Part shown: in pieces, positions 1 through 64,000 of the stretch | Position numbering within the stretch: the stretch's first letter is position 1 | Layout of the letters: each line of letters starts with the position of its first letter | Assembly (NCBI GenBank): GCA_000002435.2 | Contig: CM018793.1 | DNA: 64,000 nucleotides | Reading direction: 5' to 3' (one strand) | DNA from: Giardia intestinalis | Lineage: Eukaryota | Translations under genes and position numbers: made by a program | The notes under the pieces: generated by a model | What the model was told of the DNA's origin: nothing | The model's database searches: none | What the model saw: the letters and a program-made list of their open reading frames with translations, nothing else

Positions 1-1175
1 ATAGGACTAGTAGAGTCACGCGACTGTGCCACAATGCGCTGCTTAGGTGGTGATGGTTTATCTAGTAGAGAGAGACTTCGGAAATTAGCTGAATCATTCA
101 GATATTCTTCTTCAACAGAGGAACGTGTAGGCGCCCTCTGTGATAGACTTGAGCGCTTTCTCACCATGATAATGTTTGTGGGAGAAATCCGCGGCTTTGA
201 TGGCTCTCTGTGTGTCTGATAGGAAACAGCTGGCTCGCACTCGCTGTCACTTACAACGATGGCGCCGACCGAAAGTGAACATCCGTTAGACAGCGGCCTC
301 TGCACAGCTGTGTCAAGCATCTGCGTCTCTGTAGGCGACTGATAGGGAATAGCAGCCGAAGCCAGTTGCCTGTCATAAATGTCTGGGGAAAACCGTGAAA
401 GTGTTGGATATATAGAATGATTGTCTATTGCTGTGATACTCTTGCTTGCCTTGCTCATAGTGGTCTTCCTAGGCAACTTGTTACTGTCCATTGGCAGGCC
501 TGGGACACGTATGGGCTGAAGGAGAGGAGACGGACTGACGCGTGTTTCAGTCAGCTTTGATGTTACATACGCCTCGATGGGAACAACGGTTCGCCTGGAT
601 CCTACCAGGAGAACAACAGATCCTTTGAATAAACCTTCTACGCTGGGAAGAAACCGGACGGAGATGCGTAAGAGTGGTCCCTCCGGCCTGGAAGAAACCT
701 GTAACGAATGACACGAAGAATATATGCGTATAAGTGAGAGGGGTGCGTCCATAACTCGTGAGTCCGCATACATGGTAATTGTCTCCGGCTCATCTATAGT
801 AACCCTGTCTAAAATGACACGCTCTGGGGTAACGAAGGAGGCCGATGGCCTTTCACGCGCACTGGCAACGCGCTCTCGCACAAATCGAGTCAACAAGGTG
901 TTCAAATGGGCATTTGATCTCTGAGAGGCTCGCGGTCTTGGAGGCATTCTGTAACTAGATTCCGTCCGCCGCGCTTCGTTTAGCTGCGTAGATGATTCCA
1001 GAGCCAATTCTATATATTCTGCGTGGACATAACGCAAAAAGAGGGGCCTGGGGATGTTGAAGTATTCCTGGCGTGTATGCTGTAAAAGCTGCACAATGTC
1101 AGTAATTGAGCGCCCAGACCTCATCGCTTCCTTCACATCGCGAGCCAGGAAGGGAAAACGCTGCTTTATGTCCAT
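1..1175 (-). CDS. Hypothetical protein, N-terminal ~390 codons. The gene continues past the left edge of the window. It is not in the supplied ORF track.
   Basis: I translated the minus strand by hand in the frame of the ATG at revcomp 1173-1175. It reads MDIKQRFPFLARDVKEAMRSGRSITDIVQLLQHTRQEYFNIPRPLF... and stays open with no stop all the way to position 1. That is about 390 sense codons, and the chance of that happening by accident is negligible. Upstream, the frame closes at a stop at 1257-1259, and there is no earlier in-frame ATG. I found no recognisable domain. Confidence 0.6.
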   Translation of the reverse strand, partial: MDIKQRFPFLARDVKEAMRSGRSITDIVQLLQHTRQEYFNIPRPLFLRYVHAEYIELALESSTQLNEARRTESSYRMPPRPRASQRSNAHLNTLLTRFVRERVASARERPSASFVTPERVILDRVTIDEPETITMYADSRVMDAPLSLIRIYSSCHSLQVSSRPEGPLLRISVRFLPSVEGLFKGSVVLLVGSRRTVVPIEAYVTSKLTETRVSPSPLLQPIRVPGLPMDSNKLPRKTTMSKASKSITAIDNHSIYPTLSRFSPDIYDRQLASAAIPYQSPTETQMLDTAVQRPLSNGCSLSVGAIVVSDSECEPAVSYQTHREPSKPRISPTNIIMVRKRSSLSQRAPTRSSVEEEYLNDSANFRSLSLLDKPSPPKQRIVAQSRDSTSP

Positions 1176-1256
1176 GCCAAAGCCGACACGAAAGGCGACC
1201 CACGCTAAAGAAATCCTTAAACTGTAAAGGTTACGAGGTGGTCGTTTACAAAAGCG

Positions 1257-1904
1257 TTATACCGAGGATACAATCGGAGGGACAGTCTCCTTTAACCGAA
1301 TGTAGTTGGCATAAATGTTTTCAGTCTGTCCAAATTCGTTCCAAGGCTCTGTGTAGATGGAGCAGCCGAGGCGGTGCATTGTATCCAGGAAAGTATGGTA
1401 ACACCTGTCAAGCCCCTGCAGATAGGAAAGGGGGATGGATGCCTCACATGGCCTACAGCGTACATTGTGGATGCGGTAGTAGCATGTTTCTGGAGTCGCA
1501 TCCAAGTAGAGGATAACCGTAGGCAGCGGCAGGTCCTTTAGTTGGCTCTGGTACTGCTCATTATACAACTTGAAATCGGCGTCTGATATGAATCCGTCTT
1601 CATAGGAGTTGAGCGCGAAAACTAAATCACTAAAGACAGAGCGGTCAAGCAAGACGCCCTTGGCAGTCTTCGACGCCTGAATTGCCTCCTTGTATGTATT
1701 AAGACGCTGGTTGAAGAACCAAATCTGCATCTGATACCCCCATTTCTTTGGGTCCTCGTAGAAGAGCTCAAGGTAGGGATTTTCCTCCACAGGCTCTGTA
1801 AATAGCGTCAGGCCATACATGTTGGCAAGCTTGCTGGCGAGAGTGGATTTACCAGCTGCTATGTTCCCTTCTAATATGAAAATGTTTGGCGCAACGTAGC
1901 ACAT
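1257..1904 (-). CDS. Deoxynucleoside kinase (dCK/dGK/TK2-type, salvage)
   Basis: 215 aa. It has an N-terminal P-loop, ILEGNIAAGKST. It is similar throughout to deoxyribonucleoside kinases, with an ERS-like 'DRSVFSD' motif and a conserved C-terminal arginine-rich lid. The ATG start at 1904 was checked in the sequence. Giardia is known to lack ribonucleotide reductase and to depend on such kinases. Confidence 0.85.
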   Translation of the reverse strand: MCYVAPNIFILEGNIAAGKSTLASKLANMYGLTLFTEPVEENPYLELFYEDPKKWGYQMQIWFFNQRLNTYKEAIQASKTAKGVLLDRSVFSDLVFALNSYEDGFISDADFKLYNEQYQSQLKDLPLPTVILYLDATPETCYYRIHNVRCRPCEASIPLSYLQGLDRCYHTFLDTMHRLGCSIYTEPWNEFGQTENIYANYIRLKETVPPIVSSV

Positions 1905-2070
1905 TTATTTTTTACGATGTAGAACGGAGGCTCGTAAGACGCGAAGGTTAGTAGGCAAAAAGGGAAATGGCTGCAAAAAGAATATTAAGGGATAACTACT
2001 CAGCTGGTAGCAGTTCTTTGCTAGGCCTGAAGATCTGATGTTTTCCGCCAAAATAGTCGTTCAATCTTTA

Positions 2071-3354
2071 TTAATAGAATAGCAGGTCGGTAACGTGATG
2101 AGAGGCAGTTCGAGGTATCCCCATGGTTAGCAGACGCTGCTGGACTGTAGATGGGGACTCTATTACAAGGGACTTGTAAGTAGGATAGGTTCTCACAACT
2201 GCCTCGGCGACGCTGGGTGAGTAATTGCAAAGAATATTTCTGATGAAGCAGTGCCAATCATTACAATCATTAGAGTGCATGGTCGGCAAAGGACCAGAAT
2301 CAGCATCGTCTGATGGACAGACACATCGACACCGAGAAAGGTCAGAGGTACTTCTGAACAGATATTCATATATGCGTGCAGTATGCTCTGCACTAACACT
2401 TTGAATGATAGACGACACGTTTCCCTTGCTCACCTCATTGAGCACAGCCTGGAAAAGCTGACATTCATGAATGAGGAGCAGTTGCGGATCCTCTACCAGG
2501 AGAAAGGTGGGAAACCTCGCAGGACAACCAAGCTGCCGTTGAATGCGTCCATCATAGAGAGACGCAGACAGGTCAGAAATGGTCTTTCGCTCAACTAAAA
2601 CAGTAGGGTGATCATTACTCAATATAAGACAGTCTCCTCGAGGAAGTTTAGCAACAATTGTGTATTGTGCAATATCATGAGGCAGTAGCCTCGCATACGA
2701 TCCCTCTCCACGGCAATCTAACACGAGTCTCGATCTGCACTCGATAGCTGTTTGATTCGTAGGGTCAGCCCGATGGGCATCGTTCAAGATAGACTGCTCA
2801 TTCTCCGTGATCTTTTCTATCTCGTGGTGCTGAGGAGATAGCTTCGCAAGTATACCAGCCCCCTTCTTTGTCAAAATAAGCTCATTTTCTTTCGATAGCG
2901 TTACGTACTTTAGCTCTAGAAGCTTGCTTAGGGCCGTGTCAAATTGTACTTGCAAGGAGGATGGTTTCATCTCGACAGACGGAGACTGGGAAAGTGTCTT
3001 TGTGCTAGTACTGCTATCTCGGATAGACATAAGAGCATTCCAATATATGTCACCAATTCTAATTCTGGTCCTTTTGCTTCTAGACTCTGCAAGCGCCTCT
3101 TTTCGAGCATGGTATTCTTTCTCTGAGAATCTTATGAACTCCAAGTCCGCAATATCTAGGGTTGGGGCAGCAGTAGAACGCTCCGATTCGGGTTCAAGAA
3201 ACGAACCTGTGCGCTTGTACACAGCGTCAATGCCGTGAAGGTAGTCCTTCAGTGCAGAAGAGAGTCGATAATGGAGCTGTTCGGAGATGAGCGTCACAAA
3301 TGCTGACGGCTTCATACAACTTATAAAAAAGGAGGTCAATGTCACTGGAAGCAT
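2071..3354 (-). CDS. ERCC4-domain structure-specific endonuclease (Mus81/XPF family)
   Basis: The protein contains LPRGDCLILSNDHPTVLVERKTISDLSASLYDGRIQRQL. That matches the ERCC4 catalytic signature GD(F/Y)...(V/I)ERK..DL..S..DGR...Q. The ERCC4 domain sits in the C-terminal half, which fits Mus81. The start printed in the ORF track (3423) is a TTG. The first in-frame ATG is at 3354, and the next (MKPSAFV...) is at 3315. Confidence 0.7.
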   Translation of the reverse strand: MLPVTLTSFFISCMKPSAFVTLISEQLHYRLSSALKDYLHGIDAVYKRTGSFLEPESERSTAAPTLDIADLEFIRFSEKEYHARKEALAESRSKRTRIRIGDIYWNALMSIRDSSTSTKTLSQSPSVEMKPSSLQVQFDTALSKLLELKYVTLSKENELILTKKGAGILAKLSPQHHEIEKITENEQSILNDAHRADPTNQTAIECRSRLVLDCRGEGSYARLLPHDIAQYTIVAKLPRGDCLILSNDHPTVLVERKTISDLSASLYDGRIQRQLGCPARFPTFLLVEDPQLLLIHECQLFQAVLNEVSKGNVSSIIQSVSAEHTARIYEYLFRSTSDLSRCRCVCPSDDADSGPLPTMHSNDCNDWHCFIRNILCNYSPSVAEAVVRTYPTYKSLVIESPSTVQQRLLTMGIPRTASHHVTDLLFY

Positions 3355-3824
3355 ATTCTCAGGTGCTTGTGCGCAAGGTTGGGGATACCTTTGATATATT
3401 CGATACTGAGAAGAATGGAACAATTGATGTCAGAGAGGTAGGAACTGTTCTGCGCTCCTTGGGGGTGTACCCCACTGAGGCCCAGCTGCACTCCATGCTG
3501 TTAGAAATACAGCAGGATGAGCCGTCCATGTATGTTTCTAAGGCATCGTTTATGGCTGTGGTGTGCCGGGTGATCAGCACAAATGAAATAACTGGTCCTG
3601 CTCCGGATGAACTTGCCCGGGCATTTGCCGTTTTGGACCCCAACAATACCGGGTTTCTAGAAACGGAGCAGCTCAGGGTTTACTTGACTACGAGCGGGGA
3701 GCGGTTGAACGCCGATGAAATGGAGAATTTTAGTGCCTTTGCCACAGATACAGAAACGGGTCTAATTGATTGGAGATCCTATCTAACTGCTGTGACAGAC
3801 ATCCTGTGGCAAAATGATGACTAA
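3339..3824 (+). CDS. EF-hand calcium-binding protein (calmodulin / light-chain-like, 161 aa)
   Basis: There are two canonical 12-residue EF loops, DTEKNGTIDVRE and DPNNTGFLETEQ, plus two degenerate ones. The size and layout match calmodulin or centrin. ATG at 3339 was verified. Confidence 0.8.
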   Translation: MSLEAYSQVLVRKVGDTFDIFDTEKNGTIDVREVGTVLRSLGVYPTEAQLHSMLLEIQQDEPSMYVSKASFMAVVCRVISTNEITGPAPDELARAFAVLDPNNTGFLETEQLRVYLTTSGERLNADEMENFSAFATDTETGLIDWRSYLTAVTDILWQNDD

Positions 3825-3841
3825 GATAAGGCCAGGGTGAG

Positions 3842-5695
3842 ATGGCTTGCCTATTAGGTGCTAGCTCGCCGGAGATAGTTTGCTTAATTAACTTAAAAAT
3901 GCTGACCTTTTATGCGCAAATTGCGGCAGCAGAGCGTGCCCCTCTAGTGCCAAGCATTGTCCAGCAATTAGATCCTTTTGAAGGGGGGCTGTGTCTTCAC
4001 TCTCTTGGGTCCAAAGACCTTCGGATTATCTTTCGTGCAATACTGGCGCAGCCCAAGGATTTACAACGCCTCATCATAGAGGACTGCAATTTGAGCTCCC
4101 TCGGCGTGGCACTAAGCAATGCCATCTGCTCGGCAACTGAGCTAGAGACCTTGATCTTCGACAGGTGCCAATTTGCAGTCAACGCTCTGTACACACAAGT
4201 CCTAGCCAACCTCCACCTTACTAAAGTAAAGGCACTCTCTATCATCAATTGCAAACTCACAGATTCTCAGCTCATATCTTTTGCACGCACTCTTGACAGC
4301 CTACCCTACCTTACCGAGCTTTCGCTCTCGCACAACCACGTCAAAGATAGCGCTATAGCGCAGCTCTTTAAGGCTCTTCAGAACTATTCTCTTGATACTC
4401 TGGACTTGCGGTTTTGCGGCCTGGGGTTCCAGAGTGCCAAAATCATCTTGTCGTTTCTTGACCGATACCCAGCAAATATAGGTACATTGCTACTGGACTA
4501 CAATAACTTTAGTGCGAATTTACAGAATCGTCTCCTTCAACGATGCTCTGACGGTGCTCCGCGGGCCTTGGACAAAAGCCAAGGCAGTAGTAGGTCTTTA
4601 AGCAGATCCTTAAGCAGGTCATCCAGCAGGAGTCCACAAGATCGTCGTCTTTCGCATGCTATGCGCACAAATGTCTGCACTAAGATAAGTGGATTCCACG
4701 ACGACGCGCTCCAGAATACTGAGTCAAATACGCTTACTCAAACCCACTTGGATATCAACTCTGGTACACAGATACACATGGATTCTCTTGAACTTGCAGA
4801 TATACAGCCCAATAATCAGGCAGAAAGCGGTGATATGAATCCGATGGTGTTACCATCTCAATCTGCTTCTGAATTGACTCTAAACTTCCCCGGCACTGAA
4901 AATTCTTCTACCATGTTACATACCATTCAGCATTGTATCAATACTAATGAGCTTACTGCCTTTCTAGATGCTCATCCAGACAAACATGGGCACCCGCTCA
5001 ATGTAGACTTCAAGACGTTCAAGTGGTCCTTTTCAGACATCCTTAGTACCTTCCAATCTATTATTTTTTCCTGCCAAAAGCGTAAGGAAAAACTCGGGAA
5101 AGCTGACCTTCGGAAGATGCTCAGTATCTTGCATTCCTTGCACAACGGTTCTGTGACATATAACGCACTCCTGAGATTAGATATGATATATAAATTAAAG
5201 TGTGCAGGCAAACGGAGTGATGCGTACGTAGTGTATCAGGAGAAGAAGGCTGGCTTACTGCTCAAAAGCTCGAACTTGGAACAAGTCGCTGCTTCCCATC
5301 AAAGCGAAATGCAAGGTTTATTTACTCGTATATCAGACTTACAACAACATATTAAAAATGTTACCATACGGCTAGAGGGTGGTAGCCTCGACGAGGAGAT
5401 TAACGATCTAGAGAAGAAAATTTCAGCTACAAAAACCAAAAATGTGGAGCTGTCTACTCAGGTAAAAGAAATACAACAGCTTTACGATGAGCTACTCGCC
5501 ACTGAGTATGCCCAGCAATCATCTGCAGCTGGGTATGTTGATAATCTCCGAAAAGAGTTTCCAGTTTATGCCGAAGCCAGAGAAGGATACTGCAAGTACC
5601 TCTACAATCTAATAGATGAGCTGCTTGAGCGGGTGCGGAATCACAAGAATGAACTGAAAGGTCTTTTGGATGCTATCCGTGTCCGCAGTGTATAG
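3842..5695 (+). CDS. Leucine-rich-repeat (RNI-like) plus C-terminal coiled-coil protein
   Basis: 617 aa. It has repeated L..L.L..N.I/L LRR units (LTELSLSHNHVKDSAIAQLFKAL...LDTLDLRFCGLG), a run of SRSLSRSLSRSSSRS, and a heptad-rich C-terminal third. The domain order resembles LRRC45-type centrosomal proteins, but that is only an impression. There is a second in-frame ATG at 3899, preceded by the AT-rich sequence TTAATTAACTTAAAAATG, and that may be the true initiator. Confidence 0.8.
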   Translation: MACLLGASSPEIVCLINLKMLTFYAQIAAAERAPLVPSIVQQLDPFEGGLCLHSLGSKDLRIIFRAILAQPKDLQRLIIEDCNLSSLGVALSNAICSATELETLIFDRCQFAVNALYTQVLANLHLTKVKALSIINCKLTDSQLISFARTLDSLPYLTELSLSHNHVKDSAIAQLFKALQNYSLDTLDLRFCGLGFQSAKIILSFLDRYPANIGTLLLDYNNFSANLQNRLLQRCSDGAPRALDKSQGSSRSLSRSLSRSSSRSPQDRRLSHAMRTNVCTKISGFHDDALQNTESNTLTQTHLDINSGTQIHMDSLELADIQPNNQAESGDMNPMVLPSQSASELTLNFPGTENSSTMLHTIQHCINTNELTAFLDAHPDKHGHPLNVDFKTFKWSFSDILSTFQSIIFSCQKRKEKLGKADLRKMLSILHSLHNGSVTYNALLRLDMIYKLKCAGKRSDAYVVYQEKKAGLLLKSSNLEQVAASHQSEMQGLFTRISDLQQHIKNVTIRLEGGSLDEEINDLEKKISATKTKNVELSTQVKEIQQLYDELLATEYAQQSSAAGYVDNLRKEFPVYAEAREGYCKYLYNLIDELLERVRNHKNELKGLLDAIRVRSV

Positions 5696-6653
5696 GTAGA
5701 GGGTGCAAGTACGAATTTTCTCCTCTCCATGCTTTGTCTCTGTAGCGTTTGGAAAGCGATCAGTATGTATTTGTTGGTAGATAGATTGGCTAAGTAAGTA
5801 TTCCTTTATAACAAGCTTGAATCATGTATCGATACGTGTCAAATTACGATATCAATTACCCCTAGGAGAGGCGCCCGCCGCCCTCTGCCGTCTGCCCCGT
5901 GGGCCTCTCGAGTGCCCGCGAGGCGATCCGGCTAGCGTGTCCGCGCCCCTTACGTAGGCAGGGATTCTCGCCGTCTCTGTCCCGCCGCCCTGGGCACCAG
6001 CACAGGGTCGCTTGCTGCGCCATCGTTGGTGCCTCTCCCGTGCCGAGCCAGGAGCACTGCAACCGCTGCAGCCTCTGTGTCAGGGCGGCCCGCACTGTTT
6101 TGTGGGTCCTCCTATGAGGTGCAAGCCGCGTGGGTGCCCTGATCGAGGTCGGCTAGCTGATCGGAAGCCTGAAGCCGGAATGACAGGCGCTCACAGTCTT
6201 CGACAGCTTTTGGTTCTGCTACTAGGGACAGATACCCACGATGACTATGCCCCCATCAGTTCGAATACAGTTGGCTGCGTTGTGGCCACGTCGTCAGCGT
6301 GTATCGGCTGGGCCCCTCAGAAGCTAAGAGTCTCGTCCAGAGCCCTTTCATCTCTATTTTGTTTCCAGTACTACTCCTGGAAGTCTACTAGCCCTTTGTC
6401 ATGGTTAATGTGCAATGTTTCTAAGCTCTCAAGTCGTGGGACAGCCCGAGCACTCCTTGCCTTTCCCACTTCCTAGCAGGTTCACAAGCTGAGTTAGAGA
6501 CGGCCGATTCTCCTGGCCCACAACTAATAGACGCTGTACTAGCTCTACTCAGCTGCGCCTTCGGCTCTGTTTAGGCCAAGCTCCCAGTTCCCTGGAGGGA
6601 CACCCTCATTCCCCATATCTTTAATAAAGGCTAGAGCATTCATAGCCATACGT

Positions 6654-7336
6654 TCATGTAAAATATAACGCATGCTCCAAATACTCGAGGTGGTTATGCC
6701 CTTTCCTACTCCATGCCCCCGGGACTGTATGCATTAGCATGACTTCAAAATATGCTCTGTTGAGCCTATCTTTTGGAGCACAGAAAACTAAAAGAACGGA
6801 GCCATGTTTTCGCCATGATCGAACTCGGTTACGACTAGATATACTGTACTGCGACAGAGGAAAGCTCTCCATTAGAGTGTCTTTTCTCAGACACGTGAAA
6901 TGCGCCATCAGAGCCGAAATCCGACGAACCATCTCGAGGGCTTTGGCCTCTTGGATGGCCATTCTCCACTGTCTGAAGAACCTTATTGCGTCTTTAAGAG
7001 CAGACTTATAACATTGCATGCACAGGCAAAAGGTTCTTTGTTGTGCAATACCTGTTTGTATTCAAAGGGATGTAAAGGCTTGAAGAGCTGCATAGTACAC
7101 AGGTCGGCCTCAGTGGCGTCCGGAATAATCCCCTTCAATTAGATACCCCTACCTACCTCGTCCAATGTGTCTTTCAATGCATAAACAGTTCTATACAATC
7201 CTTTGCCAATCACTATAGCCAGCTTAATCATCGGATCATCACTCGTTTCAGTTTTCTCAGACATTTTTAGTTGATACTCGATGAGCTGACCTAATTGGTA
7301 GTGCCAAAGGTAGCATGAAGTTTGTCTGCTTTGCAT
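6654..7336 (-). pseudogene. Possible decayed gene. Two minus-strand ORFs (65 aa and 121 aa) are separated by an in-frame TAA and a +1 frameshift.
   Basis: Reading the minus strand by hand through 7141-7020 gives ...DEVGRGI*LKGIIPDATEADLCTMQLFKPLHPFEYKQVLHNKEPFA, and then the downstream ORF (MQCYKSALKD...) is in another frame. I could not assign a family. It sits inside the gene-poor block. Confidence 0.2.
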
Positions 7337-10300
7337 ATGGAAGGATCTGTTATATCCTTACAGAATTTGGCAGTGCAATGTATAATTACCAACAAGGATC
7401 TGTAAAGCAAATAGTCACAAGTTTTGAAGGATTTAGCAAGACTAAAAGTCACTCTCAGACCTCAACTTGAGTATAAGTGATGATCCTATCGAGAACTAAA
7501 GGTCCATAAACGTAACGGAACAGGCGAATAGTCCGATAATTATTTCTTCTTGAAACGACAGATTTTTTCATGCTTCTAAGTGATTAAACTAAAGACAAAT
7601 TCTAGGCTAAATAAGAGCCCCGGAATCCCTTGAAGCATAAGCTATCCTATTACTGGGTTATTATAGAATCTAACTAACTCTAGTACTGTGGAATGGCAAC
7701 CAGGTTTAAAGTAAGGGAAGATCTATGTGCTTACAGACTTTAGGCCCACGGGATAGGGGTAGCAAATCATATATTTGAAGCTAATTGTTTGCCATCTTAT
7801 CTTCTAGCTGATTCACAGTAATGTGTATCCTTCGCACCGCAAATGGTTTCTAGTATCAAGAAAATGCATAGCAACTCTACCGGGCTACAGCTAAAATAAA
7901 GCAAGAAGCAAAGTCCACGGATATATGCCCAACTATACATAGTTATCATAATTGGCTAGGGCCTCGCGGATTACACAGTGCCTTTGCGATGTGCAAGATA
8001 ACATCGTATAGTAATGTGCACTCATCCATAAAGTAGCACGCATTATTTGTACATATTGATGTAGCAGGGCCTGGTATCTCCAATTATCCGGATAGCTTTC
8101 TAACTCGACTAGTAATAAGTTGCAATATCTTTATTCTTCGCCAAATGGCCAGCATTTTCTGAGGGTCTAGACCAGGAATAGTGAAGTCAGCATTCAATTG
8201 AGTACTTGTACACTGCACATAGGGTGGGTTGGTCTCTACGCATCCAAAGTTTGTAGCGGAAACTCATTGCGTAACTATCTAAGAATCCTATGCAAAATCG
8301 ATAGCTCTTAACGCAGATAGGCTATCTTTTCAAATCTACAAATCGCTAAGATCCCCTTTCTAAAATCTTCGACATCACAGACCCCATGCCAGGCAGCAAA
8401 CCTTGTGCTACATAATATGAGAGCCTCTAGGATGTGTAAACACCTGTGCGGCTACAGCGACGTATCTCCATTCACAGGTGCCAGTAGAACCGATGGACAC
8501 TGGTGAAGCATATCGGTGGGTGGAAGATGTAGTGAGTCAGGCATTCTGTATACTGTCATTCACCACAGCTCCCGTAGTGAGCCATGGGGAGCCTGAAGAC
8601 TGGTGCTCTATGGCGGCGTGAGTGTGGGTGGTGAGCCTAGAGCAGTCGCCGAATCGATGGTTTCGGGACAGCTTCTGTCATGAAGGATAATAGAACAGTG
8701 CAGCGAAGAACAGGTAACCCAAGTATCAAGAGATACACCTATAATGGCAACCAAGAGAAGTGCTATACATAGTTAGTGACCAATTCCCTTAGACAGGAAG
8801 CGGCAGATTATATGGCAGAAGAGAAGTGTTGTTACTGTCGGCCGATCAAGCATTCTAAGACATCGAAGCTGTGACGATGCATCTACCAGTGAGCTCCATC
8901 GTGCATTCTGAATGGCACGTTGCCCAACTAAGCTAGGGAAGTTCAGGAGATGACTACGCCCTTCTGTCATCGTATGTGCCCTTTGTGAACACATGTTTGA
9001 CCCAGCATCCTCTGGCACTCAGAGTAAACCCAAGTGCAAGCAGGGTCAGGCTCATTGAGGCACACCTGCTACGAGTAGCCCCTAGTGTTGGCCAGTCACA
9101 CCTGAGAGCGTATCTGTCTAGGAGAGCTCTATGTAGGGCGAGGAAGACCATCCTTCGCTGGTTGGCCGTGACTTGGAGCTCAGAACAGACAGGAAACTGA
9201 AGTGGTGGCTGGGCTATTGCTCCGCATCGTCTGTGCAGCCATGGCCAGGTCAGCCAGAAGGATGCCTCGATGTGCACATGATTGGCTTGTGTCTGAATAC
9301 TAAAAAAACTTGAGGCAGCCACCGCGCCCGCCACCCCCAGGACAGAGCTTCTGCACGTATGGCTAGCTCCCCTTGTCAGTTCAGTCTATTGGTCCAATAG
9401 TCTGGGAACCCTCTGCCCCGCTCTCTGGCGTACGATGTATCGCAACTGCTCATAGGGGTAAGCAGCATGAAAGAGGAATTGCATGTGTAGACAGCGTGTT
9501 ATGCCCGTCTCAGAGGACCGAGGTGTCTAACTACAGAGCGCTGCACCGAGCCATGCGCCCCACTGCCTTGCACTGGGGGCTGCCTCCACCACTGCACTTG
9601 CTACAACGGAGCTGTGTTGGCCCAGCAGATTAAGTAGATACTGCATCGACCCTATTTGACGATGTGTACACATCGCGTGATGTCCAATGGTGGAGCGGAC
9701 ACCGTGTGCCAAGGTGTCTGCTATTAACGAAAAACAGCACTTGGTTGCACCAGAGATGCTTCTGTGTAAGCATGGGGTCTTCACACCTGTCCCCTATCAG
9801 CTATAGTGCCAGCTGTATATCCAGAAAGGTCCTGCAGAGCACTCCACCGTCTTTCAAGGTGAGACATGGGCTCCACACCTATAGCTAGAAACAGAACTCT
9901 GTACACCAACTGTTGTGACCCTCGTGTGGTAACTGGCCTGTATCATAATCAACTTACTAAACATCTATACACTTGTCTGGATGCCCGTTGCTGGTTTTAG
10001 ACGGACCTGCGAAAAGGTTTGCCTTTGTCCGCATGACCTAGTGGTATCTAGTCTTGGTGACAGGCTTCAAGGAAGGAGGATGTTATTTGGGTACACAGAA
10101 GGCTACTCGTGTACAAAGATTCTCGGGAAGCAAATTTAGACAAAGAAGATGGAGAAAGCCAGGGAGCCCACTCTGTAATAGGATGACTAGGTATAGACCC
10201 ATTTACAATAGGGAAGCACGTGAGTCATTCTGGCTTCTAAACATGGAAAGATCGTGGAGTCTGCGGACGACTTGGAGGCTGATTTGATTTTGTGCATTTG

Positions 10301-12098
10301 TAGCGAGGCAGAGGCTTTTGAAGACCCACCTGTTCCGAAGTCGAGGGAGCTCGTTTCCTCTCCGTACGTGGCGCAAGACCCTATTGTAGAGGTATACGGT
10401 GCACACCAATATCAGTCAGCGTGTTTGCTACTCAGCAGTTCCTCAGTTGCGTCTTTCCGCAGTAGACGAGCCACCGGATGAGGCTCCCACAATCCACACG
10501 ATTAGCTTTATAGTGCTCTGTAGATGGCCATCCACCCTCACCAGGGGATGACTACATGCATTACGCAGTTTGAGGTACTTGGCAACCAAGGTGGCATAGT
10601 TAGCTCTTGCCCACTCAAGCTAGACCTCAACCACCTTGCCAACTACATTCCAAGTCACGGTGTTTATAGATGTCCACCTCAAGTCTGCAAGGTGCATCCC
10701 ACGACTGCACAGCGCGGATAGAACCCTTTACCTGCTATAAGAGGCGCCAACCAGTTTGCTGCATCTGGATATCCCTTGTGCGCCCAACGGAGACTTAATG
10801 GATCACATTGCTGTGCACACCAGCCTCTCTGCTCGCGAGCTGCTTTAAGGCTCTCTCATTGTCTCGCCTCCACATGGTTGTCAGACTACCAAGCACTTTG
10901 TAACGTCAGCTGATCACCCGAGATATCAAGCTTTCGTACAGCGGGTTGCTCAATGTGACACGAAATCTAGAGGGCACTGACTTTCTTAGCTTGCTGTCCA
11001 TATAGCACTATCATCAATCTTCAGTCCAGTTGACCAGCACACAGTCCGTTCTCTGGCCAGCCAACCGGGCCTAGTCTTGCTGGTAGACTTTCGAGCATAA
11101 GAGTATCCCCTGACAGCGGTGGCCACGCTGTGTGCCTTGCCCAAATGATCACTCTCGGCAATGGCTCCAGGACCTGGGCACCCCAGACCAGAGGGACGAC
11201 AACGGCCCAGTTCGTCTACGGCTCCACTATCCCTTAGTTAGCATGGAGTGTGGCAGCCCAGATAGCGCTGGCCGTCCGGTATCACCTTTTCTCCGGTGCG
11301 CGGGGGTAGCCCTCGTGTGAGAGGCGCTGTGATATGTTGGCTGGAGCCGGTCAGGCGAGCGGGACCACCGCTCTAGAAGTGCTGGCACATCATTGCGTGT
11401 CCGAAGGCGTGCCCACCTCAGTGGGACCATCCCAGATGAGGACGAACGGGTACCGGTTCCTTCAGAGGGGCCTGCGACCAGCGAGGGACAGTCTTTAAAG
11501 ACGATCGGCCGGCAGAACCTGCTTCAGTGGCATAGGAGTCGACAGGGGGCAGGCTTATCGACGGTCTGCGGTGCAACCAGGTTAAGTCGTATGACAGACG
11601 GACATCCATCCGTTCGCGGTGGGCATGTTGCGTGTCCCTAAGCAGAGGGGGCAGTCGTAGTGAGTCGCGATAGAACACGCAGCCATCCTCCACGGGGCAT
11701 CGCTCCTGCCGGGCCTCAATGTAGGACCTCGACAAGCAGTGTCTGAGGCATCTGCTTGTGATGACCCGTGGCTCGGGCTGCTGGGGATCGCACGGCCGGC
11801 TCCATCGGGTCGCTGGTCAGACATCCAGGAGAGCCTAGGAGTCCCTTGGCAGACCTTGTGACTGGCACAGCAGGAGAACTGGTCGCCAGGAGACCCTCAC
11901 ATCACAGCGAAGAGCGAGGCAGACCACTGTCTAGCAGTTACCATGCGATGCGCCTTGCAACACAGAGGAGGGGCCTGCACTGATCGATCCATCTCACAGC
12001 CAGCCAGTCACATGAAAGTCGAATCAGCACGACCCCACCTCTCAGTGCAGACCCATGCGGAGGGCCTTCCTTGCCAGTGCGTCATGTAGCACAGACAG

Positions 12099-13943
12099 AT
12101 GCCACGAAGGGGCGGACTAGTGAACAGAGCTGTCATGGCCTGTGTGACAGACGCTGGCACAATGTTCTACGCAGTTTTGCTGATCGGCCTCATGCTCGAG
12201 ATGGCACGGGCAGCGCAAGCCGGAGACGAATGCGAAGAGGTAACTGGCAGCGAACCCAACACTTGCAAGGCCTGTAGCGCCGTCATCAACGGCAAGAAGT
12301 ACTGCTCGCAGTGCAACAGCGGTGGGTCTCAATCTGCCCCGACGGACGGCAAGTGCACAACAGACAACAACGAATGTAGCCAAAAACAAGATGGGAAGTG
12401 TACACAGTGCGCTAATAAATCCTTCATGTACAAGGGCGGATGCTACAAGGATAGCCAGGCACCTGGCAACACGATGTGTGAAACAGCAACTGATGGAGTG
12501 TGCACGCAGGCTAAGGCTGGGTACTTCCTACCACCCGATGCTGATAGAGATAATGCACACCAATCGGTCATACCATGTGGAGATGACACAGTAGTAACGC
12601 TTGGAAATAGCAAACAGTACAAGGGCGTACCGCACTGCACTCAGTGTGAGAAGCCCACAGAGGCAAGTGATACTACTACTGCCAAGGCTGCGACGTGCAC
12701 GGCTTGTGAGGACGGGTTCTTTGGGGCTACTTGTGAAGCATGCCAAGACGAGAATTGCGCTACGTGTGCCATGACAGGCAATAACAAGTGCAGTAAGTGT
12801 AAAGGAACTGGTACTAAGACATATCTGAAAGTGGACAGTGGCAGCACAGGCACGTGCGTCGAAGCATCTGGATGTACAGCGGCTACGTTTCCAAAGGTCG
12901 ATGAACAACAGGGAAACAAGTGCGCTGCATGTAATAGTGTGCCAGATGGTGGAATCGCTAATTGTGCGACGTGCAGTCTGCTCACTCAAGGATCTAGAGC
13001 CGCCCCTTTGGTCACATGCTTGACGTGTGAACAAAATAAGTATCTCACTCCAGAAAAGAATGCGTGCTTAGATACCTGCCCTGCTGGAATGTATGCCGTT
13101 AGTGGCGATAGCGGCAATGTTTGTACCCCCTGCCACGAGTCGTGCGCAAGCTGTAGCAATGACGCAGCAACGTCGTGCACGGCCTGCTATCCGGGGCATG
13201 TGCTGAGTCGGTCGTCTGGTGACGCAGGAACGTGCATAAAAGAGTGCACGGGAGACTTTATGGCCCACTGCAAGGCCGACGGCTGCTCACTGAACGTCGG
13301 AGGCTCGAAGTACTGCGATCAGTGCGAGGAGGGGTACGCCCCAGTCGACGGCGTCTGCACATCCATACCTGCAACAGCGAGAGATGCCTCCGGATGTAAG
13401 GCAAGTGGCGGGAAATGCACTGAGTGTGGGGCAAACTACGCTCTGTTATCGGGCGGATGCTACAACACACAGAAGCTTCCTGGTAGCTCTGTGTGTACGG
13501 CTGCACAGAATAAGGGACAATGCCAAACGTGTGCCAATGGACAAAGCCCAGCTGGAGGAAAATGTCCGGCGTGTACTGAAGGATGTGTGAAGTGTGCGGG
13601 TAGTAAGGAAACCTGCACAGATTGCTTAGCAGGGTATTACAAAGGTGCCGGTGATAAATGCTTCAAATGCACGGATAGTGATAAGGCTAGCTCTAATGCA
13701 ATAACTGGTGTAGAAAACTGCATAAGCTGTGCCCCGCCAGCTGGTGGCAATGGCCCTGTCACCTGTTACGTAACGCAACAAAAGGCTGACGATGGCACCG
13801 GCGGAGATACTGGAGGAGACAGCACGAACAAGAGCGGCCTCTCCACGGGCGCCATCGCGGGGATCTCCGTCGCTGTGGTCGCTGTCGTGGGGGGCCTCGT
13901 GGGCTTCCTCTGCTGGTGGTTCCTCTGCCGGGGGAAGGCGTGA
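12099..13943 (+). CDS. VSP: Variant-specific surface protein (VSP), 614 aa as printed
   Basis: The ectodomain is dense in CXXC motifs. There is a GGCY motif, a C-terminal TM, and the invariant tail [16 protein letters not shown]. The stop codon is directly followed by ACTTAGGTAGTGAA. The hydrophobic signal peptide begins at the third in-frame Met ([20 protein letters not shown], nt 12162), so the real start may be 12162. Confidence 0.9.
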
Positions 13944-13959
13944 CTTAGGTAGTGAATGC
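13943..13959 (+). promoter_or_regulatory. Conserved VSP 3' element / extended poly(A) signal (ACTTAGGTAGTGAATGC; AGTGAA core)
   Basis: It lies immediately after the TGA of VSP1. The same motif follows both of the other VSP-type 3' ends in this window. AGTRAA is the known Giardia polyadenylation signal. Confidence 0.7.
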
Positions 13960-13974
13960 TGTACAGTGATAGTG

Positions 13975-14214
13975 ATAGTGCTATGTGGTGTGACATGCTC
14001 TGTGGGTGACTGCAAGAGCTGTGTGATGGATGATGTGTGTGGGGAGTGCAGCGATGGGTTCAGCATAGAGGGTGGCAGGTGTGTGTCTTCTGGCACCAAC
14101 AGGAGCGGGCTCAGCGCGGATGCCATCGCGGGGATCTCTGTGGCTGTCGTCGTCGTCGTCGGAGGGCTTGTCGGCTTCCTCTGCTGGTGGTTCGTGTGCA
14201 GAGGAAAAGCGTAG
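13975..14214 (+). pseudogene. Truncated VSP. Only the C-terminal ~80 codons remain: last CXXC motifs, TM, CRGKA.
   Basis: It translates to ...[76 protein letters not shown]. It starts only 30 bp after the VSP1 stop. It has no signal peptide or N-terminal domain. The Met at 13792 in the ORF track lies inside VSP1 in another frame. The relic is followed by ACTTAGGTAGTAAAT. Confidence 0.7.
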
Positions 14215-14760
14215 ATGTACTTAGGTAGTAAATACGTCACTGTATAAGCCTATCACTCCTGTTTCCAGGGCCTCGCCTGTAGGTGCATTCAAGGATCTCA
14301 CGGGCAATTCTTATTCAATTTCTGGCCGTCCGGAGATGAGGGTTGGTTTTGGATAACATAACGAGAGAGTCCTCTCCAGTGATATATCCAGAGCCTAGCG
14401 CCTTCCCCGGTCGCTCCGCAGGGGTGTGCTCAGACCGAATGCGTACTTCGGTCCTTTCGGGGTTCAGGCCTTCTTACGGACTCTCTGGTCCACCAATGGC
14501 GCCTCTTCTTGGTCTTCCTTCGTGGCGGGTGAAGCTCCGGTCGCTGTCTTTTTTAGATGCCCCGTCTGTCGGGGGCTGCCATCGGGCTCTCCGCTGGCTG
14601 GGCCCCTCGGTGTCCGTCCGGCTGTGTCCCGGGCAGCGCTCTACAGTCGCGGTCACGTAGGTCCCAGTGGGCCGGCTGGTGGGTGGGGCGGGGGTATGGG
14701 GCGGTGAGGCTGGAGGGGCTCTGGTGGGACCAGGTGGTGGGTGTTCGTATGTGCCCCTGA
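14095..14760 (+). repeat. Inverted-repeat arm A (VSP 3' coding end plus ~550 bp of downstream flank)
   Basis: Its reverse complement matches 16375-17060. Identical translated strings appear in opposite-strand ORFs on the two arms: QSRSRRSQWAGWWVGRGYGAVRLEGLWWDQVVGVRMCP, YEHPPPGPTRAPPASPPHTPAPPTSRPTGTYVTATV and FPGRSAGVCS. I also checked a nucleotide alignment by eye. It is about 80-90% identical, with one indel block of about 60 bp. Confidence 0.8.
14219..14236 (+). promoter_or_regulatory. VSP 3' element / poly(A) signal (ACTTAGGTAGTAAATACG)
   Basis: It comes directly after the TAG of the truncated VSP. Confidence 0.6.
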
Positions 14761-16374
14761 GCTCCTGATGAGTGGGGTGATCGCAGCTGTGGTGACTGGG
14801 GGCTGTCCATCTGTGACTCACCCCTCTGTGTGCTCGTGGTCTGTGAGTGCCTCCACCCAGACAACGCCTCAGGAGCCGTGCACACCGGGACAGAGAGGAT
14901 GACCAAGGGGGTCAAGCAGCCCCGCTACGAGAGATGAGAGTGCACAGCAACCAGCCTGATCTGCAGGGCTGCTCGAGCGATGTAGTGGTAGACGGCTCCC
15001 TCTGACAGCGACCCTGGTGACTGCACTGGCCTGCTCTCGAGGCTGAGTGACAGTGTGCACAGATGGACCTGAGTGCAGGAGGACCATCCACACACGAACA
15101 GACTGTGTAGACCCAGAGAGGACTGGAGTCTGCTCGGGACACGCTGACTGTGCCCCCATACGAGAGCACCAGGCAACCACCCGAGCACCCGAGAGGCAAC
15201 AACAGACACGGGCACCAGAGATCCCCAACCAGATACATTGCTACGCTCATCCACAGGGGCATCAGAGGACCAGGTGGGGTCACCCTCACAGTCAGGGCCT
15301 GATAGGAAGCCAGAGGACTCACGCAGCACAGTAGGTCCAAGGGAGGCACACTCCAGGCAGGTGAGCAGTGGCAGAGCCCTGACAGCTGCCAGCCCCCATG
15401 ACACCCAGGCAGGCACCAGACTCACCGAAGACTCCGCTGGCCTCGACTGTCTTCATTGATGACCCGAGGGGGCAGCAGCCAGAGGAGTGAGGAGGCCTTC
15501 GGACGCCACAAGAGGCCCGGCTGTCCAGCAGGCTACGAGGCAGACAGGTGACCTCTGAGCACCACCCAGGCACAGAGCCGACCATCAGAGTGATGCCCGA
15601 TCACAGAGATGATCACGAGCACCCTCCACTGCACTCTGAGGGGCTGTCAATCATCCCAGCTGCCTCTCATAGCAGACCTCCTTGGGGGCAGTGCAGTGGG
15701 TCCCAGCTCATGCAGGAGGGTGCACGCCCCTCGGCATAGGATGCCCCGGCTCTCCCCGAGGGGTCATCAGAGCCACGAGAGGTGTTAAGGTTAGTAGACC
15801 ACACCGGGAACTCCCGAGGGCACAGCAGGTGATGTTGGGTGATCCTCAGCGTGCTCCTCTCTGATGGTAGAGCATCCTGAGACCAAGGAGGCTCACCTCT
15901 GCCTACGGACGACACACAGCGCTCCACAACGAGGACCCACCAGGAGCAGCACAGCTGGTCACGGGGATAGTGCAGCCACCCGGTGCCCCACCATGCCAGT
16001 CTTCTGGGCCATCACACTAGAGGCACGAGAGAATCCATCCCATCCACAGGCTCATCCACACCCCTGCTGGCCCGAGGTGAACTACCGTCGAGGCACTGGA
16101 CAGGGCATGCCAGGGGCTCAGCAGATCCACACAGAGCATCAGCACAGAGCATCAGCGAGTAGCAGGAGAGGCTGCGATGGCCTGCCTCAACCCTCACGCA
16201 CCAGCCAGACAGAGAGGCAGTACTGCCCGAGACAAGGGGCCAAGGGAGGCGCTCAGTCAGGGGGACACGACACGATCGTCGGTGCCTGTGTCTTGGAGTG
16301 CAACGAAGGCTGGGGATCAGACACAACCACCTTAGCAAACAGAGCGGGGATCACCCACCACCCCACTGGCCCAC

Positions 16375-17060
16375 TAGACCCAGGGACACATACGAACACC
16401 CACCACCTGGTCCCACCAGAGCCCCTCCAGCCTCACCGCCCCATACCCCCGCCCCACCCACCAGCCGGCCCACTGGGACCTACGTGACCGCGACTGTGGG
16501 ACCACTGCCCAGAACCACAGCCGGACGGACACCGAGGGGCCCAGCCAGCGGAGAGCCCGGTGGCAGCCCCTGACAGACGGGGCATCTAAAAAGGACAGCG
16601 ACCCGGGCTTCACCCACCGTGAAGGAAGACCAAGGAGAGGCGCCACTGGTGGACGATGTACATGGTGAGTAAGCGGAATCCCAGGCCGACTGAGCAAGCA
16701 TTCCCGGGTGTGCACACTCAGCTGAGCACACCCCTGCGGAGCGACCAGGGAAGGTGCCAGGTTTTAGATATACTAAAAGAGAGGAGCTCCTCGTTATATC
16801 ATCCACAACCAACCTTTGTCTCCGGACACGGCCAAAGGAGCGAGAATTTATTCGTGAGATTTCTGGATCGTACCTACAAGCACCCGGTAGCACATCCATA
16901 TAAGCTACATAAAGTAACGCGTTTACTACCTAAGTCTACGCCTTCCCCCTGCAGAGGAACCACCAGCAGAGGAAGCCCACGAGACCCCCCACAACGACGA
17001 TGACTGCGACGGAGATCCCCGCGATGGCGCCAGTGGAGAGCCCGCTCTTGTTCGTGCTAC
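16375..17060 (-). repeat. Inverted-repeat arm B (3' end of VSP2 plus downstream flank)
   Basis: This is the partner of arm A. See that entry. Confidence 0.8.
16921..16935 (-). promoter_or_regulatory. VSP 3' element / poly(A) signal (ACTTAGGTAGTAAAC on the minus strand)
   Basis: It is the reverse complement of gtttactacctaagt, and it lies immediately 3' of the VSP2 stop. Confidence 0.7.
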
Positions 17061-18168
17061 CACCGGCACTGTCACCGTTCATGAGGTAGCAGAGAACGGA
17101 GCCAGTACTAGACGATGGAGGAGCGCAGCTCATGCAGCCAGCAACTCCCTTGACACTTCCACTGTTGCTGTCACACGAAGTGCATGGTCCAGCTGCTGAT
17201 CCGACCATATAGTACCCAGCTGCGCATGACGTACACTGGTCAGAGCTATCTGCAGCTGAACATGTATTACAGGTTGAATGACACGAGGGGCATGCTCCAT
17301 CATTGGGCCGAAGACTATTAGCACATGTTTCGCACTTACCCCTGCTATCAGCTAATGTGCATATCTGTTTGCCTGGCTGCTTGGTAGTTTCATAGCAGCC
17401 GCCTTCCTTGAGGAAGTAGTTAGCGGCGCATTTGGTACATGCTCCATTATTCATTTCAGTACAGAAAGCTACTCGTGCGTTACTTGTTGTACAGACCCCG
17501 TTCAGAGGAGCCTGATTATCCACTGAGCACTGGGAGCAGTAGTCTGTCCCGCCGATCCTTGCCCCACAGACCTTACATCCGTTCTTGTCCGCCGTACACG
17601 CATCCCCGCAGGTGCCCCCTTGCACAGGATCACTACTTTTGTATATTAATGCCTTGCCAGCAGGACAAGCACTACACTGATTGTTGGCTGGCCCAACGCA
17701 CTCAGCGCACTCAGGGCTGCATGCCTTACACTTCCTGTCAGTATCTCCATAGTATCCGCTGATGGTCGTGCAGTCAGGTATGCACTGGTTTGTTGGAGTG
17801 AGATAATTGTTGTCATTACATTCAGTGCAGACCTCTCTGTCAGTCTTCGGGTTATCACAGGCCTTGCAGTTGGGAGTATTGCAGGCCCCTGCCTTCGGAA
17901 CACACGTGAGCCCGTCCTCTGACGGCTGGTACGTCTCCGTGCACGTGCAGATTCCTCCTGCCTCGTTTGCGTTATCGGGGCACTTCGCTATGCAGCCCTT
18001 TCCGTTCGGCTGGACCTTCTGTCCGACCGTCGCACAGCCCGTGCATGTCTGCTCGCCCCCAGGAGGCGTTGCGCACGTGCTACAGCCGGGTATCGGTGGG
18101 TCACAGGCCGTTTTCGGGCCGATTCCTGCTAGAACCGTTGTGCACACTAAAAGAATTACTGCCAACAT
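16936..18168 (-). CDS. VSP: Variant-specific surface protein (VSP), 410 aa
   Basis: The N-terminal signal peptide is MLAVILLVCTTVLAG. The ectodomain is CXXC-rich, followed by a TM and the tail [12 protein letters not shown]. The ATG at 18168 was verified. The upstream region is AT-rich. Confidence 0.9.
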   Translation of the reverse strand: MLAVILLVCTTVLAGIGPKTACDPPIPGCSTCATPPGGEQTCTGCATVGQKVQPNGKGCIAKCPDNANEAGGICTCTETYQPSEDGLTCVPKAGACNTPNCKACDNPKTDREVCTECNDNNYLTPTNQCIPDCTTISGYYGDTDRKCKACSPECAECVGPANNQCSACPAGKALIYKSSDPVQGGTCGDACTADKNGCKVCGARIGGTDYCSQCSVDNQAPLNGVCTTSNARVAFCTEMNNGACTKCAANYFLKEGGCYETTKQPGKQICTLADSRGKCETCANSLRPNDGACPSCHSTCNTCSAADSSDQCTSCAAGYYMVGSAAGPCTSCDSNSGSVKGVAGCMSCAPPSSSTGSVLCYLMNGDSAGGSTNKSGLSTGAIAGISVAVIVVVGGLVGFLCWWFLCRGKA

Positions 18169-18439
18169 TAAGTTTAAGCTTACGCTCGATTATTATTCTC
18201 TTCAATTAAGCTTATAATTAATCCATAAGTTATAGACAAACCACTGTTACCTTTTGATAAATCAATTAGAATGGAAAAGAATAAAATCAAGAGCACACCT
18301 ACCAGAGGCCGGCTGATAGTGCGGTTCTCCCTGGCTTCAATAGAAACAGGATGAGTGAGGGCTAGACTCAGATCGTGCGTCCCTGCGGAAACTAATAATT
18401 GTTCAGAGATGCATTCCTATACATTGCTGTCAGTATGTT

Positions 18440-18486
18440 TGTCGACTTTTTTGCAGAGGCAAGGTGTAGATTTAGGTAGTAAATGC
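18440..18486 (+). pseudogene. Orphan VSP tail relic (…FCRGKV-stop followed by ATTTAGGTAGTAAATGC)
   Basis: The sequence ttt tgc aga ggc aag gtg tag translates to FCRGKV*, and the conserved VSP 3' motif follows it. There is no VSP body upstream. It lies about 270 bp beyond the 5' end of VSP2, on the opposite strand. Confidence 0.5.
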
Positions 18487-19634
18487 GTTAACTGATATGT
18501 GCAGATCCCTCTGTGCCCAGCTCGGGCTCCTCAGTAGCATACCTGGATCTGATGGATAGAGAAGCACACCTACTATAAGCATCTCTTGCTGATGGCCTGT
18601 AACCACCTTTTACAGTCCAGTGTGCATCCTCTAGTGCTCCACTTCCCCCTGTGGCCAGTGTATCTCTAGGGCGAAGCAGACTCTTTTGAAAAGGTATTGA
18701 CCTAGCACCATGAAGGAGCGCGGGGCACTGCACTGGGCCCGTACACAGGTCAGAGGCCCGTAGTTGTAGGTCAGCAAGATCCCGGTGCGACGGTCGGGTG
18801 CTCGTCCATCAGAGCTCTCAGGATGGTGGCCAGGGGGCAGGAGCGACGCCTTTCTTGTCGGTCGCGACGCTGGTCAGTTGTCGATGCAAAATGTGCAAGG
18901 CCCCACAGGCGAGGAGCACAGAAGGGCACAGGGAGCGTAAGGCCACCAGCAACTCGTAACTTTTTATATCTTGGTGGCCGGTCTCAGCACTTCGTAGGTG
19001 CAGATATGAGAAGCTGGGCCGAGTGATCTGCTGGTGGAGGGGCCGACACACACTTCTCTAAGGGTTCTGCCATGGGTGACGACGATGGTAGGCCGCACCA
19101 CTGCAGGACCGACGCACGCCAGAAATAGATGAAAGGCTCGCAAGCAGGTGCAGACTGGAGCGCCAGCCGCTGGCCGGATCACCCGCACAGGCACGCTCTG
19201 GTTACTTCAATAGATGGTTCAGTGGCACCTTAACGGAAAACACTGCTGCGCTCCACTTGCTGGCCATTTGAGGCACGCAGGTTCGATTGGTCCCAGGGCC
19301 ACCGCTAAGCGTGGCATGACAGGCTATCTCCCAACATCGGGCGGCGGTAAGACTCACGCCTACTTTTAGCCAACTGAGCTCGAAGCAATCCATGCCCTTG
19401 CGGGTCCATACTGGCGTGGTCTGTACAGCTATGCGCAGTGATGCATAACAGACCTCGGAACCGTAGACACCCTGGGCGCGCCCCTTGCTGCGCAGGGCCA
19501 GGGACGCCGGGCGTTTTTAGGCTGTCTACCTGGATAGGGTTGTATTCTGGAATGAATAGTAAAATGAAACGCGCTCCAGCGTTCATGCTTAATCGAAGCA
19601 TAATACATCACTCCAATAAATTGAATGCAAGATC

Positions 19635-22600
19635 ATGAGGTTACACTTGTTTCATCTTTCTACATGGCACTACGTCCTTACCGTTGAATATCAAGGTGTA
19701 TGGGACTCACTGCCTGGTACGATGCATCTTTGTACAGTTTTGCAGAGGGACACGGTCATTACACAACAAGGTTCAGTAGGTGCTCCCGCCTTCACATTTG
19801 CCACCGTCTACACTGAACGAAGCGTTGCTCTAGTTGTCTCCAGATTGTCTGTAGTTTACTATGACAAGGCACTCTCTAAGTACATCAGTGATCTCGATAT
19901 AACTGCTTTAGATATTCTCGCCCTGATGCTAACCAGTAATGATGATTATGAGCGTGTAGCATTAGAAAGTTACAAGCAGATAAAACTAAAACGATACCGC
20001 TATGCCGGACCTGTTCTGCAAAACGAATATTCCACTATAGTGTTGCACAATATCATTCATGCTCAAAAGTCAATATCGTATCTTCTTAATAGGCAACTGC
20101 TTCCAGTCTCTTTGGCAACTGACATATTCAAGATATTAAAAAGTGTTGAGGCCTCTAGAATCCGCGATAGACTTAAAAGCGATTTCCAGAAGACATCACA
20201 AATACTACTGCGTCTATCCAGCTATTTTAGTGATATGGAGTTACTGTTAATTAGTCATGAGCCCTATTCTTCTCGTCTCTCAGATAAGGATGCTTCATTT
20301 ATAATAAGGACAACAAACCCTTATTTCTCCATTGTTCACGTTCCTAGAGGGCTCGCTCAGATTGCTACGCCAACACCTGCACAACTCACATCACTATTGA
20401 ACGCCTTTTCTCCCTCTGAACAGGCTAAGATTGTTATGGAATCCGGATGTACATTATCTGTTCAGATTTTGTCTAATAGCACTGCTGATGCCCTCAATCA
20501 AGAATATCCCCACACACTTGCATATCTTATGCGGCACTATTTTTTTCTTCCAACACTCGTCCCCTTACTCCTCCCGTTTTATAATATCAACAGGATATTC
20601 CCCGTGCTGACAGATCCACACCTCTCTTACCTACATTCGCAATCACCTGATTCTGTTGATGCTACTATCTTCTCTGATGAACCAGCAACCTGTACATCGC
20701 CCCTCTCATTAAAGCCTTCAATATATATCGAACTGGCGAGGCGCTACGATCTTCGCAGTCCAAATGACAAGTCAGTATGGCTGACACTAGAAGTTTCTCA
20801 GCCCCTTTCTCGGGTAGGGTACATGTATGCTCCTTATGTGATTCTCTCTACTGCGTTCTCGACCCATACACTGCACCCAGATGATTGTAAGATAATCTTT
20901 GACAGGGTGAAAACGTTCGAAGAGCAGCAAACGCTGTATTTTTGTCAGGGCCGCCTAGCAACTGAGATATCCTCTTCAGGAGTCGTTCTTAGCGATATTG
21001 GTATGTTAAAGCACACTGTTCTCAATCCTATCAATAAATCCATGGCTTCAAGTGACATGGGTGCGTATAGTTTGGCGGACGCCGTGGTTCCCATATTCAA
21101 CCAGTCTCCGGTTGATGGATCGGCGTCTGCCGGGTACTTTAGTCGCGAGGAGTTCTCAGAGGTGCTGTCCCTGTTTTCCAACAAAGTGAGTGCATTAGAG
21201 CAACAGCTAGCTGTTATCCATGCTGTATATGAAGACCTTTACCTGGCTATTACAGCCGGTCCTCCTGCACATCTCACAAATGATTCTAATATCTTCTACT
21301 GCTTGTCATGCGAAGACAGCTGGAGAGCATACCGGCTTGACTGCTTTAAATATTGGCAGGGCGTTGCACCGTGTATAGATAACGGAGCGGCAAAGGCTTT
21401 GGATAGTTGCAGAGTGCTGTTAGAAACCGACACAGAGCTTTGCTCTTATCATCCAGCGAAGGCCTTGTCTGATAAGCCTGTCCAACTATCTAAAAAGGAC
21501 CTGAGGCAATACACTGCTACTCAAGTCAATCCTTTGCCTCTTTGTAGTCTCATGAAGCGACCCATCCTTATTGATAAGAGATGGGCTCTGCAGCAACAAG
21601 TGATTCTATACGTTTCCGGAATGGAAAAGCGCTTTGCGTTATCAACAGGCCAGATCTATTTCTCTATTCGACTTCACTATCCCCAGCTGAATCTCTATAT
21701 TATTAGGATAGAAACGGCACGAATACTTACATGTGGGCAGTTTATTGCCGCTCTTGTGCTTATAGAGGATATCAATCTCAGTCTTAGCGACTATTTGAAC
21801 TATCTGTCTGATTCCATTGTATTTACGCATGCACCACCGGCTTCTACCCTTCCATCAACCAGCGTCTATCATTGTTTGTTTACTTTTAGCTTGGATGGGG
21901 CCTTCATTGGAATCCAGCCTTTGCTGCTGGGAGGACTGGGTCGTTATTATCGATCGGACGATGCTGATGCTTTTACCGTTCGTACTCTGGGCATTCCTAC
22001 AAGGAGTCAAACAAAGCCTGCCTCTAAGGTGGCCACGGCTTCATTTGATAGCACTTTTCCAGTGTATACAGGGCCTCTGGTAGCATCTCTATATACACGC
22101 ATATTAAGTGACGTTGCAAGCCTTGCTGTCTCTGTCTCTTCTAGCGTTTATATTTGCCTTCATAATTTGCATTTAGTTTTACATCTAGACGTCCTAACAG
22201 GAGAAAAGACGTTGATGGGATGTATGCAATCTCTCGTCCATCCGTACAGCACTCGATTTGTGGTATCTTCAAGTGCTTCATTGCCAATCTTTATGGACAT
22301 GAAGCTGCAGTCCATATTGCTCCCAGCATCTGCATCGAGCCTAGTGGGAGAGTTGCTTTCTGACTATACTGACACAGAGGTTGTTGACATTCTCCAGAAG
22401 GATCATACTATTGACACAGGGCCAGCAGCTTCCATTGCCACATATGCATTAGAGGAGTCAGACGAGATTCGGACTCCAGGCTACTGCACAGATACATCTG
22501 AAGGCGAAGTCGATAGTAAAAGGAAGGGCTCTCCTACAAATCCCCAGACTAAGCTCGACATGCGGTTTTCTCTCTTACTGAGTGACAACGGTAGACAGTT

Positions 22601-23171
22601 CCTTAGGCCACGTCTATTCAAGCCAAACAGATTGTCCATTACTTACTATTCCAAAAAGCATGGTGTTTCTTTAATCTTTGACGACACTATCATGCACTTT
22701 CCACACTATCCGGTAGCAATTTCTCGTTTCCATCTTAAAGATACACACCTGATTGCCGTCATTGGCCAGGGCAGAAATAAAAATTACTGGGGAGTTACAT
22801 TTACCGAGTGTACCTTTGGAGGCTCGTGTTCCCTTGTGCGACAAATGGTAGTTGACTTGGGGGTTCCGTATATCTGCGAATCTCACCCCGTCCTCAACAC
22901 CACCACCTCCCAAGCTCCACCTTCGTCCACTGGCAAAATTAGTACAGCATCCATATCGTGCACCGGAGATTCTCTAATATTTACTGTCCCTACAAAGTCT
23001 TTAATGCCAGGAAATTCCGGACAGATGATCCCTGCGACTAGGCTCGTTGAAGTAGGATTTTACACGGAGCTCCGACAGGTAGCTGAGATTGCTGGTGTCT
23101 ATCGCACGCACACACCATTTAGGATTGTCAATTATCAGATACGACCTGTTGAGGGCTGCTTAGGAACATAG
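19635..23171 (+). CDS. Hypothetical protein (1178 aa)
   Basis: It is a long uninterrupted ORF with a verified ATG. I recognised no domain. Confidence 0.8.
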   Translation: MRLHLFHLSTWHYVLTVEYQGVWDSLPGTMHLCTVLQRDTVITQQGSVGAPAFTFATVYTERSVALVVSRLSVVYYDKALSKYISDLDITALDILALMLTSNDDYERVALESYKQIKLKRYRYAGPVLQNEYSTIVLHNIIHAQKSISYLLNRQLLPVSLATDIFKILKSVEASRIRDRLKSDFQKTSQILLRLSSYFSDMELLLISHEPYSSRLSDKDASFIIRTTNPYFSIVHVPRGLAQIATPTPAQLTSLLNAFSPSEQAKIVMESGCTLSVQILSNSTADALNQEYPHTLAYLMRHYFFLPTLVPLLLPFYNINRIFPVLTDPHLSYLHSQSPDSVDATIFSDEPATCTSPLSLKPSIYIELARRYDLRSPNDKSVWLTLEVSQPLSRVGYMYAPYVILSTAFSTHTLHPDDCKIIFDRVKTFEEQQTLYFCQGRLATEISSSGVVLSDIGMLKHTVLNPINKSMASSDMGAYSLADAVVPIFNQSPVDGSASAGYFSREEFSEVLSLFSNKVSALEQQLAVIHAVYEDLYLAITAGPPAHLTNDSNIFYCLSCEDSWRAYRLDCFKYWQGVAPCIDNGAAKALDSCRVLLETDTELCSYHPAKALSDKPVQLSKKDLRQYTATQVNPLPLCSLMKRPILIDKRWALQQQVILYVSGMEKRFALSTGQIYFSIRLHYPQLNLYIIRIETARILTCGQFIAALVLIEDINLSLSDYLNYLSDSIVFTHAPPASTLPSTSVYHCLFTFSLDGAFIGIQPLLLGGLGRYYRSDDADAFTVRTLGIPTRSQTKPASKVATASFDSTFPVYTGPLVASLYTRILSDVASLAVSVSSSVYICLHNLHLVLHLDVLTGEKTLMGCMQSLVHPYSTRFVVSSSASLPIFMDMKLQSILLPASASSLVGELLSDYTDTEVVDILQKDHTIDTGPAASIATYALEESDEIRTPGYCTDTSEGEVDSKRKGSPTNPQTKLDMRFSLLLSDNGRQFLRPRLFKPNRLSITYYSKKHGVSLIFDDTIMHFPHYPVAISRFHLKDTHLIAVIGQGRNKNYWGVTFTECTFGGSCSLVRQMVVDLGVPYICESHPVLNTTTSQAPPSSTGKISTASISCTGDSLIFTVPTKSLMPGNSGQMIPATRLVEVGFYTELRQVAEIAGVYRTHTPFRIVNYQIRPVEGCLGT

Positions 23172-25181
23172 TGGACACATAATCTGCAACAGGTCGGGCA
23201 AAGGAGCCCCGCACCGGATGCACGTATTGGACAAGCTATTCCCATCATCAGTGTCGGGTCCCCCCGCAGTTTCAAGACGATCTTCCTCCTTTCGCTTCAG
23301 AAATCTGCCGAAGATCTTTTTTGTAAGCATCACAAATGAGGACGTTCGTTCTTTTGTAGAATTTGTTGTGGTAACTTCTGAGGTGGTTTCTTGGTCTACG
23401 TGGGGACTTTGTGCTACTGTCTCTGGGAGTGGAGCCTCAGTACCGCTTAATTGCCGCATTAGCGTCATCAGAAGGGACTGAATATCGTCATTCGTTCTAG
23501 TGGGATCATCACTCAATGCAATAGCATCAGTGATAAAATCTAAAAGAGAGCTGGTGAACTGAAGGTGCGACCCTATTTGGCGTTGAAGGGCAGTGATAAG
23601 TGGAGCTGACTCCTGATGTCTGTCTCGCAATTCCGTGAGGATGCGCGTAAGTTCTGTGGTTGTCTTTAAGTGGTGACTTATTCCAGCTCTGAATTTCTGA
23701 TGGAGTAGGAGCGTGTTACCTACTGGAGCATATGCTGCTGGGTCTTGGCCAGGCATATATCTAGAAAAGATGTTACTATTAAGAGTGGATGATCTAAGAG
23801 GTCTCCGAGCGGATATACTAGGAGATTGGTTAGAGTCATTGCTATCTGTGCTAAATCTGTCCGACTTTATTCGTTTATGCCGTGACGGATTAGTTTCACC
23901 TATAGTGTAAAACAGGTCACTCATGCTTACATCGTCAGGATGCACAGATGCGCTTTTTGCTCTATTGGTCCGCCGATACAGGATTGAACCTTGGGCAGGA
24001 GACGCTGGTATAAAGTAAGTAGCGTCTGGAGTATAAGTGAACTTTTCAGTGGAACCGATGTCGTGTACACTTGCGCGTTTTGATGCGGGCGCGCTGCTAA
24101 ACTGCAATGACGAAGAGAGCAGAGCCAGCGCGTCTTCCACAGGCTTAGAAATATTCCCACCCTCAAGGGGCTCTAGATAATCTGCAATATGCTGATAGCC
24201 AAGCTCGTATGCAATTGCGTGGGCTGTCATGCCCCTGTTATCTCTAATGCTAGCCTCATATCGAGCAAGCTCCTTTACGCCATCAAAGTAATCTTCTCTG
24301 GCAGCCAGCATAGTAGCAGTCTGACCGTTCTTATTTTGCAAGCGAGCCTCTTGATCTATTAGTAATCTGATCACCGGAACACGACGATGGATCACAGCAC
24401 TCATAAGAGCTGTTGCTCCATTTTCTGCTTGCAGTCCACCCTCTTCCGCTTTGAGCAAATCTACCAAATCGGCATTACCATTGTTCGCAGCCATCATCAG
24501 TGCAGTTAGCCCATGTCTGCACTGCATCCCCGCTTCTTTTAGGGCAAGAATACGCGCAGAAATGCGTTTGTTGCAGATGACAGCCATCATAAGCGCAGTC
24601 ACCCCTTTGTTGGTTGTCATCCGTGATTCACGCTCTAGAAGTATCCTAATAATCTTGAAGTAGTCACGTTCAGCAGCTAGCATCAGCGCTGTAAATCCTA
24701 CCGCATCTTGCATACCTGCCTCGTGGTCAGAAAGTAGCTGCGCGCCCTCAGTGTGATTCCGCCTGGTAGCTATCATAAGCGCCGTTGTTCCATTAAGTGT
24801 CTGCTTCCGAGCTTCATAAGGCGCAAGAATTCTCATAGCATCAAGCTGCCTATTCTCTGCAGCAAACATAAGCGCAGTTCGACCGTGATGGTCTGCGTGG
24901 CCAGCCTCAAACCTGGAAAGATGCTGGACAGCGCGCACGTTTCCCATGGCTGCAGCAAACATCAAGGCGGTGATTCCGTGACTTGTTTCCGCGCCGTGAT
25001 GTTCTGCAGTATGGGTTTCTAGAGCAGCCAGGTCGTTCTTTGCCGCTGCAATCATCAAAGGAGTAACTTCTGTCGAAGTTAAGGGAGGCTCCATATCAAA
25101 AAACAAGTGTGCCAGATTACTGTGGGACATATCCAGATCGCTATCTAGATCGTGGAGGGTCTCAGCATTCCGCCCGTCCAT
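23160..25181 (-). CDS. Ankyrin-repeat protein (Giardia 'protein 21.1' type) with a C-terminal CxxC...CxxC zinc-ribbon-like end
   Basis: There are about 12 tandem ankyrin units (G.TALM.AA..G, Giardia-style). The C-terminus reads CIRCGAPLPDLLQIMCPLCS. ATG verified. Confidence 0.85.
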   Translation of the reverse strand: MDGRNAETLHDLDSDLDMSHSNLAHLFFDMEPPLTSTEVTPLMIAAAKNDLAALETHTAEHHGAETSHGITALMFAAAMGNVRAVQHLSRFEAGHADHHGRTALMFAAENRQLDAMRILAPYEARKQTLNGTTALMIATRRNHTEGAQLLSDHEAGMQDAVGFTALMLAAERDYFKIIRILLERESRMTTNKGVTALMMAVICNKRISARILALKEAGMQCRHGLTALMMAANNGNADLVDLLKAEEGGLQAENGATALMSAVIHRRVPVIRLLIDQEARLQNKNGQTATMLAAREDYFDGVKELARYEASIRDNRGMTAHAIAYELGYQHIADYLEPLEGGNISKPVEDALALLSSSLQFSSAPASKRASVHDIGSTEKFTYTPDATYFIPASPAQGSILYRRTNRAKSASVHPDDVSMSDLFYTIGETNPSRHKRIKSDRFSTDSNDSNQSPSISARRPLRSSTLNSNIFSRYMPGQDPAAYAPVGNTLLLHQKFRAGISHHLKTTTELTRILTELRDRHQESAPLITALQRQIGSHLQFTSSLLDFITDAIALSDDPTRTNDDIQSLLMTLMRQLSGTEAPLPETVAQSPHVDQETTSEVTTTNSTKERTSSFVMLTKKIFGRFLKRKEEDRLETAGGPDTDDGNSLSNTCIRCGAPLPDLLQIMCPLCS

Positions 25182-25237
25182 CCCTTTTTTTGTGACAGGG
25201 AAATCTTTATTTATTTACTCTAAGAAGGATGTTGCCG

Positions 25238-28200
25238 CTATTTTCTGCCCAGAAACTTATCTGCATAAGACCTTACCAGCGGTGGGTTAGTCTTCTCCTC
25301 TGGTTTTGAGGTTTCTGCAGGGTTAGCTTTTTGTTCTGGCTTGGACGCAAGATCAGCTACCTCTGGCTTCTTGGTAGCTTGTGTCTTTGCTTTTGCCCTG
25401 TTCATCAGACTATTCATGCGCTCAGCTTTAATATTCTGTTTCGCCTTGACCTCGTTCTGTATCTCCTCCAGCACCTTGTCCCTATCGGCTTTCCAACTTG
25501 AGTGAAGATCAGTATAGACCTGGCGGCAATCACTTATGTATGACTCTACAAACTCATCCAAACCTGGAATGCTGTTATATAGCGCTAACTCCTTCATGCT
25601 TTCCATATGCTTTTCTTTCTCATAATTTTGAGACGTCTCATGTATCCGCATGAGAATAGGTTGAAGATACTCATGTTCGGTGGAGTCTAGCAGCTTAAGA
25701 CGGTCTGTAGCCTCTTTTCTTGCAATAAGGAGAGTCAGCTCTGCAAGATTCGAGATACGGACATCACGGTCGAATCTCTTCTGTGCCCGATCATGCTCAA
25801 ATTGGTGATGCTTGATTTTAATGAAGTCATTTGGAGCCTGAACGCTTTCGAGATCAAAAGATGTCAGATAGTTGATTAGATCAGTGTCGTGCACTCTGCC
25901 AGCCACTTCTTCTATAAACTGTTTAGCCAGTTTGATTTGAAGCTGCCGGATTTCTGCTGCACGCTTGGCCTTGCGCTGTTTATTCTGAGCTTCCAGGTCA
26001 AGCGCCTCGTCACGCTTCTGCCTCTGAATGACCATCTCCTTGTACTCCTGAAGCCTTTGCTGCTCTAGTTCGCGAGCCTCTTGAATCCTGCTCGTACGTA
26101 ACTTAGCTGAGGATTGTATTTGTTTAAGCTTTACGGAGCGTTGGTCAGTGTAGCTATAATCGGAAAGATCCTGCAAAGATTGCATAATAACCAATTGTGC
26201 AAGTGTTATATTGTTGTACTGGGATGCAGAGCACGTTAGTAAGGCGCTGGCATTAAGGCTCTTCGCTAAGTTAGATGAGACTTTGCTGTCAGCGTGTGGG
26301 GCAGAGTCAAATATGTTGGTAGTAAAGCACGCGTCGACCTTGTTCAAGTAAAAGGCACTAACCGTAGCATATGTTAGAACATCGATCACCTGAGACACGA
26401 AGTTATAGCGCCCGATAAAGGTCTTGCATCTAAGGGCATCGATGATGGTCTGCTGTATGAGTTCGCGTTTGTATAAATCATCGTTGGCAAGTTTGTCAGA
26501 GAATAGGCCTTTCAAAGCGACCATGACATCATCAAGAGTGACTTGTGTCGTCAAAGAAGTCAGTGTATCTAAGGTCAAGTCCTGGTCGTGGTGTTGTTGT
26601 ACATAAGAGAGCAAACTGTCATGCGCACGCTCAATGCACAAGAGGGAAATCGCCTTCTTTGCAAGTGCCTCCTGCAGGTACACACAGGATTCACCGAGGC
26701 TCCAATTGTCGTACAGTCTTAAGAGGCAGTCTGCGGCCTTGGCAACAAATGCTTCCGCGGTTACAGTGATAAGTAAATCCCTCTCAGTATACAGCAGCGG
26801 AACCAAGTCGAGTAGTCCTTTCTGCAAGTTGTTAGAATAAGACGCTATAATATCCTGTAAGATATAATCCAAGATCGAGATTGATGTGATTGTTTCACTG
26901 ATTGCTGCAAAAGAATTCCCATTGGCCAAGTTCTTGGTCTGGTAAACGGGGTTACTTTCTAAAGAGATAGCATGAACCTGCCTATCAAAACAGAATGCAT
27001 TGGACGTGACCATGGATGCCGGGGTAAGACGTGTTATACTGGGATGGTTTATGAAGAAGCTTGGATTTGTGCTACGCGTGTTCCCAAACATATTAGCGTG
27101 GTTCATTAACATAGACGACTGCATGCTGTCTTGGCGAAGAGAAAGCAGTATCGCGAAGGCCTCATTTATAAGCGTATTCCTGACGTCTTGGTCTAGGGAT
27201 GATATCAGCTTGACGGCCTTATATAGAGAGATACCTGCTGCAAAGAGATACCCCTCGGATGAGAACACAGAGATGGCTGCCTTTAAGTGCGCAGCAACCG
27301 CTGCATTCAGGTCAGCAAAGGTAGCAGGAGATGCACCACCCTTGGTACCAATAGCTTCGGTCATTGCGGTAGAGGGTCCCGTACGCAGCTGAATTGCGTT
27401 GTCGAGGCCTCTTTCCTTAGAGAGTGTGGAAAGAAGCGGCGTGGTTAAATCTTGCACTGAGGAGCACGGTGTACATGAAGCTCCCTTGCTGATCTCAGCG
27501 TATACCTGGATGATAGACTGGGTCGAAACCATATCCACAAGGTCTGGTGTCTCTTCTCCTACTAAGTATTCACAGGAAAGTTTGTGCAGGGGTACACAGG
27601 CTCGTGAAATAGAATTGGTGAGCAGCAAGATGTCGGCTGCAGAGCTCTCCAATAGTTTGATGGCGAGAGTGGGTAACCCAAATGTATGGCAAAACGGAAT
27701 ACAAACAAGCTTGCAATAAATGCCAGAAACCAGTGTGTTGGGCTTCTCATACTCAGACTCAGGAGACTTTACATCCACACCCGCGCCCGGACCCAGGTCT
27801 GAGTCAACCTCTCCCACGTCTGTGAGGCTGCGATCCTTGAGGTACTCAACTGCAACGGTCAAGTCAGACTTGAAGGTCATCTCCATGAACCCAGAGAGAA
27901 CGCGATCGGTCACCGCTATAAACTCGTGTTTTCGGTTAAACCGGCTGCATAGCAAGAAGAGGGCCTCTAAGGCGTCCTTATAGAGTCCAACCATTGTCGT
28001 GCACCTCAGCGTTTCGACAATCATACGTAGTGCCAAGAAGGCGAATATTACTGTACGCGCCTGTGGCGGATACTTGTGTAAATCGGCTAGTTGTACAGAG
28101 AAAAGCGAAGTAGCCCTCTCGTTGGATCCCCCCAGCGGTGCCAACATGGCATGGTCAAAGTCAGGCCCTATGCCATCAAGCGTGCTTTGGACACGCCTTA

Positions 28201-28498
28201 TGTAATCACGGAAGGCCTGATCGACGGTAAATGGAGCGCTAAAGCTGAACAGCTTTCTATAGTGATTTAGGCTCTGGCGCGATGCTGGAAGTTCATGCAG
28301 AGAAATAGCAAGTTCGTTATGCAGAAGAAGAACGGGAAGGAATGGCTCTGTAATTACCTTCGGCATGTTACGGGAGACCAGTATCGGCTTTTGCACGTCA
28401 ATAAAGCTAGAAAGCTGCTGGAGTGCTGCGCTGGCATCGCCGGCTGCTTGTGCAGCGCGTGCCTTGGCCAGCACATCCGAAAAGTCGCTCTTTCTCAT
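25238..28498 (-). CDS. Hypothetical protein (1086 aa) with a charged coiled-coil C-terminal region
   Basis: Long ORF with a verified ATG. The C-terminal ~250 aa are rich in K/E/R/Q heptads. No family assigned. Confidence 0.8.
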   Translation of the reverse strand: MRKSDFSDVLAKARAAQAAGDASAALQQLSSFIDVQKPILVSRNMPKVITEPFLPVLLLHNELAISLHELPASRQSLNHYRKLFSFSAPFTVDQAFRDYIRRVQSTLDGIGPDFDHAMLAPLGGSNERATSLFSVQLADLHKYPPQARTVIFAFLALRMIVETLRCTTMVGLYKDALEALFLLCSRFNRKHEFIAVTDRVLSGFMEMTFKSDLTVAVEYLKDRSLTDVGEVDSDLGPGAGVDVKSPESEYEKPNTLVSGIYCKLVCIPFCHTFGLPTLAIKLLESSAADILLLTNSISRACVPLHKLSCEYLVGEETPDLVDMVSTQSIIQVYAEISKGASCTPCSSVQDLTTPLLSTLSKERGLDNAIQLRTGPSTAMTEAIGTKGGASPATFADLNAAVAAHLKAAISVFSSEGYLFAAGISLYKAVKLISSLDQDVRNTLINEAFAILLSLRQDSMQSSMLMNHANMFGNTRSTNPSFFINHPSITRLTPASMVTSNAFCFDRQVHAISLESNPVYQTKNLANGNSFAAISETITSISILDYILQDIIASYSNNLQKGLLDLVPLLYTERDLLITVTAEAFVAKAADCLLRLYDNWSLGESCVYLQEALAKKAISLLCIERAHDSLLSYVQQHHDQDLTLDTLTSLTTQVTLDDVMVALKGLFSDKLANDDLYKRELIQQTIIDALRCKTFIGRYNFVSQVIDVLTYATVSAFYLNKVDACFTTNIFDSAPHADSKVSSNLAKSLNASALLTCSASQYNNITLAQLVIMQSLQDLSDYSYTDQRSVKLKQIQSSAKLRTSRIQEARELEQQRLQEYKEMVIQRQKRDEALDLEAQNKQRKAKRAAEIRQLQIKLAKQFIEEVAGRVHDTDLINYLTSFDLESVQAPNDFIKIKHHQFEHDRAQKRFDRDVRISNLAELTLLIARKEATDRLKLLDSTEHEYLQPILMRIHETSQNYEKEKHMESMKELALYNSIPGLDEFVESYISDCRQVYTDLHSSWKADRDKVLEEIQNEVKAKQNIKAERMNSLMNRAKAKTQATKKPEVADLASKPEQKANPAETSKPEEKTNPPLVRSYADKFLGRK

Positions 28499-28674
28499 TT
28501 AACTCAATTTAATGCGAATTTATGACAATACCCTACCATACCATACACTACATTGGCTGCATTTTTAATTTTCATAATTAAGAGATAGAGAGTCCTGCAT
28601 CTACCATAGATCTTATACGGTCTATAGCCTCTTCAGATGAGGTGCAATTGATAGCCACAAGAATCACTTCTCAC

Positions 28675-29262
28675 ATGGAGCGAGCCTTTCAGAGCCGGGC
28701 TAAGCAGCTACATATGATTGTTTTTGGCCTGGGCTCACTTACAGCCAAGCATTCTGCTAAGATCGCCTGTCTGCAACTTGCATTGTTCGAATGTATAGCA
28801 GGCTATATTGACGATGACGAGTCCTCTATCCCAAAGTATGCCATTGACCCTCTTTTTACTGAGCGTGATCGTACTATATTATCTACGCTGGGTTATTCTA
28901 TTCTTCCAGCACAAGATAGTTGCGTACTTTCATCATTCCTGAACTTGCAAGAATCGGATAGGGTGCTTTGTTATCTTCCGCACCTTCCTCTTCACTTGGT
29001 TCTTTCGGCCCTTCTTTCGGCCCCTTCTGGCAGTACGTTTTTGTGCCCGTCGGTGAAAAAGGTCTTAGAATTAGAATTTCTGACCGATTCCAGCTCTCAG
29101 TTATATCATCTATCCTCAAAACTCAAGAAGTTATGGGATGAATCCGACGAATACGATTGGCTCAAAAATAATACAATCACCATTCAACCTATTGTAGAAA
29201 CGACTCTTCTCAGGAGTGCCAATGTGGCTTACAATTGCACGTCTGTGTATATACGGCCTTAG
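28675..29262 (+). CDS. SRR1-like protein
   Basis: The stretch MIVFGLGSLTAKHSAKIACLQLALFECIAGYIDDDESSIPKYAIDPLFTERDRTILSTLGYSIL fits the SRR1-family core pattern (v.clGlGs.s....QlAl.l.l......vyDP.ft..d...l..lG). The start in the ORF track (28642) is a GTG. The first ATG is 28675. Confidence 0.5.
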   Translation: MERAFQSRAKQLHMIVFGLGSLTAKHSAKIACLQLALFECIAGYIDDDESSIPKYAIDPLFTERDRTILSTLGYSILPAQDSCVLSSFLNLQESDRVLCYLPHLPLHLVLSALLSAPSGSTFLCPSVKKVLELEFLTDSSSQLYHLSSKLKKLWDESDEYDWLKNNTITIQPIVETTLLRSANVAYNCTSVYIRP

Positions 29263-29692
29263 TATAGCTTCTATTGGAGATTGTAAAGAGATAGAAGGTA
29301 GGTAACAAACAACGTGTTCCTTGAGCTGAGGGGGCTCATCTGCTCATCTTTGCTACGTAAAGATGAGACATTGACTCAATCTGTACATCAGAAGATTTAC
29401 TAAGGACTTCTATGCTACTAGCAAGGCAGTATCAATATGATGAGCGCAGATTCGCATGGTCGGGTTTCCATTAGAACGCCAGTGCTCTTTCTCCATGGTC
29501 CTTAGCGCACATCTGCCTGTTGGATGCTTTTGTGCTTACATATCTCTCGCTTCTCTTGCCTCTTGCAACATTCTTCTTCTAGTCTGGTCCAATCGTGCAG
29601 CTGTGCAACCACAAGCAGCTTAACACACTCCCTTGCTGGAGTAAATTGCTAAGAAGTGACCACAATAAATAGCACAGACCATTCACATGCAG

Positions 29693-30559
29693 CTAAGCTG
29701 AAAGCTCGCCCCTCAGGATGTTCGCTATCTCCGGTATAGTTCTCATCTCAAATGCCGTCGGCCTCTTTTTAGGATCAGGGTTCAGCATGGATGACACTAG
29801 GTTGACTAGCTTCTTCGAATATGTCGTTATTATCAGCGGAAGGCGTATCTTCTTCAACGCCTCCAAGGGCTCCTCTGGATTGTCTTCCACCAAGACCCGC
29901 TTCATCATGATTTCATACATGGTGCAGCCAAGCGCAAATATATCCACCTCGCGACCATAGCCTTCGTTGACGATAAGCTCCGGAGCGTAGTATTGAAGAG
30001 TCCCCTGGATATAACCCATCTTTCCCTCCATGCTGAGAAGGTCGCGAGACCACCCGATGTCAGCCAGTTTGCACCTTGTTTCGGAGACCATGAAGATCCT
30101 GCGGGGCATGATGTATCGATGGATGATCGCTCGCGTGAATCTGTGCTCGATGTCCTTCATGCGGGACGGTTCATGGAGCTGACAGATGGCCTCCACCAAG
30201 CAGGCCAGAAGACACCAGCAGGTCTGCTCAGGAAGGAACTCATCCTCAGGAAGACCGTACAGGTAGTCGTTGAGCGTGCCCATGGGGAAGTCCTCCATGA
30301 GGACAAACACCTTCTTGCTCTTTGCTTCATATGTCGCCTCATGAACCGTGGCAAAGAAAGGCGATGCGACCTGTGTAGAGAGCGTGATGTCCGTCTTGCA
30401 AAGGTCACACACCTTGGTAGTGTACTCTTCAAGAGAGATCTGACGACATAAATATCGCTCTCCTGTCTCTTTGTCCTGGACCTCCACCAGACGCTGATAC
30501 TCTGCCTCCTCGATGACACCCACTTCAGTGTACTTATCCGCGAAAGAGAAGGTTTGCAT
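29693..30559 (-). CDS. NEK-like protein kinase domain, predicted catalytically inactive (pseudokinase)
   Basis: The kinase fold is recognisable, with GTLQYYAPE and DIFALGC matching NEK GT.yY.sPE and DiWSLGC. But the catalytic-loop HRD is HRY (IIHRYIMPRRIF), the DFG is DIG, and the VAIK lysine is replaced (YLCRQI). ATG verified. Confidence 0.75.
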   Translation of the reverse strand: MQTFSFADKYTEVGVIEEAEYQRLVEVQDKETGERYLCRQISLEEYTTKVCDLCKTDITLSTQVASPFFATVHEATYEAKSKKVFVLMEDFPMGTLNDYLYGLPEDEFLPEQTCWCLLACLVEAICQLHEPSRMKDIEHRFTRAIIHRYIMPRRIFMVSETRCKLADIGWSRDLLSMEGKMGYIQGTLQYYAPELIVNEGYGREVDIFALGCTMYEIMMKRVLVEDNPEEPLEALKKIRLPLIITTYSKKLVNLVSSMLNPDPKKRPTAFEMRTIPEIANILRGELSA

Positions 30560-30691
30560 TTTTTATGGGTGCATGGAGTGTGAGTTTTTTTGACTCTGTG
30601 GCGTCTAAAGAAGAGGGAATTGCAGTACACGGAAAATGGGTTCAACTGTCTTAGGGACAAGGGAGGGATCCACCTGTTTGCAATTAATAAA

Positions 30692-33600
30692 ATGTCAACG
30701 ACGACCGGGCCTTCTAGCACACAATTGCCCACACTACCGCGTCCATACAGCTACATAGAGACATCTGCATCACACAAAGCGGACTCTTCTCATGCTACCG
30801 CCCGTAATACTGTCACAGGGGAGATTCTACTCTGCCAATTTTCCCGAGGCCCTCAGCTGGATGAGGCAGGTCGTTGGCTTTTACAACTTGATGCGCAGTA
30901 CATTTGTATGCTGCAGCATGCCAATCTTCTGTCCTATCGCTCCATATACTACGATCCTCCTTTGAGCACTTTGACCATTTTGACAGAGATCCCTGGCCAA
31001 AGCCTGTTATCTTTTTGCACTGAGCATTATGCTACCGCGGGGATCCTTCCGCCCGAGTGTATCCTGTGGCGCATCATAGCCCAGACCCTTTCGGTCTACC
31101 ATTACTTGCAGACCCAAGAGCTCTCCCTCTGCGCCTCTGAGGCCGCCCAATACCATTATTATATTATTCCAACTATGACAAACACATATGTGTCTGACAG
31201 CTCGTCATCTTTTTCTATCAAATTGTCATTCGTGGGCGCGACTCACAGTGGGCTAGACTATAGCATTACTCAACCGGAGGACCTATTGTTCAGGCAGTAC
31301 AGGCTGGCTGATGCCGAAAGCTTCTCTTTCACCCGCAGGACGAACGTGATTCTTAGCTTAAAGGCATTGGGCCTGCTTCTATATAATTTCATCTCGTTTG
31401 GAGCTTCCCACCAACTATCTACAGACCCTCTGTCTCAAGAGAAGATAGAGGACATATTAGACTCTGAACAATTTAGAAGCTACTCCCCGGAGTTCCGCAA
31501 GATTTTTTCACTCTTTGTGTCTCCAGGAATATACATTCAGGAGAATGCTATAGATATCACCCATAGTGACATAGATCTTCTTTCATTTTTATCTCATCCT
31601 ATGATTCTATCTGCATTAATAAAATTTGACAATATCAATCTACAATTAAGGTTGCAATCCGTTAAAAAATTATATTCAAAAATTAAAGCTGGGGCCCGAA
31701 AATGGCTGGCTAGGAAGGGCTTGCTTGTTAGGGGAGTCCTTGAAGACTCGGTGGTAGCAGGAGAGTCACGGACTAAGGGCGATAGCAACTCAAAGCAGCG
31801 AAAGGAAAAGCACCATAAGATGAAGGTAAGCTTTCATACTGACCTTTCTGTGCAGAATTATGACAAGAACAGTTGCATTGACCCCAGTGTAGCGTTGGCC
31901 ATACTAGATAATCCTGCTCCACTCGCAACTGACTTTGCTTTGTCTGCAAACATTACTTCAAATGATAACATAACTGAGAACAGGGCACCACAACCCCTAA
32001 CTTCTGATATGAGCTCTGCCTCATCAGGCTATTTTATCATTTCAAAGAAGTGTGACTGGAACCATTGCATCCGTGAGCTAAGAAAGGGGCGAATAAGGCC
32101 ATATAGGTATACTCGCATATTTATTAATCATGAGCCAATGCTCAGTGAGTATGACACCCTCAATAATAACGATCTGATGCCCGACACTTTAATGGAAGAA
32201 ACTAGTCTCTTTGTTAGCCCTTTGATCCTAGCAGCTCTAGAAAACGATGTAAAAGCAATCTCAGAATTTGCACCAAAATATGCAGGGTTGCGCTCTGATC
32301 GGGACGGAATGACGGCCCTCATGTTGGCTGCCGAAGCAGGACACATCGAGGCCACGCTTGAGTTGCGTAACTACGAGGCCTGCTTACGGAGCACTACCTT
32401 CGCCACTGCCATGATGCTAGCTGTTGCTGCGGACCAAACAGAAACAGCCAAGTGTCTTGTTGAATATGAGCACGGATCCACTGACAAGACCTTGCAAACC
32501 GCGCTACGTATTGCGGTTGATCGCGATAATATTGATATGGTGTTCCATTTGGCTAAATATGAGAGCGAGATAGGAGACCTGGACAATTACACACCACTTA
32601 TGTGCGCCATAGAGCAACGAAAGTATGACATTGCTAGGCTACTGGTTCCATATGCTAGTAGGTGCCAAACAACAGACAGACACAAAAAGACCGCTTTGCT
32701 CTTGGCGTTAGAGCAAGGTTACCTGGATTTGGCAGAATGCCTCATACCCCTTGAGGCGTGTCTTCAGGATGGCAATGGAACTACTGCTCTAATAGTCGCC
32801 ATTGAGCAAGGATATGTAGACATTGCCGGTAGGCTTGTTTTGGAAGAGCAAGGACTATGCGATAAAAAGGGCAGAACGGCACTTATGTACGCGGCAAAAA
32901 GAGGCTCACATGGATTGGTACACAAATTAGTGGATGCGGAAGCAAAGAGGCAAGACATCAAAGGTTTCACAGCTCTTATGGTGGCCGTGGCAAAAGAGCA
33001 TGTTGAGCTTGTTGACATCCTAGCACGCCACGAGGCAGGCCTTGCCAACAATGAAGGCCAGCGTGCTATAGATATCGCTATTCATAAAAATAACCAGGAG
33101 ATAATCTCCATTCTACTAGAGCATGAAGGACAATATCTTTCTCATGAAACTTTGCTAAAACTTCTCAAAACATTTCATAGTTCAGACATCCCCATCCTCC
33201 TTCGGCTCAGTACTCTCCTTCAGAAGCATTCCGCCCGCTTCTCTCTCGTCTTGTACGCGTCATCTCACAGCCTTAACGACCTATGCAGTCACATCCTTCA
33301 CTACCCGCAGCTGGTTGCTCGTCACGACCATCTTTATCTTGTAACATATCTTCAACGTACAAACAAAGACACAGAGAATGTCTGGAAGAGCTATTTTAAG
33401 GCTGTGAACACAAATCAGGCATTCAGGATTAATCATTTGATAATGAATGCCCGTCTTAGGAATAAGGAACTACACAGTTACATAGACGAAAAGGCCAGTG
33501 GCGTCCTTCGCTTTAAGATGTTCCTGGAATACGTTATTGTAGCCTCTGTGCAAAAGGAGTTCGAGCCGCTGGAGAAGTACTGCTCAAGCATGGCAGTGTG

Positions 33601-34084
33601 CTCAAAGCGTAAAGGCTTTGAGCGGCAGAAGGTTCCCATGCACGCTGTGGGAGACGTGTCCTTTATTGATTTGATGGTCTCCTCAAACCCCAATGGCAGT
33701 ATTCAGTCTCCAATGGAATTTCTCGCGCCTCGGCCTCCAGAACTCCGTCGTCCAGGGGAGTTTCCAGTCAAGAGCTTCTCTACTTCTCTAGCGAACATTT
33801 TGATAGACTTCTTATTGGAATATGCAACCACCCCCGTCGAGAGTCTCCCTCATCTCTGTGGAGTCTATGACGCTGCAGCTAATGACATGGCAGTGCTTGT
33901 GGAGGAGCTGGAAGGGCACAACCTTTGCTGCTACTGTCATGTACAGCCGATGTCACTGATTTACTGGCCTTGCAGGCACCTTTATGCGTGCTGTGACTGC
34001 GCCAGAAGCATTCAAAGACAGTGCTGCGAGATCTGCAGAGGGAAGATCGAGGGTGGAATCCCACTACCGATGCCGCACGACTAA
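30692..34084 (+). CDS. NEK-like pseudokinase domain + ankyrin repeats + C-terminal C3HC4 RING finger (1130 aa from the first ATG)
   Basis: The N-terminal ~280 aa are kinase-like but lack the glycine loop and HRD. The middle carries about 10 Giardia-style ankyrin repeats (G.TALM.A...G). The C-terminus reads CCYCHVQPMSLIYWPCRHLYACCDCARSIQRQCCEICRGKI, which is a RING. The ORF-track start is a TTG. The first ATG, at 30692, is preceded by TGCAATTAATAAA. Confidence 0.8.
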   Translation: MSTTTGPSSTQLPTLPRPYSYIETSASHKADSSHATARNTVTGEILLCQFSRGPQLDEAGRWLLQLDAQYICMLQHANLLSYRSIYYDPPLSTLTILTEIPGQSLLSFCTEHYATAGILPPECILWRIIAQTLSVYHYLQTQELSLCASEAAQYHYYIIPTMTNTYVSDSSSSFSIKLSFVGATHSGLDYSITQPEDLLFRQYRLADAESFSFTRRTNVILSLKALGLLLYNFISFGASHQLSTDPLSQEKIEDILDSEQFRSYSPEFRKIFSLFVSPGIYIQENAIDITHSDIDLLSFLSHPMILSALIKFDNINLQLRLQSVKKLYSKIKAGARKWLARKGLLVRGVLEDSVVAGESRTKGDSNSKQRKEKHHKMKVSFHTDLSVQNYDKNSCIDPSVALAILDNPAPLATDFALSANITSNDNITENRAPQPLTSDMSSASSGYFIISKKCDWNHCIRELRKGRIRPYRYTRIFINHEPMLSEYDTLNNNDLMPDTLMEETSLFVSPLILAALENDVKAISEFAPKYAGLRSDRDGMTALMLAAEAGHIEATLELRNYEACLRSTTFATAMMLAVAADQTETAKCLVEYEHGSTDKTLQTALRIAVDRDNIDMVFHLAKYESEIGDLDNYTPLMCAIEQRKYDIARLLVPYASRCQTTDRHKKTALLLALEQGYLDLAECLIPLEACLQDGNGTTALIVAIEQGYVDIAGRLVLEEQGLCDKKGRTALMYAAKRGSHGLVHKLVDAEAKRQDIKGFTALMVAVAKEHVELVDILARHEAGLANNEGQRAIDIAIHKNNQEIISILLEHEGQYLSHETLLKLLKTFHSSDIPILLRLSTLLQKHSARFSLVLYASSHSLNDLCSHILHYPQLVARHDHLYLVTYLQRTNKDTENVWKSYFKAVNTNQAFRINHLIMNARLRNKELHSYIDEKASGVLRFKMFLEYVIVASVQKEFEPLEKYCSSMAVCSKRKGFERQKVPMHAVGDVSFIDLMVSSNPNGSIQSPMEFLAPRPPELRRPGEFPVKSFSTSLANILIDFLLEYATTPVESLPHLCGVYDAAANDMAVLVEELEGHNLCCYCHVQPMSLIYWPCRHLYACCDCARSIQRQCCEICRGKIEGGIPLPMPHD

Positions 34085-34093
34085 GTATGTCGT

Positions 34094-34471
34094 TTACTGC
34101 TCGTCCAGCTTAGTAAGGAAGCTGTCGACGTCCCCACTGCTCATCCCCACAAAGTTGTGGATGACGCAAGCAGACGCGGGCACCACCTTTATGATCTTGT
34201 CGGAATCTGCAAGGCAGCGGACCTGCCCAGTGAGCTCCCCAAGGGTCCTGCGGGTGAACTTCTTGCAGAGGTGCACTTTGTATTCCTTGCAGAGGCACTC
34301 GACTATATCTGCGTACTGCTTCTCCTCACAGTCAGATGCGAGGAAGCAGATCTTGGCGCGCTTCCTTTCCAAATACTTGAAAACCTGACGGTGGCCGGTC
34401 ACGAGGCCGTCCATGTTGTGGATCCTCTTGAACGTCTCCTTAAGGAAGTTCTCTCTGGTCGTATCTGCCAT
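34094..34471 (-). CDS. RPS12: 40S ribosomal protein S12 (eS12)
   Basis: DGLVTGHRQVFKYLERKRAKICFLASDCEEKQYADIVECLCKEYKVHLCKKFTRRTLGELTG aligns with eukaryotic eS12 ([51 protein letters not shown]). The ORF-track start is a TTG. The first ATG is 34471 (MADTT...). Confidence 0.8.
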   Translation of the reverse strand: MADTTRENFLKETFKRIHNMDGLVTGHRQVFKYLERKRAKICFLASDCEEKQYADIVECLCKEYKVHLCKKFTRRTLGELTGQVRCLADSDKIIKVVPASACVIHNFVGMSSGDVDSFLTKLDEQ

Positions 34472-34594
34472 AGTTTTATGGAGAGTCAGCACCAACCATT
34501 TTAGTCCATAAAATTTCAAATTAAAGTAATTAAATTTTTTTATTAAACCGTGTTGATATTAAATCTCGTAAAGAAATTTAATCAAAGAAACTTA

Positions 34595-35761
34595 ATGAGC
34601 GCTGATGACATTTCCAGCGTTGAAGACATCTCTGGCGGTGTTCCGGCCACCAGCCAGACAGACAACAGTCTTATCGAAGCCTTTTCAGCAGTGACAGACT
34701 TGCCGTCCTTTTCTGTGTCTATCGACGTTTCTGACTCCTCGGAAACAAGCGGGTCGGACTCCACATATAACATTTCATTCTACTCGCGAACGCTAGGCCG
34801 GAAGAAATGCTTAAACATTAATAACTGTGTCTTGCGCGTTGCAGACGACAAACAAGATGACTTGGCCGCTGCGCTAGAGATCTTTCTAAAAGCTCGAGAC
34901 CCCCTCGCTAACCAGAAGTTCTACAACTACCCCAGCCTAGAATTTTATGTTGACCCAATTCACACAATTATACTCAAGGCAATAGAAGGGTCGTCTGGCC
35001 CCAAAGCAAGAATGTCTGACATTTATGCATTGTCTGCCCTACAGTGTGATCCCTCCTCATGCAGAACCGAGGACACACTAATGCGTACCAAGTTGGAGGC
35101 CATCTATCCATTGCTTTCGTGGGTTCCTCAACGCTCTAAGGCATACCTAGAGTCTATGTTGCCAGTTAGCATGAGTCGCCATTTGAACCTGCCGGCAAAG
35201 CTGTGCATGAGCCAGCCCCTGGGCCGAAATAATGATGAGTCCAACGAAGAAGTTGATGGCGAGGTAGACTGCATAAGGATTCAAATAGGTAATAAGATCC
35301 ATCCCTTTGAGAGAGTCACAAGCATACCCCATCTAGGAACCACCCTACTATCTAAGGCATACGTCGGCATTGATGATGAATCCCCTGTAATAGTAGAATT
35401 CGTCTGTCCAGTCTGCAGCATGGAGCTAAATGTGGATGAGGTAATTAAAGATCTTTTGATTGAACATGGAGTTTCACTGTTAGAGCGTCAAATAGAAGGA
35501 CTCGACCTTTCGGACCCGGATTTCCCAAAGGATAAGTACACTCTGTCTAGGGTAGAAAAGGCTAAAGAGATCAGCGTCCACGAAGCGGTAGGACATCTTC
35601 GTAGAGTCGTGAGTGATTCGCTGCGTGAGTACTTCTGTAGACATCTGGCGAAGGAGAAGTTGAGGCTTCAAGGCATAATGTGCCCCGACGAACTGATGGA
35701 GGGGCAATATAGGATATTCATGACAGAGCTTAAGAGGCGACTGGCAGAGGCATCTCTGTAG
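34595..35761 (+). CDS. Hypothetical protein (388 aa from first ATG)
   Basis: The ORF-track start at 34550 is a GTG. The ATG at 34595 sits at the end of a very AT-rich 120-bp region that it shares divergently with RPS12. I recognised no domain. Confidence 0.7.
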   Translation: MSADDISSVEDISGGVPATSQTDNSLIEAFSAVTDLPSFSVSIDVSDSSETSGSDSTYNISFYSRTLGRKKCLNINNCVLRVADDKQDDLAAALEIFLKARDPLANQKFYNYPSLEFYVDPIHTIILKAIEGSSGPKARMSDIYALSALQCDPSSCRTEDTLMRTKLEAIYPLLSWVPQRSKAYLESMLPVSMSRHLNLPAKLCMSQPLGRNNDESNEEVDGEVDCIRIQIGNKIHPFERVTSIPHLGTTLLSKAYVGIDDESPVIVEFVCPVCSMELNVDEVIKDLLIEHGVSLLERQIEGLDLSDPDFPKDKYTLSRVEKAKEISVHEAVGHLRRVVSDSLREYFCRHLAKEKLRLQGIMCPDELMEGQYRIFMTELKRRLAEASL

Positions 35762-35813
35762 AATGAGATAAGGCAGAAAGCTTCACCAGAGAGGTAGGGT
35801 AGGGACACCAGCT

Positions 35814-37925
35814 TCAATTCTGCGCATCCATCATGTCCAAAAGTGTAATTATCCCTGTGTATGTGCACACCACGTATAGGCCCACTATGTCGCAATCTTG
35901 AGTTCGTCTCAAGGGGCTTTCCATCCGTGCCTTGGGTGCCTTGGTGCCTGAGCCAGGTTTCTTGATTCCTCCGTCCAGGACAGACTCGGTGTCAATGAAT
36001 ATTGCCAGTATGCTCTCGAGTGTCTGGCCGGCCAAGATAATGGCGGCTTTGCTTTGAGTTGTATCTAGCAAGCTTTCCTTCAATTCTTCTATGCACACGC
36101 TGTCATTGTCCGTCGCTAGCTCAGTTGACTTCAGAGTATGCCCGTTTATCTTCATCTTCTGTTCCTGCAACTCCAAGAGATGGCGCAGAGCGATCCTAGC
36201 CTTTGATTTGACACTTAGATGGTTCAATATTATTCCTATCTGAGCGACATTCCTATCAGTGACATTTTTGGGACTGTCTCCCTCCAGGTCCAACGCTCGA
36301 AACAAGGACTCGTTTTGAAGTTCGCCACTCATAGTTTTCTCCTTTATCGCTTTCTGGATGAGAGAGTTCTCATTCATGGACGCTATGGTGTTTCTCACCC
36401 TTTCATTTAGCTCTGCAATAGTACTGCTGTACGTGTCATAGAGGGATAAGGCCCGTATGTACTTGATGCGGAACTTACTGTGATCAGCTGGTGATAAGAC
36501 ACGGAGCCTGCTCAGTGACGATTGCTTGATGGACACGGTCACTTGAGGAATCGCTAACATCAATGTTAGCAGCGAGGTCAGGCTTGGCTGCTTGGTGCTG
36601 GTCACGAGTGTCTGCGTTGAGAGTCCAGAGCAATCTAGCTGGATGTGCACGTGCCTGGGCAGCTTCACGCATGGAAGCACACTTGTCAGCTCGCCGATCT
36701 TCTCTTTAATAGTTTTCTTCGATAGAATTAATGGTAAAAATTCTATTAAGCATAAAATTTGTATTGATTCAAAGGTTTTTGCCTTATCACTTTGAAAGTC
36801 AGTGACGTCGTTTTCTCTTTGTAGGAGGTCAGAGACGTTGAGGTTGTGGAGGTGAAGATACTGTGCTATAAACTCTATGGCGAGCACCTGCAAATGCTGC
36901 CAAATGTTCTGCAAAGCTGAATGGCTTGCACAAGGAAGTAGAAACACGCCTTCTAGTTGTCTGAACAGGCGTAGTCGTTCTGCTAATTCCTTTTGGTAAT
37001 GTTTTGTTCTGAAGAGAGTCATCAGAAGGCCTACAAGTGACGACACCAAACTTGCACCTGTACCCAAATTAATAGTGACCACAATTGAAGGTTGGTGGTT
37101 CTTTTTATTCAGCTCGTCTACAGTAGTGAACCGGTACTCCTCTGTGACCCCTGTGTCGGCTAGGCCCTGGCTTTCTAGCAACTTTCTTACTTGATGGGCA
37201 TCTGGGTCTATCCCGCTCGCTGTAATGCCGGCGATAGGGTTGTAAGCGGAATCTATAGGGTAGGGTAGGTCACTTTCCAGTGTTGATTCCTTAATAGTAT
37301 AGGGTAATTCATCACATGTAGAGAGACGCACACCGGTCTTCTCAAGTTCTGCACAAAACTCTTCCTGCTTGGCTTCAACCTCTGAAGTGTTAAGAGCTAG
37401 ATGGCTCAGCTTGTTTAATGCGTTGCTCCGCAGCAGTGTAGTTAGTGATTCTACCAGCACTTTATCTTCGTAGAGTCCAGATGTTACCACTGTATACCCA
37501 GAGAGTAAGCTGTGCATGCATGAGCCTATGAACAGCCTAGTGGCATTCCACTTGTGATGGGACATGTGAGAAAATAGAGACGTAAATTCCGTTACTCTTC
37601 GATCGGACTGGACAGGCGTTAGCTCTCTCAGATAGCTTTCCCAATGTTTGCTCAGCACATCGAAGCCACCGACTGGACCTAGGGCCATGTCGCGCTTACT
37701 GGTCGCCTGCTTTCGGAGTTCTTGGGTTGCATCAGGTGCTGTAGATGGCTGGCTCTGGGTATGTGTCTCCTGTTGACCTTTAGCTTGTTTAGAATTGGTC
37801 GTCCTGCTGCTACGAGCTAGCTGCAAATTACTGTTGCATTCTGACAGGCTATATGTCTTTAGCTTACGCTGCGCGGCCTCGTCCCACGCAGCGTACCGTG
37901 CTCCTTCCAAAGTAAATATTGGCAT
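35814..37925 (-). CDS. Hypothetical protein (703 aa)
   Basis: Long ORF. The ORF-track start is a TTG, and the ATG is two codons in, at 37925. No family assigned. Confidence 0.75.
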   Translation of the reverse strand: MPIFTLEGARYAAWDEAAQRKLKTYSLSECNSNLQLARSSRTTNSKQAKGQQETHTQSQPSTAPDATQELRKQATSKRDMALGPVGGFDVLSKHWESYLRELTPVQSDRRVTEFTSLFSHMSHHKWNATRLFIGSCMHSLLSGYTVVTSGLYEDKVLVESLTTLLRSNALNKLSHLALNTSEVEAKQEEFCAELEKTGVRLSTCDELPYTIKESTLESDLPYPIDSAYNPIAGITASGIDPDAHQVRKLLESQGLADTGVTEEYRFTTVDELNKKNHQPSIVVTINLGTGASLVSSLVGLLMTLFRTKHYQKELAERLRLFRQLEGVFLLPCASHSALQNIWQHLQVLAIEFIAQYLHLHNLNVSDLLQRENDVTDFQSDKAKTFESIQILCLIEFLPLILSKKTIKEKIGELTSVLPCVKLPRHVHIQLDCSGLSTQTLVTSTKQPSLTSLLTLMLAIPQVTVSIKQSSLSRLRVLSPADHSKFRIKYIRALSLYDTYSSTIAELNERVRNTIASMNENSLIQKAIKEKTMSGELQNESLFRALDLEGDSPKNVTDRNVAQIGIILNHLSVKSKARIALRHLLELQEQKMKINGHTLKSTELATDNDSVCIEELKESLLDTTQSKAAIILAGQTLESILAIFIDTESVLDGGIKKPGSGTKAPKARMESPLRRTQDCDIVGLYVVCTYTGIITLLDMMDAQN
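37256..37269. repeat. Short interstitial telomere-like repeat (TAGGG)2TAGG. Further (TAGGG)2 copies lie at 35795-35804 and 40569-40578.
   Basis: The Giardia telomere unit is TAGGG. I count three 10-14 nt occurrences in 64 kb, where about 0.1 would be expected by chance. Confidence 0.4.
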
Positions 37926-37998
37926 ACTCAATTTACAATTCCGGAATTCTTGCTTTGGCTCATGAATTCACTTGCATATACATGAACAAGCCTAGCTT

Positions 37999-39591
37999 TC
38001 AGGGTAGCTTCTCACGGGGAAGGATGTTGCGCTTCAGTAGGGTTTTTGCCAGTCTCTTCATACGATAACGGACCTGAATGTCGGTTCTGCCCTTGACATA
38101 GTTGGCTATCATCTTCCACTGCCTTGGAGGGCAAAGCTTGACCGCCTCAATTAATGCATTATCGTCCTCAGGCGTCCATTTTCCCTTGACAATTGAGGGA
38201 TCCAGCACACGGAGCCAGTGCTGGCTGCACTGGTCCGCAGAGCGCTCGGGGAGATGTGGACATTCGCGGTGGACAAGCCTGGCGACGTTCTTCCAGTTTC
38301 TTGTGCCAAGGGCGGCGACAACTTTGATCAAAGCCTCGTCTTCTTCTGGTGCCCAGTTCGTGCACGGCTTCCTACGTATTACGTAATAGTCAGTTGTTGA
38401 AGAGTCGGACTCTGCATAGCCATCAGTGCCTCTATCATCCTCTGTGGCCTCTGGCGGGCCGGGAGGACGATAAGCGTCACTCTGGTCGTTAGCAGGCATG
38501 TGGAGTGAACCAGATGTAGGCATTTTCTTGCTCTTGGAGCACGCAGAGGCCAAGTCCTGCTTTGGTCTAGTCTTACCACGTTTGGCGTCATTAGGGAGGG
38601 TTGGAACGGCTCTAATACGCTCATCAATTATGGGGCCGTCTGTGTAGCTCTGTGGAAGCGGATACGCTCGCTGGCTCTGACCGTGGACTTTATGAGCATG
38701 TGTGCTATCTCTGCATCCTAGTTCGTTGGAGCCAGAAGAACACGTGGTGAATGAGGATAGTGTACTGCTCCCGTTGGCTGAAGGAAGAGACACGTCTCCG
38801 GTATCATAGCTGGTGCATGAGTAGGAGCAGTGTCCGGTGTCTTCCTGGAGGTCGTGAGATTGGATGGGCTTAGACTGACCACAATAAACTGGATTGCAGT
38901 TGACGTCGTCATGGAGAAACTCAGAGTGGGGATGGTAGTACTCTCCATAGTCGTGGCAGGTGGCGCCAAAAAAGTTTTGAGGATCATCATATGAGATATC
39001 TACCTGAGAACGCGCTATGTTTTTAATAGGGGAATTTAATTGGTCTACATGGATTACAGACTCCTTCGAATCCCCATACTCCTCAAATAATGGGTATTTT
39101 GTTGATAGCACAGTAGATCCTGTCTCCATGGGATCGTGAGTAATAACTCCCTTGACATTTGGCATGCCCGCGGAAGAATAGCTGGAAGGCATCGGAGTCA
39201 AGGCAGGTGGACTGTATACTACTCCGTGCCCGCCAAAGGAGATGCTTTCCTTGAAAGAGTAAGATAGGGAAGGCGAGGAAAGCTGTCCAGAGCAGTGCGT
39301 GATGTAGTAGCCGTTGTAATGAGGATGCTCAGACGCATTGACGTCGTAGACCTTTTGTGCTGTAGCTACCATAGGAGAGCGGAAAGGGCCAGCTGGTGCC
39401 ACGTAGCACGGAGAGATACGAGCCTTGAAGACGTGGAGCAGGTCATCATTAAAGTGGTCTACAGGATAGTTCTTAGAGAAGGGAGAGGAAACGGCAACAT
39501 ATCCTTGAGCAAACGGAGAGTGGACGCACTGTGGCGGAGTTGGCTGGGGTACGCGTTTCGGTGTTGATGGCTGAGAAGGTACCGGTAACAT
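37999..39591 (-). CDS. Myb-family transcription factor with C-terminal R2R3 Myb repeats (candidate encystation regulator Myb2 / Myb1-like)
   Basis: The C-terminus reads WAPEEDEALIKVVAALGTRNWKNVARLV...KGKWTPEDDNALIEAVKLCPPRQWKMIANYVKGRTDIQVRYRMKRL. That is two SANT/Myb repeats with the conserved W spacing. The N-terminal part is S/P-rich. ATG verified, and the upstream region is AT-rich. Confidence 0.8.
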   Translation of the reverse strand: MLPVPSQPSTPKRVPQPTPPQCVHSPFAQGYVAVSSPFSKNYPVDHFNDDLLHVFKARISPCYVAPAGPFRSPMVATAQKVYDVNASEHPHYNGYYITHCSGQLSSPSLSYSFKESISFGGHGVVYSPPALTPMPSSYSSAGMPNVKGVITHDPMETGSTVLSTKYPLFEEYGDSKESVIHVDQLNSPIKNIARSQVDISYDDPQNFFGATCHDYGEYYHPHSEFLHDDVNCNPVYCGQSKPIQSHDLQEDTGHCSYSCTSYDTGDVSLPSANGSSTLSSFTTCSSGSNELGCRDSTHAHKVHGQSQRAYPLPQSYTDGPIIDERIRAVPTLPNDAKRGKTRPKQDLASACSKSKKMPTSGSLHMPANDQSDAYRPPGPPEATEDDRGTDGYAESDSSTTDYYVIRRKPCTNWAPEEDEALIKVVAALGTRNWKNVARLVHRECPHLPERSADQCSQHWLRVLDPSIVKGKWTPEDDNALIEAVKLCPPRQWKMIANYVKGRTDIQVRYRMKRLAKTLLKRNILPREKLP

Positions 39592-39765
39592 TAGCAGTAC
39601 AGAGTAATTATTATTTTAGTAAGCTGTAGAAGAAGAAAAAATACATAGCCATAAAGCGTTCTATTGACGCCAGTGAAAATTGCAAGGAAGCGCAACTTCT
39701 TATTTCGCAGACTTACCCGTAATGGCGTTGACTGAAGAGAAAAACGTGAACAGCAAATGGAAACG

Positions 39766-39813
39766 CTACAGTGCATTGTTACAGACTACACTACAGTCGA
39801 TGCTATGTCTACA
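39766..39813. promoter_or_regulatory. Cluster of CTACAG-type (Giardia Myb2 consensus C[T/A]ACAG) motifs upstream of the Myb gene
   Basis: CTACAG occurs at 39766 and 39791, TTACAG at 39779, and CTACAA at 39808. Further CTACAG copies lie at 39997 and 40716. There is also a CTGTAG (CTACAG on the gene strand) at 39624, about 35 bp 5' of the Myb ATG. Confidence 0.4.
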
Positions 39814-40812
39814 AAAGTGTGGATGAGATGGCAGTCGGGCCGCGCTGCATCAGAGTGGTTCAATTGGGACGGAGCGGGAGCAGTCCGTCTAATTCTTTTG
39901 AATCAGAATTCTTTGCACGAAATGCATGGCTATCATATGCATTGGGCTGCTCTCATTCTCCAAGACGCCTGGCAAAAGTTTCCCAGAACTGTACCTCTAC
40001 AGCAACAGGTCTTTGCGGCGTTACAATAATAATTTAAACAGCACTCAAGCGAGAAGGCATGTATAAGTGGGCAACACCCAGGACAGGTCTTGGCGTTTAT
40101 GGCGTTTCGGGCGTTTACCTTGTTGCGCATGGCGTATATTCTAACGAACCCCAAGGACCCCATGCCATGTACTGCTCATGTGCCAGTTGGATGCTTTAAA
40201 AACTCTGAAAACTCATGGTCGATAGCGAAACGAAGAAGGGGAGCCGGACAAACCAGGCTCGAAAAGGCAGACTCGCGGCAATTAAGCTTGCAGCCAATTG
40301 ACGAAAAAAATCTTTGCAAAAGTGTGGTAGAAACTAGTTACTAATCATTCTTAAATGAAAACCGGAAAGCGCGTCTAGAAGTAGTGCTGTGCCATTGTCG
40401 ATCAACCGGGAAAGTGCATAATCTGTTTTGGCTCCTAGATGAGGGCCTATTCATGGTTTGCATGTGTCCATCAAACAAACACCAGTTGACATGTTCCATA
40501 AGGGATAGAATTTTTTTATAATATTGCAATCAGTTGTGTTAGACAAACCATCAGTAGGCAAGACAGAGTAGGGTAGGGTTAAAATACATTGTGCAGTCAG
40601 CTATAGAGGTGCAGGGCCCGTTGGTATGTCGATACACTACGCTGATACAGATTCAGCAGACTAGTTTTGCATGAACCATGGATGGGCACATCCTGTCAAC
40701 TGCCAAGCCCGCATGCTACAGTGCCAGTAAGCTCCTAGAGGAGGGCCTGAGAGGTTGCGAAGATGAATGACGGAGTAGGTAAAATCATAGACTTTCAAGA
40801 AATTTTCAAAAA

Positions 40813-42222
40813 ATGGAAGATGTTGTTGAAGACCTCGGATATGATATCGCACTACCCATGGTAGATCACAGCCTCTCGTCTGCTACAGTAGCAGGGCGTG
40901 CAGCCATAAAACTTCACCAGGATATCGAGCGGCTGGCCATGGCAGAGTCAACTATGGAAACAGCGAAAGCATGTACAGAGTCCCAGAGGCTACTTTTTAT
41001 TTTCATAACAACATACGCGGATCGTATGAATGTAAAGTTAGTACTCGCTGCTGATACCCTTCATCACATGCCTCTAAATGAGCAGGTGTTGGCAATCCTA
41101 TCAGATGTGGGGCTCCGAGAAAAAGTTGCTGCAGGACAGTGGGTGAGCGGTTATAAGCTCACTATTTCACTGTCTGTAGGCGATGATGTTTGCGAGGTGT
41201 TCTGCGAAAAAGGTGCGGTAGAACTACGGTCTGAGACAATCGATGTAGATTTGCGTGCAGCCCTGCCGGCGGTCTGTCGTGCTGTGCTGCAAGAGCAGTC
41301 GGGTACTAAAAGGTCGAGGCTGTCTACTAAGCTCTTTTTGAGTATGAAAAACCAGGAGCATGGTGACGTCTACAAGCGGAGTGTTCGCATAGACCCTGCC
41401 TTGTTCAGCTGCTTTAGCCAGCTCACTCCCCTCACAGCTTCGTCTGCATATTATCGTACTGGAGAGGGATCTGGTTCCAAGGGCTTTTTGTTCGTGAGCA
41501 CTCACATCCATAGCAAAGAAAGCATACTATCTACCATATCTACTCACCTGCGTACTGGCTTTCGTCCATGCTCGCTTACTGATAGGCTCAAGCTCCCGAT
41601 CGAATCCAGCAACAAATACAAGAGCTACGCAGATTGCCTTAGAATTTATAGCCTCCTTGAAGACCAAGGGCTTCTGAAATTGTGTACGGATGAGAACGAA
41701 AAGGTGGGCACGACGCTAGATGTTGGGATTCCTTCGGAGACCCTTGCATCCTGGGTAGAAGCCAATGACTCCGATTGCGTAGACTCCAGTGATCAATTAA
41801 GTATGCAAGCGTCCTGTGTACCGATAGTCCTGTCATGCATGCCCACAATCAGTCAATATCTAGATAAGTTTGATCCTTCTGGTATGTGGCGAGACATGCA
41901 ACCGAAGGAGATACGAGAGAAGTTGCTCCAAAAACAGGGCTTGCTTCAAAGTGCGCAGCAGAGATTGAAACAATCCAAAGTACTGGAGAAAGTTGGGAGC
42001 CCAGGTGGGTTTGATTATGCGTTACGAAGGCTCACAGACGGCAGTGACCTGCTTGGCGGGATGCACTACCTTATGAAGCCAGGGGCCGAGCACCGACTTG
42101 ACGAAACATGTGACTTGGAAGCTCTCTCACAGCAGTTAATTCAAACCGCTGGTCCAGAGTTCGTGCGAGGATCTGTTGGTAGCGCACTTCTGGGCCGGTA
42201 TAGACAAGATTCCCTGCTCTAA
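40813..42222 (+). CDS. Hypothetical protein (469 aa)
   Basis: Long ORF, no recognised domain. Confidence 0.75.
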   Translation: MEDVVEDLGYDIALPMVDHSLSSATVAGRAAIKLHQDIERLAMAESTMETAKACTESQRLLFIFITTYADRMNVKLVLAADTLHHMPLNEQVLAILSDVGLREKVAAGQWVSGYKLTISLSVGDDVCEVFCEKGAVELRSETIDVDLRAALPAVCRAVLQEQSGTKRSRLSTKLFLSMKNQEHGDVYKRSVRIDPALFSCFSQLTPLTASSAYYRTGEGSGSKGFLFVSTHIHSKESILSTISTHLRTGFRPCSLTDRLKLPIESSNKYKSYADCLRIYSLLEDQGLLKLCTDENEKVGTTLDVGIPSETLASWVEANDSDCVDSSDQLSMQASCVPIVLSCMPTISQYLDKFDPSGMWRDMQPKEIREKLLQKQGLLQSAQQRLKQSKVLEKVGSPGGFDYALRRLTDGSDLLGGMHYLMKPGAEHRLDETCDLEALSQQLIQTAGPEFVRGSVGSALLGRYRQDSLL

Positions 42223-42332
42223 ATTTCATCCAAATTTCATTTTATAAATAAATTCTGCGACAAGTTAATTTAAAAGAAAAGGACATATTCTTTGGAAAGC
42301 TTTTGTATTTTGGAATTTGACTGAAATTATAA

Positions 42333-45239
42333 ATGTCTAGACCCCTGACCTCTCTTCGTGCACACTCCGGAAGCACCTTTCAGCATTCGGCGGACTTGCG
42401 TAACGAGCTCGAAGAGGCCATTCTCGCATATACACATGGATACGCCGACAATCTTCGCCAGTTTTTCTTGCAGAATGATAAGGCCAAGACGGGGCAGCTC
42501 TCTGACATTCTGTTCCGCCGGGCGCTTCGCTCCATTGGTATCCACGGACCAGTTGAGCTGCTTAATCGTGCAATAGAAGAGGCCACTGACCTTAAGAGTG
42601 GACTAATAGATTATGAGGCGTTTTTGGGGCTCTTTGCGTTTAAGGGCGACATACCCCCCGAGGCTGAACGAGGAACATCAACCATTGTTCATAGCCGATA
42701 CGTGGGTAATTACGCAGAGCTTGACTCTCAGAAAAGCAAGAGACCTTCCTCGCGTTCAGCCACAAATCAGAGACAGCATCATGACGAACCCCTCAACCTT
42801 GCTGATGTTGAAGGTGATCCTCTACCTCAGGAGGAAGTGATTGCCGGCGCACCCTCGAGCAGAAGCACGTTTAATCTGCAGGAGGAGATGCGCAAGGCAG
42901 CGGATGACTTAAAGCGCATGCAATCCGAAACAAATACAGAATTTCAAGTTGGATTGAAGCTCATTGCGACCCAAGTACTTCAAAAGGGCTCTTGTGTTAA
43001 GGTTTTCCGAACGAAATTTGACAGAAACCACAAGGGAAATATAGGGGTCCAAGACTTCCTTCTGGGTGTTCGATACCTAGGGATACCATCTGATCTGATT
43101 AGCAATGATGATCTCGTCGAAATTTTCCAATCGTACTGCACAGAGGACGGCTCCATCTCGGTCATTGAGTTTGAGGCTATGGTGAACGCCGGTGAAGACA
43201 CCAAGGACGTTACCCGGACTATGCACGATCGTCAAGCAAGGTCCACCAGAGACCCGACCCATGATGTGGCTCTTCTGCTGGAGGAAGCCCAGACTGTTAG
43301 TGCAAGTGGGATCTCAGGTGAAAGGAAACCCTTACGTCGCACTCAGGGCACTCCAGGAAGGAATCTAACTGTTTCCAATCTTGCCACAAACCAGGGATCT
43401 GATCCTGCTTGCTCCTCAGCGCCTAGTGTTGCTGCAAGCACAACTAACCGACCATCTAAGTATAGTGATGAGGAAATAGTAGGAACGCTCAAGCGAAAAA
43501 TTGCATTGATATGCTCTAACAAATACTCCTCTTTTGGTGATTGCATGGCTGATGCCCAAGACTACAACAGAAAAATTACACCAGACTCGCTGCGCAGGTT
43601 TGTTAGCTCTCAGGTGCCAAATTTAGATAAGAGATACGTCAATCTACTCGTCTCATACCTGTGCACACAGGAGAATCTCAGACAGAGTGCAAATTCGCTT
43701 GGGATAAGCATAGCGGAAATACAGCAGAGCCAGGTGGGAGCATCTAGCATGCCGGAACCAGCCTACATATCGGCAGTAGTTTTCAATGACCTTTACAAGC
43801 TTCCTACCGCTACAGACGGCGGGAAGAGACGCATAGATGATGCTATCTGGACATGCATCACAACAGAGGCCAATCTGAGTAACATGGCTCTTTCTAAGGC
43901 AGAGCTTATGGCCATATCTGTTAACAACCAGAGGTCGCAGGGGCTATACACTGATGACCCCCCTACGCCCTGTGAGCTCCAGACCCATGCTTCGGTGTTT
44001 GGTAACCTGAACATGGCTGAGGGCCGCCAGGGTGGGTCTCAGGGTGCCGCCATGGCCCAGGAGATCGCGCAGCATCAGCGCCACACTAAGTCTGGAAATT
44101 ACTTTGATACCACCGCGGCCCAAAATGATGACATCACGTCCTACGTCAACTGCAGTAATGTCAATATTGCGAACCCCGACACCCCCTCTACTCGCCGTCT
44201 CAGACAGTCTGGTCGTCAAGCCGAGCTTCTAACAAGCCAGCTCCAGAACCCCGCCTCGTCTACTCAGGCAGAGCGCGCCAGCGAGATAATACGTACTAAA
44301 AGACAGCTCCTTGAGGCAATGAACAATAAGCGGAGCGCACTGGCAGAGGCCTTAATCATGGCAGCAGATCGAGCGACAGATCCAATATCATTCAGAAACT
44401 ATCTCAAGGACTTTACTCAGGAGTCTCTGACTAATAACCAAATACAATGCATTCTTGAGGGCTCTCTGGATTCTAACGGCAAGATCCAAAAGGAGATCAT
44501 ACTCAAGACTATGGGCCTCGATAACGAGTTTATAGCATATGCAGATTCCGGTTTGGAGAGTTCGAAGCTGAAGAACGATCGTGTTTCTGACAGTATGGTG
44601 TGCATCTCGGCCGTTCGCGAGCAAATGAATGCTTCGATAAGCGGAGCGCCACGCGATATGATCTCATCCAAGCGTGCCATGCAGGCCAGACAAAAGCAGG
44701 AGTCATCTATAATGAGGCAGCTGTCGTCTGCAGACCTAGATCTTATCAAACCTCGTACTCCAAACATGAGCACAGTGGCAAAGCATCAGGATAGCTCTGC
44801 ACTCGCCAAGGTTGTATTCGACGTAGAGAAGAATATCACTGAGGATTATGAGGGCTGCCTAGCAGAAGCTACCGAGGCCATTGTTGGGGGACACAGAAGG
44901 CGCCACCTTGGCGGTGACCTCAATAAGAAGGACAACTTGGTTATGAGCAATGGAGGAGTATACTCACTGCGAGACAGACAACTAGAAGAAGCAGAAGCAA
45001 ACACCCGACGAATCAAGAACACCCAAAGGTCTGTCATGGAGCACTCCACCCCCGCCGATGCTATTCCACGACGTGGACGCGGGTGCAATCAGGCTGTATC
45101 GCAGCTAAGCAGCACAATTGGTAACACACTTAAACAAATTGATGAAGAATATCTTGTAGATTATCAATCTGGCCAAATTGATGAAACTGCCCCTGCTGAA
45201 GGAGGAAGTGTCCCGAAACCAGTTGCCTTTGAGGTTTGA
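42333..45239 (+). CDS. Large EF-hand-pair-containing protein (968 aa). It is paralog A of a tandem pair.
   Basis: There is an N-terminal EF-hand-like pair (FLQNDKAKTGQLSD...DLKSGLIDYEAFL) and a second pair near residue 230 (FDRNHKGNIGVQDF). Shared blocks with the next gene are listed under that gene. ATG verified. The upstream region is AT-rich. Confidence 0.85.
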   Translation: MSRPLTSLRAHSGSTFQHSADLRNELEEAILAYTHGYADNLRQFFLQNDKAKTGQLSDILFRRALRSIGIHGPVELLNRAIEEATDLKSGLIDYEAFLGLFAFKGDIPPEAERGTSTIVHSRYVGNYAELDSQKSKRPSSRSATNQRQHHDEPLNLADVEGDPLPQEEVIAGAPSSRSTFNLQEEMRKAADDLKRMQSETNTEFQVGLKLIATQVLQKGSCVKVFRTKFDRNHKGNIGVQDFLLGVRYLGIPSDLISNDDLVEIFQSYCTEDGSISVIEFEAMVNAGEDTKDVTRTMHDRQARSTRDPTHDVALLLEEAQTVSASGISGERKPLRRTQGTPGRNLTVSNLATNQGSDPACSSAPSVAASTTNRPSKYSDEEIVGTLKRKIALICSNKYSSFGDCMADAQDYNRKITPDSLRRFVSSQVPNLDKRYVNLLVSYLCTQENLRQSANSLGISIAEIQQSQVGASSMPEPAYISAVVFNDLYKLPTATDGGKRRIDDAIWTCITTEANLSNMALSKAELMAISVNNQRSQGLYTDDPPTPCELQTHASVFGNLNMAEGRQGGSQGAAMAQEIAQHQRHTKSGNYFDTTAAQNDDITSYVNCSNVNIANPDTPSTRRLRQSGRQAELLTSQLQNPASSTQAERASEIIRTKRQLLEAMNNKRSALAEALIMAADRATDPISFRNYLKDFTQESLTNNQIQCILEGSLDSNGKIQKEIILKTMGLDNEFIAYADSGLESSKLKNDRVSDSMVCISAVREQMNASISGAPRDMISSKRAMQARQKQESSIMRQLSSADLDLIKPRTPNMSTVAKHQDSSALAKVVFDVEKNITEDYEGCLAEATEAIVGGHRRRHLGGDLNKKDNLVMSNGGVYSLRDRQLEEAEANTRRIKNTQRSVMEHSTPADAIPRRGRGCNQAVSQLSSTIGNTLKQIDEEYLVDYQSGQIDETAPAEGGSVPKPVAFEV

Positions 45240-45345
45240 AAGGCCTCGTGTCTATGGTATATACTATTTCCGATGAATAAATCGCTTTGTTTTTGTCATG
45301 CATGAAAATTTGACTTAAAATTTCGCCCTGTGATTTGCGAGGTCT

Positions 45346-48300
45346 ATGAAACAGGCTGCCCACCTAGGACGCTCTGTCGTTCGTCCAGAAGAAAATGGCC
45401 TCGAAAACATGGTCTATAACCATGCAAATGGGCGTGCCGAGACGTTCCGCAAGGAGTTTCAGCTACTAGACTTTGGAAACACAGGATTGCTTTCCGAAGC
45501 AAGGTTTAAAGCTGCACTGCGAAATGCTGGGTTTTCAGCGCCGGGGCACATGATCCAAAAAGCAATAAAGATGACTGCCAACTATAAGGCCAACGCCATC
45601 GACTACGAGAAGTTTCTTAGGATATGTGGTCTTGCAGATAACGAAGCACGGCCTTCTGATGATCTTTCTAGGATAGGGAATAATTCACTCAGCGTCAGCA
45701 AGAGCGGCTCTCCGAGGAAAAAGGCGCGGGGCCTCAGTGCAGATCATGACGTCTTGGAGATGCCAGATCAGTTCCTGACATCAACAGAAAATGCACTACG
45801 TCGCACCATTGCGAAGGAAAACCAGTTGGATGCTATTCGGCCAGCTGGCGTGAGAACTCTGAAGACTCCTCCTTTATCCCGTGCTGGCGATTCTGCTGTC
45901 CCACTGTTGGCATCTGCCTCATTACAGGGAGCGTTGAATAAGCAAGAGCTAGAGGGACCCTGTCGTCGACGCAGTCTAAGCTCCAAGGGTTCTGAAGGTC
46001 GCGTATCTGACAAAACGTACCTGAAGCTGGATGGGGCAGCCGGGACTGCTCAGAAAATATTTGCTGATCACTTGTCAGCGAGAGGGAACATCTCTAAGAC
46101 ATTTAGGACGAGGTTTGACATTAAAAACAGGGGATACATTGATGAAAAGGACTTCATCTTTGGGCTGAGGTACAGTGGGCTTCCATCAGAGCTTATATCC
46201 GATAAGGAGTCACTTGTACTTTTCACAGAGGCGACGAGACATAAGCCGGAACCTAAGATGACACTAGTAGACTTTGAAAGGCTGCTGACTCGAATAGAAA
46301 ATATTGATACTGTTTCTTGCTTCGATTTAAGCCGAGATAGGGGGCCTGGACATGACTCGGAGTCTTGTTTCATGGGCGATGATTACAGGGAGGTTGCTAA
46401 AAGGGTGAGCAAGGGTACTGCTGACATCGAGCGGGATATCGCTCTTATGGAGCAATATCCTGAAGAATTGGAGCAGGAAATAGAAGAGCACAGACGGCAG
46501 ACAGGTAGATCTCACCGCGAAAACCCACAATTACCAGCGCACATGCCTGCAGCGAGACCAGAGTTGGATGCAGAATCTGACCATGTTCAATCAGAGCAGT
46601 CGTTTCGATTTTCTACTACAGATGGATCTAATGTTTCTCAGTATAGCGGGAGTTCTTACAGGACAACAGACACAAATGACCGTGTGCCTTTGATCCCTCC
46701 ATCCGTTCCTGACAGTGTGCTAGTGGACACACTCAAACGTAAGATACAGGTAGCCATAGAAAACAAGTATCCCAGCAAGCAGGCAGCAATGGTGGCAGCT
46801 TCTAGTCCTAGCAGATCTATCTCCGATGCATCTGTCTTCCAATTTTTACACAGGCTGCTTCCCGATGCAACAGATCATCAGATAAGGCTTGTTATGGAGC
46901 ACGTACAAGGCAACGATGCTGCACAACACTCTTCAGAGCACATGGGCATTGATGCAGATTCATTGCCTCGTCAGCAGAGCTGTTCTAAAAGCGACGCATT
47001 CGAGACTTCTACAAAGAACATCCCCATAGACTCGGCTGTAGATATAACTACTATGAGCAAGAAGCGCTCTGTCAGCGCTAGAGCAAACACCTATTCGGAT
47101 CTTTTTGCTCCACCAGATGAGGAATGCTCCAGAAGAAGACGAGAAGATGACGCCATATGGGCAAAGGTCATGGAATCGAAAGCTATCGCTGAGCGTGCTA
47201 CGGAGGATGTGGCCGCTTCAACCCCTGTTGACACATCTGTATCAATGCAGCCGCAGCCGCAAGCGCAACAGCGACAGTCGAGTAGGCGGTATTCGGAGGG
47301 GACCAGACAGGATCACATCTCTGTCATAATGAATCCCAAGGCTGACACAGGCTACAGGGCTCCTTCCTACACAGGAATGAGCACTGCCAACACCCATAAG
47401 AAGTGTGATTCAAGCGGCTTAATGGGTGCCATTACCACCAGTGTCACTCCTCAGAGTCCATCGGAAAGAAAGGCCAACCGCCGTGCCAAGTCAAGCGTGG
47501 ATACTCGCAGTAGGTACAATTCTGAAGCGCTGGAAGCAACTATAAAGCACGTACAAGAGCCGGTATCTGGCACACCTCGCGGATTTCAGAACATAAAGAA
47601 GTCGCTACTTGAAGGCATGCACGGCAAAAAGGTTGCGCTTGCTGAGTGTATTGTCACAGCTGCAGCGAAGTCGAAAGATGCCTATGACTTTCGCACTTTC
47701 ATATCAGACTTCACAAACAAGCAGCTTGACAATAGACAACTGGACACTCTTGTTCGCTGCTCACTCGATCCAGACACCCAGAAGATCTCTGCTGAACGGG
47801 TTCTTCGCAATCTAAATCTCACCACAGAGGGTTTGTACAATCTTCCAACTATATCCCATGCATCTGGTGACCTATCAGATGGGATGGTTCTGCAACCTGC
47901 GTATAGGCAGAGCCTGTCAAAGACTCAGTCAGCGCGTTCGGGATCGGCGGCCTCAGTTCTTCATGGCACAGTGTTGGAGAGTTACATCAACAATGAGTCT
48001 TGCATAAAGACTCCGCAAATGATTGAAGACTTTGCTCCGCGAGGGAAGTATGATCGGTTTGTTAACAGGCAAGACAACACATCAAGCCGCTATGAGAATA
48101 GCACAAATCCACATGATAAGGCGCGTACCACCGTGCAAGAGCAAATGACGAAATCTAATGTATTGGCCTGCTATGAAACTGTTTCTTCCAAAGACATTAT
48201 CGAGGATAGAACCTCTGCCGTTGCCATGCCAACCTTCAACTCCCACAGGGTGCAGGATGCTATGACTACCCTGGATCAGTCTGCACATAGAAACGCGCTA

Positions 48301-48717
48301 GCGTGTGCTGACCAGGAGTTTTATAGTAGGACCGGCTCCCGACCTCGAGCTGATTCAACTAGAAGAGAAAGTGACGCGTCTGCATCACATAGCATAATGG
48401 ACGGTTTCAGCCGTAAATCTATGGATGATCCCGACGCCAGAGTAGTGCGGCGTCACTCAGACATCCGTCAGCGGCATACAGACATCTTTGGGGCGCCAGA
48501 GGCCAGCAACTTTCATACCATGGGCTCCAGCAAGAGACATTATCACACGGAACGGACGAATGACAGGAGTGTGGTTGGCTTAGAGATATCCCAGGTTGAA
48601 GATGGAGGCCTGACAACAAGTGTTGAGGCTACCTCATACCGCAGGCCCCACAGCGCTGCTCCATCCAGCAGAGACATTACTGCATTTGAGGGGCTCACTG
48701 AAAAGGGATCTGAGTAG
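45346..48717 (+). CDS. Large EF-hand-pair-containing protein (1123 aa). It is paralog B of the tandem pair.
   Basis: It is colinear with the upstream gene. Compare FQLLDFGNTGLLSE/NAIDYEKFL, KTFRTRFDIKNRGYIDEKDFIFGLRYSGLPSELIS, TLKRKIQVAIENKY, LEGMHGKKVALAECIVTAAAKSKDAYDFRTFISDFTNKQLDNRQLD with the A copy KVFRTKFDRNHKGNIGVQDFLLGVRYLGIPSDLIS, TLKRKIALICSNKY, LEAMNNKRSALAEALIMAADRATDPISFRNYLKDFTQESLTNNQIQ. ATG verified. Confidence 0.85.
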   Translation: MKQAAHLGRSVVRPEENGLENMVYNHANGRAETFRKEFQLLDFGNTGLLSEARFKAALRNAGFSAPGHMIQKAIKMTANYKANAIDYEKFLRICGLADNEARPSDDLSRIGNNSLSVSKSGSPRKKARGLSADHDVLEMPDQFLTSTENALRRTIAKENQLDAIRPAGVRTLKTPPLSRAGDSAVPLLASASLQGALNKQELEGPCRRRSLSSKGSEGRVSDKTYLKLDGAAGTAQKIFADHLSARGNISKTFRTRFDIKNRGYIDEKDFIFGLRYSGLPSELISDKESLVLFTEATRHKPEPKMTLVDFERLLTRIENIDTVSCFDLSRDRGPGHDSESCFMGDDYREVAKRVSKGTADIERDIALMEQYPEELEQEIEEHRRQTGRSHRENPQLPAHMPAARPELDAESDHVQSEQSFRFSTTDGSNVSQYSGSSYRTTDTNDRVPLIPPSVPDSVLVDTLKRKIQVAIENKYPSKQAAMVAASSPSRSISDASVFQFLHRLLPDATDHQIRLVMEHVQGNDAAQHSSEHMGIDADSLPRQQSCSKSDAFETSTKNIPIDSAVDITTMSKKRSVSARANTYSDLFAPPDEECSRRRREDDAIWAKVMESKAIAERATEDVAASTPVDTSVSMQPQPQAQQRQSSRRYSEGTRQDHISVIMNPKADTGYRAPSYTGMSTANTHKKCDSSGLMGAITTSVTPQSPSERKANRRAKSSVDTRSRYNSEALEATIKHVQEPVSGTPRGFQNIKKSLLEGMHGKKVALAECIVTAAAKSKDAYDFRTFISDFTNKQLDNRQLDTLVRCSLDPDTQKISAERVLRNLNLTTEGLYNLPTISHASGDLSDGMVLQPAYRQSLSKTQSARSGSAASVLHGTVLESYINNESCIKTPQMIEDFAPRGKYDRFVNRQDNTSSRYENSTNPHDKARTTVQEQMTKSNVLACYETVSSKDIIEDRTSAVAMPTFNSHRVQDAMTTLDQSAHRNALACADQEFYSRTGSRPRADSTRRESDASASHSIMDGFSRKSMDDPDARVVRRHSDIRQRHTDIFGAPEASNFHTMGSSKRHYHTERTNDRSVVGLEISQVEDGGLTTSVEATSYRRPHSAAPSSRDITAFEGLTEKGSE

Positions 48718-48779
48718 TGCAGTATCGACCGGAGAGTAAACCTGTGGTAATATTCCCAGGCAAGAAGCTTCTTTCAAAA

Positions 48780-50168
48780 ATGGGCCGTGCTTCAGAGTCC
48801 CCACGGACAATGGACATTCTTTCGGTAGCCGAGATACAACAGATTTATGGCTTCTGCTTTGACGCTACCAATGCAACAGGCAATGTTCCCTCGCTCTTAC
48901 TGGAGGCGTTAGGTGAATTATTTACTCGTCTTGGCATTGAGCCTCATATGACCGGAAGCCCTCCCTCGCGACGTGTGCAAAGAATATTAAGATGGTACCA
49001 CATAGTGAGAGTCTTCTTTCTAATTATAATCTCGACGAGCCTTTTCTTGCTTCAGTTGAAGGTTACAACTGCATCAAAATCTATAGAATCATATGACGTC
49101 AGTAAGCAGTCCTTGGGTTCCTCTGCTGTGCTGCGCATAATCTACTGGATCCTAGCTCCTGTATACTTTATGGTGGACCGTTTAGGGTGTCTAGCTCACA
49201 CACAACTCCTGTCAGCACAAGCAGGCAAGGCAGTTAGTGACCCAAAATTTGCCACCACATCACCAGTTTTGTTAATCTACTGGCAACTGGTGGGAGATAC
49301 TCTACTCTCTGCTGTACAGATATTTGTGTCGGTGACTCCAGCTATTCTCTATCAATTCCAATTTGGCGTCTCCTTCCTCTTTCTGTTTCTGACTGGCATC
49401 ACAACAATGATGTATACAATTACTGCATTAAGGGAATCTACGCCCCTACAGCCTGCCTTTAGCTTCTGGATCCGTAGCATAATACTTCAACGGATGTTAA
49501 CAATACTGTTATGCCTTGTTCACCGCCTTAATAGAATCATTATTGTTCAGCTTTTCATTCCAAAGACCTTTTTGTTTGTTGTCCTGGCTATCGCAATCTA
49601 TCTTCTACCATCTGCGGCTGTTTGCTTGGCCAGACAGATCATCGTGGAAAGAACTAATTTGCGATCACATAGAGCAGACCTCACATGGACAGAAAGTCTG
49701 ACAGTGCTCAAGCAATGCACTCTATCACGTCAGGAGCTCCGGCAAATACTCCACAGGTTCATAAATGGAACATACAGTGCTGCAATTGCAATGTTATCCA
49801 TTGCGGTACCACTCTATCTGGTCACCTATAGAGGCAACGAAGCTACCCGAGGAGCCCAGAACCCTGCTCAACTGATTGTCTTAGGAGCATATCTGTATGG
49901 ATTGATAATATGCTCTTTACAGTTTCGCGCCCTTCTGTGCTTTCTGCGGGGATCCCTGGAATGGGACAAACGCATTGAGCCGTATCTAATCTTCTATCCT
50001 CTTGGAATGCCACTTCTTTACCGGGCGCATATAGCGAAACCACACGGATGTTACTTTGGCCTCATAGTTCTTCTTGCATCTGTTCACTGCTCACTTGTGA
50101 GGACGTTATATAAAGAGTTACGTAGGCTATTTAAGTCAGGATTACGTTCATTATGTTCACCCCTTTAG
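48780..50168 (+). CDS. Multi-pass membrane protein (hypothetical)
   Basis: There are at least 9 hydrophobic helices along the protein. The ORF-track start at 48717 is a GTG that overlaps the stop of the previous gene. The first ATG is 48780 (AAAAATGG). Confidence 0.7.
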   Translation: MGRASESPRTMDILSVAEIQQIYGFCFDATNATGNVPSLLLEALGELFTRLGIEPHMTGSPPSRRVQRILRWYHIVRVFFLIIISTSLFLLQLKVTTASKSIESYDVSKQSLGSSAVLRIIYWILAPVYFMVDRLGCLAHTQLLSAQAGKAVSDPKFATTSPVLLIYWQLVGDTLLSAVQIFVSVTPAILYQFQFGVSFLFLFLTGITTMMYTITALRESTPLQPAFSFWIRSIILQRMLTILLCLVHRLNRIIIVQLFIPKTFLFVVLAIAIYLLPSAAVCLARQIIVERTNLRSHRADLTWTESLTVLKQCTLSRQELRQILHRFINGTYSAAIAMLSIAVPLYLVTYRGNEATRGAQNPAQLIVLGAYLYGLIICSLQFRALLCFLRGSLEWDKRIEPYLIFYPLGMPLLYRAHIAKPHGCYFGLIVLLASVHCSLVRTLYKELRRLFKSGLRSLCSPL

Positions 50169-50190
50169 TAAAAAATTAAAAAAACAGAAG

Positions 50191-50820
50191 ATGCCTGCAG
50201 ACGCCTCCGAAAACCTCGGCGATAGCGAATTTGCATGTCCCATCTGTATGTCCGATCCCAACTATCCTGTACTAACACAGTGCGGACACATATATTGCTA
50301 CTCATGTCTGAAGTTGTGGCTCACCAATTCTCGTGAATCCAACTGCGCCATGTGCCGAGCCCCAATTAGTTTATCAAGCGGTCTCACACCAGTGTATGCA
50401 GGCCGGAAAGAGGGAGAGGATCCGCGGCCCCACGAAGATCTCTGCAGGGAAATAAATGCTGCTCGAGAAGAACGGGACAGGGCCCGCAATCGTTTTCGCC
50501 TTCCACGGCTGAACGCACAGGTGAATTTTGCTGCACAAAATCTCACGCCTCTTGACCTACTCTTCAACGGGCTCTTGAATATACTACGAGAAAGAGCGGA
50601 TCAAGACGAGCAGGATCTAGATCAAGAAGATAGTGCCAGGCAAGCAGGCAATCCTAATGATGATCCTGTGCTTGTGGCGCGCAATAGGCGTCGACTCAAT
50701 GTGAAGCAGTTGATAAGGGCCGTTCTGTCTGGATTGCTGGTGGTCATTTGGGTGGCGATCCAGATGTACTTCAACACGCCAAGAATTCAGGTCTATAGAT
50801 TTAACGCTAATCAGGAGTGA
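50191..50820 (+). CDS. Membrane-anchored RING E3 ubiquitin ligase, RNF5/RNF185-like (ERAD-type)
   Basis: The N-terminal C3HC4 RING is CPICMSDPNYPVLTQCGHIYCYSCLKLWLTNSRESNCAMCRAPI. It lines up well with RNF5 ([45 protein letters not shown]). The C-terminus has a hydrophobic helix, LIRAVLSGLLVVIWVAIQMYF. ATG verified. Upstream reads AAAAAATTAAAAAAACAGAAG. Confidence 0.75.
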   Translation: MPADASENLGDSEFACPICMSDPNYPVLTQCGHIYCYSCLKLWLTNSRESNCAMCRAPISLSSGLTPVYAGRKEGEDPRPHEDLCREINAAREERDRARNRFRLPRLNAQVNFAAQNLTPLDLLFNGLLNILRERADQDEQDLDQEDSARQAGNPNDDPVLVARNRRRLNVKQLIRAVLSGLLVVIWVAIQMYFNTPRIQVYRFNANQE

Positions 50821-50892
50821 TAGTTTGTCTAGACCAGTTTCAAGAAACATGTCTTTGCCTTACTTCTATGGGCACCACTTTGGTCATTTCGC

Positions 50893-53550
50893 TCACTTTT
50901 GTTTCCCTCTTTTCTTGGCTTGCTTGTGGAGCTTTATGAACTGTTTGGCCTGTTTCTGCACTCTAACGATCATTATTATCCCAAAGATGAGCCCTGCTCC
51001 AACTATGCTACCGGAAAGAATACCGCAAATGAAATAAACGGTACTATAATCCATGTTCTGAATGGTACTCATCGTCATCATGGGGGATTTATAGCTCACA
51101 TAGTCAGCTATTGAGGGATCCACGGTGAGCTGTAGCCCTACAATACGCTGCTTGCGATATTTCCACATATCCTTTAGCGTAGCCAAGCAAGCCTTTTCAA
51201 TGGTGAGTGAGTTCATGGAAGAGACCTGGGGAGAGTCGCCCCTTTTGAAGTCAGTAGTGCACGAGAAATAGATGGTGGACACGAGAGTACTAAAGTTAAG
51301 ATGTTTGCTGAAGGATCCTAGCGTAGAGATCAGGTCGTCATTGGAGAAAATCTCCACAGAAGCTGTGAAAGGCATCTTGATGGATGGAAGAGCACAATCC
51401 TTCGCGCGCACGTTTTGAAGCTGAATACGTAGACCGTCATTCTCGATCACTGCGACTGTATAATTGAAACATGCCGGAGTGAGGGTGTCGAAGAAAAACT
51501 TTGATGCAGCAGCTGAGGTCGTCTCTCCCGGTCGACGGTAGCTGTACCCCAGAGATCCAGTGAACTTTGATATCGACCCATTGGCCCGCATGTAGTTGTA
51601 AAAGCGTAGTGTTTGCTCCTTCTCTTCCTTGGTAACAGCAAAGAAGAAAAGTCGCTTGTTGGCGTTGAATTGAAACTTGGGGAATTGGAAGGATAAGCTC
51701 ATCTTCTGACCGGTGACAAGGTTCTGAATATTAATGCGCATGTCAACTGTGTTCACGCCTTGTGGAAGCGTGCAGGAACTGATTGCCGTGCCGTTGGTTA
51801 CCAGCTGTACGTAGACAAGGTCTGGCAATATAAACGTGTCGATGGTTGAATAACACTCACTCCTGTATGAAGTCCTCAGTACGTCCATCTCTGTTGTTGA
51901 GCGAATGGTGATCTTATCGACGACTGCCTCCAGTTCAAAGGTGGCTCGAGTCCAGGGGTCTGCAATGAAACTATTCAAGAGAGCAATTTCTTCGGTATGA
52001 TCGTCATCATATTCCACACAATAGACGCCTGACTGGGGATCATAATGTTCACGGTTGGGATAGAAGGGATAGCTGGAACCATCAGACGACACTACAAACT
52101 GGAACTTTGTGATGCGGTAGTTGGCCAGAAAGGTGCATGTTCCCGTGGACTTCATGAAAGTACAGCATGCAAACTTCTCTGTTATCGACGTCTCCCCTGT
52201 GGTAGATCGCTCCGGGTTGCGAATTAGTAGTGTGGAAGCCAGGGAATCAAAGCAGTTAGCGTAATTGGCTGTTAATGTCGTCATAGATAATACTAGAGCA
52301 AAGCCCAGATGGGTATCTGTGTAAATGGCCATAGACGAGGCCTGACTAATTCTCATCGACTCGCAGCACTCACGAACGTGGTCAGCAGGACAGGATATGC
52401 AGATACTTTTTGTGTTAGTGTATGAGTAGTTGTTGAGCAAACGTCTAAGTGGCTGGGAATAGCTGCTAAAATTAATTTCTAAATAAACAGATTGTGGCAA
52501 ATGCAATCTACATAACTGATTGTGAGTTGGCTCAATCGTGAGGCATGCTTCGTAGGTCTGGTAATTGATTACAAGATGAACGTCCTCCTCCCAACAGTTT
52601 TCCAGCCGAACTAAGCTTATCTTTCCTGCGTTCTTATCGCAAAGACCTGTCTCCACATTGCAAACGTTGTAAGCGTCGCAGTCGCTATCCAATACACAAA
52701 AAAACTTGCATACACCCTTTATGCATCTAGAGTTGGGCAAGTACTTGCTGCAGACGCTGTTCCCCAGTTCAGCTGACGTAGTGGGACATTTTTTGTAACA
52801 AAAGTTGTTCCTGCATGTATAGTCAGCTGTGTTTGGGCAAGTAACTGATCCTGTCGGTGTGCACCCATAAAGACATTGACCGTCTGGACTGCAGGACAGG
52901 AGACAGGTGGGATCAACACACTTATAGAGGCACTTTCCCTGGTAGGAGCAGTGCATGAAGAGCGGGCAATCTGTATCTGTAACACAGTATCGATAGCACA
53001 TACCCAAGAAGGATTGATAAGTGATACCTTGGGACTTGATTAGATTGTTGTTACACTCGTCGTCAGTATCTCCAAGGGCGTAGCAGAATCCCTTATTGCA
53101 CACCGCTGTATCTCCACACGCAGAGCAACGCATCCGGCAGACTCCATCAGGCGAGCAACCATATGAATCTGTCTCGGGGCAGGGTGAGGGAAAGCATTTA
53201 AATTCGCACCGGGACGTCTTTGTATTACACAGCATCCCGGCTCCGCAATCGTCATCAAACAGGCAGCCCTTTTGGCAGTACCCCGCGATGCAAGTCATCC
53301 CTGAGGTCAGGTCACAGTCAGAATGGAACCGGCACATCTCGTAGCAGAGGAGAAGCTTCGGATGGCACATTAAGTGAATGCCCTTACTGTTTGATGGGCA
53401 TTGATGAGAGTTTTGACATTTTACCCTGCAGACGCTATCTGGTGCACAGAGTTGCGTGTAATCTGAACACTCTGGAACGCACGTCTGGACAAATCCGACT
53501 AAGAAAACAAGTAGCAGTGGATGCAATAGACCGAATGAGATAAGGTTCAT
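50893..53550 (-). CDS. Cysteine-rich (EGF-like-repeat) type I membrane protein. It is not a VSP.
   Basis: There is a signal peptide, then ~330 aa of spaced-Cys repeats (C..C...C.....C) rather than VSP-style CXXC. Then comes a ~480-aa Cys-poor ectodomain, one C-terminal TM (YFICGILSGSIVGAGLIFGIIMIV) and a short basic tail. It has no CRGKA ending. ATG verified. Confidence 0.8.
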   Translation of the reverse strand: MNLISFGLLHPLLLVFLVGFVQTCVPECSDYTQLCAPDSVCRVKCQNSHQCPSNSKGIHLMCHPKLLLCYEMCRFHSDCDLTSGMTCIAGYCQKGCLFDDDCGAGMLCNTKTSRCEFKCFPSPCPETDSYGCSPDGVCRMRCSACGDTAVCNKGFCYALGDTDDECNNNLIKSQGITYQSFLGMCYRYCVTDTDCPLFMHCSYQGKCLYKCVDPTCLLSCSPDGQCLYGCTPTGSVTCPNTADYTCRNNFCYKKCPTTSAELGNSVCSKYLPNSRCIKGVCKFFCVLDSDCDAYNVCNVETGLCDKNAGKISLVRLENCWEEDVHLVINYQTYEACLTIEPTHNQLCRLHLPQSVYLEINFSSYSQPLRRLLNNYSYTNTKSICISCPADHVRECCESMRISQASSMAIYTDTHLGFALVLSMTTLTANYANCFDSLASTLLIRNPERSTTGETSITEKFACCTFMKSTGTCTFLANYRITKFQFVVSSDGSSYPFYPNREHYDPQSGVYCVEYDDDHTEEIALLNSFIADPWTRATFELEAVVDKITIRSTTEMDVLRTSYRSECYSTIDTFILPDLVYVQLVTNGTAISSCTLPQGVNTVDMRINIQNLVTGQKMSLSFQFPKFQFNANKRLFFFAVTKEEKEQTLRFYNYMRANGSISKFTGSLGYSYRRPGETTSAAASKFFFDTLTPACFNYTVAVIENDGLRIQLQNVRAKDCALPSIKMPFTASVEIFSNDDLISTLGSFSKHLNFSTLVSTIYFSCTTDFKRGDSPQVSSMNSLTIEKACLATLKDMWKYRKQRIVGLQLTVDPSIADYVSYKSPMMTMSTIQNMDYSTVYFICGILSGSIVGAGLIFGIIMIVRVQKQAKQFIKLHKQAKKRGKQK

Positions 53551-53635
53551 GGAGGTTGGAGGCGAGAGGTGTACTTTGTGCTCTATTCTTTGCTAAAAAA
53601 TCAAAAAAGGTATAATTTGTGTAATTTTTACATGT

Positions 53636-54085
53636 TTGCAGTTTCACACTTTCTTTTCTAGGAAGCAGATGCGCATAGGTGAAAGACATGGGAATCCAGA
53701 TACGCAAAAACTTGTTCAGACAATCGTCTTTGGGCTGAATTTTCTTCTTACTTTTGTTGCTCTAACCTTTCTTTTTTTGGATCCCTATGAGCCTCCTCTT
53801 CCGATAATCTACATCAACTCCTTGGTTAACTTTCTTTTCCTCTCCCTCTACACACGGTTCACGTTTCCATACCCCGACGCGCTAGGATTTTCGCTTCTAA
53901 GTGTTCTGCGTTCGTCTGCTTTAACCTTTCTGATGCACCTCCCTCTCAGCATACAATACTTTAGAGAGACATCCGTTTTTTACTCGTACCTAATTTTGGT
54001 ACTCCTGGTCAACATTCATCACATTTATATCCTCATGCTCTGCGTTGACCTTAAAGTAGGAATACAAATGCTAAGCACTGTGTGA
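53636..54085 (+). CDS. Possible small hydrophobic protein (149 aa). Doubtful.
   Basis: It lies in a 760-bp pyrimidine-rich interval between divergent genes. The ORF has 3-4 hydrophobic helices, but the CT-rich low-complexity DNA could produce that by chance. Confidence 0.2.
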   Translation: MQFHTFFSRKQMRIGERHGNPDTQKLVQTIVFGLNFLLTFVALTFLFLDPYEPPLPIIYINSLVNFLFLSLYTRFTFPYPDALGFSLLSVLRSSALTFLMHLPLSIQYFRETSVFYSYLILVLLVNIHHIYILMLCVDLKVGIQMLSTV

Positions 54086-54312
54086 AGTAAATACAATCTA
54101 TAGCCCTAATCTGCGCTCCTGTACAGTTCTAGAATAATTTAAAAATGGAAACCAGAAACCAGGGGTAAGAAATGATCGAGACGATGAACAGATGATCTGA
54201 TTTCCAAGGAAAATAATTGTAGGCGTTTCCTGGAACAATACTAAAGCGATGGCAAGCTTATGTCCAAGCACGCGGAAACCATGTACCAAAGGTAAGCCCA
54301 ACGAAGAAAAAA

Positions 54313-55680
54313 ATGAAAGCCAGGTTTGTGAAGCAGACGTTGCTGGGCGAGGGCTCATATGGGCGCGCATATCTAGCCACCGACAATGTGTCAAATGAAA
54401 GTGTGGTCATCAAAGAATTTGTAGGGAAAAAGATGTCGACAAACGCCAAACGCCTTGCGATGGAGGAGTGTGCTCTGTTGTCCAAGATGAACAACCCAAA
54501 CATAGTCGCCTACTTCGGCCACTTTATGCAGAACGGCAATCTCTCTATAGTAATGGAGTACGCCAATAAGGGAGACCTCTCTGGACTGATAAATAAGGCA
54601 AACGGAAAGAGGATTAGCGAGGAAATCATCAAGGACATCTTCTACCAGCTCATCAAGGCCGTTGCGTACATACACAAAAGGAACATCCTCCACCGTGACA
54701 TCAAGGCGGGGAATATCTTCCTGACATCGGCGCCTGACAGCAATTTCTACCGCGTGATGCTGGCTGACTTTGGTGTGTCTAAGGTGCTCAGCAACGATGA
54801 CGCTTTAACAGAAACCCTAGCAGGCACTCCGTACTACCTATCTCCAGAACTGTGTAACTCTGAGCCATACGGGAAAAAGAGTGACATGTGGGCACTGGGT
54901 ATAGTCCTGTACGAACTGATGATGCTAACAACCCCCTTCAGGGGAAAGAACCTCCAGGCAGTGTCGGCAAGAATCACTCGTGGAAAGTTCCCTGAGATAA
55001 CCGGGCCGTACAGTGAGGCAATCAAGAATGTGTGCTATTCGCTTCTGCGCAACGATCCCAATGAAAGACCTTCTGCGGTACAGCTCCTAGATCACAAGAT
55101 GTTTAAGGGATACACTGAGCTCTACATTGCAGAGTCTGTCAGAGGCAACAAGACATACATCTCAAATCCCGCCTCTCCAGCACCGGAAACTGGCAACAGA
55201 AACAGTGTTAGCGGTGTCACCAGAGAACCATCGAGTGCAGAGGTGTCGCCCTCCAACGGATGCATCAAGCCATCTGACCCAATGGACAGCACACCCACGG
55301 AGCCTTATCTCATAGAGGTATCACCTTTGAAGATAGCCAAGAAGCAGTATCACCGCATATTGTGTGATCAGGTAGAGAAAGACGGCGACAACTCGGATTA
55401 CGAATGTATGAGTGAGTCTGCTCTGCACAACCTGGTCTACAGAAACAGCGTTCTACTCCAGCTAGCAGGGTATCGCAAGCAAATCGTCAATGAAATAGGG
55501 AATGATAGATTCCAGCAGTATCTGCAGAAGATTGCTGCTAGCGACCAGACGCAGTTGACCAGGAGTGCAATAGAGACTGTTGTCAGACAGATCTTAGTGG
55601 GCGAAAAGGAGAAGGCTATACTCACGGTGGTAGACTATGTGACGTGCTATACGTCATTTATGTGCTTCGAGCGCAACTAG
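54313..55680 (+). CDS. NEK-family serine/threonine protein kinase (predicted active)
   Basis: It has GEGSYGRAY, VVIKEF (with the lysine), HRDIKAGNIFL, DFGVSK, GTPYYLSPE and DMWALGIVLYEL. All catalytic motifs are intact. ATG verified. Confidence 0.9.
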   Translation: MKARFVKQTLLGEGSYGRAYLATDNVSNESVVIKEFVGKKMSTNAKRLAMEECALLSKMNNPNIVAYFGHFMQNGNLSIVMEYANKGDLSGLINKANGKRISEEIIKDIFYQLIKAVAYIHKRNILHRDIKAGNIFLTSAPDSNFYRVMLADFGVSKVLSNDDALTETLAGTPYYLSPELCNSEPYGKKSDMWALGIVLYELMMLTTPFRGKNLQAVSARITRGKFPEITGPYSEAIKNVCYSLLRNDPNERPSAVQLLDHKMFKGYTELYIAESVRGNKTYISNPASPAPETGNRNSVSGVTREPSSAEVSPSNGCIKPSDPMDSTPTEPYLIEVSPLKIAKKQYHRILCDQVEKDGDNSDYECMSESALHNLVYRNSVLLQLAGYRKQIVNEIGNDRFQQYLQKIAASDQTQLTRSAIETVVRQILVGEKEKAILTVVDYVTCYTSFMCFERN

Positions 55681-55716
55681 ACTAGGGGTGAGAAGAAGCA
55701 ATCTGTCCTCTAAGCT

Positions 55717-57702
55717 CTAAAGTCGAAGCTCTGGTATGTGTGCTGAGATCTCCTGCAAAAGATTGTTGCCAGCTTCATGCCGCTTTCCCGTTGGCTTGGT
55801 AAGCAGCACTGTTATGTTATGGGCAGGAATGATGGTTCCTAGAAGGGCTTCGTCGACAGTAAATGCAAAGTGCCTGTGAACTGTCGCGCCCGGAGGAAGG
55901 GGCGGTATGCGTGCCTGGCAAACCCTCAGCTTGAGGGGTGACGCGGCGCTGTTCACTATGAGCATCGCCCCCAGGGTAATTTCAGAAGATGCATTACACA
56001 CCGTTACAGTCAATGAGGCATTTAAGCCCGCAAGCTCAACAGATGTGACTGCTTGGAGAGTCGATGCCGTCACTGTTGCAGAGGGATCCTGCTCATCCTG
56101 TGCCATTGCCAACAAGGTCGCTTGAACCATTGCCTTAGCGTATGCTCTAGAGGAAATGAAGGACTTGAACATCTCCTGCTGGTCAGCGAGGGGAAGAACT
56201 TTGTCTTGTAGAGACAGAGCTTTGTTCCCCAGCTGTTCAACATCTAGCGGATGATCCTGAAGAGCTAATCTACCATCATCGGGAGAGCTCTTGTTCAGGT
56301 CAGTATTGGGTGCCAGTGGAAGATGCAGTAGCTTGTTTGCTGCTTGACGGACGTAGAAAACACCAAACAATCTCCGCGTAACATCCATGCCAGTACTTAA
56401 AGAGCTAGACCTGTGGGCATCAAGACTTAGCAGCCGTGAGAAGCAAAATGCCTTAAAGGACAAGCCTGCCGATAGTTGGTTCATTGATTCAAGATCTGAT
56501 TGCACCCGAACGATGGTAGTTACACCAGTTTCCGCAACAAAGGCGACAGCACCACTAGAAAGCGCGAGGGCGAAGCCAAGGAAAGGTCGGCCAAGATCCA
56601 CGTGGACTGCAGAAAGATGGGTGACCGTACAGGGCAATGCATAAACAAAGTCTAGTTTTCCCTTCGCAGAGAGGCGCAACAGATCATTAGTTTTATTACC
56701 AACAGTCACGGCGAAGATTGCACGGTTTATTCTGTGCACAAAGCGAAGGATAGAGCCAAAGCTAATAACGTTTTTAGCCAGTGAGCTACCGCGTAACGTA
56801 TAGATGGAGCCATGACCTGCAAGTATCGTGCCACGCCAAGTGGGCTCGTCGAGGGCAGTCACCTTGGATGCATGACCTTCAATCTGGATGCTTCTGGGGC
56901 GTTCAGGAAGCCGGATCGTTACTAGCACTTGAGTAAACCCGGGCGAATACACGTAGATAAAGCAGCACATGGTGCCTACTACTAAGACCTTGCCAGATGG
57001 ACCATTGTCAGAATCGAAAGCGTCAATGGTCAGAGTCCCTATACAAGTTATTTCGTCATGCACTGTTGTCAGGCTATCAAGTGTGTAATTATCAAGTAAG
57101 CGCGCGCGATTGCTTACAGCAGCCCCCGTGGATTGAAAGAGTCCTGTTTGCAAAGGATATTGTTCTGCCTTTGAATCTGCTGGGGAGGGGTCTGGCAGGG
57201 ATAAGAAGCGCTGGCTTAACTCTGAAAGGGTCTTTCTTTCTTGATGGAGCTCTTGCGACAAAGTTCTGAGAAGCTCCGCTGCTTCTGCTGAAGTTATATC
57301 CATAGCACAATATCTGCGCAAGATAGAGACTTCCCTATTATCCCTGCTTAAAGAGCTTGTAAGAGGAAGGTAGAAGATGGACGAGAGAGACGTGCTGTCG
57401 GCAGAAAGCAAGCCGACTACTGTCACATGGGTTCGAAAAATAATCGCCACAAACTCACGTGATGGAGTCATGTTAGGCAGAGAAATGACTGCAAGAGTAA
57501 CAGGATCTTCTAGGAGATCATAAGTGAGAGTTTGGTCACTAAATCCAGGAGCCAGACGAGGTTTTGCACGCCATAATAAAAGTTGCCGGCCAGCAATTAC
57601 CGCCACAGAGTAGGCACCAGAGCCATCAAGATCAATAGGCAGGAGGTCCACGGCATCAGAGGATGGCAGCGTTCCCACCTCCTCAGGCCCTTCAAAAAAC
57701 AT
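55717..57702 (-). CDS. Hypothetical protein (661 aa)
   Basis: Long ORF with a verified ATG. No family assigned. Confidence 0.75.
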   Translation of the reverse strand: MFFEGPEEVGTLPSSDAVDLLPIDLDGSGAYSVAVIAGRQLLLWRAKPRLAPGFSDQTLTYDLLEDPVTLAVISLPNMTPSREFVAIIFRTHVTVVGLLSADSTSLSSIFYLPLTSSLSRDNREVSILRRYCAMDITSAEAAELLRTLSQELHQERKTLSELSQRFLSLPDPSPADSKAEQYPLQTGLFQSTGAAVSNRARLLDNYTLDSLTTVHDEITCIGTLTIDAFDSDNGPSGKVLVVGTMCCFIYVYSPGFTQVLVTIRLPERPRSIQIEGHASKVTALDEPTWRGTILAGHGSIYTLRGSSLAKNVISFGSILRFVHRINRAIFAVTVGNKTNDLLRLSAKGKLDFVYALPCTVTHLSAVHVDLGRPFLGFALALSSGAVAFVAETGVTTIVRVQSDLESMNQLSAGLSFKAFCFSRLLSLDAHRSSSLSTGMDVTRRLFGVFYVRQAANKLLHLPLAPNTDLNKSSPDDGRLALQDHPLDVEQLGNKALSLQDKVLPLADQQEMFKSFISSRAYAKAMVQATLLAMAQDEQDPSATVTASTLQAVTSVELAGLNASLTVTVCNASSEITLGAMLIVNSAASPLKLRVCQARIPPLPPGATVHRHFAFTVDEALLGTIIPAHNITVLLTKPTGKRHEAGNNLLQEISAHIPELRL

Positions 57703-57728
57703 GTATGCCTAAAATTAAAAACTAGCAA

Positions 57729-60700
57729 ATGGAGGATCTTGCACCGCCGCCAGCCTTTGATCTCTCTGAACTGAGCGTCACGGAAGTAGATATAGCTGCA
57801 GAAATTGCTAAAGAGATGCAAAACCGGTCTAGGTCGACAGGGCATGATGCAGATTCCACCGAAATCGATGCTATGATCCAGCGAAGCAGGGACCTTATTG
57901 CGATGTTTGAGAAGCAAGTCTCTAAGGATGAGGCGGCACAGCTCCCGCCAAAGCAGCCAGGCAGCGCATCTGGAGCCCTTACAAAGGAAATTGGGACCGA
58001 TCAGGAGCCTATGCTTAACGTTGATACTGTCAGCGTTGGTGCAGCTGACACGGAAATCTCAGATGTCCAGACAGTCATAAAGATGTCAGCTTTACCGGCA
58101 TCCTCGGCTGAGTCTCGGACAACAACTCAACCTTCTTCTGCATCTTCAACGCCACAAACATCCCAGACACCGATATCTGGGGACAAAAAAACGTCTTCCA
58201 AGAGCAATAGTCGCTTACCGATACTAACAGACGCGGACGTTTTCGCCGCTCAAAATCAATTTCCGCCTACAAGCTGTCTACAAAATGCTGTTCTCACGGC
58301 GGAATTAGTGTCTCGTAGCAGTGAAGCAGCCCTAGAAGAGATCCATTCTGCTGGTTCAAGAACCAAGATCAAAATACCTACTCCAAACCTGCCTCTCCAG
58401 GCACTCCCACAGCAAGACGCTTTGCCCAAGCAACCCTCACCTGCAGGGCGCCTTCCTGCTCCAGGATTTCTTGCTGCACCAACAGCAGCGGGAGACAGCC
58501 ATCCAACTGTCTTTTCCGCTGAGCCGAACATCTCTGCTTCCATAGCTAGTTCCCTCACATCATCTACTAGATTATCTCTCAATTCTTCACTGCGAACTAT
58601 TCCTGTGGGGGCATCTTCACTCCCTCCTGTCGTAGCAAATCTTCCAGGACAGACAAACGTCCCTGCACACGTTGAAGAGCATATTCTAGAGCCTCCTCCT
58701 ATGTTCAACGACGATAGCAGTGACGCTCTTCCAGGGGCGCTGTCTGACAGTGTCCACAGTGATTCTCTGGCTCCCATGAAGATGGAAGCCCCGCCCCCCA
58801 AGCCAACAGCTATGATGGGTATACAGCCATCGCTGCATTCTATACCCAGCACTGACCACCTCAATTATGACGTAGAGGATGAAGAAGCTCTAGTGAAGGT
58901 GATAAGAATCTCTGGCGGTCTTACGGAGCAAAGCGGACAATCAGCTAGGCTAGCGGGGTCGCTTGGCACTTCTTCTAGGCTGCGTTTGGAATCTATGGTG
59001 CTGGCACCAAGTGCAAAGCACAGTCTGCCTCCTCCATCTCAGACAAGTTCGGCAGCTGAGAGGGAGACCCGAACACTTACTTTAGAAGAGAAGATAGATG
59101 CGCAAATAGCCAACTTGGAGAGGAGCCGACAGAATGTTGTGCTGACCAGAGAGGATCTGGCAAGCAATATAATAACGGGGAGATCACCTCCCAGAAGCAC
59201 GCATGGTATTGATCCACATCAAGGTTATGATCACTCTTCTTCAGCTAATAACGCACTCGTCACAGAGGGTGCTACGGGCTCTTTTACGAAGACAATTAAC
59301 GAAACCATTGAGCAATTGATCAAATCATCAAGCAAGCCAGAGTGCACCCCGACCAGGCCACTATCTACTAGCAGTATGGCTCTGGGTATGCCACAATCCA
59401 CTTCGGTGCCCACTGTGCAGCTGACGAGGTCCTCCCTGCATTCACGTTCTCAAGGAAAGCTAGAACAGATGGATGCTGGTACACCTTTAATAGACTCTGC
59501 TATTAACGCTGTGCACAGCGCCATGTCACCTTCCTCGAATAAGAAGCTAAATAGACCAGAAGAGCGTATGAAGGACAAGGAGCAACCCACCACCAGATTC
59601 TTTAGTGCAAAAGAACTAGCAACTATTCAAAAGCTTCCACAGTTGATGCCATCAGATCAGATTCGCTTTATGAGAGTCCTACAGCAGATTAGTGGTAACC
59701 ACACCCCTCAAGCGTCTTCTGCATCTCGTTCTGGAGCAACTGGAATACACGCTTCTAGCGAGTATCCCCCAGAGCTTACATTTGAATTTGTTGAGGGAAC
59801 CGGCGACCTCGTTGTCAAAGTCGTGCAACTCCTTAAGCAGTCGAACAGAAAGGTTTATCTGCCCGGAACAGTTTTCGAGGGTCTGGTAGAAGATAGCTAT
59901 AGGATAATGATCCCGGCATACCTTATCCCGCCGCGCCTATCGCTTACAAATAGATACTCCGCCAAGCTTCTGGAGTGGCGGCAAAGCAAGAAGATTGCAG
60001 ACGAAAAGGTACACTCAAACAAGGTTGCAAGCTACACAAAGTCTCTATTACCGTCCCAAAAGTCACTTAACTGGCTTGTGTCATTTGTTGACAATGTTTT
60101 TAGAGCCAGACATGTTTATTTGGAGAGAGAGGCAGAGAAGTGTCTGGACAATAATTTAGATGTCTTTGAACCGCAAAATTTCAGCGATTTTATAGATTCT
60201 TATATCAAGGGAAGGCTGGGGAACGTTCACCGAGCATCGGTACTTCGTGTAGAGTTGGAGGATGCCATCAGACGGTACTATTTTGTTTCTGCACATGCAC
60301 GCCTCTTGCATTTGTTTTGGGAGACCATCCACGAGGACACCGACAGAACCAATGGGTATGAAGAGCAGGATCCTAGCCCAATCTCGCCCTCATCGGTCTT
60401 GGACACAGACCTGAACACTCTTGATACGATGCCAAGGGTAAGCCTTCGCGCTTGTAACAAGAACTTCTCTGGCGGACAGGTGCGTGAATCGATGATACCA
60501 CAGCGCAAACTAAACTACACAAATCAGTGCTCAGCCTTTCTGTTAAACCTTAGGCAAGCATGCTCAACTATTTGCGTGGACAGACGCATCGTAATTCCGG
60601 AGCATTTGCGTAAACGCGCAGAGACACAGCTTATCCAGAAGGGCTTTGGAAAGGAGGTCTTCGCCACAGCCGGGGTAACCAAGCGTCACACGGCATCGGC

Positions 60701-61520
60701 GAGTCAACATGCTCACGGTGGAATGAAGATAGGTGGCGCCACATTTGATCCAATGAACCCTCTCGGCCTTCCGAAGTATTACGATGCCAAGGTAATCCAA
60801 TTTCCCACGCACAAGGCGTTCTTCTCAAATGCGATATTCAATTTGCTGGGAGACTACGAAGGTTTGACAACGCGGATCGTCAAGAAGTTGGAAAAGGCAG
60901 ACATCTGGACTCCTGGAAAGTCGAATCCCGCCCGCGTCTCCTGTGATATCATCGAGGGGGAGATCTACACTGTTCTAGAGGCTGCACTAAATATCTTTGA
61001 GCATATGCTTGTATCTATTAATGGAAGTGAGGAAGCTTTGCGAGCCGATGACCACGAGGCTGGCTCTCCGTCTCCAGAATTCCCACCTGTGCCAGCTGGC
61101 TTTTCTGGCAGCGGCAGTCAGTCAGGGAGCAGATCCAACAGTCATCCAAGCCGTTCTGACAGCAACAGCCTGTACCAACAGATCGTGGAGCCGTCCAGGA
61201 TGGTTATACCCGGCTTTGGCTTTCCTCCAAGTGCTCGTGGACAGCCCAAGATCATACCGGAGGATCCTGCATCAGATGACGAAATACGAGAAGCCATACT
61301 AGAGCTGCAGAATGCTAACTATGAGGTGAAGGCCGTTGATGGTGTCGCAGACGCCGTAAATCATGGGGATTCGAATGCTACATCTCAGGCAGTGTACGAT
61401 ATACTTGCTGAGTTTGCGGGGGCTGAGGTTGGGGTTGATGCAGGTCACGAGCTAGTGGAGGGCGTCCCTGATGGGGAAGACCAGAGCGCAGAAAGCTTTC
61501 CCATCGACCAAATGTTCTAA
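57729..61520 (+). CDS. Hypothetical protein (1263 aa). The N-terminal half is S/P/T-rich and low in complexity. The C-terminal half looks globular.
   Basis: Long ORF with a verified ATG. No family assigned. Confidence 0.8.
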   Translation: MEDLAPPPAFDLSELSVTEVDIAAEIAKEMQNRSRSTGHDADSTEIDAMIQRSRDLIAMFEKQVSKDEAAQLPPKQPGSASGALTKEIGTDQEPMLNVDTVSVGAADTEISDVQTVIKMSALPASSAESRTTTQPSSASSTPQTSQTPISGDKKTSSKSNSRLPILTDADVFAAQNQFPPTSCLQNAVLTAELVSRSSEAALEEIHSAGSRTKIKIPTPNLPLQALPQQDALPKQPSPAGRLPAPGFLAAPTAAGDSHPTVFSAEPNISASIASSLTSSTRLSLNSSLRTIPVGASSLPPVVANLPGQTNVPAHVEEHILEPPPMFNDDSSDALPGALSDSVHSDSLAPMKMEAPPPKPTAMMGIQPSLHSIPSTDHLNYDVEDEEALVKVIRISGGLTEQSGQSARLAGSLGTSSRLRLESMVLAPSAKHSLPPPSQTSSAAERETRTLTLEEKIDAQIANLERSRQNVVLTREDLASNIITGRSPPRSTHGIDPHQGYDHSSSANNALVTEGATGSFTKTINETIEQLIKSSSKPECTPTRPLSTSSMALGMPQSTSVPTVQLTRSSLHSRSQGKLEQMDAGTPLIDSAINAVHSAMSPSSNKKLNRPEERMKDKEQPTTRFFSAKELATIQKLPQLMPSDQIRFMRVLQQISGNHTPQASSASRSGATGIHASSEYPPELTFEFVEGTGDLVVKVVQLLKQSNRKVYLPGTVFEGLVEDSYRIMIPAYLIPPRLSLTNRYSAKLLEWRQSKKIADEKVHSNKVASYTKSLLPSQKSLNWLVSFVDNVFRARHVYLEREAEKCLDNNLDVFEPQNFSDFIDSYIKGRLGNVHRASVLRVELEDAIRRYYFVSAHARLLHLFWETIHEDTDRTNGYEEQDPSPISPSSVLDTDLNTLDTMPRVSLRACNKNFSGGQVRESMIPQRKLNYTNQCSAFLLNLRQACSTICVDRRIVIPEHLRKRAETQLIQKGFGKEVFATAGVTKRHTASASQHAHGGMKIGGATFDPMNPLGLPKYYDAKVIQFPTHKAFFSNAIFNLLGDYEGLTTRIVKKLEKADIWTPGKSNPARVSCDIIEGEIYTVLEAALNIFEHMLVSINGSEEALRADDHEAGSPSPEFPPVPAGFSGSGSQSGSRSNSHPSRSDSNSLYQQIVEPSRMVIPGFGFPPSARGQPKIIPEDPASDDEIREAILELQNANYEVKAVDGVADAVNHGDSNATSQAVYDILAEFAGAEVGVDAGHELVEGVPDGEDQSAESFPIDQMF

Positions 61521-61542
61521 TGCATGCAGCGGCGGGCTCAGT

Positions 61543-61887
61543 TTACTTCTTGTTGCTTTCGTAAGTATCTGTTGCAAACTTGAGAGCTTCCTTGGCCGCT
61601 TCTAGCTCTTTTTCAGGAGGAGTCGGAAGGGCTTCTGCCTCTTTAAGCACGGCCTCCATGGCCTTTATCTGTTTCTGCAGGCGTGCAAGATTGGCAGGAA
61701 TGGACTCCTCCACATCCTTTATGACATTTGTTTGAATATTAAGGCGACCTTCTTCTGCGCCTTCTGACTTCATTTTCTCGAGGCGGGCGCGCTCACACTG
61801 CAGCTCCTTTGCGTCAGCTAGCACGTCTTTCGCCAGCCTCTTTGTAATGCTGGCCTCTTTTGTCAATTTCTTGGCAATCTCAGTCAT
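61543..61887 (-). CDS. Tubulin-folding cofactor A (TBCA)-like small coiled-coil protein
   Basis: 114 aa. The stretch ITKRLAKDVLADAKELQCERARLEKMKSEGAE...IPANLARLQKQIKAMEAVLKE follows the TBCA pattern (V.RL.KE..yY.KE..qqe.ki.KM.aE...). The size matches. ATG verified. Confidence 0.55.
   Translation of the reverse strand: MTEIAKKLTKEASITKRLAKDVLADAKELQCERARLEKMKSEGAEEGRLNIQTNVIKDVEESIPANLARLQKQIKAMEAVLKEAEALPTPPEKELEAAKEALKFATDTYESNKK
61603..61629. repeat. 27-bp direct repeat copy 1 (TAGCTCTTTTTCAGGAGGAGTCGGAAG). The second copy is at 61979-62005.
   Basis: I saw it directly. There is one mismatch (G/A). Copy 1 lies inside the TBCA-like CDS. Copy 2 spans the stop codon of the neighbouring coiled-coil gene. 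Confidence 0.7.
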
Positions 61888-61998
61888 TAGAATTTATTTT
61901 TACCGAGTAAAAGGTGCGATATGTATTAAGAGCTTTACTAGAGAGGTGCATTCACTGAGAAGATCGCTTACAAGGCCCTAGCTCTTTTTCAGGAGGAG

Positions 61999-62406
61999 TC
62001 AGAAGCAACCCCGCTTTTTGCCACTCTGTAGCTTTTGCTTCAAGAGCTCAATCTGATGGTCCCTTTCGGCTAATTGCTTGGTCATATTGCCCAGATTCTC
62101 GCGCAATACACCGACGTCCTCTGCATTAGCCAGGGTTTGTTGCCGTCTTCTGAGAGATCCCACCTCTTGCTGAAGGTTAGTGATGTACTGTCTAATGGGC
62201 TGGTTAAGGCCTTCGAGAGACGGAGGCGACAGACTGTTGCTTATGGTTCGCATGGCCTCGTTCAAACAGGCAACTAGGATTGTCGTCTCTTCAGCCGTAC
62301 TTCCAGATTCTGCACGGAGCTGTTCTATAATCTTCCGATTCTCAAGAACCTCTTGCCTGAGTGCCTCTTCGGTCATCGTGGTCAACTCGGTGCTTTCCCT
62401 GAACAT
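61999..62406 (-). CDS. Small coiled-coil protein (135 aa from first ATG), hypothetical
   Basis: The ORF-track start is a GTG, and the first ATG is 62406. The protein is heptad-rich and basic at the C-terminus. Confidence 0.5.
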   Translation of the reverse strand: MFRESTELTTMTEEALRQEVLENRKIIEQLRAESGSTAEETTILVACLNEAMRTISNSLSPPSLEGLNQPIRQYITNLQQEVGSLRRRQQTLANAEDVGVLRENLGNMTKQLAERDHQIELLKQKLQSGKKRGCF

Positions 62407-62510
62407 ATGTTTTTTTGAGATTTTAAGCACTGTGCAGGGAATTAAGCCTCCAAAAATAAAGAGGCGGTGACGAAGATTACGATCAATCTTGGATGGATGA
62501 TTCCTTATTA

Positions 62511-63200
62511 CTATATAAAGTCGTCAAAGAGCGCCTGCGGATTGTTTTTAGTCCCAGTTAAACAAACATCTTTGTTCGTGTAATTGGTGCAATCCCATGT
62601 TACAGTGTAATCACGAGCCTGCTTTTCGCGTCGCTTATCCGCCTCAATTTCCCTGTTTTCCTTTTCAATCAACTTCTCGACCGCCCTCATTTGCTTTCGC
62701 AGCCATCGCTCGTGCATATCTCGCTCATTCATGAGGTTGGTCTCTTTGTCTGCAACTTTGGTTTTCTCTAACGCCTTCAACATGTCCTTGTTCTTTTCCT
62801 TGACGTGATATCGCTTTACGAGCTTATCTTTTACGAATCCAACGGTCCCTGTCTCCATGGTTCCGTCCTTTCTCAAGTTTTCTGCAGGAGTATAGATGAT
62901 AGTGAGATTGTCCAACTTACACCCTTCTATGCTATTCTCCTTTGTAAGTTGCGCGACTTCCTCAAGTAGATCCGCCGGGATATCCGGGAATTTCCATTTC
63001 TCGTCACAGTCGTGGTTATGCAGGGCAAGAGGATCAACGACTGGCGGCCTCAGGTATACATGTGCTGACGAATGCTTATCAACATGGAACCAGATGTCGC
63101 CATTCCAAGCGTATTTGATAAGGTCCTCGTTCTCATACTTATCAAAGCCAATATAGATGGACACGTCTGGATGGCTCAGTGATTTGAAGCGGAAGGGCAT
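62511..63200 (-). CDS. CCDC25 homolog (NFACT-R / DUF814 domain)
   Basis: [36 protein letters not shown]...[24 protein letters not shown] aligns closely with human CCDC25 ([36 protein letters not shown]...[24 protein letters not shown]). The ORF-track start is a TTG. The first ATG is 63200 (MPFRFKSL...), and its upstream region is AT-rich. Confidence 0.8.
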
Positions 63201-63350
63201 TGTAGACTTTTTTTGAATTTTCTCAATGCCGTAAAGGACACGATGCACGGTCAGTTCTTTGCGAAAGATACAACTTATCAAAGGCTGTGGGAAATTGGAA
63301 GTAATACTTTTCACATACCTAATTATAGGGACAATCAAGTTAGAAAAAAA

Positions 63351-64000
63351 ATGGCTAATATAGTTCAGTTAGCCAAGCAACACCGAGCTATGGCCATTGA
63401 ATACGAAGAGAGGGGAGTATTTGTTGGAGCCATCCGCTCATATAAGCTCGCTGCGGAGGGCTTTCTGAAAGCCGCGATGTTCTACGAGGACAAAGTCTGG
63501 AGCGATATGTACAAGAAGCAGGCCATGGATATCATAACTCGTTTAGATCAGATACACGATGCTCAGGCCAAGGGTTTGCTACGACCCCCAAAGTCACCAA
63601 TTAGCGCCAATAAGAACGATGTGAGACAAGGTGCCCCTAGCAAGGAAAGTAAGGCGAGCGACCCTCTCAGTGCTGCTATTTCTAATGCAATCGTTCGTAT
63701 GAAGCCTGACGTCAAGTGGGACGATGTTGTGGGCCTGGAAAAAGCGAAGGAAGCTCTCAAAGAGGCCGTTATTCTTCCAATGATGTTTCCCCAGCTCTTC
63801 CAAGGCAAGCGCGAGCCGTGGCGCGGGATCCTCCTGTACGGATGCCCCGGCACCGGCAAGTCGTTCCTCGCGAAGGCGGTCGCTGCAGAGTGTGACGCCA
63901 CCTTCTTCTCTGTCTCGAGCTCGGACCTGGTGTCGAAGTACGTCGGCGAGTCTGCCCGCCTCATCAAGGCCCTCTTCGAGCTGGCCCGCGCAGAGAAGCA
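63351..64000 (+). CDS. VPS4: VPS4 (ESCRT-III AAA-ATPase). Only the N-terminal MIT domain and the start of the AAA domain are here. It is truncated at the window end.
   Basis: The ATG at 63351 is preceded by GTTAGAAAAAAAA. There is a MIT-like N-terminus, then [83 protein letters not shown]. Compare VPS4: [78 protein letters not shown]. It is open to the end of the window and is not in the ORF track. Confidence 0.85.

Follow-up and report, generated by a model that had tools for sequence, protein, structure and literature searches.

A putative NEK-type kinase pseudogene and probably degenerating DNA upstream of a VSP pair in Giardia intestinalis WB

We analyzed a 64,000-nt stretch of DNA from Giardia intestinalis WB (hereafter the window), in which a long block separates an LRR gene on the left (GL50803_004554, KAE8305471; stop at 5695) from a VSP gene on the right (KAE8305472, MFYAV...). 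Since KAE8305471 and KAE8305472 are consecutive, no annotated protein-coding gene lies between the two. The initial annotation placed the end of the block at 12098 and the VSP start at 12099; the VSP is annotated from 12162, and we therefore corrected the gap to 5696-12161. Its description of six stop-dense frames lacking a long ORF was confirmed. The longest stop-free run in 5696-12098 was 172 codons, with 556 stops, which is comparable to composition-preserving block shuffles (mean longest run of 162 codons, 595 stops). The three composition blocks were likewise reproduced, with GC contents of 0.58-0.63 (5800-6400), 0.37-0.41 (7200-8400), and 0.47-0.62 (8400-12100). The statement that all other gaps in the window measure 20-250 bp was incorrect, as gaps of 448, 510, 762, 990, 1221, 1466, and 1920 bp were also found when distances were taken between ORFs of at least 150 aa. 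The largest of these adjoin the VSP cluster, and the 6.4 kb block is more than three times as long as the next largest gap.

As judged from comparison with its orthologues by tblastn, blastn, and frameshift-aware alignment, the left 1.4 kb of the block (5863-7264, minus strand) is what is left of a NEK-type kinase and ankyrin-repeat gene, a pseudogene orthologous to GL50581_4240 and to P0043-P0046. The earlier view that no ORF here has any protein-like character thus held insofar as no intact gene is present, but it missed this recognizable pseudogene. The kinase-domain and coiled-coil part (6326-7264, minus strand; ATG at 7262-7264) is well preserved and corresponds to orthologue residues 1-326. 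In tblastn, residues 1-326 of P0043, P0045, and P0046 aligned to the minus strand from 7264 to 6275 in shifting frames, with summed E values of 2e-24 to 1e-24; from P0044, only residues 81-273 aligned to the pseudogene. At the nucleotide level (blastn), positions 1976-3151 of contig L012, which carries an intact kinase gene, matched window 7468-6316 with 62% identity (E 5e-84), and positions 3528-3633 matched window 6068-5965 with 69% identity (E 1.6e-7). A local NEK profile scored 25, 16, 10, and 7 bits on fragments in 6432-7357 (minus strand), compared with a shuffle mean of 0.2 bits.

The ankyrin and C-terminal remnant (5863-6325, minus strand), which forms the GC-rich island, retains only weak traces, such as a match of P0046 residues 453-482 to 6063-5974 (tblastn E 0.018). 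It spans ~460 nt, compared with ~786 nt expected, with ~330-350 nt missing relative to the orthologues, and it gave no Ank match in a six-frame Pfam scan. The conceptual translation of the pseudogene reached no Pfam threshold, including that of Pkinase, so the kinase homology of the WB copy derives wholly from the orthologue comparison.

In the orthologues P0043-P0046, a Pkinase domain (E 1e-30 to 1e-34) precedes ankyrin repeats (Ank_2, E 1e-54 to 1e-60). Two divergent Giardia lineages have intact genes of 579-588 aa in the corresponding position and in convergent orientation to the LRR gene, and GL50581_4240 of GS (assemblage B), a member of the orthologue cluster, is a third orthologue. The runs ERR3333378 and ERR3333381 presumably represent the dog-derived assemblage C/D cysts of PRJEB32663. 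In contig L004, an intact 588-aa Pkinase and Ank gene lies 172 nt downstream of the LRR orthologue in convergent orientation, and L011 is arranged likewise; in both, the order dNK-ERCC4-EF-hand-LRR is followed by the convergent kinase. The kinase and LRR stops are 120 nt apart in the B-type contig L003, where the reverse complement of the contig tail (...AVVDLLS*) gives the P0045 C-terminus and aligns with window 5859-5880. The corresponding 3' spacer between the LRR gene and the dead kinase in the window occupies 5696-5862, with the ancestral kinase TAG preserved at 5863-5865 on the reverse complement. On the other side, L012 has a VSP divergent from the kinase start, as in the window. No Giardia copy was found when JGI metagenomes and GTDB genomes were scanned for exact patterns, a search of metagenomes with the NEK alignment returned only unrelated kinases (26-28% identity), and a literature search with the gene IDs of the locus retrieved no paper.

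Frameshift-aware alignment of the pseudogene with P0046 revealed at least 10 frameshifts and at least five in-frame stops, with 47% identity on aligned residues. The WB copy has kept the start ATG and the ancestral stop, and ~350 nt have been deleted, mostly from the ankyrin part. The stop at codon 42 and the frameshift near residue 80 are common to WB and the AII-like contig L009. Between the A1 and AII-like isolates, the block differs by 3-6% plus indels, compared with 1.2-1.4% in CDS and 2.6-2.9% at third codon positions. With disabling lesions, some of them common to a related isolate, and divergence at or above the synonymous level, the WB copy is, on sequence grounds, a pseudogene.

The AT-rich segment at 7265-7573 appears to have once flanked the kinase gene on its 5' (promoter) side. 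It matched the region upstream of the intact L012 kinase in nhmmer (E 7e-6), and the blastn match with this contig reaches 7468. GC content rises in the 5' to 3' direction from 0.43 to 0.72 in the pseudogene and from 0.43 to 0.69 in the intact orthologue, and the L012 sequence upstream of the kinase is likewise AT-rich (GC 0.33-0.42). The intact B-type gene and its 5' flank thus have a composition like that of the GC-rich island and of some of the AT-rich stretch.

Comparison with assemblage E (P15 contig ACVC01000010) divided the block further. In P15, homology resumes ~17 nt after the LRR stop, at window 8349 onward, and 5711-8348 is missing. Because the left end of this segment is present in the B-type contig L003, 5711-8348 is ancestral, and its absence from P15 reflects a deletion there. 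The following segment, 8349-9511, is collinear with the tail of the P15 contig, with an alignment score of 184 compared with 5±4 for shuffles. Identity was 68.4% over 1022 columns with 82 indels, of which 13 were multiples of three, and the mismatches showed no 3-periodicity. In neighboring genes, third codon positions are 72-75% identical between WB and P15. Change in this segment is thus slightly faster than at synonymous sites, and indel lengths are unrestricted. Identity below that of third positions, together with non-triplet indels, points to neutral drift, and 8349-9511 can be regarded as old non-coding DNA common to assemblage E. A frameshift-corrected ORF and coding sequence in other assemblages, which the initial annotation had held to speak against its reading of the block, were found for 5863-7264; for 8349-9511, the cross-assemblage pattern was non-coding.

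The remaining tracts yielded few matches. The AT-rich tract at 7574-8348, which is 97% identical in the AII-like contig L009 and absent from P15, had no Pfam, Rfam, or homologue match. The GC-rich tract upstream of the VSP (9512-12161) had no match in Pfam, Rfam, NEK-profile, VSP-profile, or protein-homologue searches, except at 10230-10430 and 12083-12161. The first of these (plus strand) has relatives elsewhere and appears to represent a low-copy family: a phmmer search of 1.84e9 representatives returned P0067 (82% identity, E 1e-15) and P0069 (41% identity, E 6e-5), and GL50803_9936, a WB hypothetical ORF seen on 130 contigs, falls into the P0069 cluster. A hexamer score peak at 10197-10496 (plus strand) was the strongest remaining coding-like signal on the right-hand side. 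Since 10230-10430 has relatives elsewhere in Giardia genomes, part of the tract probably belongs to some repeated unit. The second exception (12083-12161, plus strand) is immediate VSP upstream sequence common to a paralogous VSP copy: XP_001708801.1, an old model of this paralogous VSP, has a 20-residue N-terminal extension equal to the window translation just upstream of 12162. The WB-like short-read contig L001 ends at 9141, a point that could mark a repeat boundary.

Decayed VSP sequence, which had been suggested as the origin of the block, was rejected. tblastn with the VSPs of the window gave only E > 2, and the VSP profile scored at most 3.3 bits on the region, no better than on shuffles (2.1±1.6). 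The same local profile detected a VSP fragment (62.5 bits) at 13945-14211, beyond the block. Within the block, only chance-level short matches were found in searches for direct, inverted, tandem, and terminal repeats, and neither blastn against the rest of the window nor tblastn with the 26 proteins of the window gave a match.

The locus resembles other VSP neighborhoods in several respects. VSP surroundings in Giardia tend to be gene-poor (PMC7000408), and this block, directly upstream of a VSP pair and low in coding density, is of the same kind; a long empty interval near a VSP is ordinary for such neighborhoods. As in other VSP-flanking regions, sequence variation exceeds that of neighboring genes, and members of the NEK and VSP families are involved. 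Synteny breaks at VSP, NEK, and ARP families, and NEK presence or absence varies between assemblages (PMC7000408; PMC10132058). Here, too, the contig of every other isolate or assemblage breaks within or just beyond the block. The difference from other VSP-flanking regions is that the content is partly resolved, with the dead NEK gene making up ~22% of the block and the assemblage E deletion 41%.

The Giardia NEK family, with a kinase domain and ankyrin repeats, has 184 members in WB (Xu et al. 2020, PMC7000408). The orthologues P0043-P0046 follow this pattern of Pkinase then ankyrin, and from its ATG to its stop, the WB sequence runs collinear with them. Like most Giardia NEKs, the orthologues lack the HRD catalytic motif and have LHPSQVLI instead. 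Unlike Giardia NEK genes, the WB copy is frameshifted and stop-broken, and has lost most of the ankyrin region.

We consider it likely that the block consists of degenerating DNA without detectable function at a synteny-unstable, VSP-adjacent site of the WB chromosome. The ancestral order was the LRR gene, a convergent NEK-type kinase/ankyrin gene, a divergent spacer, and the VSP. In assemblage A, the kinase gene died in place, leaving its remains as the GC-rich island, and the AT-rich stretch, over at least its first 300 nt, corresponds to the 5' flank of this gene. One 2.6 kb deletion removed the kinase gene together with its 5' flank in assemblage E. Further to the right, 8349-9511 is old non-coding DNA that assemblage E still has in common with WB. 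The remaining GC-rich DNA, as far as the VSP start, is presumably the same unconstrained VSP-flanking DNA, and was possibly built from older gene debris beyond recognition, partly duplicated with the VSP. For 7574-8348 and 9512-12161, this neutral-filler reading is based on negative searches and on extrapolation from 8349-9511. The earlier suggestion of filler beside a VSP cluster was right for the unconstrained part, in agreement with PMC7000408, but not for the left 1.4 kb, which is the putative NEK pseudogene.

It is possible, although we would not expect it, that the DNA from ~9.1 kb to the VSP is a segmental duplication carrying the VSP pair and its upstream DNA, which would make it a copy-number feature. 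The same chromosome carries KAE8305454/55, a paralogous pair almost identical to KAE8305472/73, and conservation in the paralogue extends at least 60 nt upstream of the VSP start. Moreover, L001 stops at 9141 despite 100% identity up to that point, and 6.9% of the WB genome is duplicated, the duplicated regions often holding members of multigene families (PMC7000408). However, the contigs of other isolates end elsewhere (5924-6342, 8759, and, for P15, the equivalent of 9511), so contig ends are weak evidence for a duplication. Such a duplication is compatible with the degenerating-DNA explanation and does not replace it.

It is unlikely that the region of ~7.5-12.1 kb derives from a dead GilD-like non-LTR retrotransposon or from another extinct mobile element. 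Reverse-transcriptase remnants occur between some divergent VSP pairs (Xu et al., PMC7000408), and 10230-10430 has a distant WB paralogue in GL50803_9936 (42% amino acid identity) as well as closer relatives. In these respects, the block resembles GilD and pseudo-RT remnants, being decayed, stop-saturated DNA near VSPs with one short piece that has genomic relatives. However, Pfam searches of six-frame translations with stops masked gave no match on either strand at E ≤ 10, reverse transcriptase included, and 19 single fragments, searched at the same threshold, gave only chance DUF matches; no RT or endonuclease match was obtained in either search. When the stop-free segments of 60 aa or more in 7265-12161 were concatenated and searched against 5.8e9 protein clusters, no homologue reached E ≤ 1e-3, and terminal, inverted, and tandem repeats are absent. 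The dead GilD-type element proposed initially found no support, with neither an RT or other Pfam match nor terminal or tandem repeats. In addition, 8349-9511 is collinear with P15 and is therefore old resident DNA and not a recent insertion. Unlike GilD, the block has no RT or element-type domain, repeat architecture, or poly(A)-like end and is partly collinear with assemblage E, a comparison drawn on these features and not on the Gil sequences themselves.

We regard it as improbable that the 4.7 kb upstream of the VSP is more than debris and represents a copy of a hitherto undescribed low-copy, non-coding unit that travels with VSP genes. If so, this VSP-travelling unit would include the GL50803_9936-like segment (10230-10430) as a conserved piece, and the unit could be a substrate for recombination or duplication, or a source of non-coding transcripts feeding VSP silencing.

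It is highly improbable that a functional long non-coding RNA or regulatory locus, acting, for example, in the control of VSP expression, occupies all or some of the block. The only features that would fit such a role are the position of the block directly upstream of the VSP and its lack of coding capacity. However, Rfam gave no match at E ≤ 1 on 5500-12300, and ARAGORN predicted no tRNAs in the window, so the suggested ncRNA locus did not correspond to any known ncRNA. Within assemblage A, as well as between A and E, the block diverges at least as much as synonymous sites do and has frequent indels, and P15 can dispense with 2.6 kb of it.

A second decayed kinase/ankyrin gene at about 10.5-11.3 kb, hinted at by eye-spotted plus-strand motifs of roughly canonical spacing (PNGDLMDHI, LITRDIKLS...TDF) and by weak tblastn matches of NEK ankyrin regions to the minus strand at 10709-10899 (E 0.02-0.35), is extremely improbable and was effectively refuted, as the NEK profile scored at most 0.2 bits, equal to the shuffle mean, the overlapping hints on the two strands contradict each other, and local alignments to four active Giardia kinase domains, with frameshifts allowed, scored 44-61 compared with shuffle means of 55-62 (the true pseudogene scored 96-140 with three of the four domains and 45 with the fourth).

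Under the explanation that we favor, degenerating DNA around a dead NEK-type gene, no new kind of element or mechanism is revealed, and the practical value of the finding is small. Pfam-type profile scans miss such wrecks, and synteny with other assemblages finds them. A NEK pseudokinase gene that varies between lineages died here, which partly explains an unusually long empty interval of the compact WB genome. The locus also provides an example of how differences in NEK presence and absence arise, the gene having decayed in assemblage A, been deleted in assemblage E, and been retained in assemblage B and two other lineages.

The block at 5696-12098 lay between two genes placed by exact look-up, which located the window in a 4.02 Mb chromosome of Giardia intestinalis WB (ATCC 50803): the LRR protein gene GL50803_004554/KAE8305471 (3842-5695, plus strand) and the VSP gene KAE8305472 (plus strand; ORF 12099-13943, annotated start at 12162, the methionine of MFYAV...). 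Since their accessions are consecutive, the current annotation places no protein-coding gene in the interval. In the current RefSeq models, both proteins begin downstream of the longest-ORF start (598 versus 617 aa for the LRR protein, 593 versus 614 aa for the VSP). The longest stop-free run in the block was 172 codons in any frame, with 556 stops over six frames; in block shuffles preserving local composition, the longest run averaged 162 codons (5th-95th percentile, 123-231), with 595 stops. The ORF structure was thus that of random sequence. The 6.4 kb gap was by far the largest in the window; the mean intergenic distance in this genome is 477 bp (PMC7000408). The three composition blocks described in the initial annotation were present, but its statement that all other gaps measure 20-250 bp was inexact, as gaps of 448-1920 bp exist, with the widest of them found around the VSP cluster (13.9-19.6 kb).

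We compared the block with contigs carrying LRR orthologues from other Giardia lineages. In contig L004 (run ERR3333378), where the LRR protein is 73% identical, an intact 588-aa gene with recorded Pfam matches to Pkinase and ankyrin repeats lies on the opposite strand, 172 nt past the LRR stop, and contig L011 (ERR3333381) has the same arrangement. Four orthologues were found (P0043-P0046), with intact genes at L004 6588-8354, L011 143-1882, and 2177-3925 of the B-type contig L012. The P0046 cluster includes EES98509 (GL50581_4240) from the assemblage B isolate GS and KWX13230 from another assemblage B isolate. Pfam E-values were 1e-30 to 1e-34 for Pkinase and 1e-54 to 1e-60 for Ank_2. All four carry LHPSQVLI at the site expected for HRDLKPxN, making them predicted pseudokinases, as are most Giardia NEKs (PMC10132058); DFC replaces DFG in two of them. 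The B-type metagenome contigs L003 (11810-11956) and L012 (3880-4010) share 55 identical nt over the kinase stop and diverge thereafter: the LRR gene follows in one and a NIF3/DUF34 gene in the other. B-type genomes therefore have two different 3' junctions of the kinase segment, arising by duplication or rearrangement.

Judged by its alignments, the left part of the block is a frameshifted pseudogene of this NEK-type kinase/ankyrin gene. The L004 protein gave three collinear minus-strand tblastn matches in different frames (summed E 2e-24): residues 1-82 to 7264-7028 (45% identity), 81-193 to 7034-6720, and 205-326 to 6688-6326. At the DNA level, L012 1976-3151 matched window 7468-6316 (62% identity, E 5e-84), and its ankyrin region, 3528-3633, matched 6068-5965 (69%, E 1.6e-7). 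A frameshift-aware alignment to P0046 began at a kept ATG at 7264 and required at least 10 frameshifts and at least five in-frame stops, with 47% identity over aligned residues and a heavily gapped C-terminal ankyrin half. The ancestral stop codon was visible at 5863-5865; the reverse-complemented tail of L003, which encodes AVVDLLS*, the P0045 C-terminus, aligns with 5859-5880. These two ends delimit the pseudogene to 5863-7264 (minus strand), 1402 nt versus 1740-1767 nt in intact genes. Pfam no longer recognised its conceptual translation, which explains the blank six-frame Pfam scans of the block. In the protein collections searched, no named model covered it; only automatic calls of 41 and 65 aa, taking in its N-terminus, exist.

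The pseudogene also accounts for part of the compositional pattern. GC content rises 5' to 3' from 0.43 to 0.72 in the WB pseudogene and from 0.43 to 0.69 in the intact L012 gene. The 5' flank in L012 is AT-rich (0.33-0.42) and turns GC-rich (0.56-0.63) near the VSP of that contig; the window shows this order too, and its positions 7265-7573 are still alignable to the L012 upstream region. The GC-rich island is the 3' half of the dead gene, whose 5' flank forms the beginning of the AT-rich stretch. Short-read contigs of AII isolates end inside this island, at 5924, 6012, and 6342.

The AII-like contig L009, 97% identical to the window, shares a stop at codon 42 and a frameshift near residue 80, indicating that the death of the gene predates the split of the assemblage A sub-lineages. 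In P15 (assemblage E; ACVC01000010), homology resumes at window 8349 about 17 nt past the LRR stop, so that 5711-8348 is absent. As L003 contains the left end of this segment and three other lineages have an intact kinase, the absence reflects a deletion in P15 rather than an insertion in WB.

The initial annotation had read the block as gene-free, possibly filler near VSPs. That observation was confirmed and most of the interpretation holds, but ~22% of the block is the dead NEK-type gene; its old 5' flank makes up a further 5%. Over the remaining 4.6-4.7 kb, the P15 contig tail (1.1 kb) was collinear over its whole length with 8349-9511 by nhmmer and global alignment (68.4% identity, 1022 columns, 82 indels; score 184 versus 5±4 for shuffles). 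Only 13 of the 82 indels were multiples of three, and mismatches showed no codon periodicity. Since third codon positions of adjacent genes are 72-75% identical between WB and P15, the rate of change in this tract is no lower than at synonymous sites. Within assemblage A, AII-type contigs differed by 3-6% plus indels over 5696-8759, versus 1.2-1.4% in CDS and 2.6-2.9% at third positions; an AII-like contig ends at 8759. Repeats, heterozygosity, or coverage may lie behind such contig ends, here, in the GC-rich island, and in a WB-like contig at 9141.

Decayed VSP sequence, another suggested origin, received no support (VSP profile, 3.3 bits versus 2.1±1.6 for shuffles), nor did a known ncRNA, as Rfam at E<=1 and a tRNA search of the block were negative. 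A dead retrotransposon was likewise unsupported, with Pfam and repeat searches of the remainder both negative. The NEK profile scored 0.2 bits there, equal to the shuffle mean, versus up to 25 bits on the pseudogene, and no stop-free segment of at least 60 aa matched any of 5.8e9 protein clusters. Frameshift-aware alignment to four active Giardia kinase domains was also negative, at 44-61 versus shuffle means of 55-62; the pseudogene reached 96-140 with three of these domains and 45 with the fourth, that of the window's own kinase.

The highest hexamer coding score in the remainder was at 10197-10496 (plus strand). A search of 1.84e9 representatives with this patch as ORF 10224-10478 gave close relatives in P0067, P0070, and P0071 (80-86% identity), which probably represent this locus in further assemblage A isolates, and a distant one in P0069 (41-42% over 67 residues), whose cluster contains the old WB model GL50803_9936, a 60-aa ORF, on 130 contigs. 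An ORF of 60 aa in WB versus 178 aa in other isolates does not behave like a conserved gene. By similarity, the patch shows at least this 200-nt piece of the right-hand tract to be a member of a low-copy sequence family.

The window VSP pair has a near-identical paralogous pair, KAE8305454/55, elsewhere on the chromosome; an old gene model of a paralogous VSP copy shows 60 nt or more of shared sequence upstream of the VSP start, and a WB-like short-read contig with 100% identity to the window stops at 9141. Taken together, these suggest that the right-hand tract may have been duplicated with the VSPs. The two VSP genes, 12162-13943 (plus) and 16936-18168 (minus), are convergent and 2992 nt apart. 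The paralogue of the 410-aa window VSP reaches 775 aa through about six tandem copies of a ~65-aa unit present once in the window protein. Directly past the first VSP stop, 13945-14211 (plus) scored 62.5 bits to positions 473-544, the C-terminal part, of the local VSP profile and is probably a pseudo-VSP tail. Between the VSPs lies a 207-aa ATG ORF (15864-16487, plus; 63% GC). As a collection of 15 billion proteins has no exact match to its product, this ORF may be either spurious or newly delimited. Other 1-1.6 kb stretches without ORFs of at least 150 aa, at 14241-15863 and 18169-19634 (both sides of the VSP cluster), 39592-40812, and 61521-62510, matched neither NEK nor VSP profiles.

The WB genome is 81% coding and 6.9% duplicated, with 306 annotated pseudogenes; VSP surroundings tend to be gene-poor and more variable, and inter-isolate synteny is broken at VSP, NEK, and ARP families (Xu et al. 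2020, PMC7000408). Assemblage-specific presence or absence of NEK/ARP genes has been reported (Klotz et al. 2023, PMC10132058). The block illustrates these general statements in a concrete case, as an ordinary product of gene-family turnover beside a VSP locus.

Follow-up and report, generated by a model that had tools for sequence, protein, structure and literature searches.

Giardia has ~136-300 VSP genes, depending on the study; the means by which this repertoire is assembled and reshuffled, and by which only one gene is expressed at a time, are debated. Chromosome 5 of Giardia intestinalis WB carries two VSP genes that face each other across an inverted repeat containing VSP 3′ coding sequence, and this arrangement raises the question of whether the locus supplies RNA for VSP silencing or records VSP duplication and recombination. 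We analysed a window of that chromosome (the whole stretch of DNA under study, 64 kb). A tail-to-tail layout of VSPs in inverted pairs is already known in WB, and the locus is a further, worn example of it. As a worn mosaic of a known layout, the locus is therefore read here as a footprint of VSP duplication and recombination, rather than as a demonstrated silencing device; it contributes little to the question of VSP expression, and it is a clear worked example for the question of VSP evolution.

Two VSP genes and a VSP fragment occupy the locus

VSP1 (GL50803_0050101) spans positions 12162-13943 on the plus strand and encodes 593 aa, an exact match to XP_001708801.2/KAE8305472.1; its reading frame is open from 12099, with the annotated start at 12162. 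VSP2 (GL50803_0050102) spans 16936-18168 on the minus strand and encodes 410 aa, identical to XP_001703891.2/KAE8305473.1. The genes face each other 3′ to 3′, as originally predicted, with ends at 13943 (+) and 16936 (−). The features of the family are present, including a CXXC-rich ectodomain, a TM helix, a CRGKA-stop tail and GACTTAGGTAGTRAAYGCKK past the stop, and the matches carry PF03302. The similarity between VSP1 and VSP2 is confined to the tail, with 90.7% identity over 140 nt (13821-13959 on the VSP1 side), and VSP1 has its own tail without the repeat flank behind it.

Just downstream of VSP1 lies a promoterless VSP 3′ pseudogene fragment (GL50803_0040022/0040023; 13951-14214, plus strand). 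The fragment comprises 264 nt, corresponding to the last ~75 codons with the TM helix and CRGKA-stop; the final 122 nt of these make up the outermost part of the repeat's left arm. The tail of the fragment is 81% identical to the tail of VSP2.

Within 1-7 nt, every tail at the locus is succeeded by a VSP-specific extended poly(A) signal. Specifically, the signal of VSP1 is GACTTAGGTAGTGAATGCTG (13942-13961, plus strand), that of the pseudogene fragment is TACTTAGGTAGTAAATACGT (14218-14237, plus strand), and that of VSP2 is GACTTAGGTAGTAAACGCGT (16917-16936, minus strand). The stop-adjacent element ACTTAGGTAGT(A/G)AA that had been noticed on both arms is thus present, after the stops at 13943, 14219 and 16935 (−). 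In the available part of Table S6 of Rodriguez-Walker et al. (2022, bioRxiv 10.1101/2022.03.07.483299), GL50803_0050101 is listed with its GACTTAGGTAGTGAATGCTG motif, and the TACTTAGGTAGTAAATACGT variant occurs at the same offset in the duplicated tail-to-tail pair GL50803_0014586/d14586. Comparison with the same part of that table shows that signal variants at the locus also occur in the 14586 and 112208/115797 pairs.

The inverted repeat is a mosaic

The sole long repeat in the window is an inverted repeat of 14093-14759 and 16381-17057, aligned with 79.4% identity over 694 columns, including 44 gap columns (E 1e-161). The left arm (14093-14759, plus strand) consists of 122 nt of VSP tail and a 545-nt flank, and the right arm (16381-17057, minus strand) consists of a 555-nt flank and the last 122 nt of VSP2. 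A VSP tail with ~550 bp of flank is therefore repeated in inverted orientation, as had been proposed, but the coding part of the left arm belongs to the pseudogene fragment and not to VSP1. The arms are separated by a unique spacer (14760-16380) of 1621 nt, in agreement with the ~1.6 kb first estimated. The stop-to-stop distance is 2721 nt between the two repeat tails, and 2992 nt between VSP1 and VSP2.

The arms had been described as about 80-90% identical with one indel block, a description that does not hold. Instead, identity is 81% in the coding tail, 73% in the poly(A) signal segment, 66% in the outer flank (with 50 gap columns), 89% in the middle segment and 99% in the inner 117 nt, which include a 111-nt perfect run. 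The similarity then stops abruptly at 14760/16380. A mosaic of 66-99% identity fits gene conversion or segment replacement, as judged from the alignment.

The spacer has a G+C content of 62%, a CpG observed/expected ratio of 0.39 and, from ~14850, only 14% T on the plus strand. Because the T-poor composition of the plus strand runs without a break from the right arm across the spacer to ~14850, the composition suggests that the right arm and spacer together are the downstream DNA in its original, contiguous state, and that the left arm is an inverted copy.

Pfam searches with eight ORFs of the arms and spacer, and with P0001 (the relative described below), returned sub-threshold noise only; an Rfam search at E<=1 over 11-20 kb returned no match; and Tandem Repeats Finder returned trivial short repeats only. 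We therefore recognise no gene, RNA family or transposon domain in the spacer. A sensitive comparison of 8.8-12.2 kb with 13.9-19.7 kb revealed no terminal repeat.

Relatives of the flank and spacer are few

To search for relatives, we used a chimeric protein query built from the longest arm and spacer ORFs. The query retrieved a single relative, P0001 (UniParc UPI0001CA7288), a divergent copy of the spacer in which the spacer/left-arm junction is kept. Metagenome scans with a 22-nt inner-arm pattern, and then with P0001, gave no match, and k-mers of the flank did not occur in the supplementary tables, which hold gene and pseudogene sequences only.

A second adjacent pair on chromosome 5, GL50803_00115742 and GL50803_0050100, is 95% and 99% identical to VSP1 and VSP2, respectively. 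In addition, the two pseudogene entries GL50803_0040022 and GL50803_0040023 are identical, and in WB-like samples the short-read contigs break off at 9141 and at 19417/19482. Together, the second VSP pair, the twin pseudogene entries and the contig ends indicate that the module is probably present in two copies on chromosome 5.

The locus resembles published tail-to-tail VSP pairs

In the tail-to-tail inverted pairs of Adam et al. (2010, BMC Genomics 11:424), the ORFs lie 2-4 kb apart with non-coding DNA between them, and the 3′ flanks, alike at first, diverge abruptly 139-729 nt beyond the coding sequence. Their Table 5 lists nine identical tail-to-tail pairs with 2393-3222 nt between ORFs, the arms of which diverge abruptly 318-559 nt past the stop (486-559 nt in seven of the nine), and they found identical VSPs only in inverted pairs. 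The locus has the 3′-to-3′ orientation, an interval of 2992 nt (2721 nt between repeat tails) and an abrupt flank divergence at 545/555 nt; the published values imply a spacer of ~1.6-1.7 kb, close to the 1621 nt measured here. The subclass with identical ORFs does not apply, as VSP1 and VSP2 are alike in the tail only and the left partner is a 264-nt fragment; the locus therefore falls into the 'other tail to tail' subclass.

A later survey agrees with these dimensions. Table S4 of Rodriguez-Walker et al. (bioRxiv 10.1101/2022.03.07.483299) draws 14 VSP pairs tail-to-tail (13 in the text), with intergenic regions of 2,526-2,813 nt in 13 of the 14; within groups the paper calls such regions 'very similar', and it notes similarity between non-duplicated VSPs too. 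The locus thus shares with the WB inverted pairs, among them the vsp1267 locus, 3′-to-3′ VSPs with ~2.7 kb between tails, arms that break off sharply ~550 nt beyond the stop, a ~1.6 kb spacer and the same genome. It differs from them in that its ORFs are unrelated beyond the tail, its arms are 66-99% identical rather than nearly identical, and one partner is present only as a 264-nt fragment, in front of which a further VSP is stacked. Furthermore, Adam et al. (2010) placed the 140-aa ORF at 13792-14214 (vsp #30, GL50803_115474) and the VSP1-like gene of the sister copy (115742) in an 'overlapping linear array' rather than among the tail-to-tail genes. The matching dimensions, the poly(A)-signal variants and the P0001 copy suggest that the flank and spacer may be homologous to those of other WB tail-to-tail modules.

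The VSP2 cassette lies between inverted VSP tails

A second, shorter inverted repeat surrounds VSP2. The outer end of the VSP2 cassette is an inverted VSP tail remnant (18452-18490, plus strand) comprising CRGKV-stop and a poly(A) signal, which is the fourth VSP tail at the locus and lies upstream of the 5′ end of VSP2. The remnant matches the real tail of VSP2 (16915-16953) over 39 nt with 87% identity. The inverted tails of the corresponding P15 cassettes extend over 1190 nt with 99.9% identity at locus L007 and 82 nt with 92.7% identity at locus L008.

The 5′ upstream part of the VSP2 cassette (18169-18451, minus strand) is homologous to both P15 loci up to the inverted-tail junction, and the flank beyond the remnant (18491-19482, plus strand; flank 'A') has its homologue in the downstream arm of the P15 VSP locus. 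Homology among WB, L007 and L008 ends exactly at the inverted VSP tails, a junction common to them, and the VSP2 cassette, beside the same conserved gene, has opposite orientations in WB and P15. The cassette occupies 16.9-18.5 kb of the window and, in P15, ~26.7-30.6 kb of ACVC01000010. Cassettes can therefore lie between inverted tails, and the orientation of this one is opposite in assemblages A and E. In these comparisons the conserved ~140-nt tail with its poly(A) signal serves as the breakpoint at which VSP cassettes meet different flanks.

The original prediction had also named the arrangement a recombination substrate. The WB/P15 comparison, made on sequence, supports a recombination reading, but mainly through the inverted tails and opposite orientations of the neighbouring cassette, and not through the arms that had been flagged. 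The cassette is reminiscent of the invertible segments of bacterial phase variation in that it lies between inverted repeats and occurs in both orientations across WB and P15. Unlike in bacterial switches, the promoter region of VSP2 inverts along with its gene, so that expression should not depend on orientation, and the difference is between lineages; to our knowledge, no recombinase is involved in inversion of the cassette.

Proposed origin of the locus

We consider it probable that the locus is a decayed, mosaic member of the Giardia tail-to-tail VSP inverted pairs, reshaped by recombination. A VSP tail and ~550 nt of downstream DNA would have been copied in inverted orientation ~1.6 kb further downstream; alternatively, the entire arm-spacer-arm module may descend from an older one of this type. 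The conserved VSP 3′ ends would then have been sites of recombination and gene conversion that reshaped it. Specifically, the inner ~270 nt of the arms may have stayed or become homogenised (89-99%), a divergent relative may have taken the place of the outer flank and tail in one arm (66-81%), and the left partner gene would have shrunk to the 264-nt 3′ fragment, with VSP1 placed head-to-tail before it. The direction and order of these rearrangements are ones that we infer, and other causes could have produced the gradient of arm identity. With copying, conversion, replacement and reduction of this kind, the locus would be both a product and a substrate of VSP-repertoire recombination.

The proposed history has a parallel in large palindromes and inverted segmental duplications, such as those of the human Y, which likewise have inverted arms, a unique spacer and partial high identity suggestive of conversion. 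Unlike those palindromes, the locus is much smaller, with uneven arm identity that drops as low as 66%, and any conversion is deduced from the alignment.

Alternative explanations

Two alternatives treat the arm-spacer-arm unit as an entity in its own right. It could be a conserved multi-copy functional element, either a hairpin-RNA gene with transcripts feeding a Dicer/Argonaute pathway that limits VSP expression, or a dedicated recombination module by which VSP cassettes are captured, duplicated, homogenised and flipped via the conserved tails, which we regard as unlikely. Similarly improbable is a propagating element, the relic of a mobile element or a promoter of duplication, that carries, captures or homogenises the VSPs at its ends. 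Such an element would be consistent with the near-constant arm and spacer sizes of published tail-to-tail pairs and their 'very similar' intergenic regions within groups, with the restriction of identical VSPs to inverted pairs (Adam 2010), with the intact spacer/arm junction of the divergent P0001 copy, and with transposon relics reported near duplicated VSPs. However, the ORFs of the arms and spacer and P0001 carry no transposase, reverse-transcriptase or other Pfam signal, the unit has no terminal features besides the VSP tails, ORFs as long as those it has would arise by chance on a strand poor in A, and the ORF search yielded one relative only.

Very unlikely, in our estimate, is that the locus is a hairpin or convergent-transcript source, in which read-through RNA from VSP1 or VSP2 folds on the arms and Dicer-derived small RNAs target the common VSP 3′ region. 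If tail-to-tail modules were transcribed hairpins, they would provide the RNAi model with double-stranded RNA encoded in the genome. Folding of a 2965-nt read-through RNA from either strand predicts 575-576 arm-to-arm pairs, including ~105 of the 122 VSP-coding nucleotides; in addition, overlapping transcripts occur in 81% of tail-to-tail gene pairs with mapped 3′ UTRs (PMC3610916), and distal alternative polyadenylation has been reported for some VSPs. However, an extended poly(A) signal comes within 1-7 nt after every tail, with cleavage of VSP mRNAs reported 16-38 nt past the stop, and the VSP part of the left arm is a promoterless fragment behind the signal of VSP1. Furthermore, pairing across the VSP-coding part reaches only 81%, the longest uninterrupted stretches being 17 and 21 nt, and falls short of a near-perfect long duplex; the perfect runs of 111 nt and 43 nt consist of non-VSP sequence.

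Giardia Dicer products are ~25-27 nt long. The RNAi model of VSP silencing invokes RdRP acting on VSP mRNAs and not hairpin loci, which we count against a hairpin source, and the literature searched contains no report of small RNAs from tail-to-tail VSP inverted repeats. The locus resembles the hairpin-RNA (endo-siRNA) loci of animals and plants in having a long inverted repeat that is predicted to fold if contained in one RNA, but the VSP part of its arms is too imperfect, and the 1.6-kb loop and internal poly(A) signals are unfavourable.

Pure family conservation, with the same ~550-nt downstream sequence behind all VSPs, has very little probability. Every VSP tail examined does share the final ~140 nt of coding sequence and the ~20-nt signal, but for VSP1, the 18452 remnant and ~10 P15/DH tails (loci L007-L011) similarity to the WB intergenic region ends <=28 nt past the stop. 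Elsewhere in the window, neither flank nor spacer recurs. We therefore reject a universal VSP 3′ flank, which is absent at VSP1 and the sampled tails. The original prediction had held that an inverted repeat generic to every VSP 3′ flank would reduce the structure to family conservation; this concern falls away for the flank, and it survives in so far as the architecture is a recurrent class already described in WB.

An assembly artefact of a repeat-rich region, for which the short-read breaks at 9141 and 19417/19482 and the mixing of the two VSP1-like copies in older WB assemblies might speak, is scarcely credible, because the arms differ by ~20% with many indels that an assembler would not invent, and the same type of structure is found independently in P15 and reported in two papers.

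Genes and arms of the inverted repeat

Two VSP genes at the locus face each other 3′ to 3′, as the original prediction described. VSP1 (+; GL50803_0050101, XP_001708801.2, KAE8305472.1) runs from 12162 to its stop at 13943, encodes 593 aa and was identified by cluster look-up and a published table, and VSP2 (−; GL50803_0050102, XP_001703891.2, KAE8305473.1) occupies 16936–18168, encodes 410 aa and was identified by 100% identity to a Giardia intestinalis WB VSP, cluster look-up and a published table. Both loci are on chromosome 5 (NC_051860.1). VSP-like coding similarity persists upstream of the annotated VSP2 ATG, at 18177–18384 (−). In the 6.4 kb upstream of VSP1 (5700–12100), no ORF reaches 250 aa, neither a VSP-like nor a repeat signal turned up, and G+C climbs to about 60% at 11.2–12 kb.

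Sensitive self-comparison of the 64-kb window revealed one long repeat only, the inverted repeat of 14093–14759 against 17057–16381 (79.4% identity over 694 columns, 44 gap columns, E 1e-161), within a few nucleotides of the predicted arms (~14095–14760 and 16375–17060). The anatomy differs in part from that prediction. Specifically, the arms, described as 80–90% identical with one indel block, are a mosaic of segments of 66–99% identity: from outside in, the coding tail (81%), the signal (73%), an outer flank (66%, 50 gap columns), a middle flank (89%) and the inner 117 nt (99%, including a 111-nt perfect run), which end at an abrupt boundary at 14760/16380. Furthermore, the coding part of the left arm, assigned to the VSP1 3′ end, belongs to a separate fragment at 13951–14214 (+), which encodes the final ~75 residues of a further VSP, with a CRGKA* end and its own signal. 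This 264-nt fragment is annotated as a pseudogene twice on chromosome 5, with identical sequence (GL50803_0040022 and GL50803_0040023). The VSP1 and VSP2 tails are 90.7% identical over 140 nt, and the similarity ends right past the signal. A tandem of a VSP tail, ~130 nt and a second VSP tail fragment, as at 13821–14232, is also present in isolate DH behind a VSP2-like gene (L009 11480–11900, AHGT01000035; 81.7% identity), at a locus unrelated to that of the window.

The element ACTTAGGTAGT(A/G)AA, noted beside the stops on both arms, follows those at 14219 and 16935 (−), as well as the VSP1 stop at 13943, while the fourth tail, at 18470, has a degenerate copy. It corresponds to the extended polyadenylation signal GACTTAGGTAGTRAAYGCKK published as specific to VSPs: of 327 genomic matches, 323 adjoin VSPs or VSP pseudogenes. 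The variant behind the pseudogene fragment is also given for the GL50803_0014586/d14586 pair, and the one behind VSP2 for entries that include the 112208 and 115797 pairs; these shared variants are a lead, not proof.

Relation to known VSP inverted pairs

The original prediction had named a flank common to all VSPs as one possible refutation. The flank is not shared by all VSPs: it follows just two of the window's four tails, and at four P15 loci (L007, L008, L010 and L011) and one DH locus (L009), with ~10 VSP tails, similarity to 13944–16935 stops no more than 28 nt past the stop codon. The architecture itself, which it had proposed to seek at other WB VSP pairs, is characteristic of a class already described (Adam 2010; Rodriguez-Walker tables). 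WB is reported to contain 14 identical inverted VSP pairs, and Table 5 of Adam et al. 2010 (PMC2996952) covers nine tail-to-tail ones, with nearly identical 3′ flanks that diverge abruptly 318–559 nt past the stop (486–559 in 7/9) and with inter-ORF distances of 2393–3222 nt. Here, the arms reach 545 and 555 nt past the stop, against that published divergence point, and 2721 nt separate the tails, against that published distance between ORFs; the spacer (distance minus arms) is 1621 nt, against ~1.6–1.7 kb in most of the pairs already described. Table S4 of Rodriguez-Walker et al. (bioRxiv 10.1101/2022.03.07.483299) draws 14 VSP pairs tail-to-tail, the text counting 13, with intergenic regions of 2,526–2,813 nt (one exception) that are "very similar" within groups; the region of GL50803_0014586/d14586 is very similar to one separating non-duplicated VSPs. 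In addition, a 396-aa spurious ORF (P0001), representing one divergent copy, matches the − strand from 15767 to 14744 in three frames, across the spacer/left-arm junction.

The tail-to-tail status of this particular pair was not flagged earlier: in Adam 2010 (PMC2996952), a VSP1-like gene is entered together with the fragment under the heading of overlapping linear arrays. The feature is real, and its earlier description is correct save for the anatomy. The best account of the locus is that it represents a decayed member of the known class of VSP inverted pairs, in which an inverted duplication would have created the arm pair, and recombination at the conserved tails would afterwards have led to the present form. 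P15 also has a tail-to-tail VSP pair (L011 1–8570, ACVC01000109) with 3934 nt between the genes and, inside, no more than a weak inverted repeat (150 nt, 77%); a head-to-head neighbour and a fourth VSP belong to the same cluster.

The spacer (14760–16380) has 62% G+C, 14% T on the + strand and a CpG o/e of 0.39. The T-poor + strand composition is unbroken from ~14850 through the right arm to the VSP2 stop, and the left arm has a mirrored composition. From this pattern, we infer that the right arm and spacer were probably a single original stretch downstream of a VSP, the left arm being the inverted copy. Strand asymmetry is strong over 14760–16935, where G+C is 60–62% compared with about 47% in adjoining genes. 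Arm and spacer ORFs gave no Pfam match, and arms and spacer no Rfam match.

Probable recombination at VSP tails

The closest P15 relative of VSP2 (78% aa identity; L007, ACVC01000010) adjoins the ortholog of the window gene at 19635–23171, and is oriented opposite to VSP2 beside this conserved gene. It is flanked by 1190-nt inverted repeats (99.9% identical), each arm comprising the final 54 nt of that VSP and its downstream flank. In WB, the tail remnant (18452–18490) and then 18491–19509 correspond to the right arm of L007. In a further P15 copy (L008), an inverted tail (82 nt, 92.7%) precedes the 5′ region on its upstream side. Homology among WB, L007 and L008 starts and stops at inverted tails, the junction of inverted tail and 5′ upstream region is common to all three, and WB–P15 synteny is gone left of the cassette. 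The conserved VSP tail is therefore the site where cassettes join different flanks, and one lineage, WB or P15, has inverted the cassette, in line with the predicted recombination substrate, although the repeat concerned is chiefly one beside the arms.

The VSP2-type gene forms a discrete cassette between inverted VSP tails (window 16915–18490, L007 8534–12375, L008 9641–11267); those bounding the WB cassette are 39 nt long and 87% identical. The conserved gene at 19635–23171 (+) and its convergent neighbour at 23160–25181 (−) share 12 nt of 3′-terminal sequence (23160–23171), and the P15 annotation has the same overlap (L007 16062–16073).

Potential for fold-back RNA

That fold-back RNA from the arms would feed RNAi of VSPs is unlikely, although some room for it remains. 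In the predicted minimum-energy fold of an RNA running 14093–17057, on either strand, the arms would form about 575 pairs with each other, which take in some 105 of the 122 VSP-coding positions; published work on Giardia describes wide overlap of convergent transcripts (PMC3610916) and distal polyadenylation of some VSPs. However, the VSP poly(A) signal lies immediately past every tail, with reported cleavage 16–38 nt past the stop, and the left VSP part is without its own promoter. Moreover, perfect stretches in the VSP-coding duplex are just 17 and 21 nt long, whereas the extended ones elsewhere in the arms are non-VSP sequence, and we found no literature reports of small RNAs from tail-to-tail VSP loci.

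A probable second copy on chromosome 5

Chromosome 5 contains a second adjacent VSP pair. GL50803_00115742 (KAE8305454) shares 95% identity with VSP1, from which it does not differ past about residue 70, and GL50803_0050100 (KAE8305455) is 99% identical to VSP2 but has extra N-terminal tandem repeats (775 versus 410 aa). The whole module was probably duplicated as one block. WB-like samples yield short-read (Logan) contigs that are 100% identical to the window and end at 9141 on the left and 19417/19482 on the right; together with the second pair, these ends suggest a repeated block of ~10.3 kb (9141–19482) holding the whole structure.

Follow-up and report, generated by a model that had tools for sequence, protein, structure and literature searches.

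Head-to-head dead-kinase genes in Giardia intestinalis, one of them extended by an ankyrin array and a RING

Two neighboring, divergently transcribed genes of Giardia intestinalis WB both encode kinase-like domains with missing catalytic residues, and the larger protein continues into an ankyrin array and a C-terminal RING. This description is correct, but the arrangement is ordinary. The genes are probably two old, independently diverged and non-catalytic members of the Giardia-specific Nek / Protein 21.1 expansion, placed head-to-head within a conserved part of the chromosome. Within the window (the whole analyzed stretch of 64,000 nucleotides), the open reading frames (ORFs) start 132 bp apart, as the first-pass annotation of this DNA had stated, and gene names were assigned by exact match to named records:

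29693..30559, minus strand: small gene GL50803_24321, 288 aa (XP_001704780.1 / A8BUH6; ORF and exact record match)
30560..30691, no strand: divergent intergenic spacer, 132 bp (from the sequence)
30692..34084, plus strand: large gene GL50803_41467, 1130 aa, ATG at 30692 and end at 34084 (XP_001704778.1 / A8BUH2; ORF and exact record match)

The records of GL50803_41467 carry the names 'Ankyrin repeat protein 2' and 'Protein 21.1'.

Literature and databases already covered the two genes, the dead status of their proteins, the ankyrin repeats of the large one and the class of architecture. Both genes are catalogued as "dead Neks" of the class 'Nek-Unclassified' in the Giardia kinome, with the entries GK261 and GK446 (Manning et al., 2011, Table S1). 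GL50803_24321 is listed there as 'Dead Nek - missing K72, D166' and GL50803_41467 as 'Dead Nek - missing K72, D166, D184' with 9 Ank. Giardia has ~200 'Nek' kinases, about 70% of which are catalytically dead. [quoted passage not shown] Some Neks and 21.1 proteins are known to end in a RING, and 21.1 proteins can contain cryptic kinase domains. For Giardia, the combination of dead kinase, ankyrin repeats and RING has been described before, for example in GK190 (GL50803_14934), a dead Nek that carries a RING besides 14 Ank repeats (Manning et al., 2011). The large protein shares with GK190-type proteins the organism, the domain order, the TALM-type repeats and the loss of K72 and D166. The pair is a small addition to knowledge. 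New here are the kinase homology of GL50803_41467 across the whole domain, C-lobe included, up to about aa 281-310, the confirmation of its IAP-type RING, a conserved RVxF-like motif in its linker, and purifying selection on all domains together with the persistence of both architecture and gene pair out to G. muris. From the first-pass annotation, the dead kinase-like domains, the ankyrin repeats, the RING and the placement in the Giardia expansion stand, all in agreement with the published catalogue (Manning et al., 2011, Table S1), hhalign and structure searches; a destroyed DIG motif, a local duplication and a shared promoter do not.

GL50803_24321 is a single-domain Nek-type pseudokinase (Pfam Pkinase E 7.5e-28). 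Its eukaryotic protein kinase-like fold is evident from a PF00069 match of 98.1 bits over aa 24-273 (cut-off 31.7 bits), and hhalign against Giardia Neks yields E 2e-40. The best solved relatives are human Nek7 and Nek1 (~3.5e-16), which lead PKR and STK24 in the PDB by only about 3 bits. A word-indexed search with the small protein as query returned orthologues and nothing else. Three catalytic positions were mapped:

30443..30445, minus strand: R39 where the VAIK lysine (K72) would stand (published Nek alignment and residue check)
30113..30121, minus strand: H147-R148-Y149 replacing HRD, with Tyr for the catalytic Asp (Nek7 alignment and residue check)
30053..30061, minus strand: D167-I168-G169, with the DFG-equivalent Asp kept (Nek7 alignment, KLADIG vs KLGDLG)

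The glycine loop is gone, and with R39 and Y149 the domain lacks what a competent kinase needs. The substitutions of the VAIK lysine and of HRD had been read correctly at the outset. The DIG motif, which had been counted among the destroyed residues, is intact in this respect because D167 is kept and aligns with the corresponding Asp of Nek7, which itself has DLG; the published list of missing residues names K72 and D166 only. GL50803_24321 has been localized by GFP fusion to the ventral disc and is known as the ventral-disc protein DAP24321. It is a stand-alone pseudokinase, having neither glycine loop, K72 nor catalytic Asp, and probably serves as a structural or regulatory part of the disc.

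The kinase-like domain of the large protein is far more degenerate:

30797..31621, plus strand: degenerate kinase-like (pseudokinase) domain, about aa 36-310 (residue mapping, Q49 at K72 and D67 at the alpha-C Glu)

Pfam Pkinase finds no match in the large protein even at E <= 10, and an HMMER profile of the N-terminus retrieves no kinase from the PDB, the sole match being a spurious glucanase (E 0.1). When 1.84 billion representatives were searched exhaustively with an HMMER profile, the only matches were the orthologue cluster and its G. muris counterpart, without paralogues, and a word-indexed search with the 6-sequence alignment gave no matches even at E <= 10. Although Pfam and HMMER are negative, hhalign detects kinase homology across both lobes. 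The 6-orthologue alignment of the N-terminus matches 13 Giardia Nek domains, taken as printed in Table S1 (Manning et al., 2011), with Prob 98.5 and E 4e-15 over 222 columns (aa 36-281), and canonical kinases with E 7.5e-8, whereas one reversed and 30 column-shuffled controls remain at E >= 0.048. Among 18 sampled kinases, the domain is nearest to Giardia 'Nek-Unclassified' domains. Moreover, structure searches with the predicted N-terminus return kinases only, and the top Foldseek match is Nek2, albeit from a low-confidence model (pLDDT 45; an earlier AlphaFold model with 5 close orthologues had 34). A match with the PAN3 pseudokinase likewise comes from a low-confidence model; no sequence relationship to PAN3 was detected, and PAN3 differs in that it binds ATP and is part of a deadenylase complex. 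The proposed kinase-like nature of this N-terminus is therefore borne out by the hhalign match and its clean controls.

H155-Y156-Y157 occupies the HRD position, N164 that of N171, F180 that of the DFG Asp and Q194-P195-E196 that of APE. The glycine loop is absent, and the absence of this loop and of an intact HRD had been noted before. Judged by K72, D166 and D184 (PKA numbering) and the glycine loop, the domain is not catalytically competent (Q49, Y157, F180). The loss of catalytic residues from both kinase-like domains agrees with the published kinome, which records for GK446 a kinase domain of aa 38-137 only and no RING, in contrast to the homology to about aa 281-310 and the RING found here (Manning et al., 2011). 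Having lost the glycine loop, K72, D166 and D184, the large domain should be unable to bind phosphate or transfer it by the normal mechanism. Human Nek2, Nek7 and Nek1, in contrast to the pair, are active kinases with a glycine loop, K72, HRD and D(F/L)G, and they lack the ankyrin repeats and the RING of the large protein.

The pair had been suggested to originate from local duplication, which could have been an inverted duplication of one Nek gene with a later gain of ankyrin repeats and a RING by one copy. The genes are physically adjacent, and a Tyr sits at the position of the catalytic Asp in both (small protein HRY, large protein HYY, its G. muris orthologue RRY). However, hhalign of the small against the large family gives E 0.002 and Prob 13%, BLASTP of the small protein against the large N-terminus finds nothing significant, and the small protein ranks only 11th of the 18 sampled kinases for the large one, behind GK305, GK164, GK442 and GK445. 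For the small protein, in turn, every canonical kinase tested, AGC included, scores far better than the large protein. The local duplication is unsupported because the two kinase-like domains do not appear to be sisters, and we regard it as very improbable, bearing in mind that the comparison sampled 18 of about 280 Giardia kinases and that the large domain is so extremely diverged that sisterhood might go unseen.

Downstream of the kinase-like domain, the large protein comprises four further features:

31802..31876, plus strand: conserved linker island, aa 371-395, with K378-V-S-F381 (most conserved part of the linker)
32207..33154, plus strand: ankyrin array, aa 506-821 (Pfam Ank_2 4.2e-51; repeat register)
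33155..33916, plus strand: region between ankyrin array and RING, aa 822-1075 (no Pfam family; conserved in orthologues)
33926..34036, plus strand: C3HC4 RING of the IAP type (zf-C3HC4_3), aa 1079-1115 (Pfam 30.9 bits, 27-bit cut-off)

Pfam assigns no family to the linker or to the pre-RING region (the latter at E <= 0.1). K378-V-S-F381 is the sole [RK][VI]x[FW] match in the large protein; it is kept in 5/5 orthologues and reads RVSF in G. muris, making it a candidate docking motif of the RVxF type by its sequence. The ankyrin array contains nine clear TALM-type repeats with a period of 31-33 aa from aa 539 onward, preceded by an N-terminal capping repeat, which fits the earlier count of about 10. 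It belongs to the Giardia TALM subtype, with an exact TALM in three repeats and TALL, TALI, TALR, TPLM or TAMM-like variants in the others. The C-terminal RING, likewise recognized earlier, follows the pattern C-x2-C-x11-C-x-H-x3-C-x2-C-x8-C-x2-C, and its eight zinc ligands (C1079, C1082, C1094, H1096, C1100, C1103, C1112 and C1115) do not vary among the assemblage orthologues. Its best solved matches are the RINGs of cIAP2 (E 5.8e-8), cIAP1, livin and XIAP. The G. muris orthologue (1080 aa) also has Ank repeats and a zf-C3HC4_3 domain (2.9e-9) in which none of the eight zinc ligands is lost and the spacing is the same. Purifying selection acts on all domains: dN/dS between WB and P15 is 0.018 for the small gene and, within the large gene, 0.137 for the pseudokinase, 0.08 for the ankyrin array and 0.058 for the RING, so the ankyrin array has the lowest value in the large protein after the RING.

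The domain composition suggests that the large protein is a modular scaffold, in which the degenerate kinase-like domain and the array of 9-10 ankyrin repeats most likely bind and target proteins and the most likely task of the IAP-type RING is to recruit E2~ubiquitin. Such recruitment would make it an E3 ligase. A substrate-recruiting ligase is plausible, although the class is not new, and the combination of dead kinase fold, ankyrin repeats and RING points to one plausible use of dead Neks, as targeting modules of ubiquitin ligases. A literature search for GL50803_41467 by name returned no paper and neither a ubiquitination assay nor a localization. RINGs usually contact the E2 through an aliphatic residue between Cys1 and Cys2, a Pro after Cys7 and a basic residue after Cys8. 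The WB protein has Y1081, E1113 and R1116 at these positions (C-C-Y-C vs C-x-[ILV]-C and C-E-I-C vs C-P-x-C), and E1113 and R1116 vary among orthologues (I or F for E, G for R; C-F-V-C in G. muris). Because these positions are non-canonical and variable, the RING could be weak, E2-specific or non-catalytic. The same residues would fit a RING that serves as a structural zinc-binding or dimerization domain within a purely structural ankyrin scaffold of the 21.1 type, as would the published location of many 21.1 proteins and dead Neks at cytoskeletal structures, where they have been proposed to act structurally. This alternative seems unlikely, given that the eight zinc ligands and their spacing are kept as far as G. 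muris, that no other part of the large protein has a dN/dS as low as the RING, and that the nearest solved relatives of the RING are the active E3 RINGs of cIAP1, cIAP2, XIAP, MYLIP and MDM2. A bolder version of the ligase reading, in which the large protein docks protein phosphatase 1 via K/R-V-S-F (cf. KVHF in human Nek2) and acts with DAP24321 in remodeling of the ventral disc, is very unlikely, but if true it would provide a worked example of the purpose of the Giardia 'dead Nek' expansion.

The large protein resembles several known systems in part. It shares with the IAP RINGs (cIAP1, cIAP2, XIAP, livin) the C3HC4 spacing, the PC-x-H-L-x-x-C-x-x-CA core and the C-terminal position, but the hydrophobic residue and the Pro at the E2-contact positions are replaced. 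Mind bomb combines ankyrin repeats with C-terminal RINGs of the zf-C3HC4_3 Pfam family. In contrast to IAPs and Mind bomb, the large protein has no BIR, CARD or MIB/HERC2 domains and instead carries an N-terminal dead kinase. Arabidopsis KEG unites RING, kinase, ankyrin and HERC2-like repeats in one polypeptide and thus likewise combines a kinase fold, ankyrin repeats and a RING, though its RING is N-terminal and of another subtype. In Tribbles-COP1, a dead kinase fold brings substrates to a RING ligase, but in trans. The likeness to KEG and Tribbles lies in the domain families only and implies no further homology.

A functional link between the neighbors may be envisaged if both were co-expressed from the 132-bp spacer as a bidirectional promoter and the proteins cooperated; for instance, the disc pseudokinase might be a binding partner or ubiquitination target of the large E3 scaffold, or the two dead kinase domains might associate with each other. 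G. muris and four assemblage-level genomes of G. intestinalis all keep the head-to-head order, with a spacer of 130-151 bp. However, L7Ae adjoins the large gene in all genomes compared, and ERCC4 and EF-hand genes lie on the same sides of the pair in G. muris. The pair is therefore not specifically preserved, since its conservation sits within a wider syntenic block. The spacer does not favor a single regulatory unit either. An AT-rich block of its own immediately precedes each ATG (minus strand, cccataaaaaATG; plus strand, aattaataaaATG); among assemblages these ATG-proximal blocks are conserved and the middle is variable, and nothing in the spacer aligns with G. muris. The shared promoter had thus been over-read. 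Our search found no expression or interaction data for the pair, and cooperation of the two genes as a unit appears improbable. Chance alone would moreover produce roughly seven adjacent Nek-Nek pairs across the genome, estimated from Neks making up ~3.7% of the proteome.

The region carries two long ORFs on opposite strands, and an exact-sequence look-up assigns both proteins to Giardia intestinalis WB C6:

29693-30559 (-): small gene, GL50803_24321, 288 aa; exact match to XP_001704780.1 / A8BUH6, recorded as 'Kinase, NEK'
30560-30691: spacer between the two start codons
30590-34084 (+): ORF of the large gene, GL50803_41467, in which ATG is first met at 30692, giving 1130 aa; exact match to XP_001704778.1 / A8BUH2, recorded as 'Ankyrin repeat protein 2'

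The spacer confirms the 132 bp between start codons in the first-pass annotation. In strain P15, the orthologue of the large protein is recorded as 'Protein 21.1'.

All essentials have been published before, for these very genes or for their class. Table S1 of the Giardia kinome lists GL50803_24321 as GK261, 'Nek-Unclassified, 1:1:1, Dead Nek - missing K72, D166', and GL50803_41467 as GK446, 'Nek-Unclassified, 1:1:1, Dead Nek - missing K72, D166, D184', with 9 ankyrin repeats (PKA numbering; Manning et al. 2011, PMC3218828). According to the same study, 71% of Giardia Neks are dead, 67% have ankyrin repeats C-terminal to the kinase domain, some Neks and Protein 21.1 members have carboxy-terminal RING domains, and 20 proteins annotated 21.1 harbour very divergent kinase domains; GK190, also a dead Nek, carries 14 ankyrin repeats together with a C-terminal RING (Manning et al. 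2011, PMC3218828, with Table S1). GFP-tagged GL50803_24321, named DAP24321 and considered a probable pseudokinase, localizes to the ventral disc, especially its posterior tips, and to the cytoplasm (Hagen et al. 2011, PMC3243723). A8BUH6 was later listed among the stand-alone pseudokinases and linked to stage transition (2025 re-annotation). In the literature searched, no paper was found that treats GL50803_41467 by name.

The small protein matches Pkinase in Pfam over aa 24-273 (E 7.5e-28). Among solved structures, Nek7 and Nek1 match it best (~3.5e-16), with PKR and STK24 only slightly behind. Alignment and residue checks agree with the first-pass annotation that arginine (R39) replaces the VAIK lysine and that HRD reads HRY (H147-R148-Y149, aligned with Nek7); the glycine loop is gone. 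The DIG motif had been counted as a further lesion, which it is not, because D167-I168-G169 lines up with DLG, the native motif of Nek7, and keeps the metal-binding Asp. The published list of missing residues, K72 and D166 only, agrees with this retained Asp (Manning et al. 2011, PMC3218828). Two ORFs of 150-190 aa in other frames over the small gene and spacer, at 29993-30451 (+) and 30157-30732 (-), are most likely spurious. The P15 orthologue (locus record L004, 2000-2959) is annotated with 319 aa; its start codon was probably called too far upstream, since in the other genomes the protein is 288 aa long and has the same MQTFSF start.

The kinase-like domain of the large protein is far more divergent. 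It gave no Pfam kinase match even at E <= 10, and a HMMER profile of five orthologues found no kinase in PDB. When 1.84 billion representatives were searched exhaustively with a profile, the sole hits were the orthologue cluster and a single distant orthologue of full length, the G. muris protein P0037. We compared a 6-sequence N-terminal alignment, profile to profile, with 13 Giardia Nek kinase domains from Manning's table, leaving out GK446. Here, aa 36-281 aligned with nearly the entire domain (Prob 98.5%, E 4e-15, 222 columns), and a profile of three active Neks and five AGC kinases gave E 7.5e-8; neither the reversed alignment nor 30 column shuffles ever beat E 0.048. The register places Q49 at K72, D67 at the alpha-C Glu, H155-Y156-Y157 at HRD, N164 at N171, K-L-S-F180-V-G at K-L-x-D-F-G and Q-P-E at APE, while LKALGLLLYNFISFG falls on the DxWSLG helix and YSPEFRKIFSLFVSPG on helix H. 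As this register runs through the whole domain, the kinase homology covers both lobes, beyond the aa 38-137 given in Table S1, where the RING is unrecorded (Manning et al. 2011, PMC3218828); the profile-profile alignment stretches the domain to about aa 281-310 (30797-31621). The proposed kinase fold of the large N-terminus thus survived the alignment test with clean controls, and sequence profiles place the region in that fold. AlphaFold2, run on the six orthologues alone with neither kinases in the alignment nor templates, produced a low-confidence model (pLDDT 44.9, pTM 0.43). The 50 PDB structures that match it best in Foldseek are protein kinases without exception (TM 0.34-0.46), headed by Nek2 (E 6.7e-3), so that the predicted structure supports but does not prove fold membership.

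Selection maintains both dead domains, a pattern more in keeping with a non-catalytic function than with decay.

dN/dS between WB and P15 (Nei-Gojobori; dS ~0.6, unsaturated)
Large protein, pseudokinase domain: 0.137
Large protein, ankyrin array: 0.080
Large protein, region before the RING: 0.119
Large protein, RING: 0.058
Small gene, whole: 0.018

The pseudokinase-ankyrin-RING architecture proposed for the large protein is right. The predicted ten or so ankyrin repeats correspond to an array at aa 506-821, in which a capping repeat precedes nine clear repeats of 31-33 aa and Giardia TALM type, starting at aa 539. The C-terminus carries the expected C3HC4 RING at aa 1079-1115 (C-x2-C-x11-C-x-H-x3-C-x2-C-x8-C-x2-C), above the zf-C3HC4_3 threshold of current Pfam and nearest to the RINGs of cIAP2, cIAP1, livin and XIAP. 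None of the eight ligands varies in four further orthologues from the G. intestinalis complex, and G. muris has them too. The usual E2-touching positions are unusual, with Tyr between Cys1 and Cys2, Glu, Ile or Phe for Pro after Cys7, and no conserved basic residue after Cys8, and for this reason ubiquitin-ligase activity can only be suggested from the sequence. We infer that an E3 scaffold is the most likely mechanism. The otherwise variable, basic linker contains K-V-S-F (aa 378-381; 31823-31834) within its most conserved island (31802-31876). It is the sole [RK][VI]x[FW] match across the 1130 aa and is kept in 5/5 orthologues, with R-V-S-F as its form in both G. muris and one assemblage. 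As human Nek2 reportedly docks PP1 through KVHF, K-V-S-F may be a candidate PP1-docking motif.

The first-pass annotation had proposed a shared promoter for the pair, suggesting co-regulation or an origin by local duplication. Both proteins have Tyr at the catalytic-Asp position, which is a weak shared trait and seems to occur in GK445 too. BLASTP of the small protein against the large N-terminus found nothing, and hhalign of the two families gave E 0.002 (Prob 13%), while the small protein reaches 1e-10 to 1e-24 against canonical kinases, AGC kinases included. When each family was scored against 18 individual kinases, the small protein ranked 11th for the large one, behind GK305, GK164, GK442 and GK445 among others. 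Local duplication is thus unsupported, although, with a small sample and a long branch for the large domain, a sister relationship may have been missed. Since Neks make up ~3.7% of the proteome (Manning et al. 2011, PMC3218828), random placement predicts roughly seven adjacent Nek-Nek pairs, about two of them head-to-head.

The head-to-head arrangement is kept in three other G. intestinalis-complex genomes, with spacers of 130 and 133 bp in two and ~134 bp in P15 (if the small gene starts so as to encode 288 aa and not the annotated 319 aa), and in G. muris (151 bp). In every genome compared, the large gene is followed by the gene for ribosomal L7Ae, and G. muris has ERCC4 and EF-hand genes on the same sides of the pair. 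As these neighbours are also conserved, the pair is part of a general syntenic block. An AT-rich stretch, aattaataaaATG, lies directly upstream of the large-gene ATG, and cccataaaaaATG upstream of the small-gene ATG on its own strand. Among assemblages both ATG-flanking ends are conserved and the middle is variable, and the spacer does not align with that of G. muris. This pattern would suit a pair of short promoters better than the single shared element suggested earlier.

Other features of the window include:

10000-18200: GC-rich stretch, 0.55-0.61 vs ~0.47 elsewhere
12099-13943 (+) and 16936-18168 (-): two variant-specific surface protein genes in this stretch
23160-25181 (-): ankyrin-only Protein 21.1-type ORF
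28642-29262 (+): SRR1-domain ORF (2.9e-20), 3' neighbour of the small gene
37999-39591 (-): Myb-domain protein, 530 aa, ~4 kb past the large gene
54313-55680 (+): kinase ORF (Pkinase 3.6e-63)
55717-57702 (-): 661-aa ORF matching Pfam BBS1, ciliary BBSome subunit 1 (9.7e-9; 35.5 bits, above the 27-bit cut-off)

The further ankyrin-only and kinase ORFs illustrate the dense scatter of both families. Giardia is usually described as having no BBSome, and the BBS1-matching ORF may thus merit attention.
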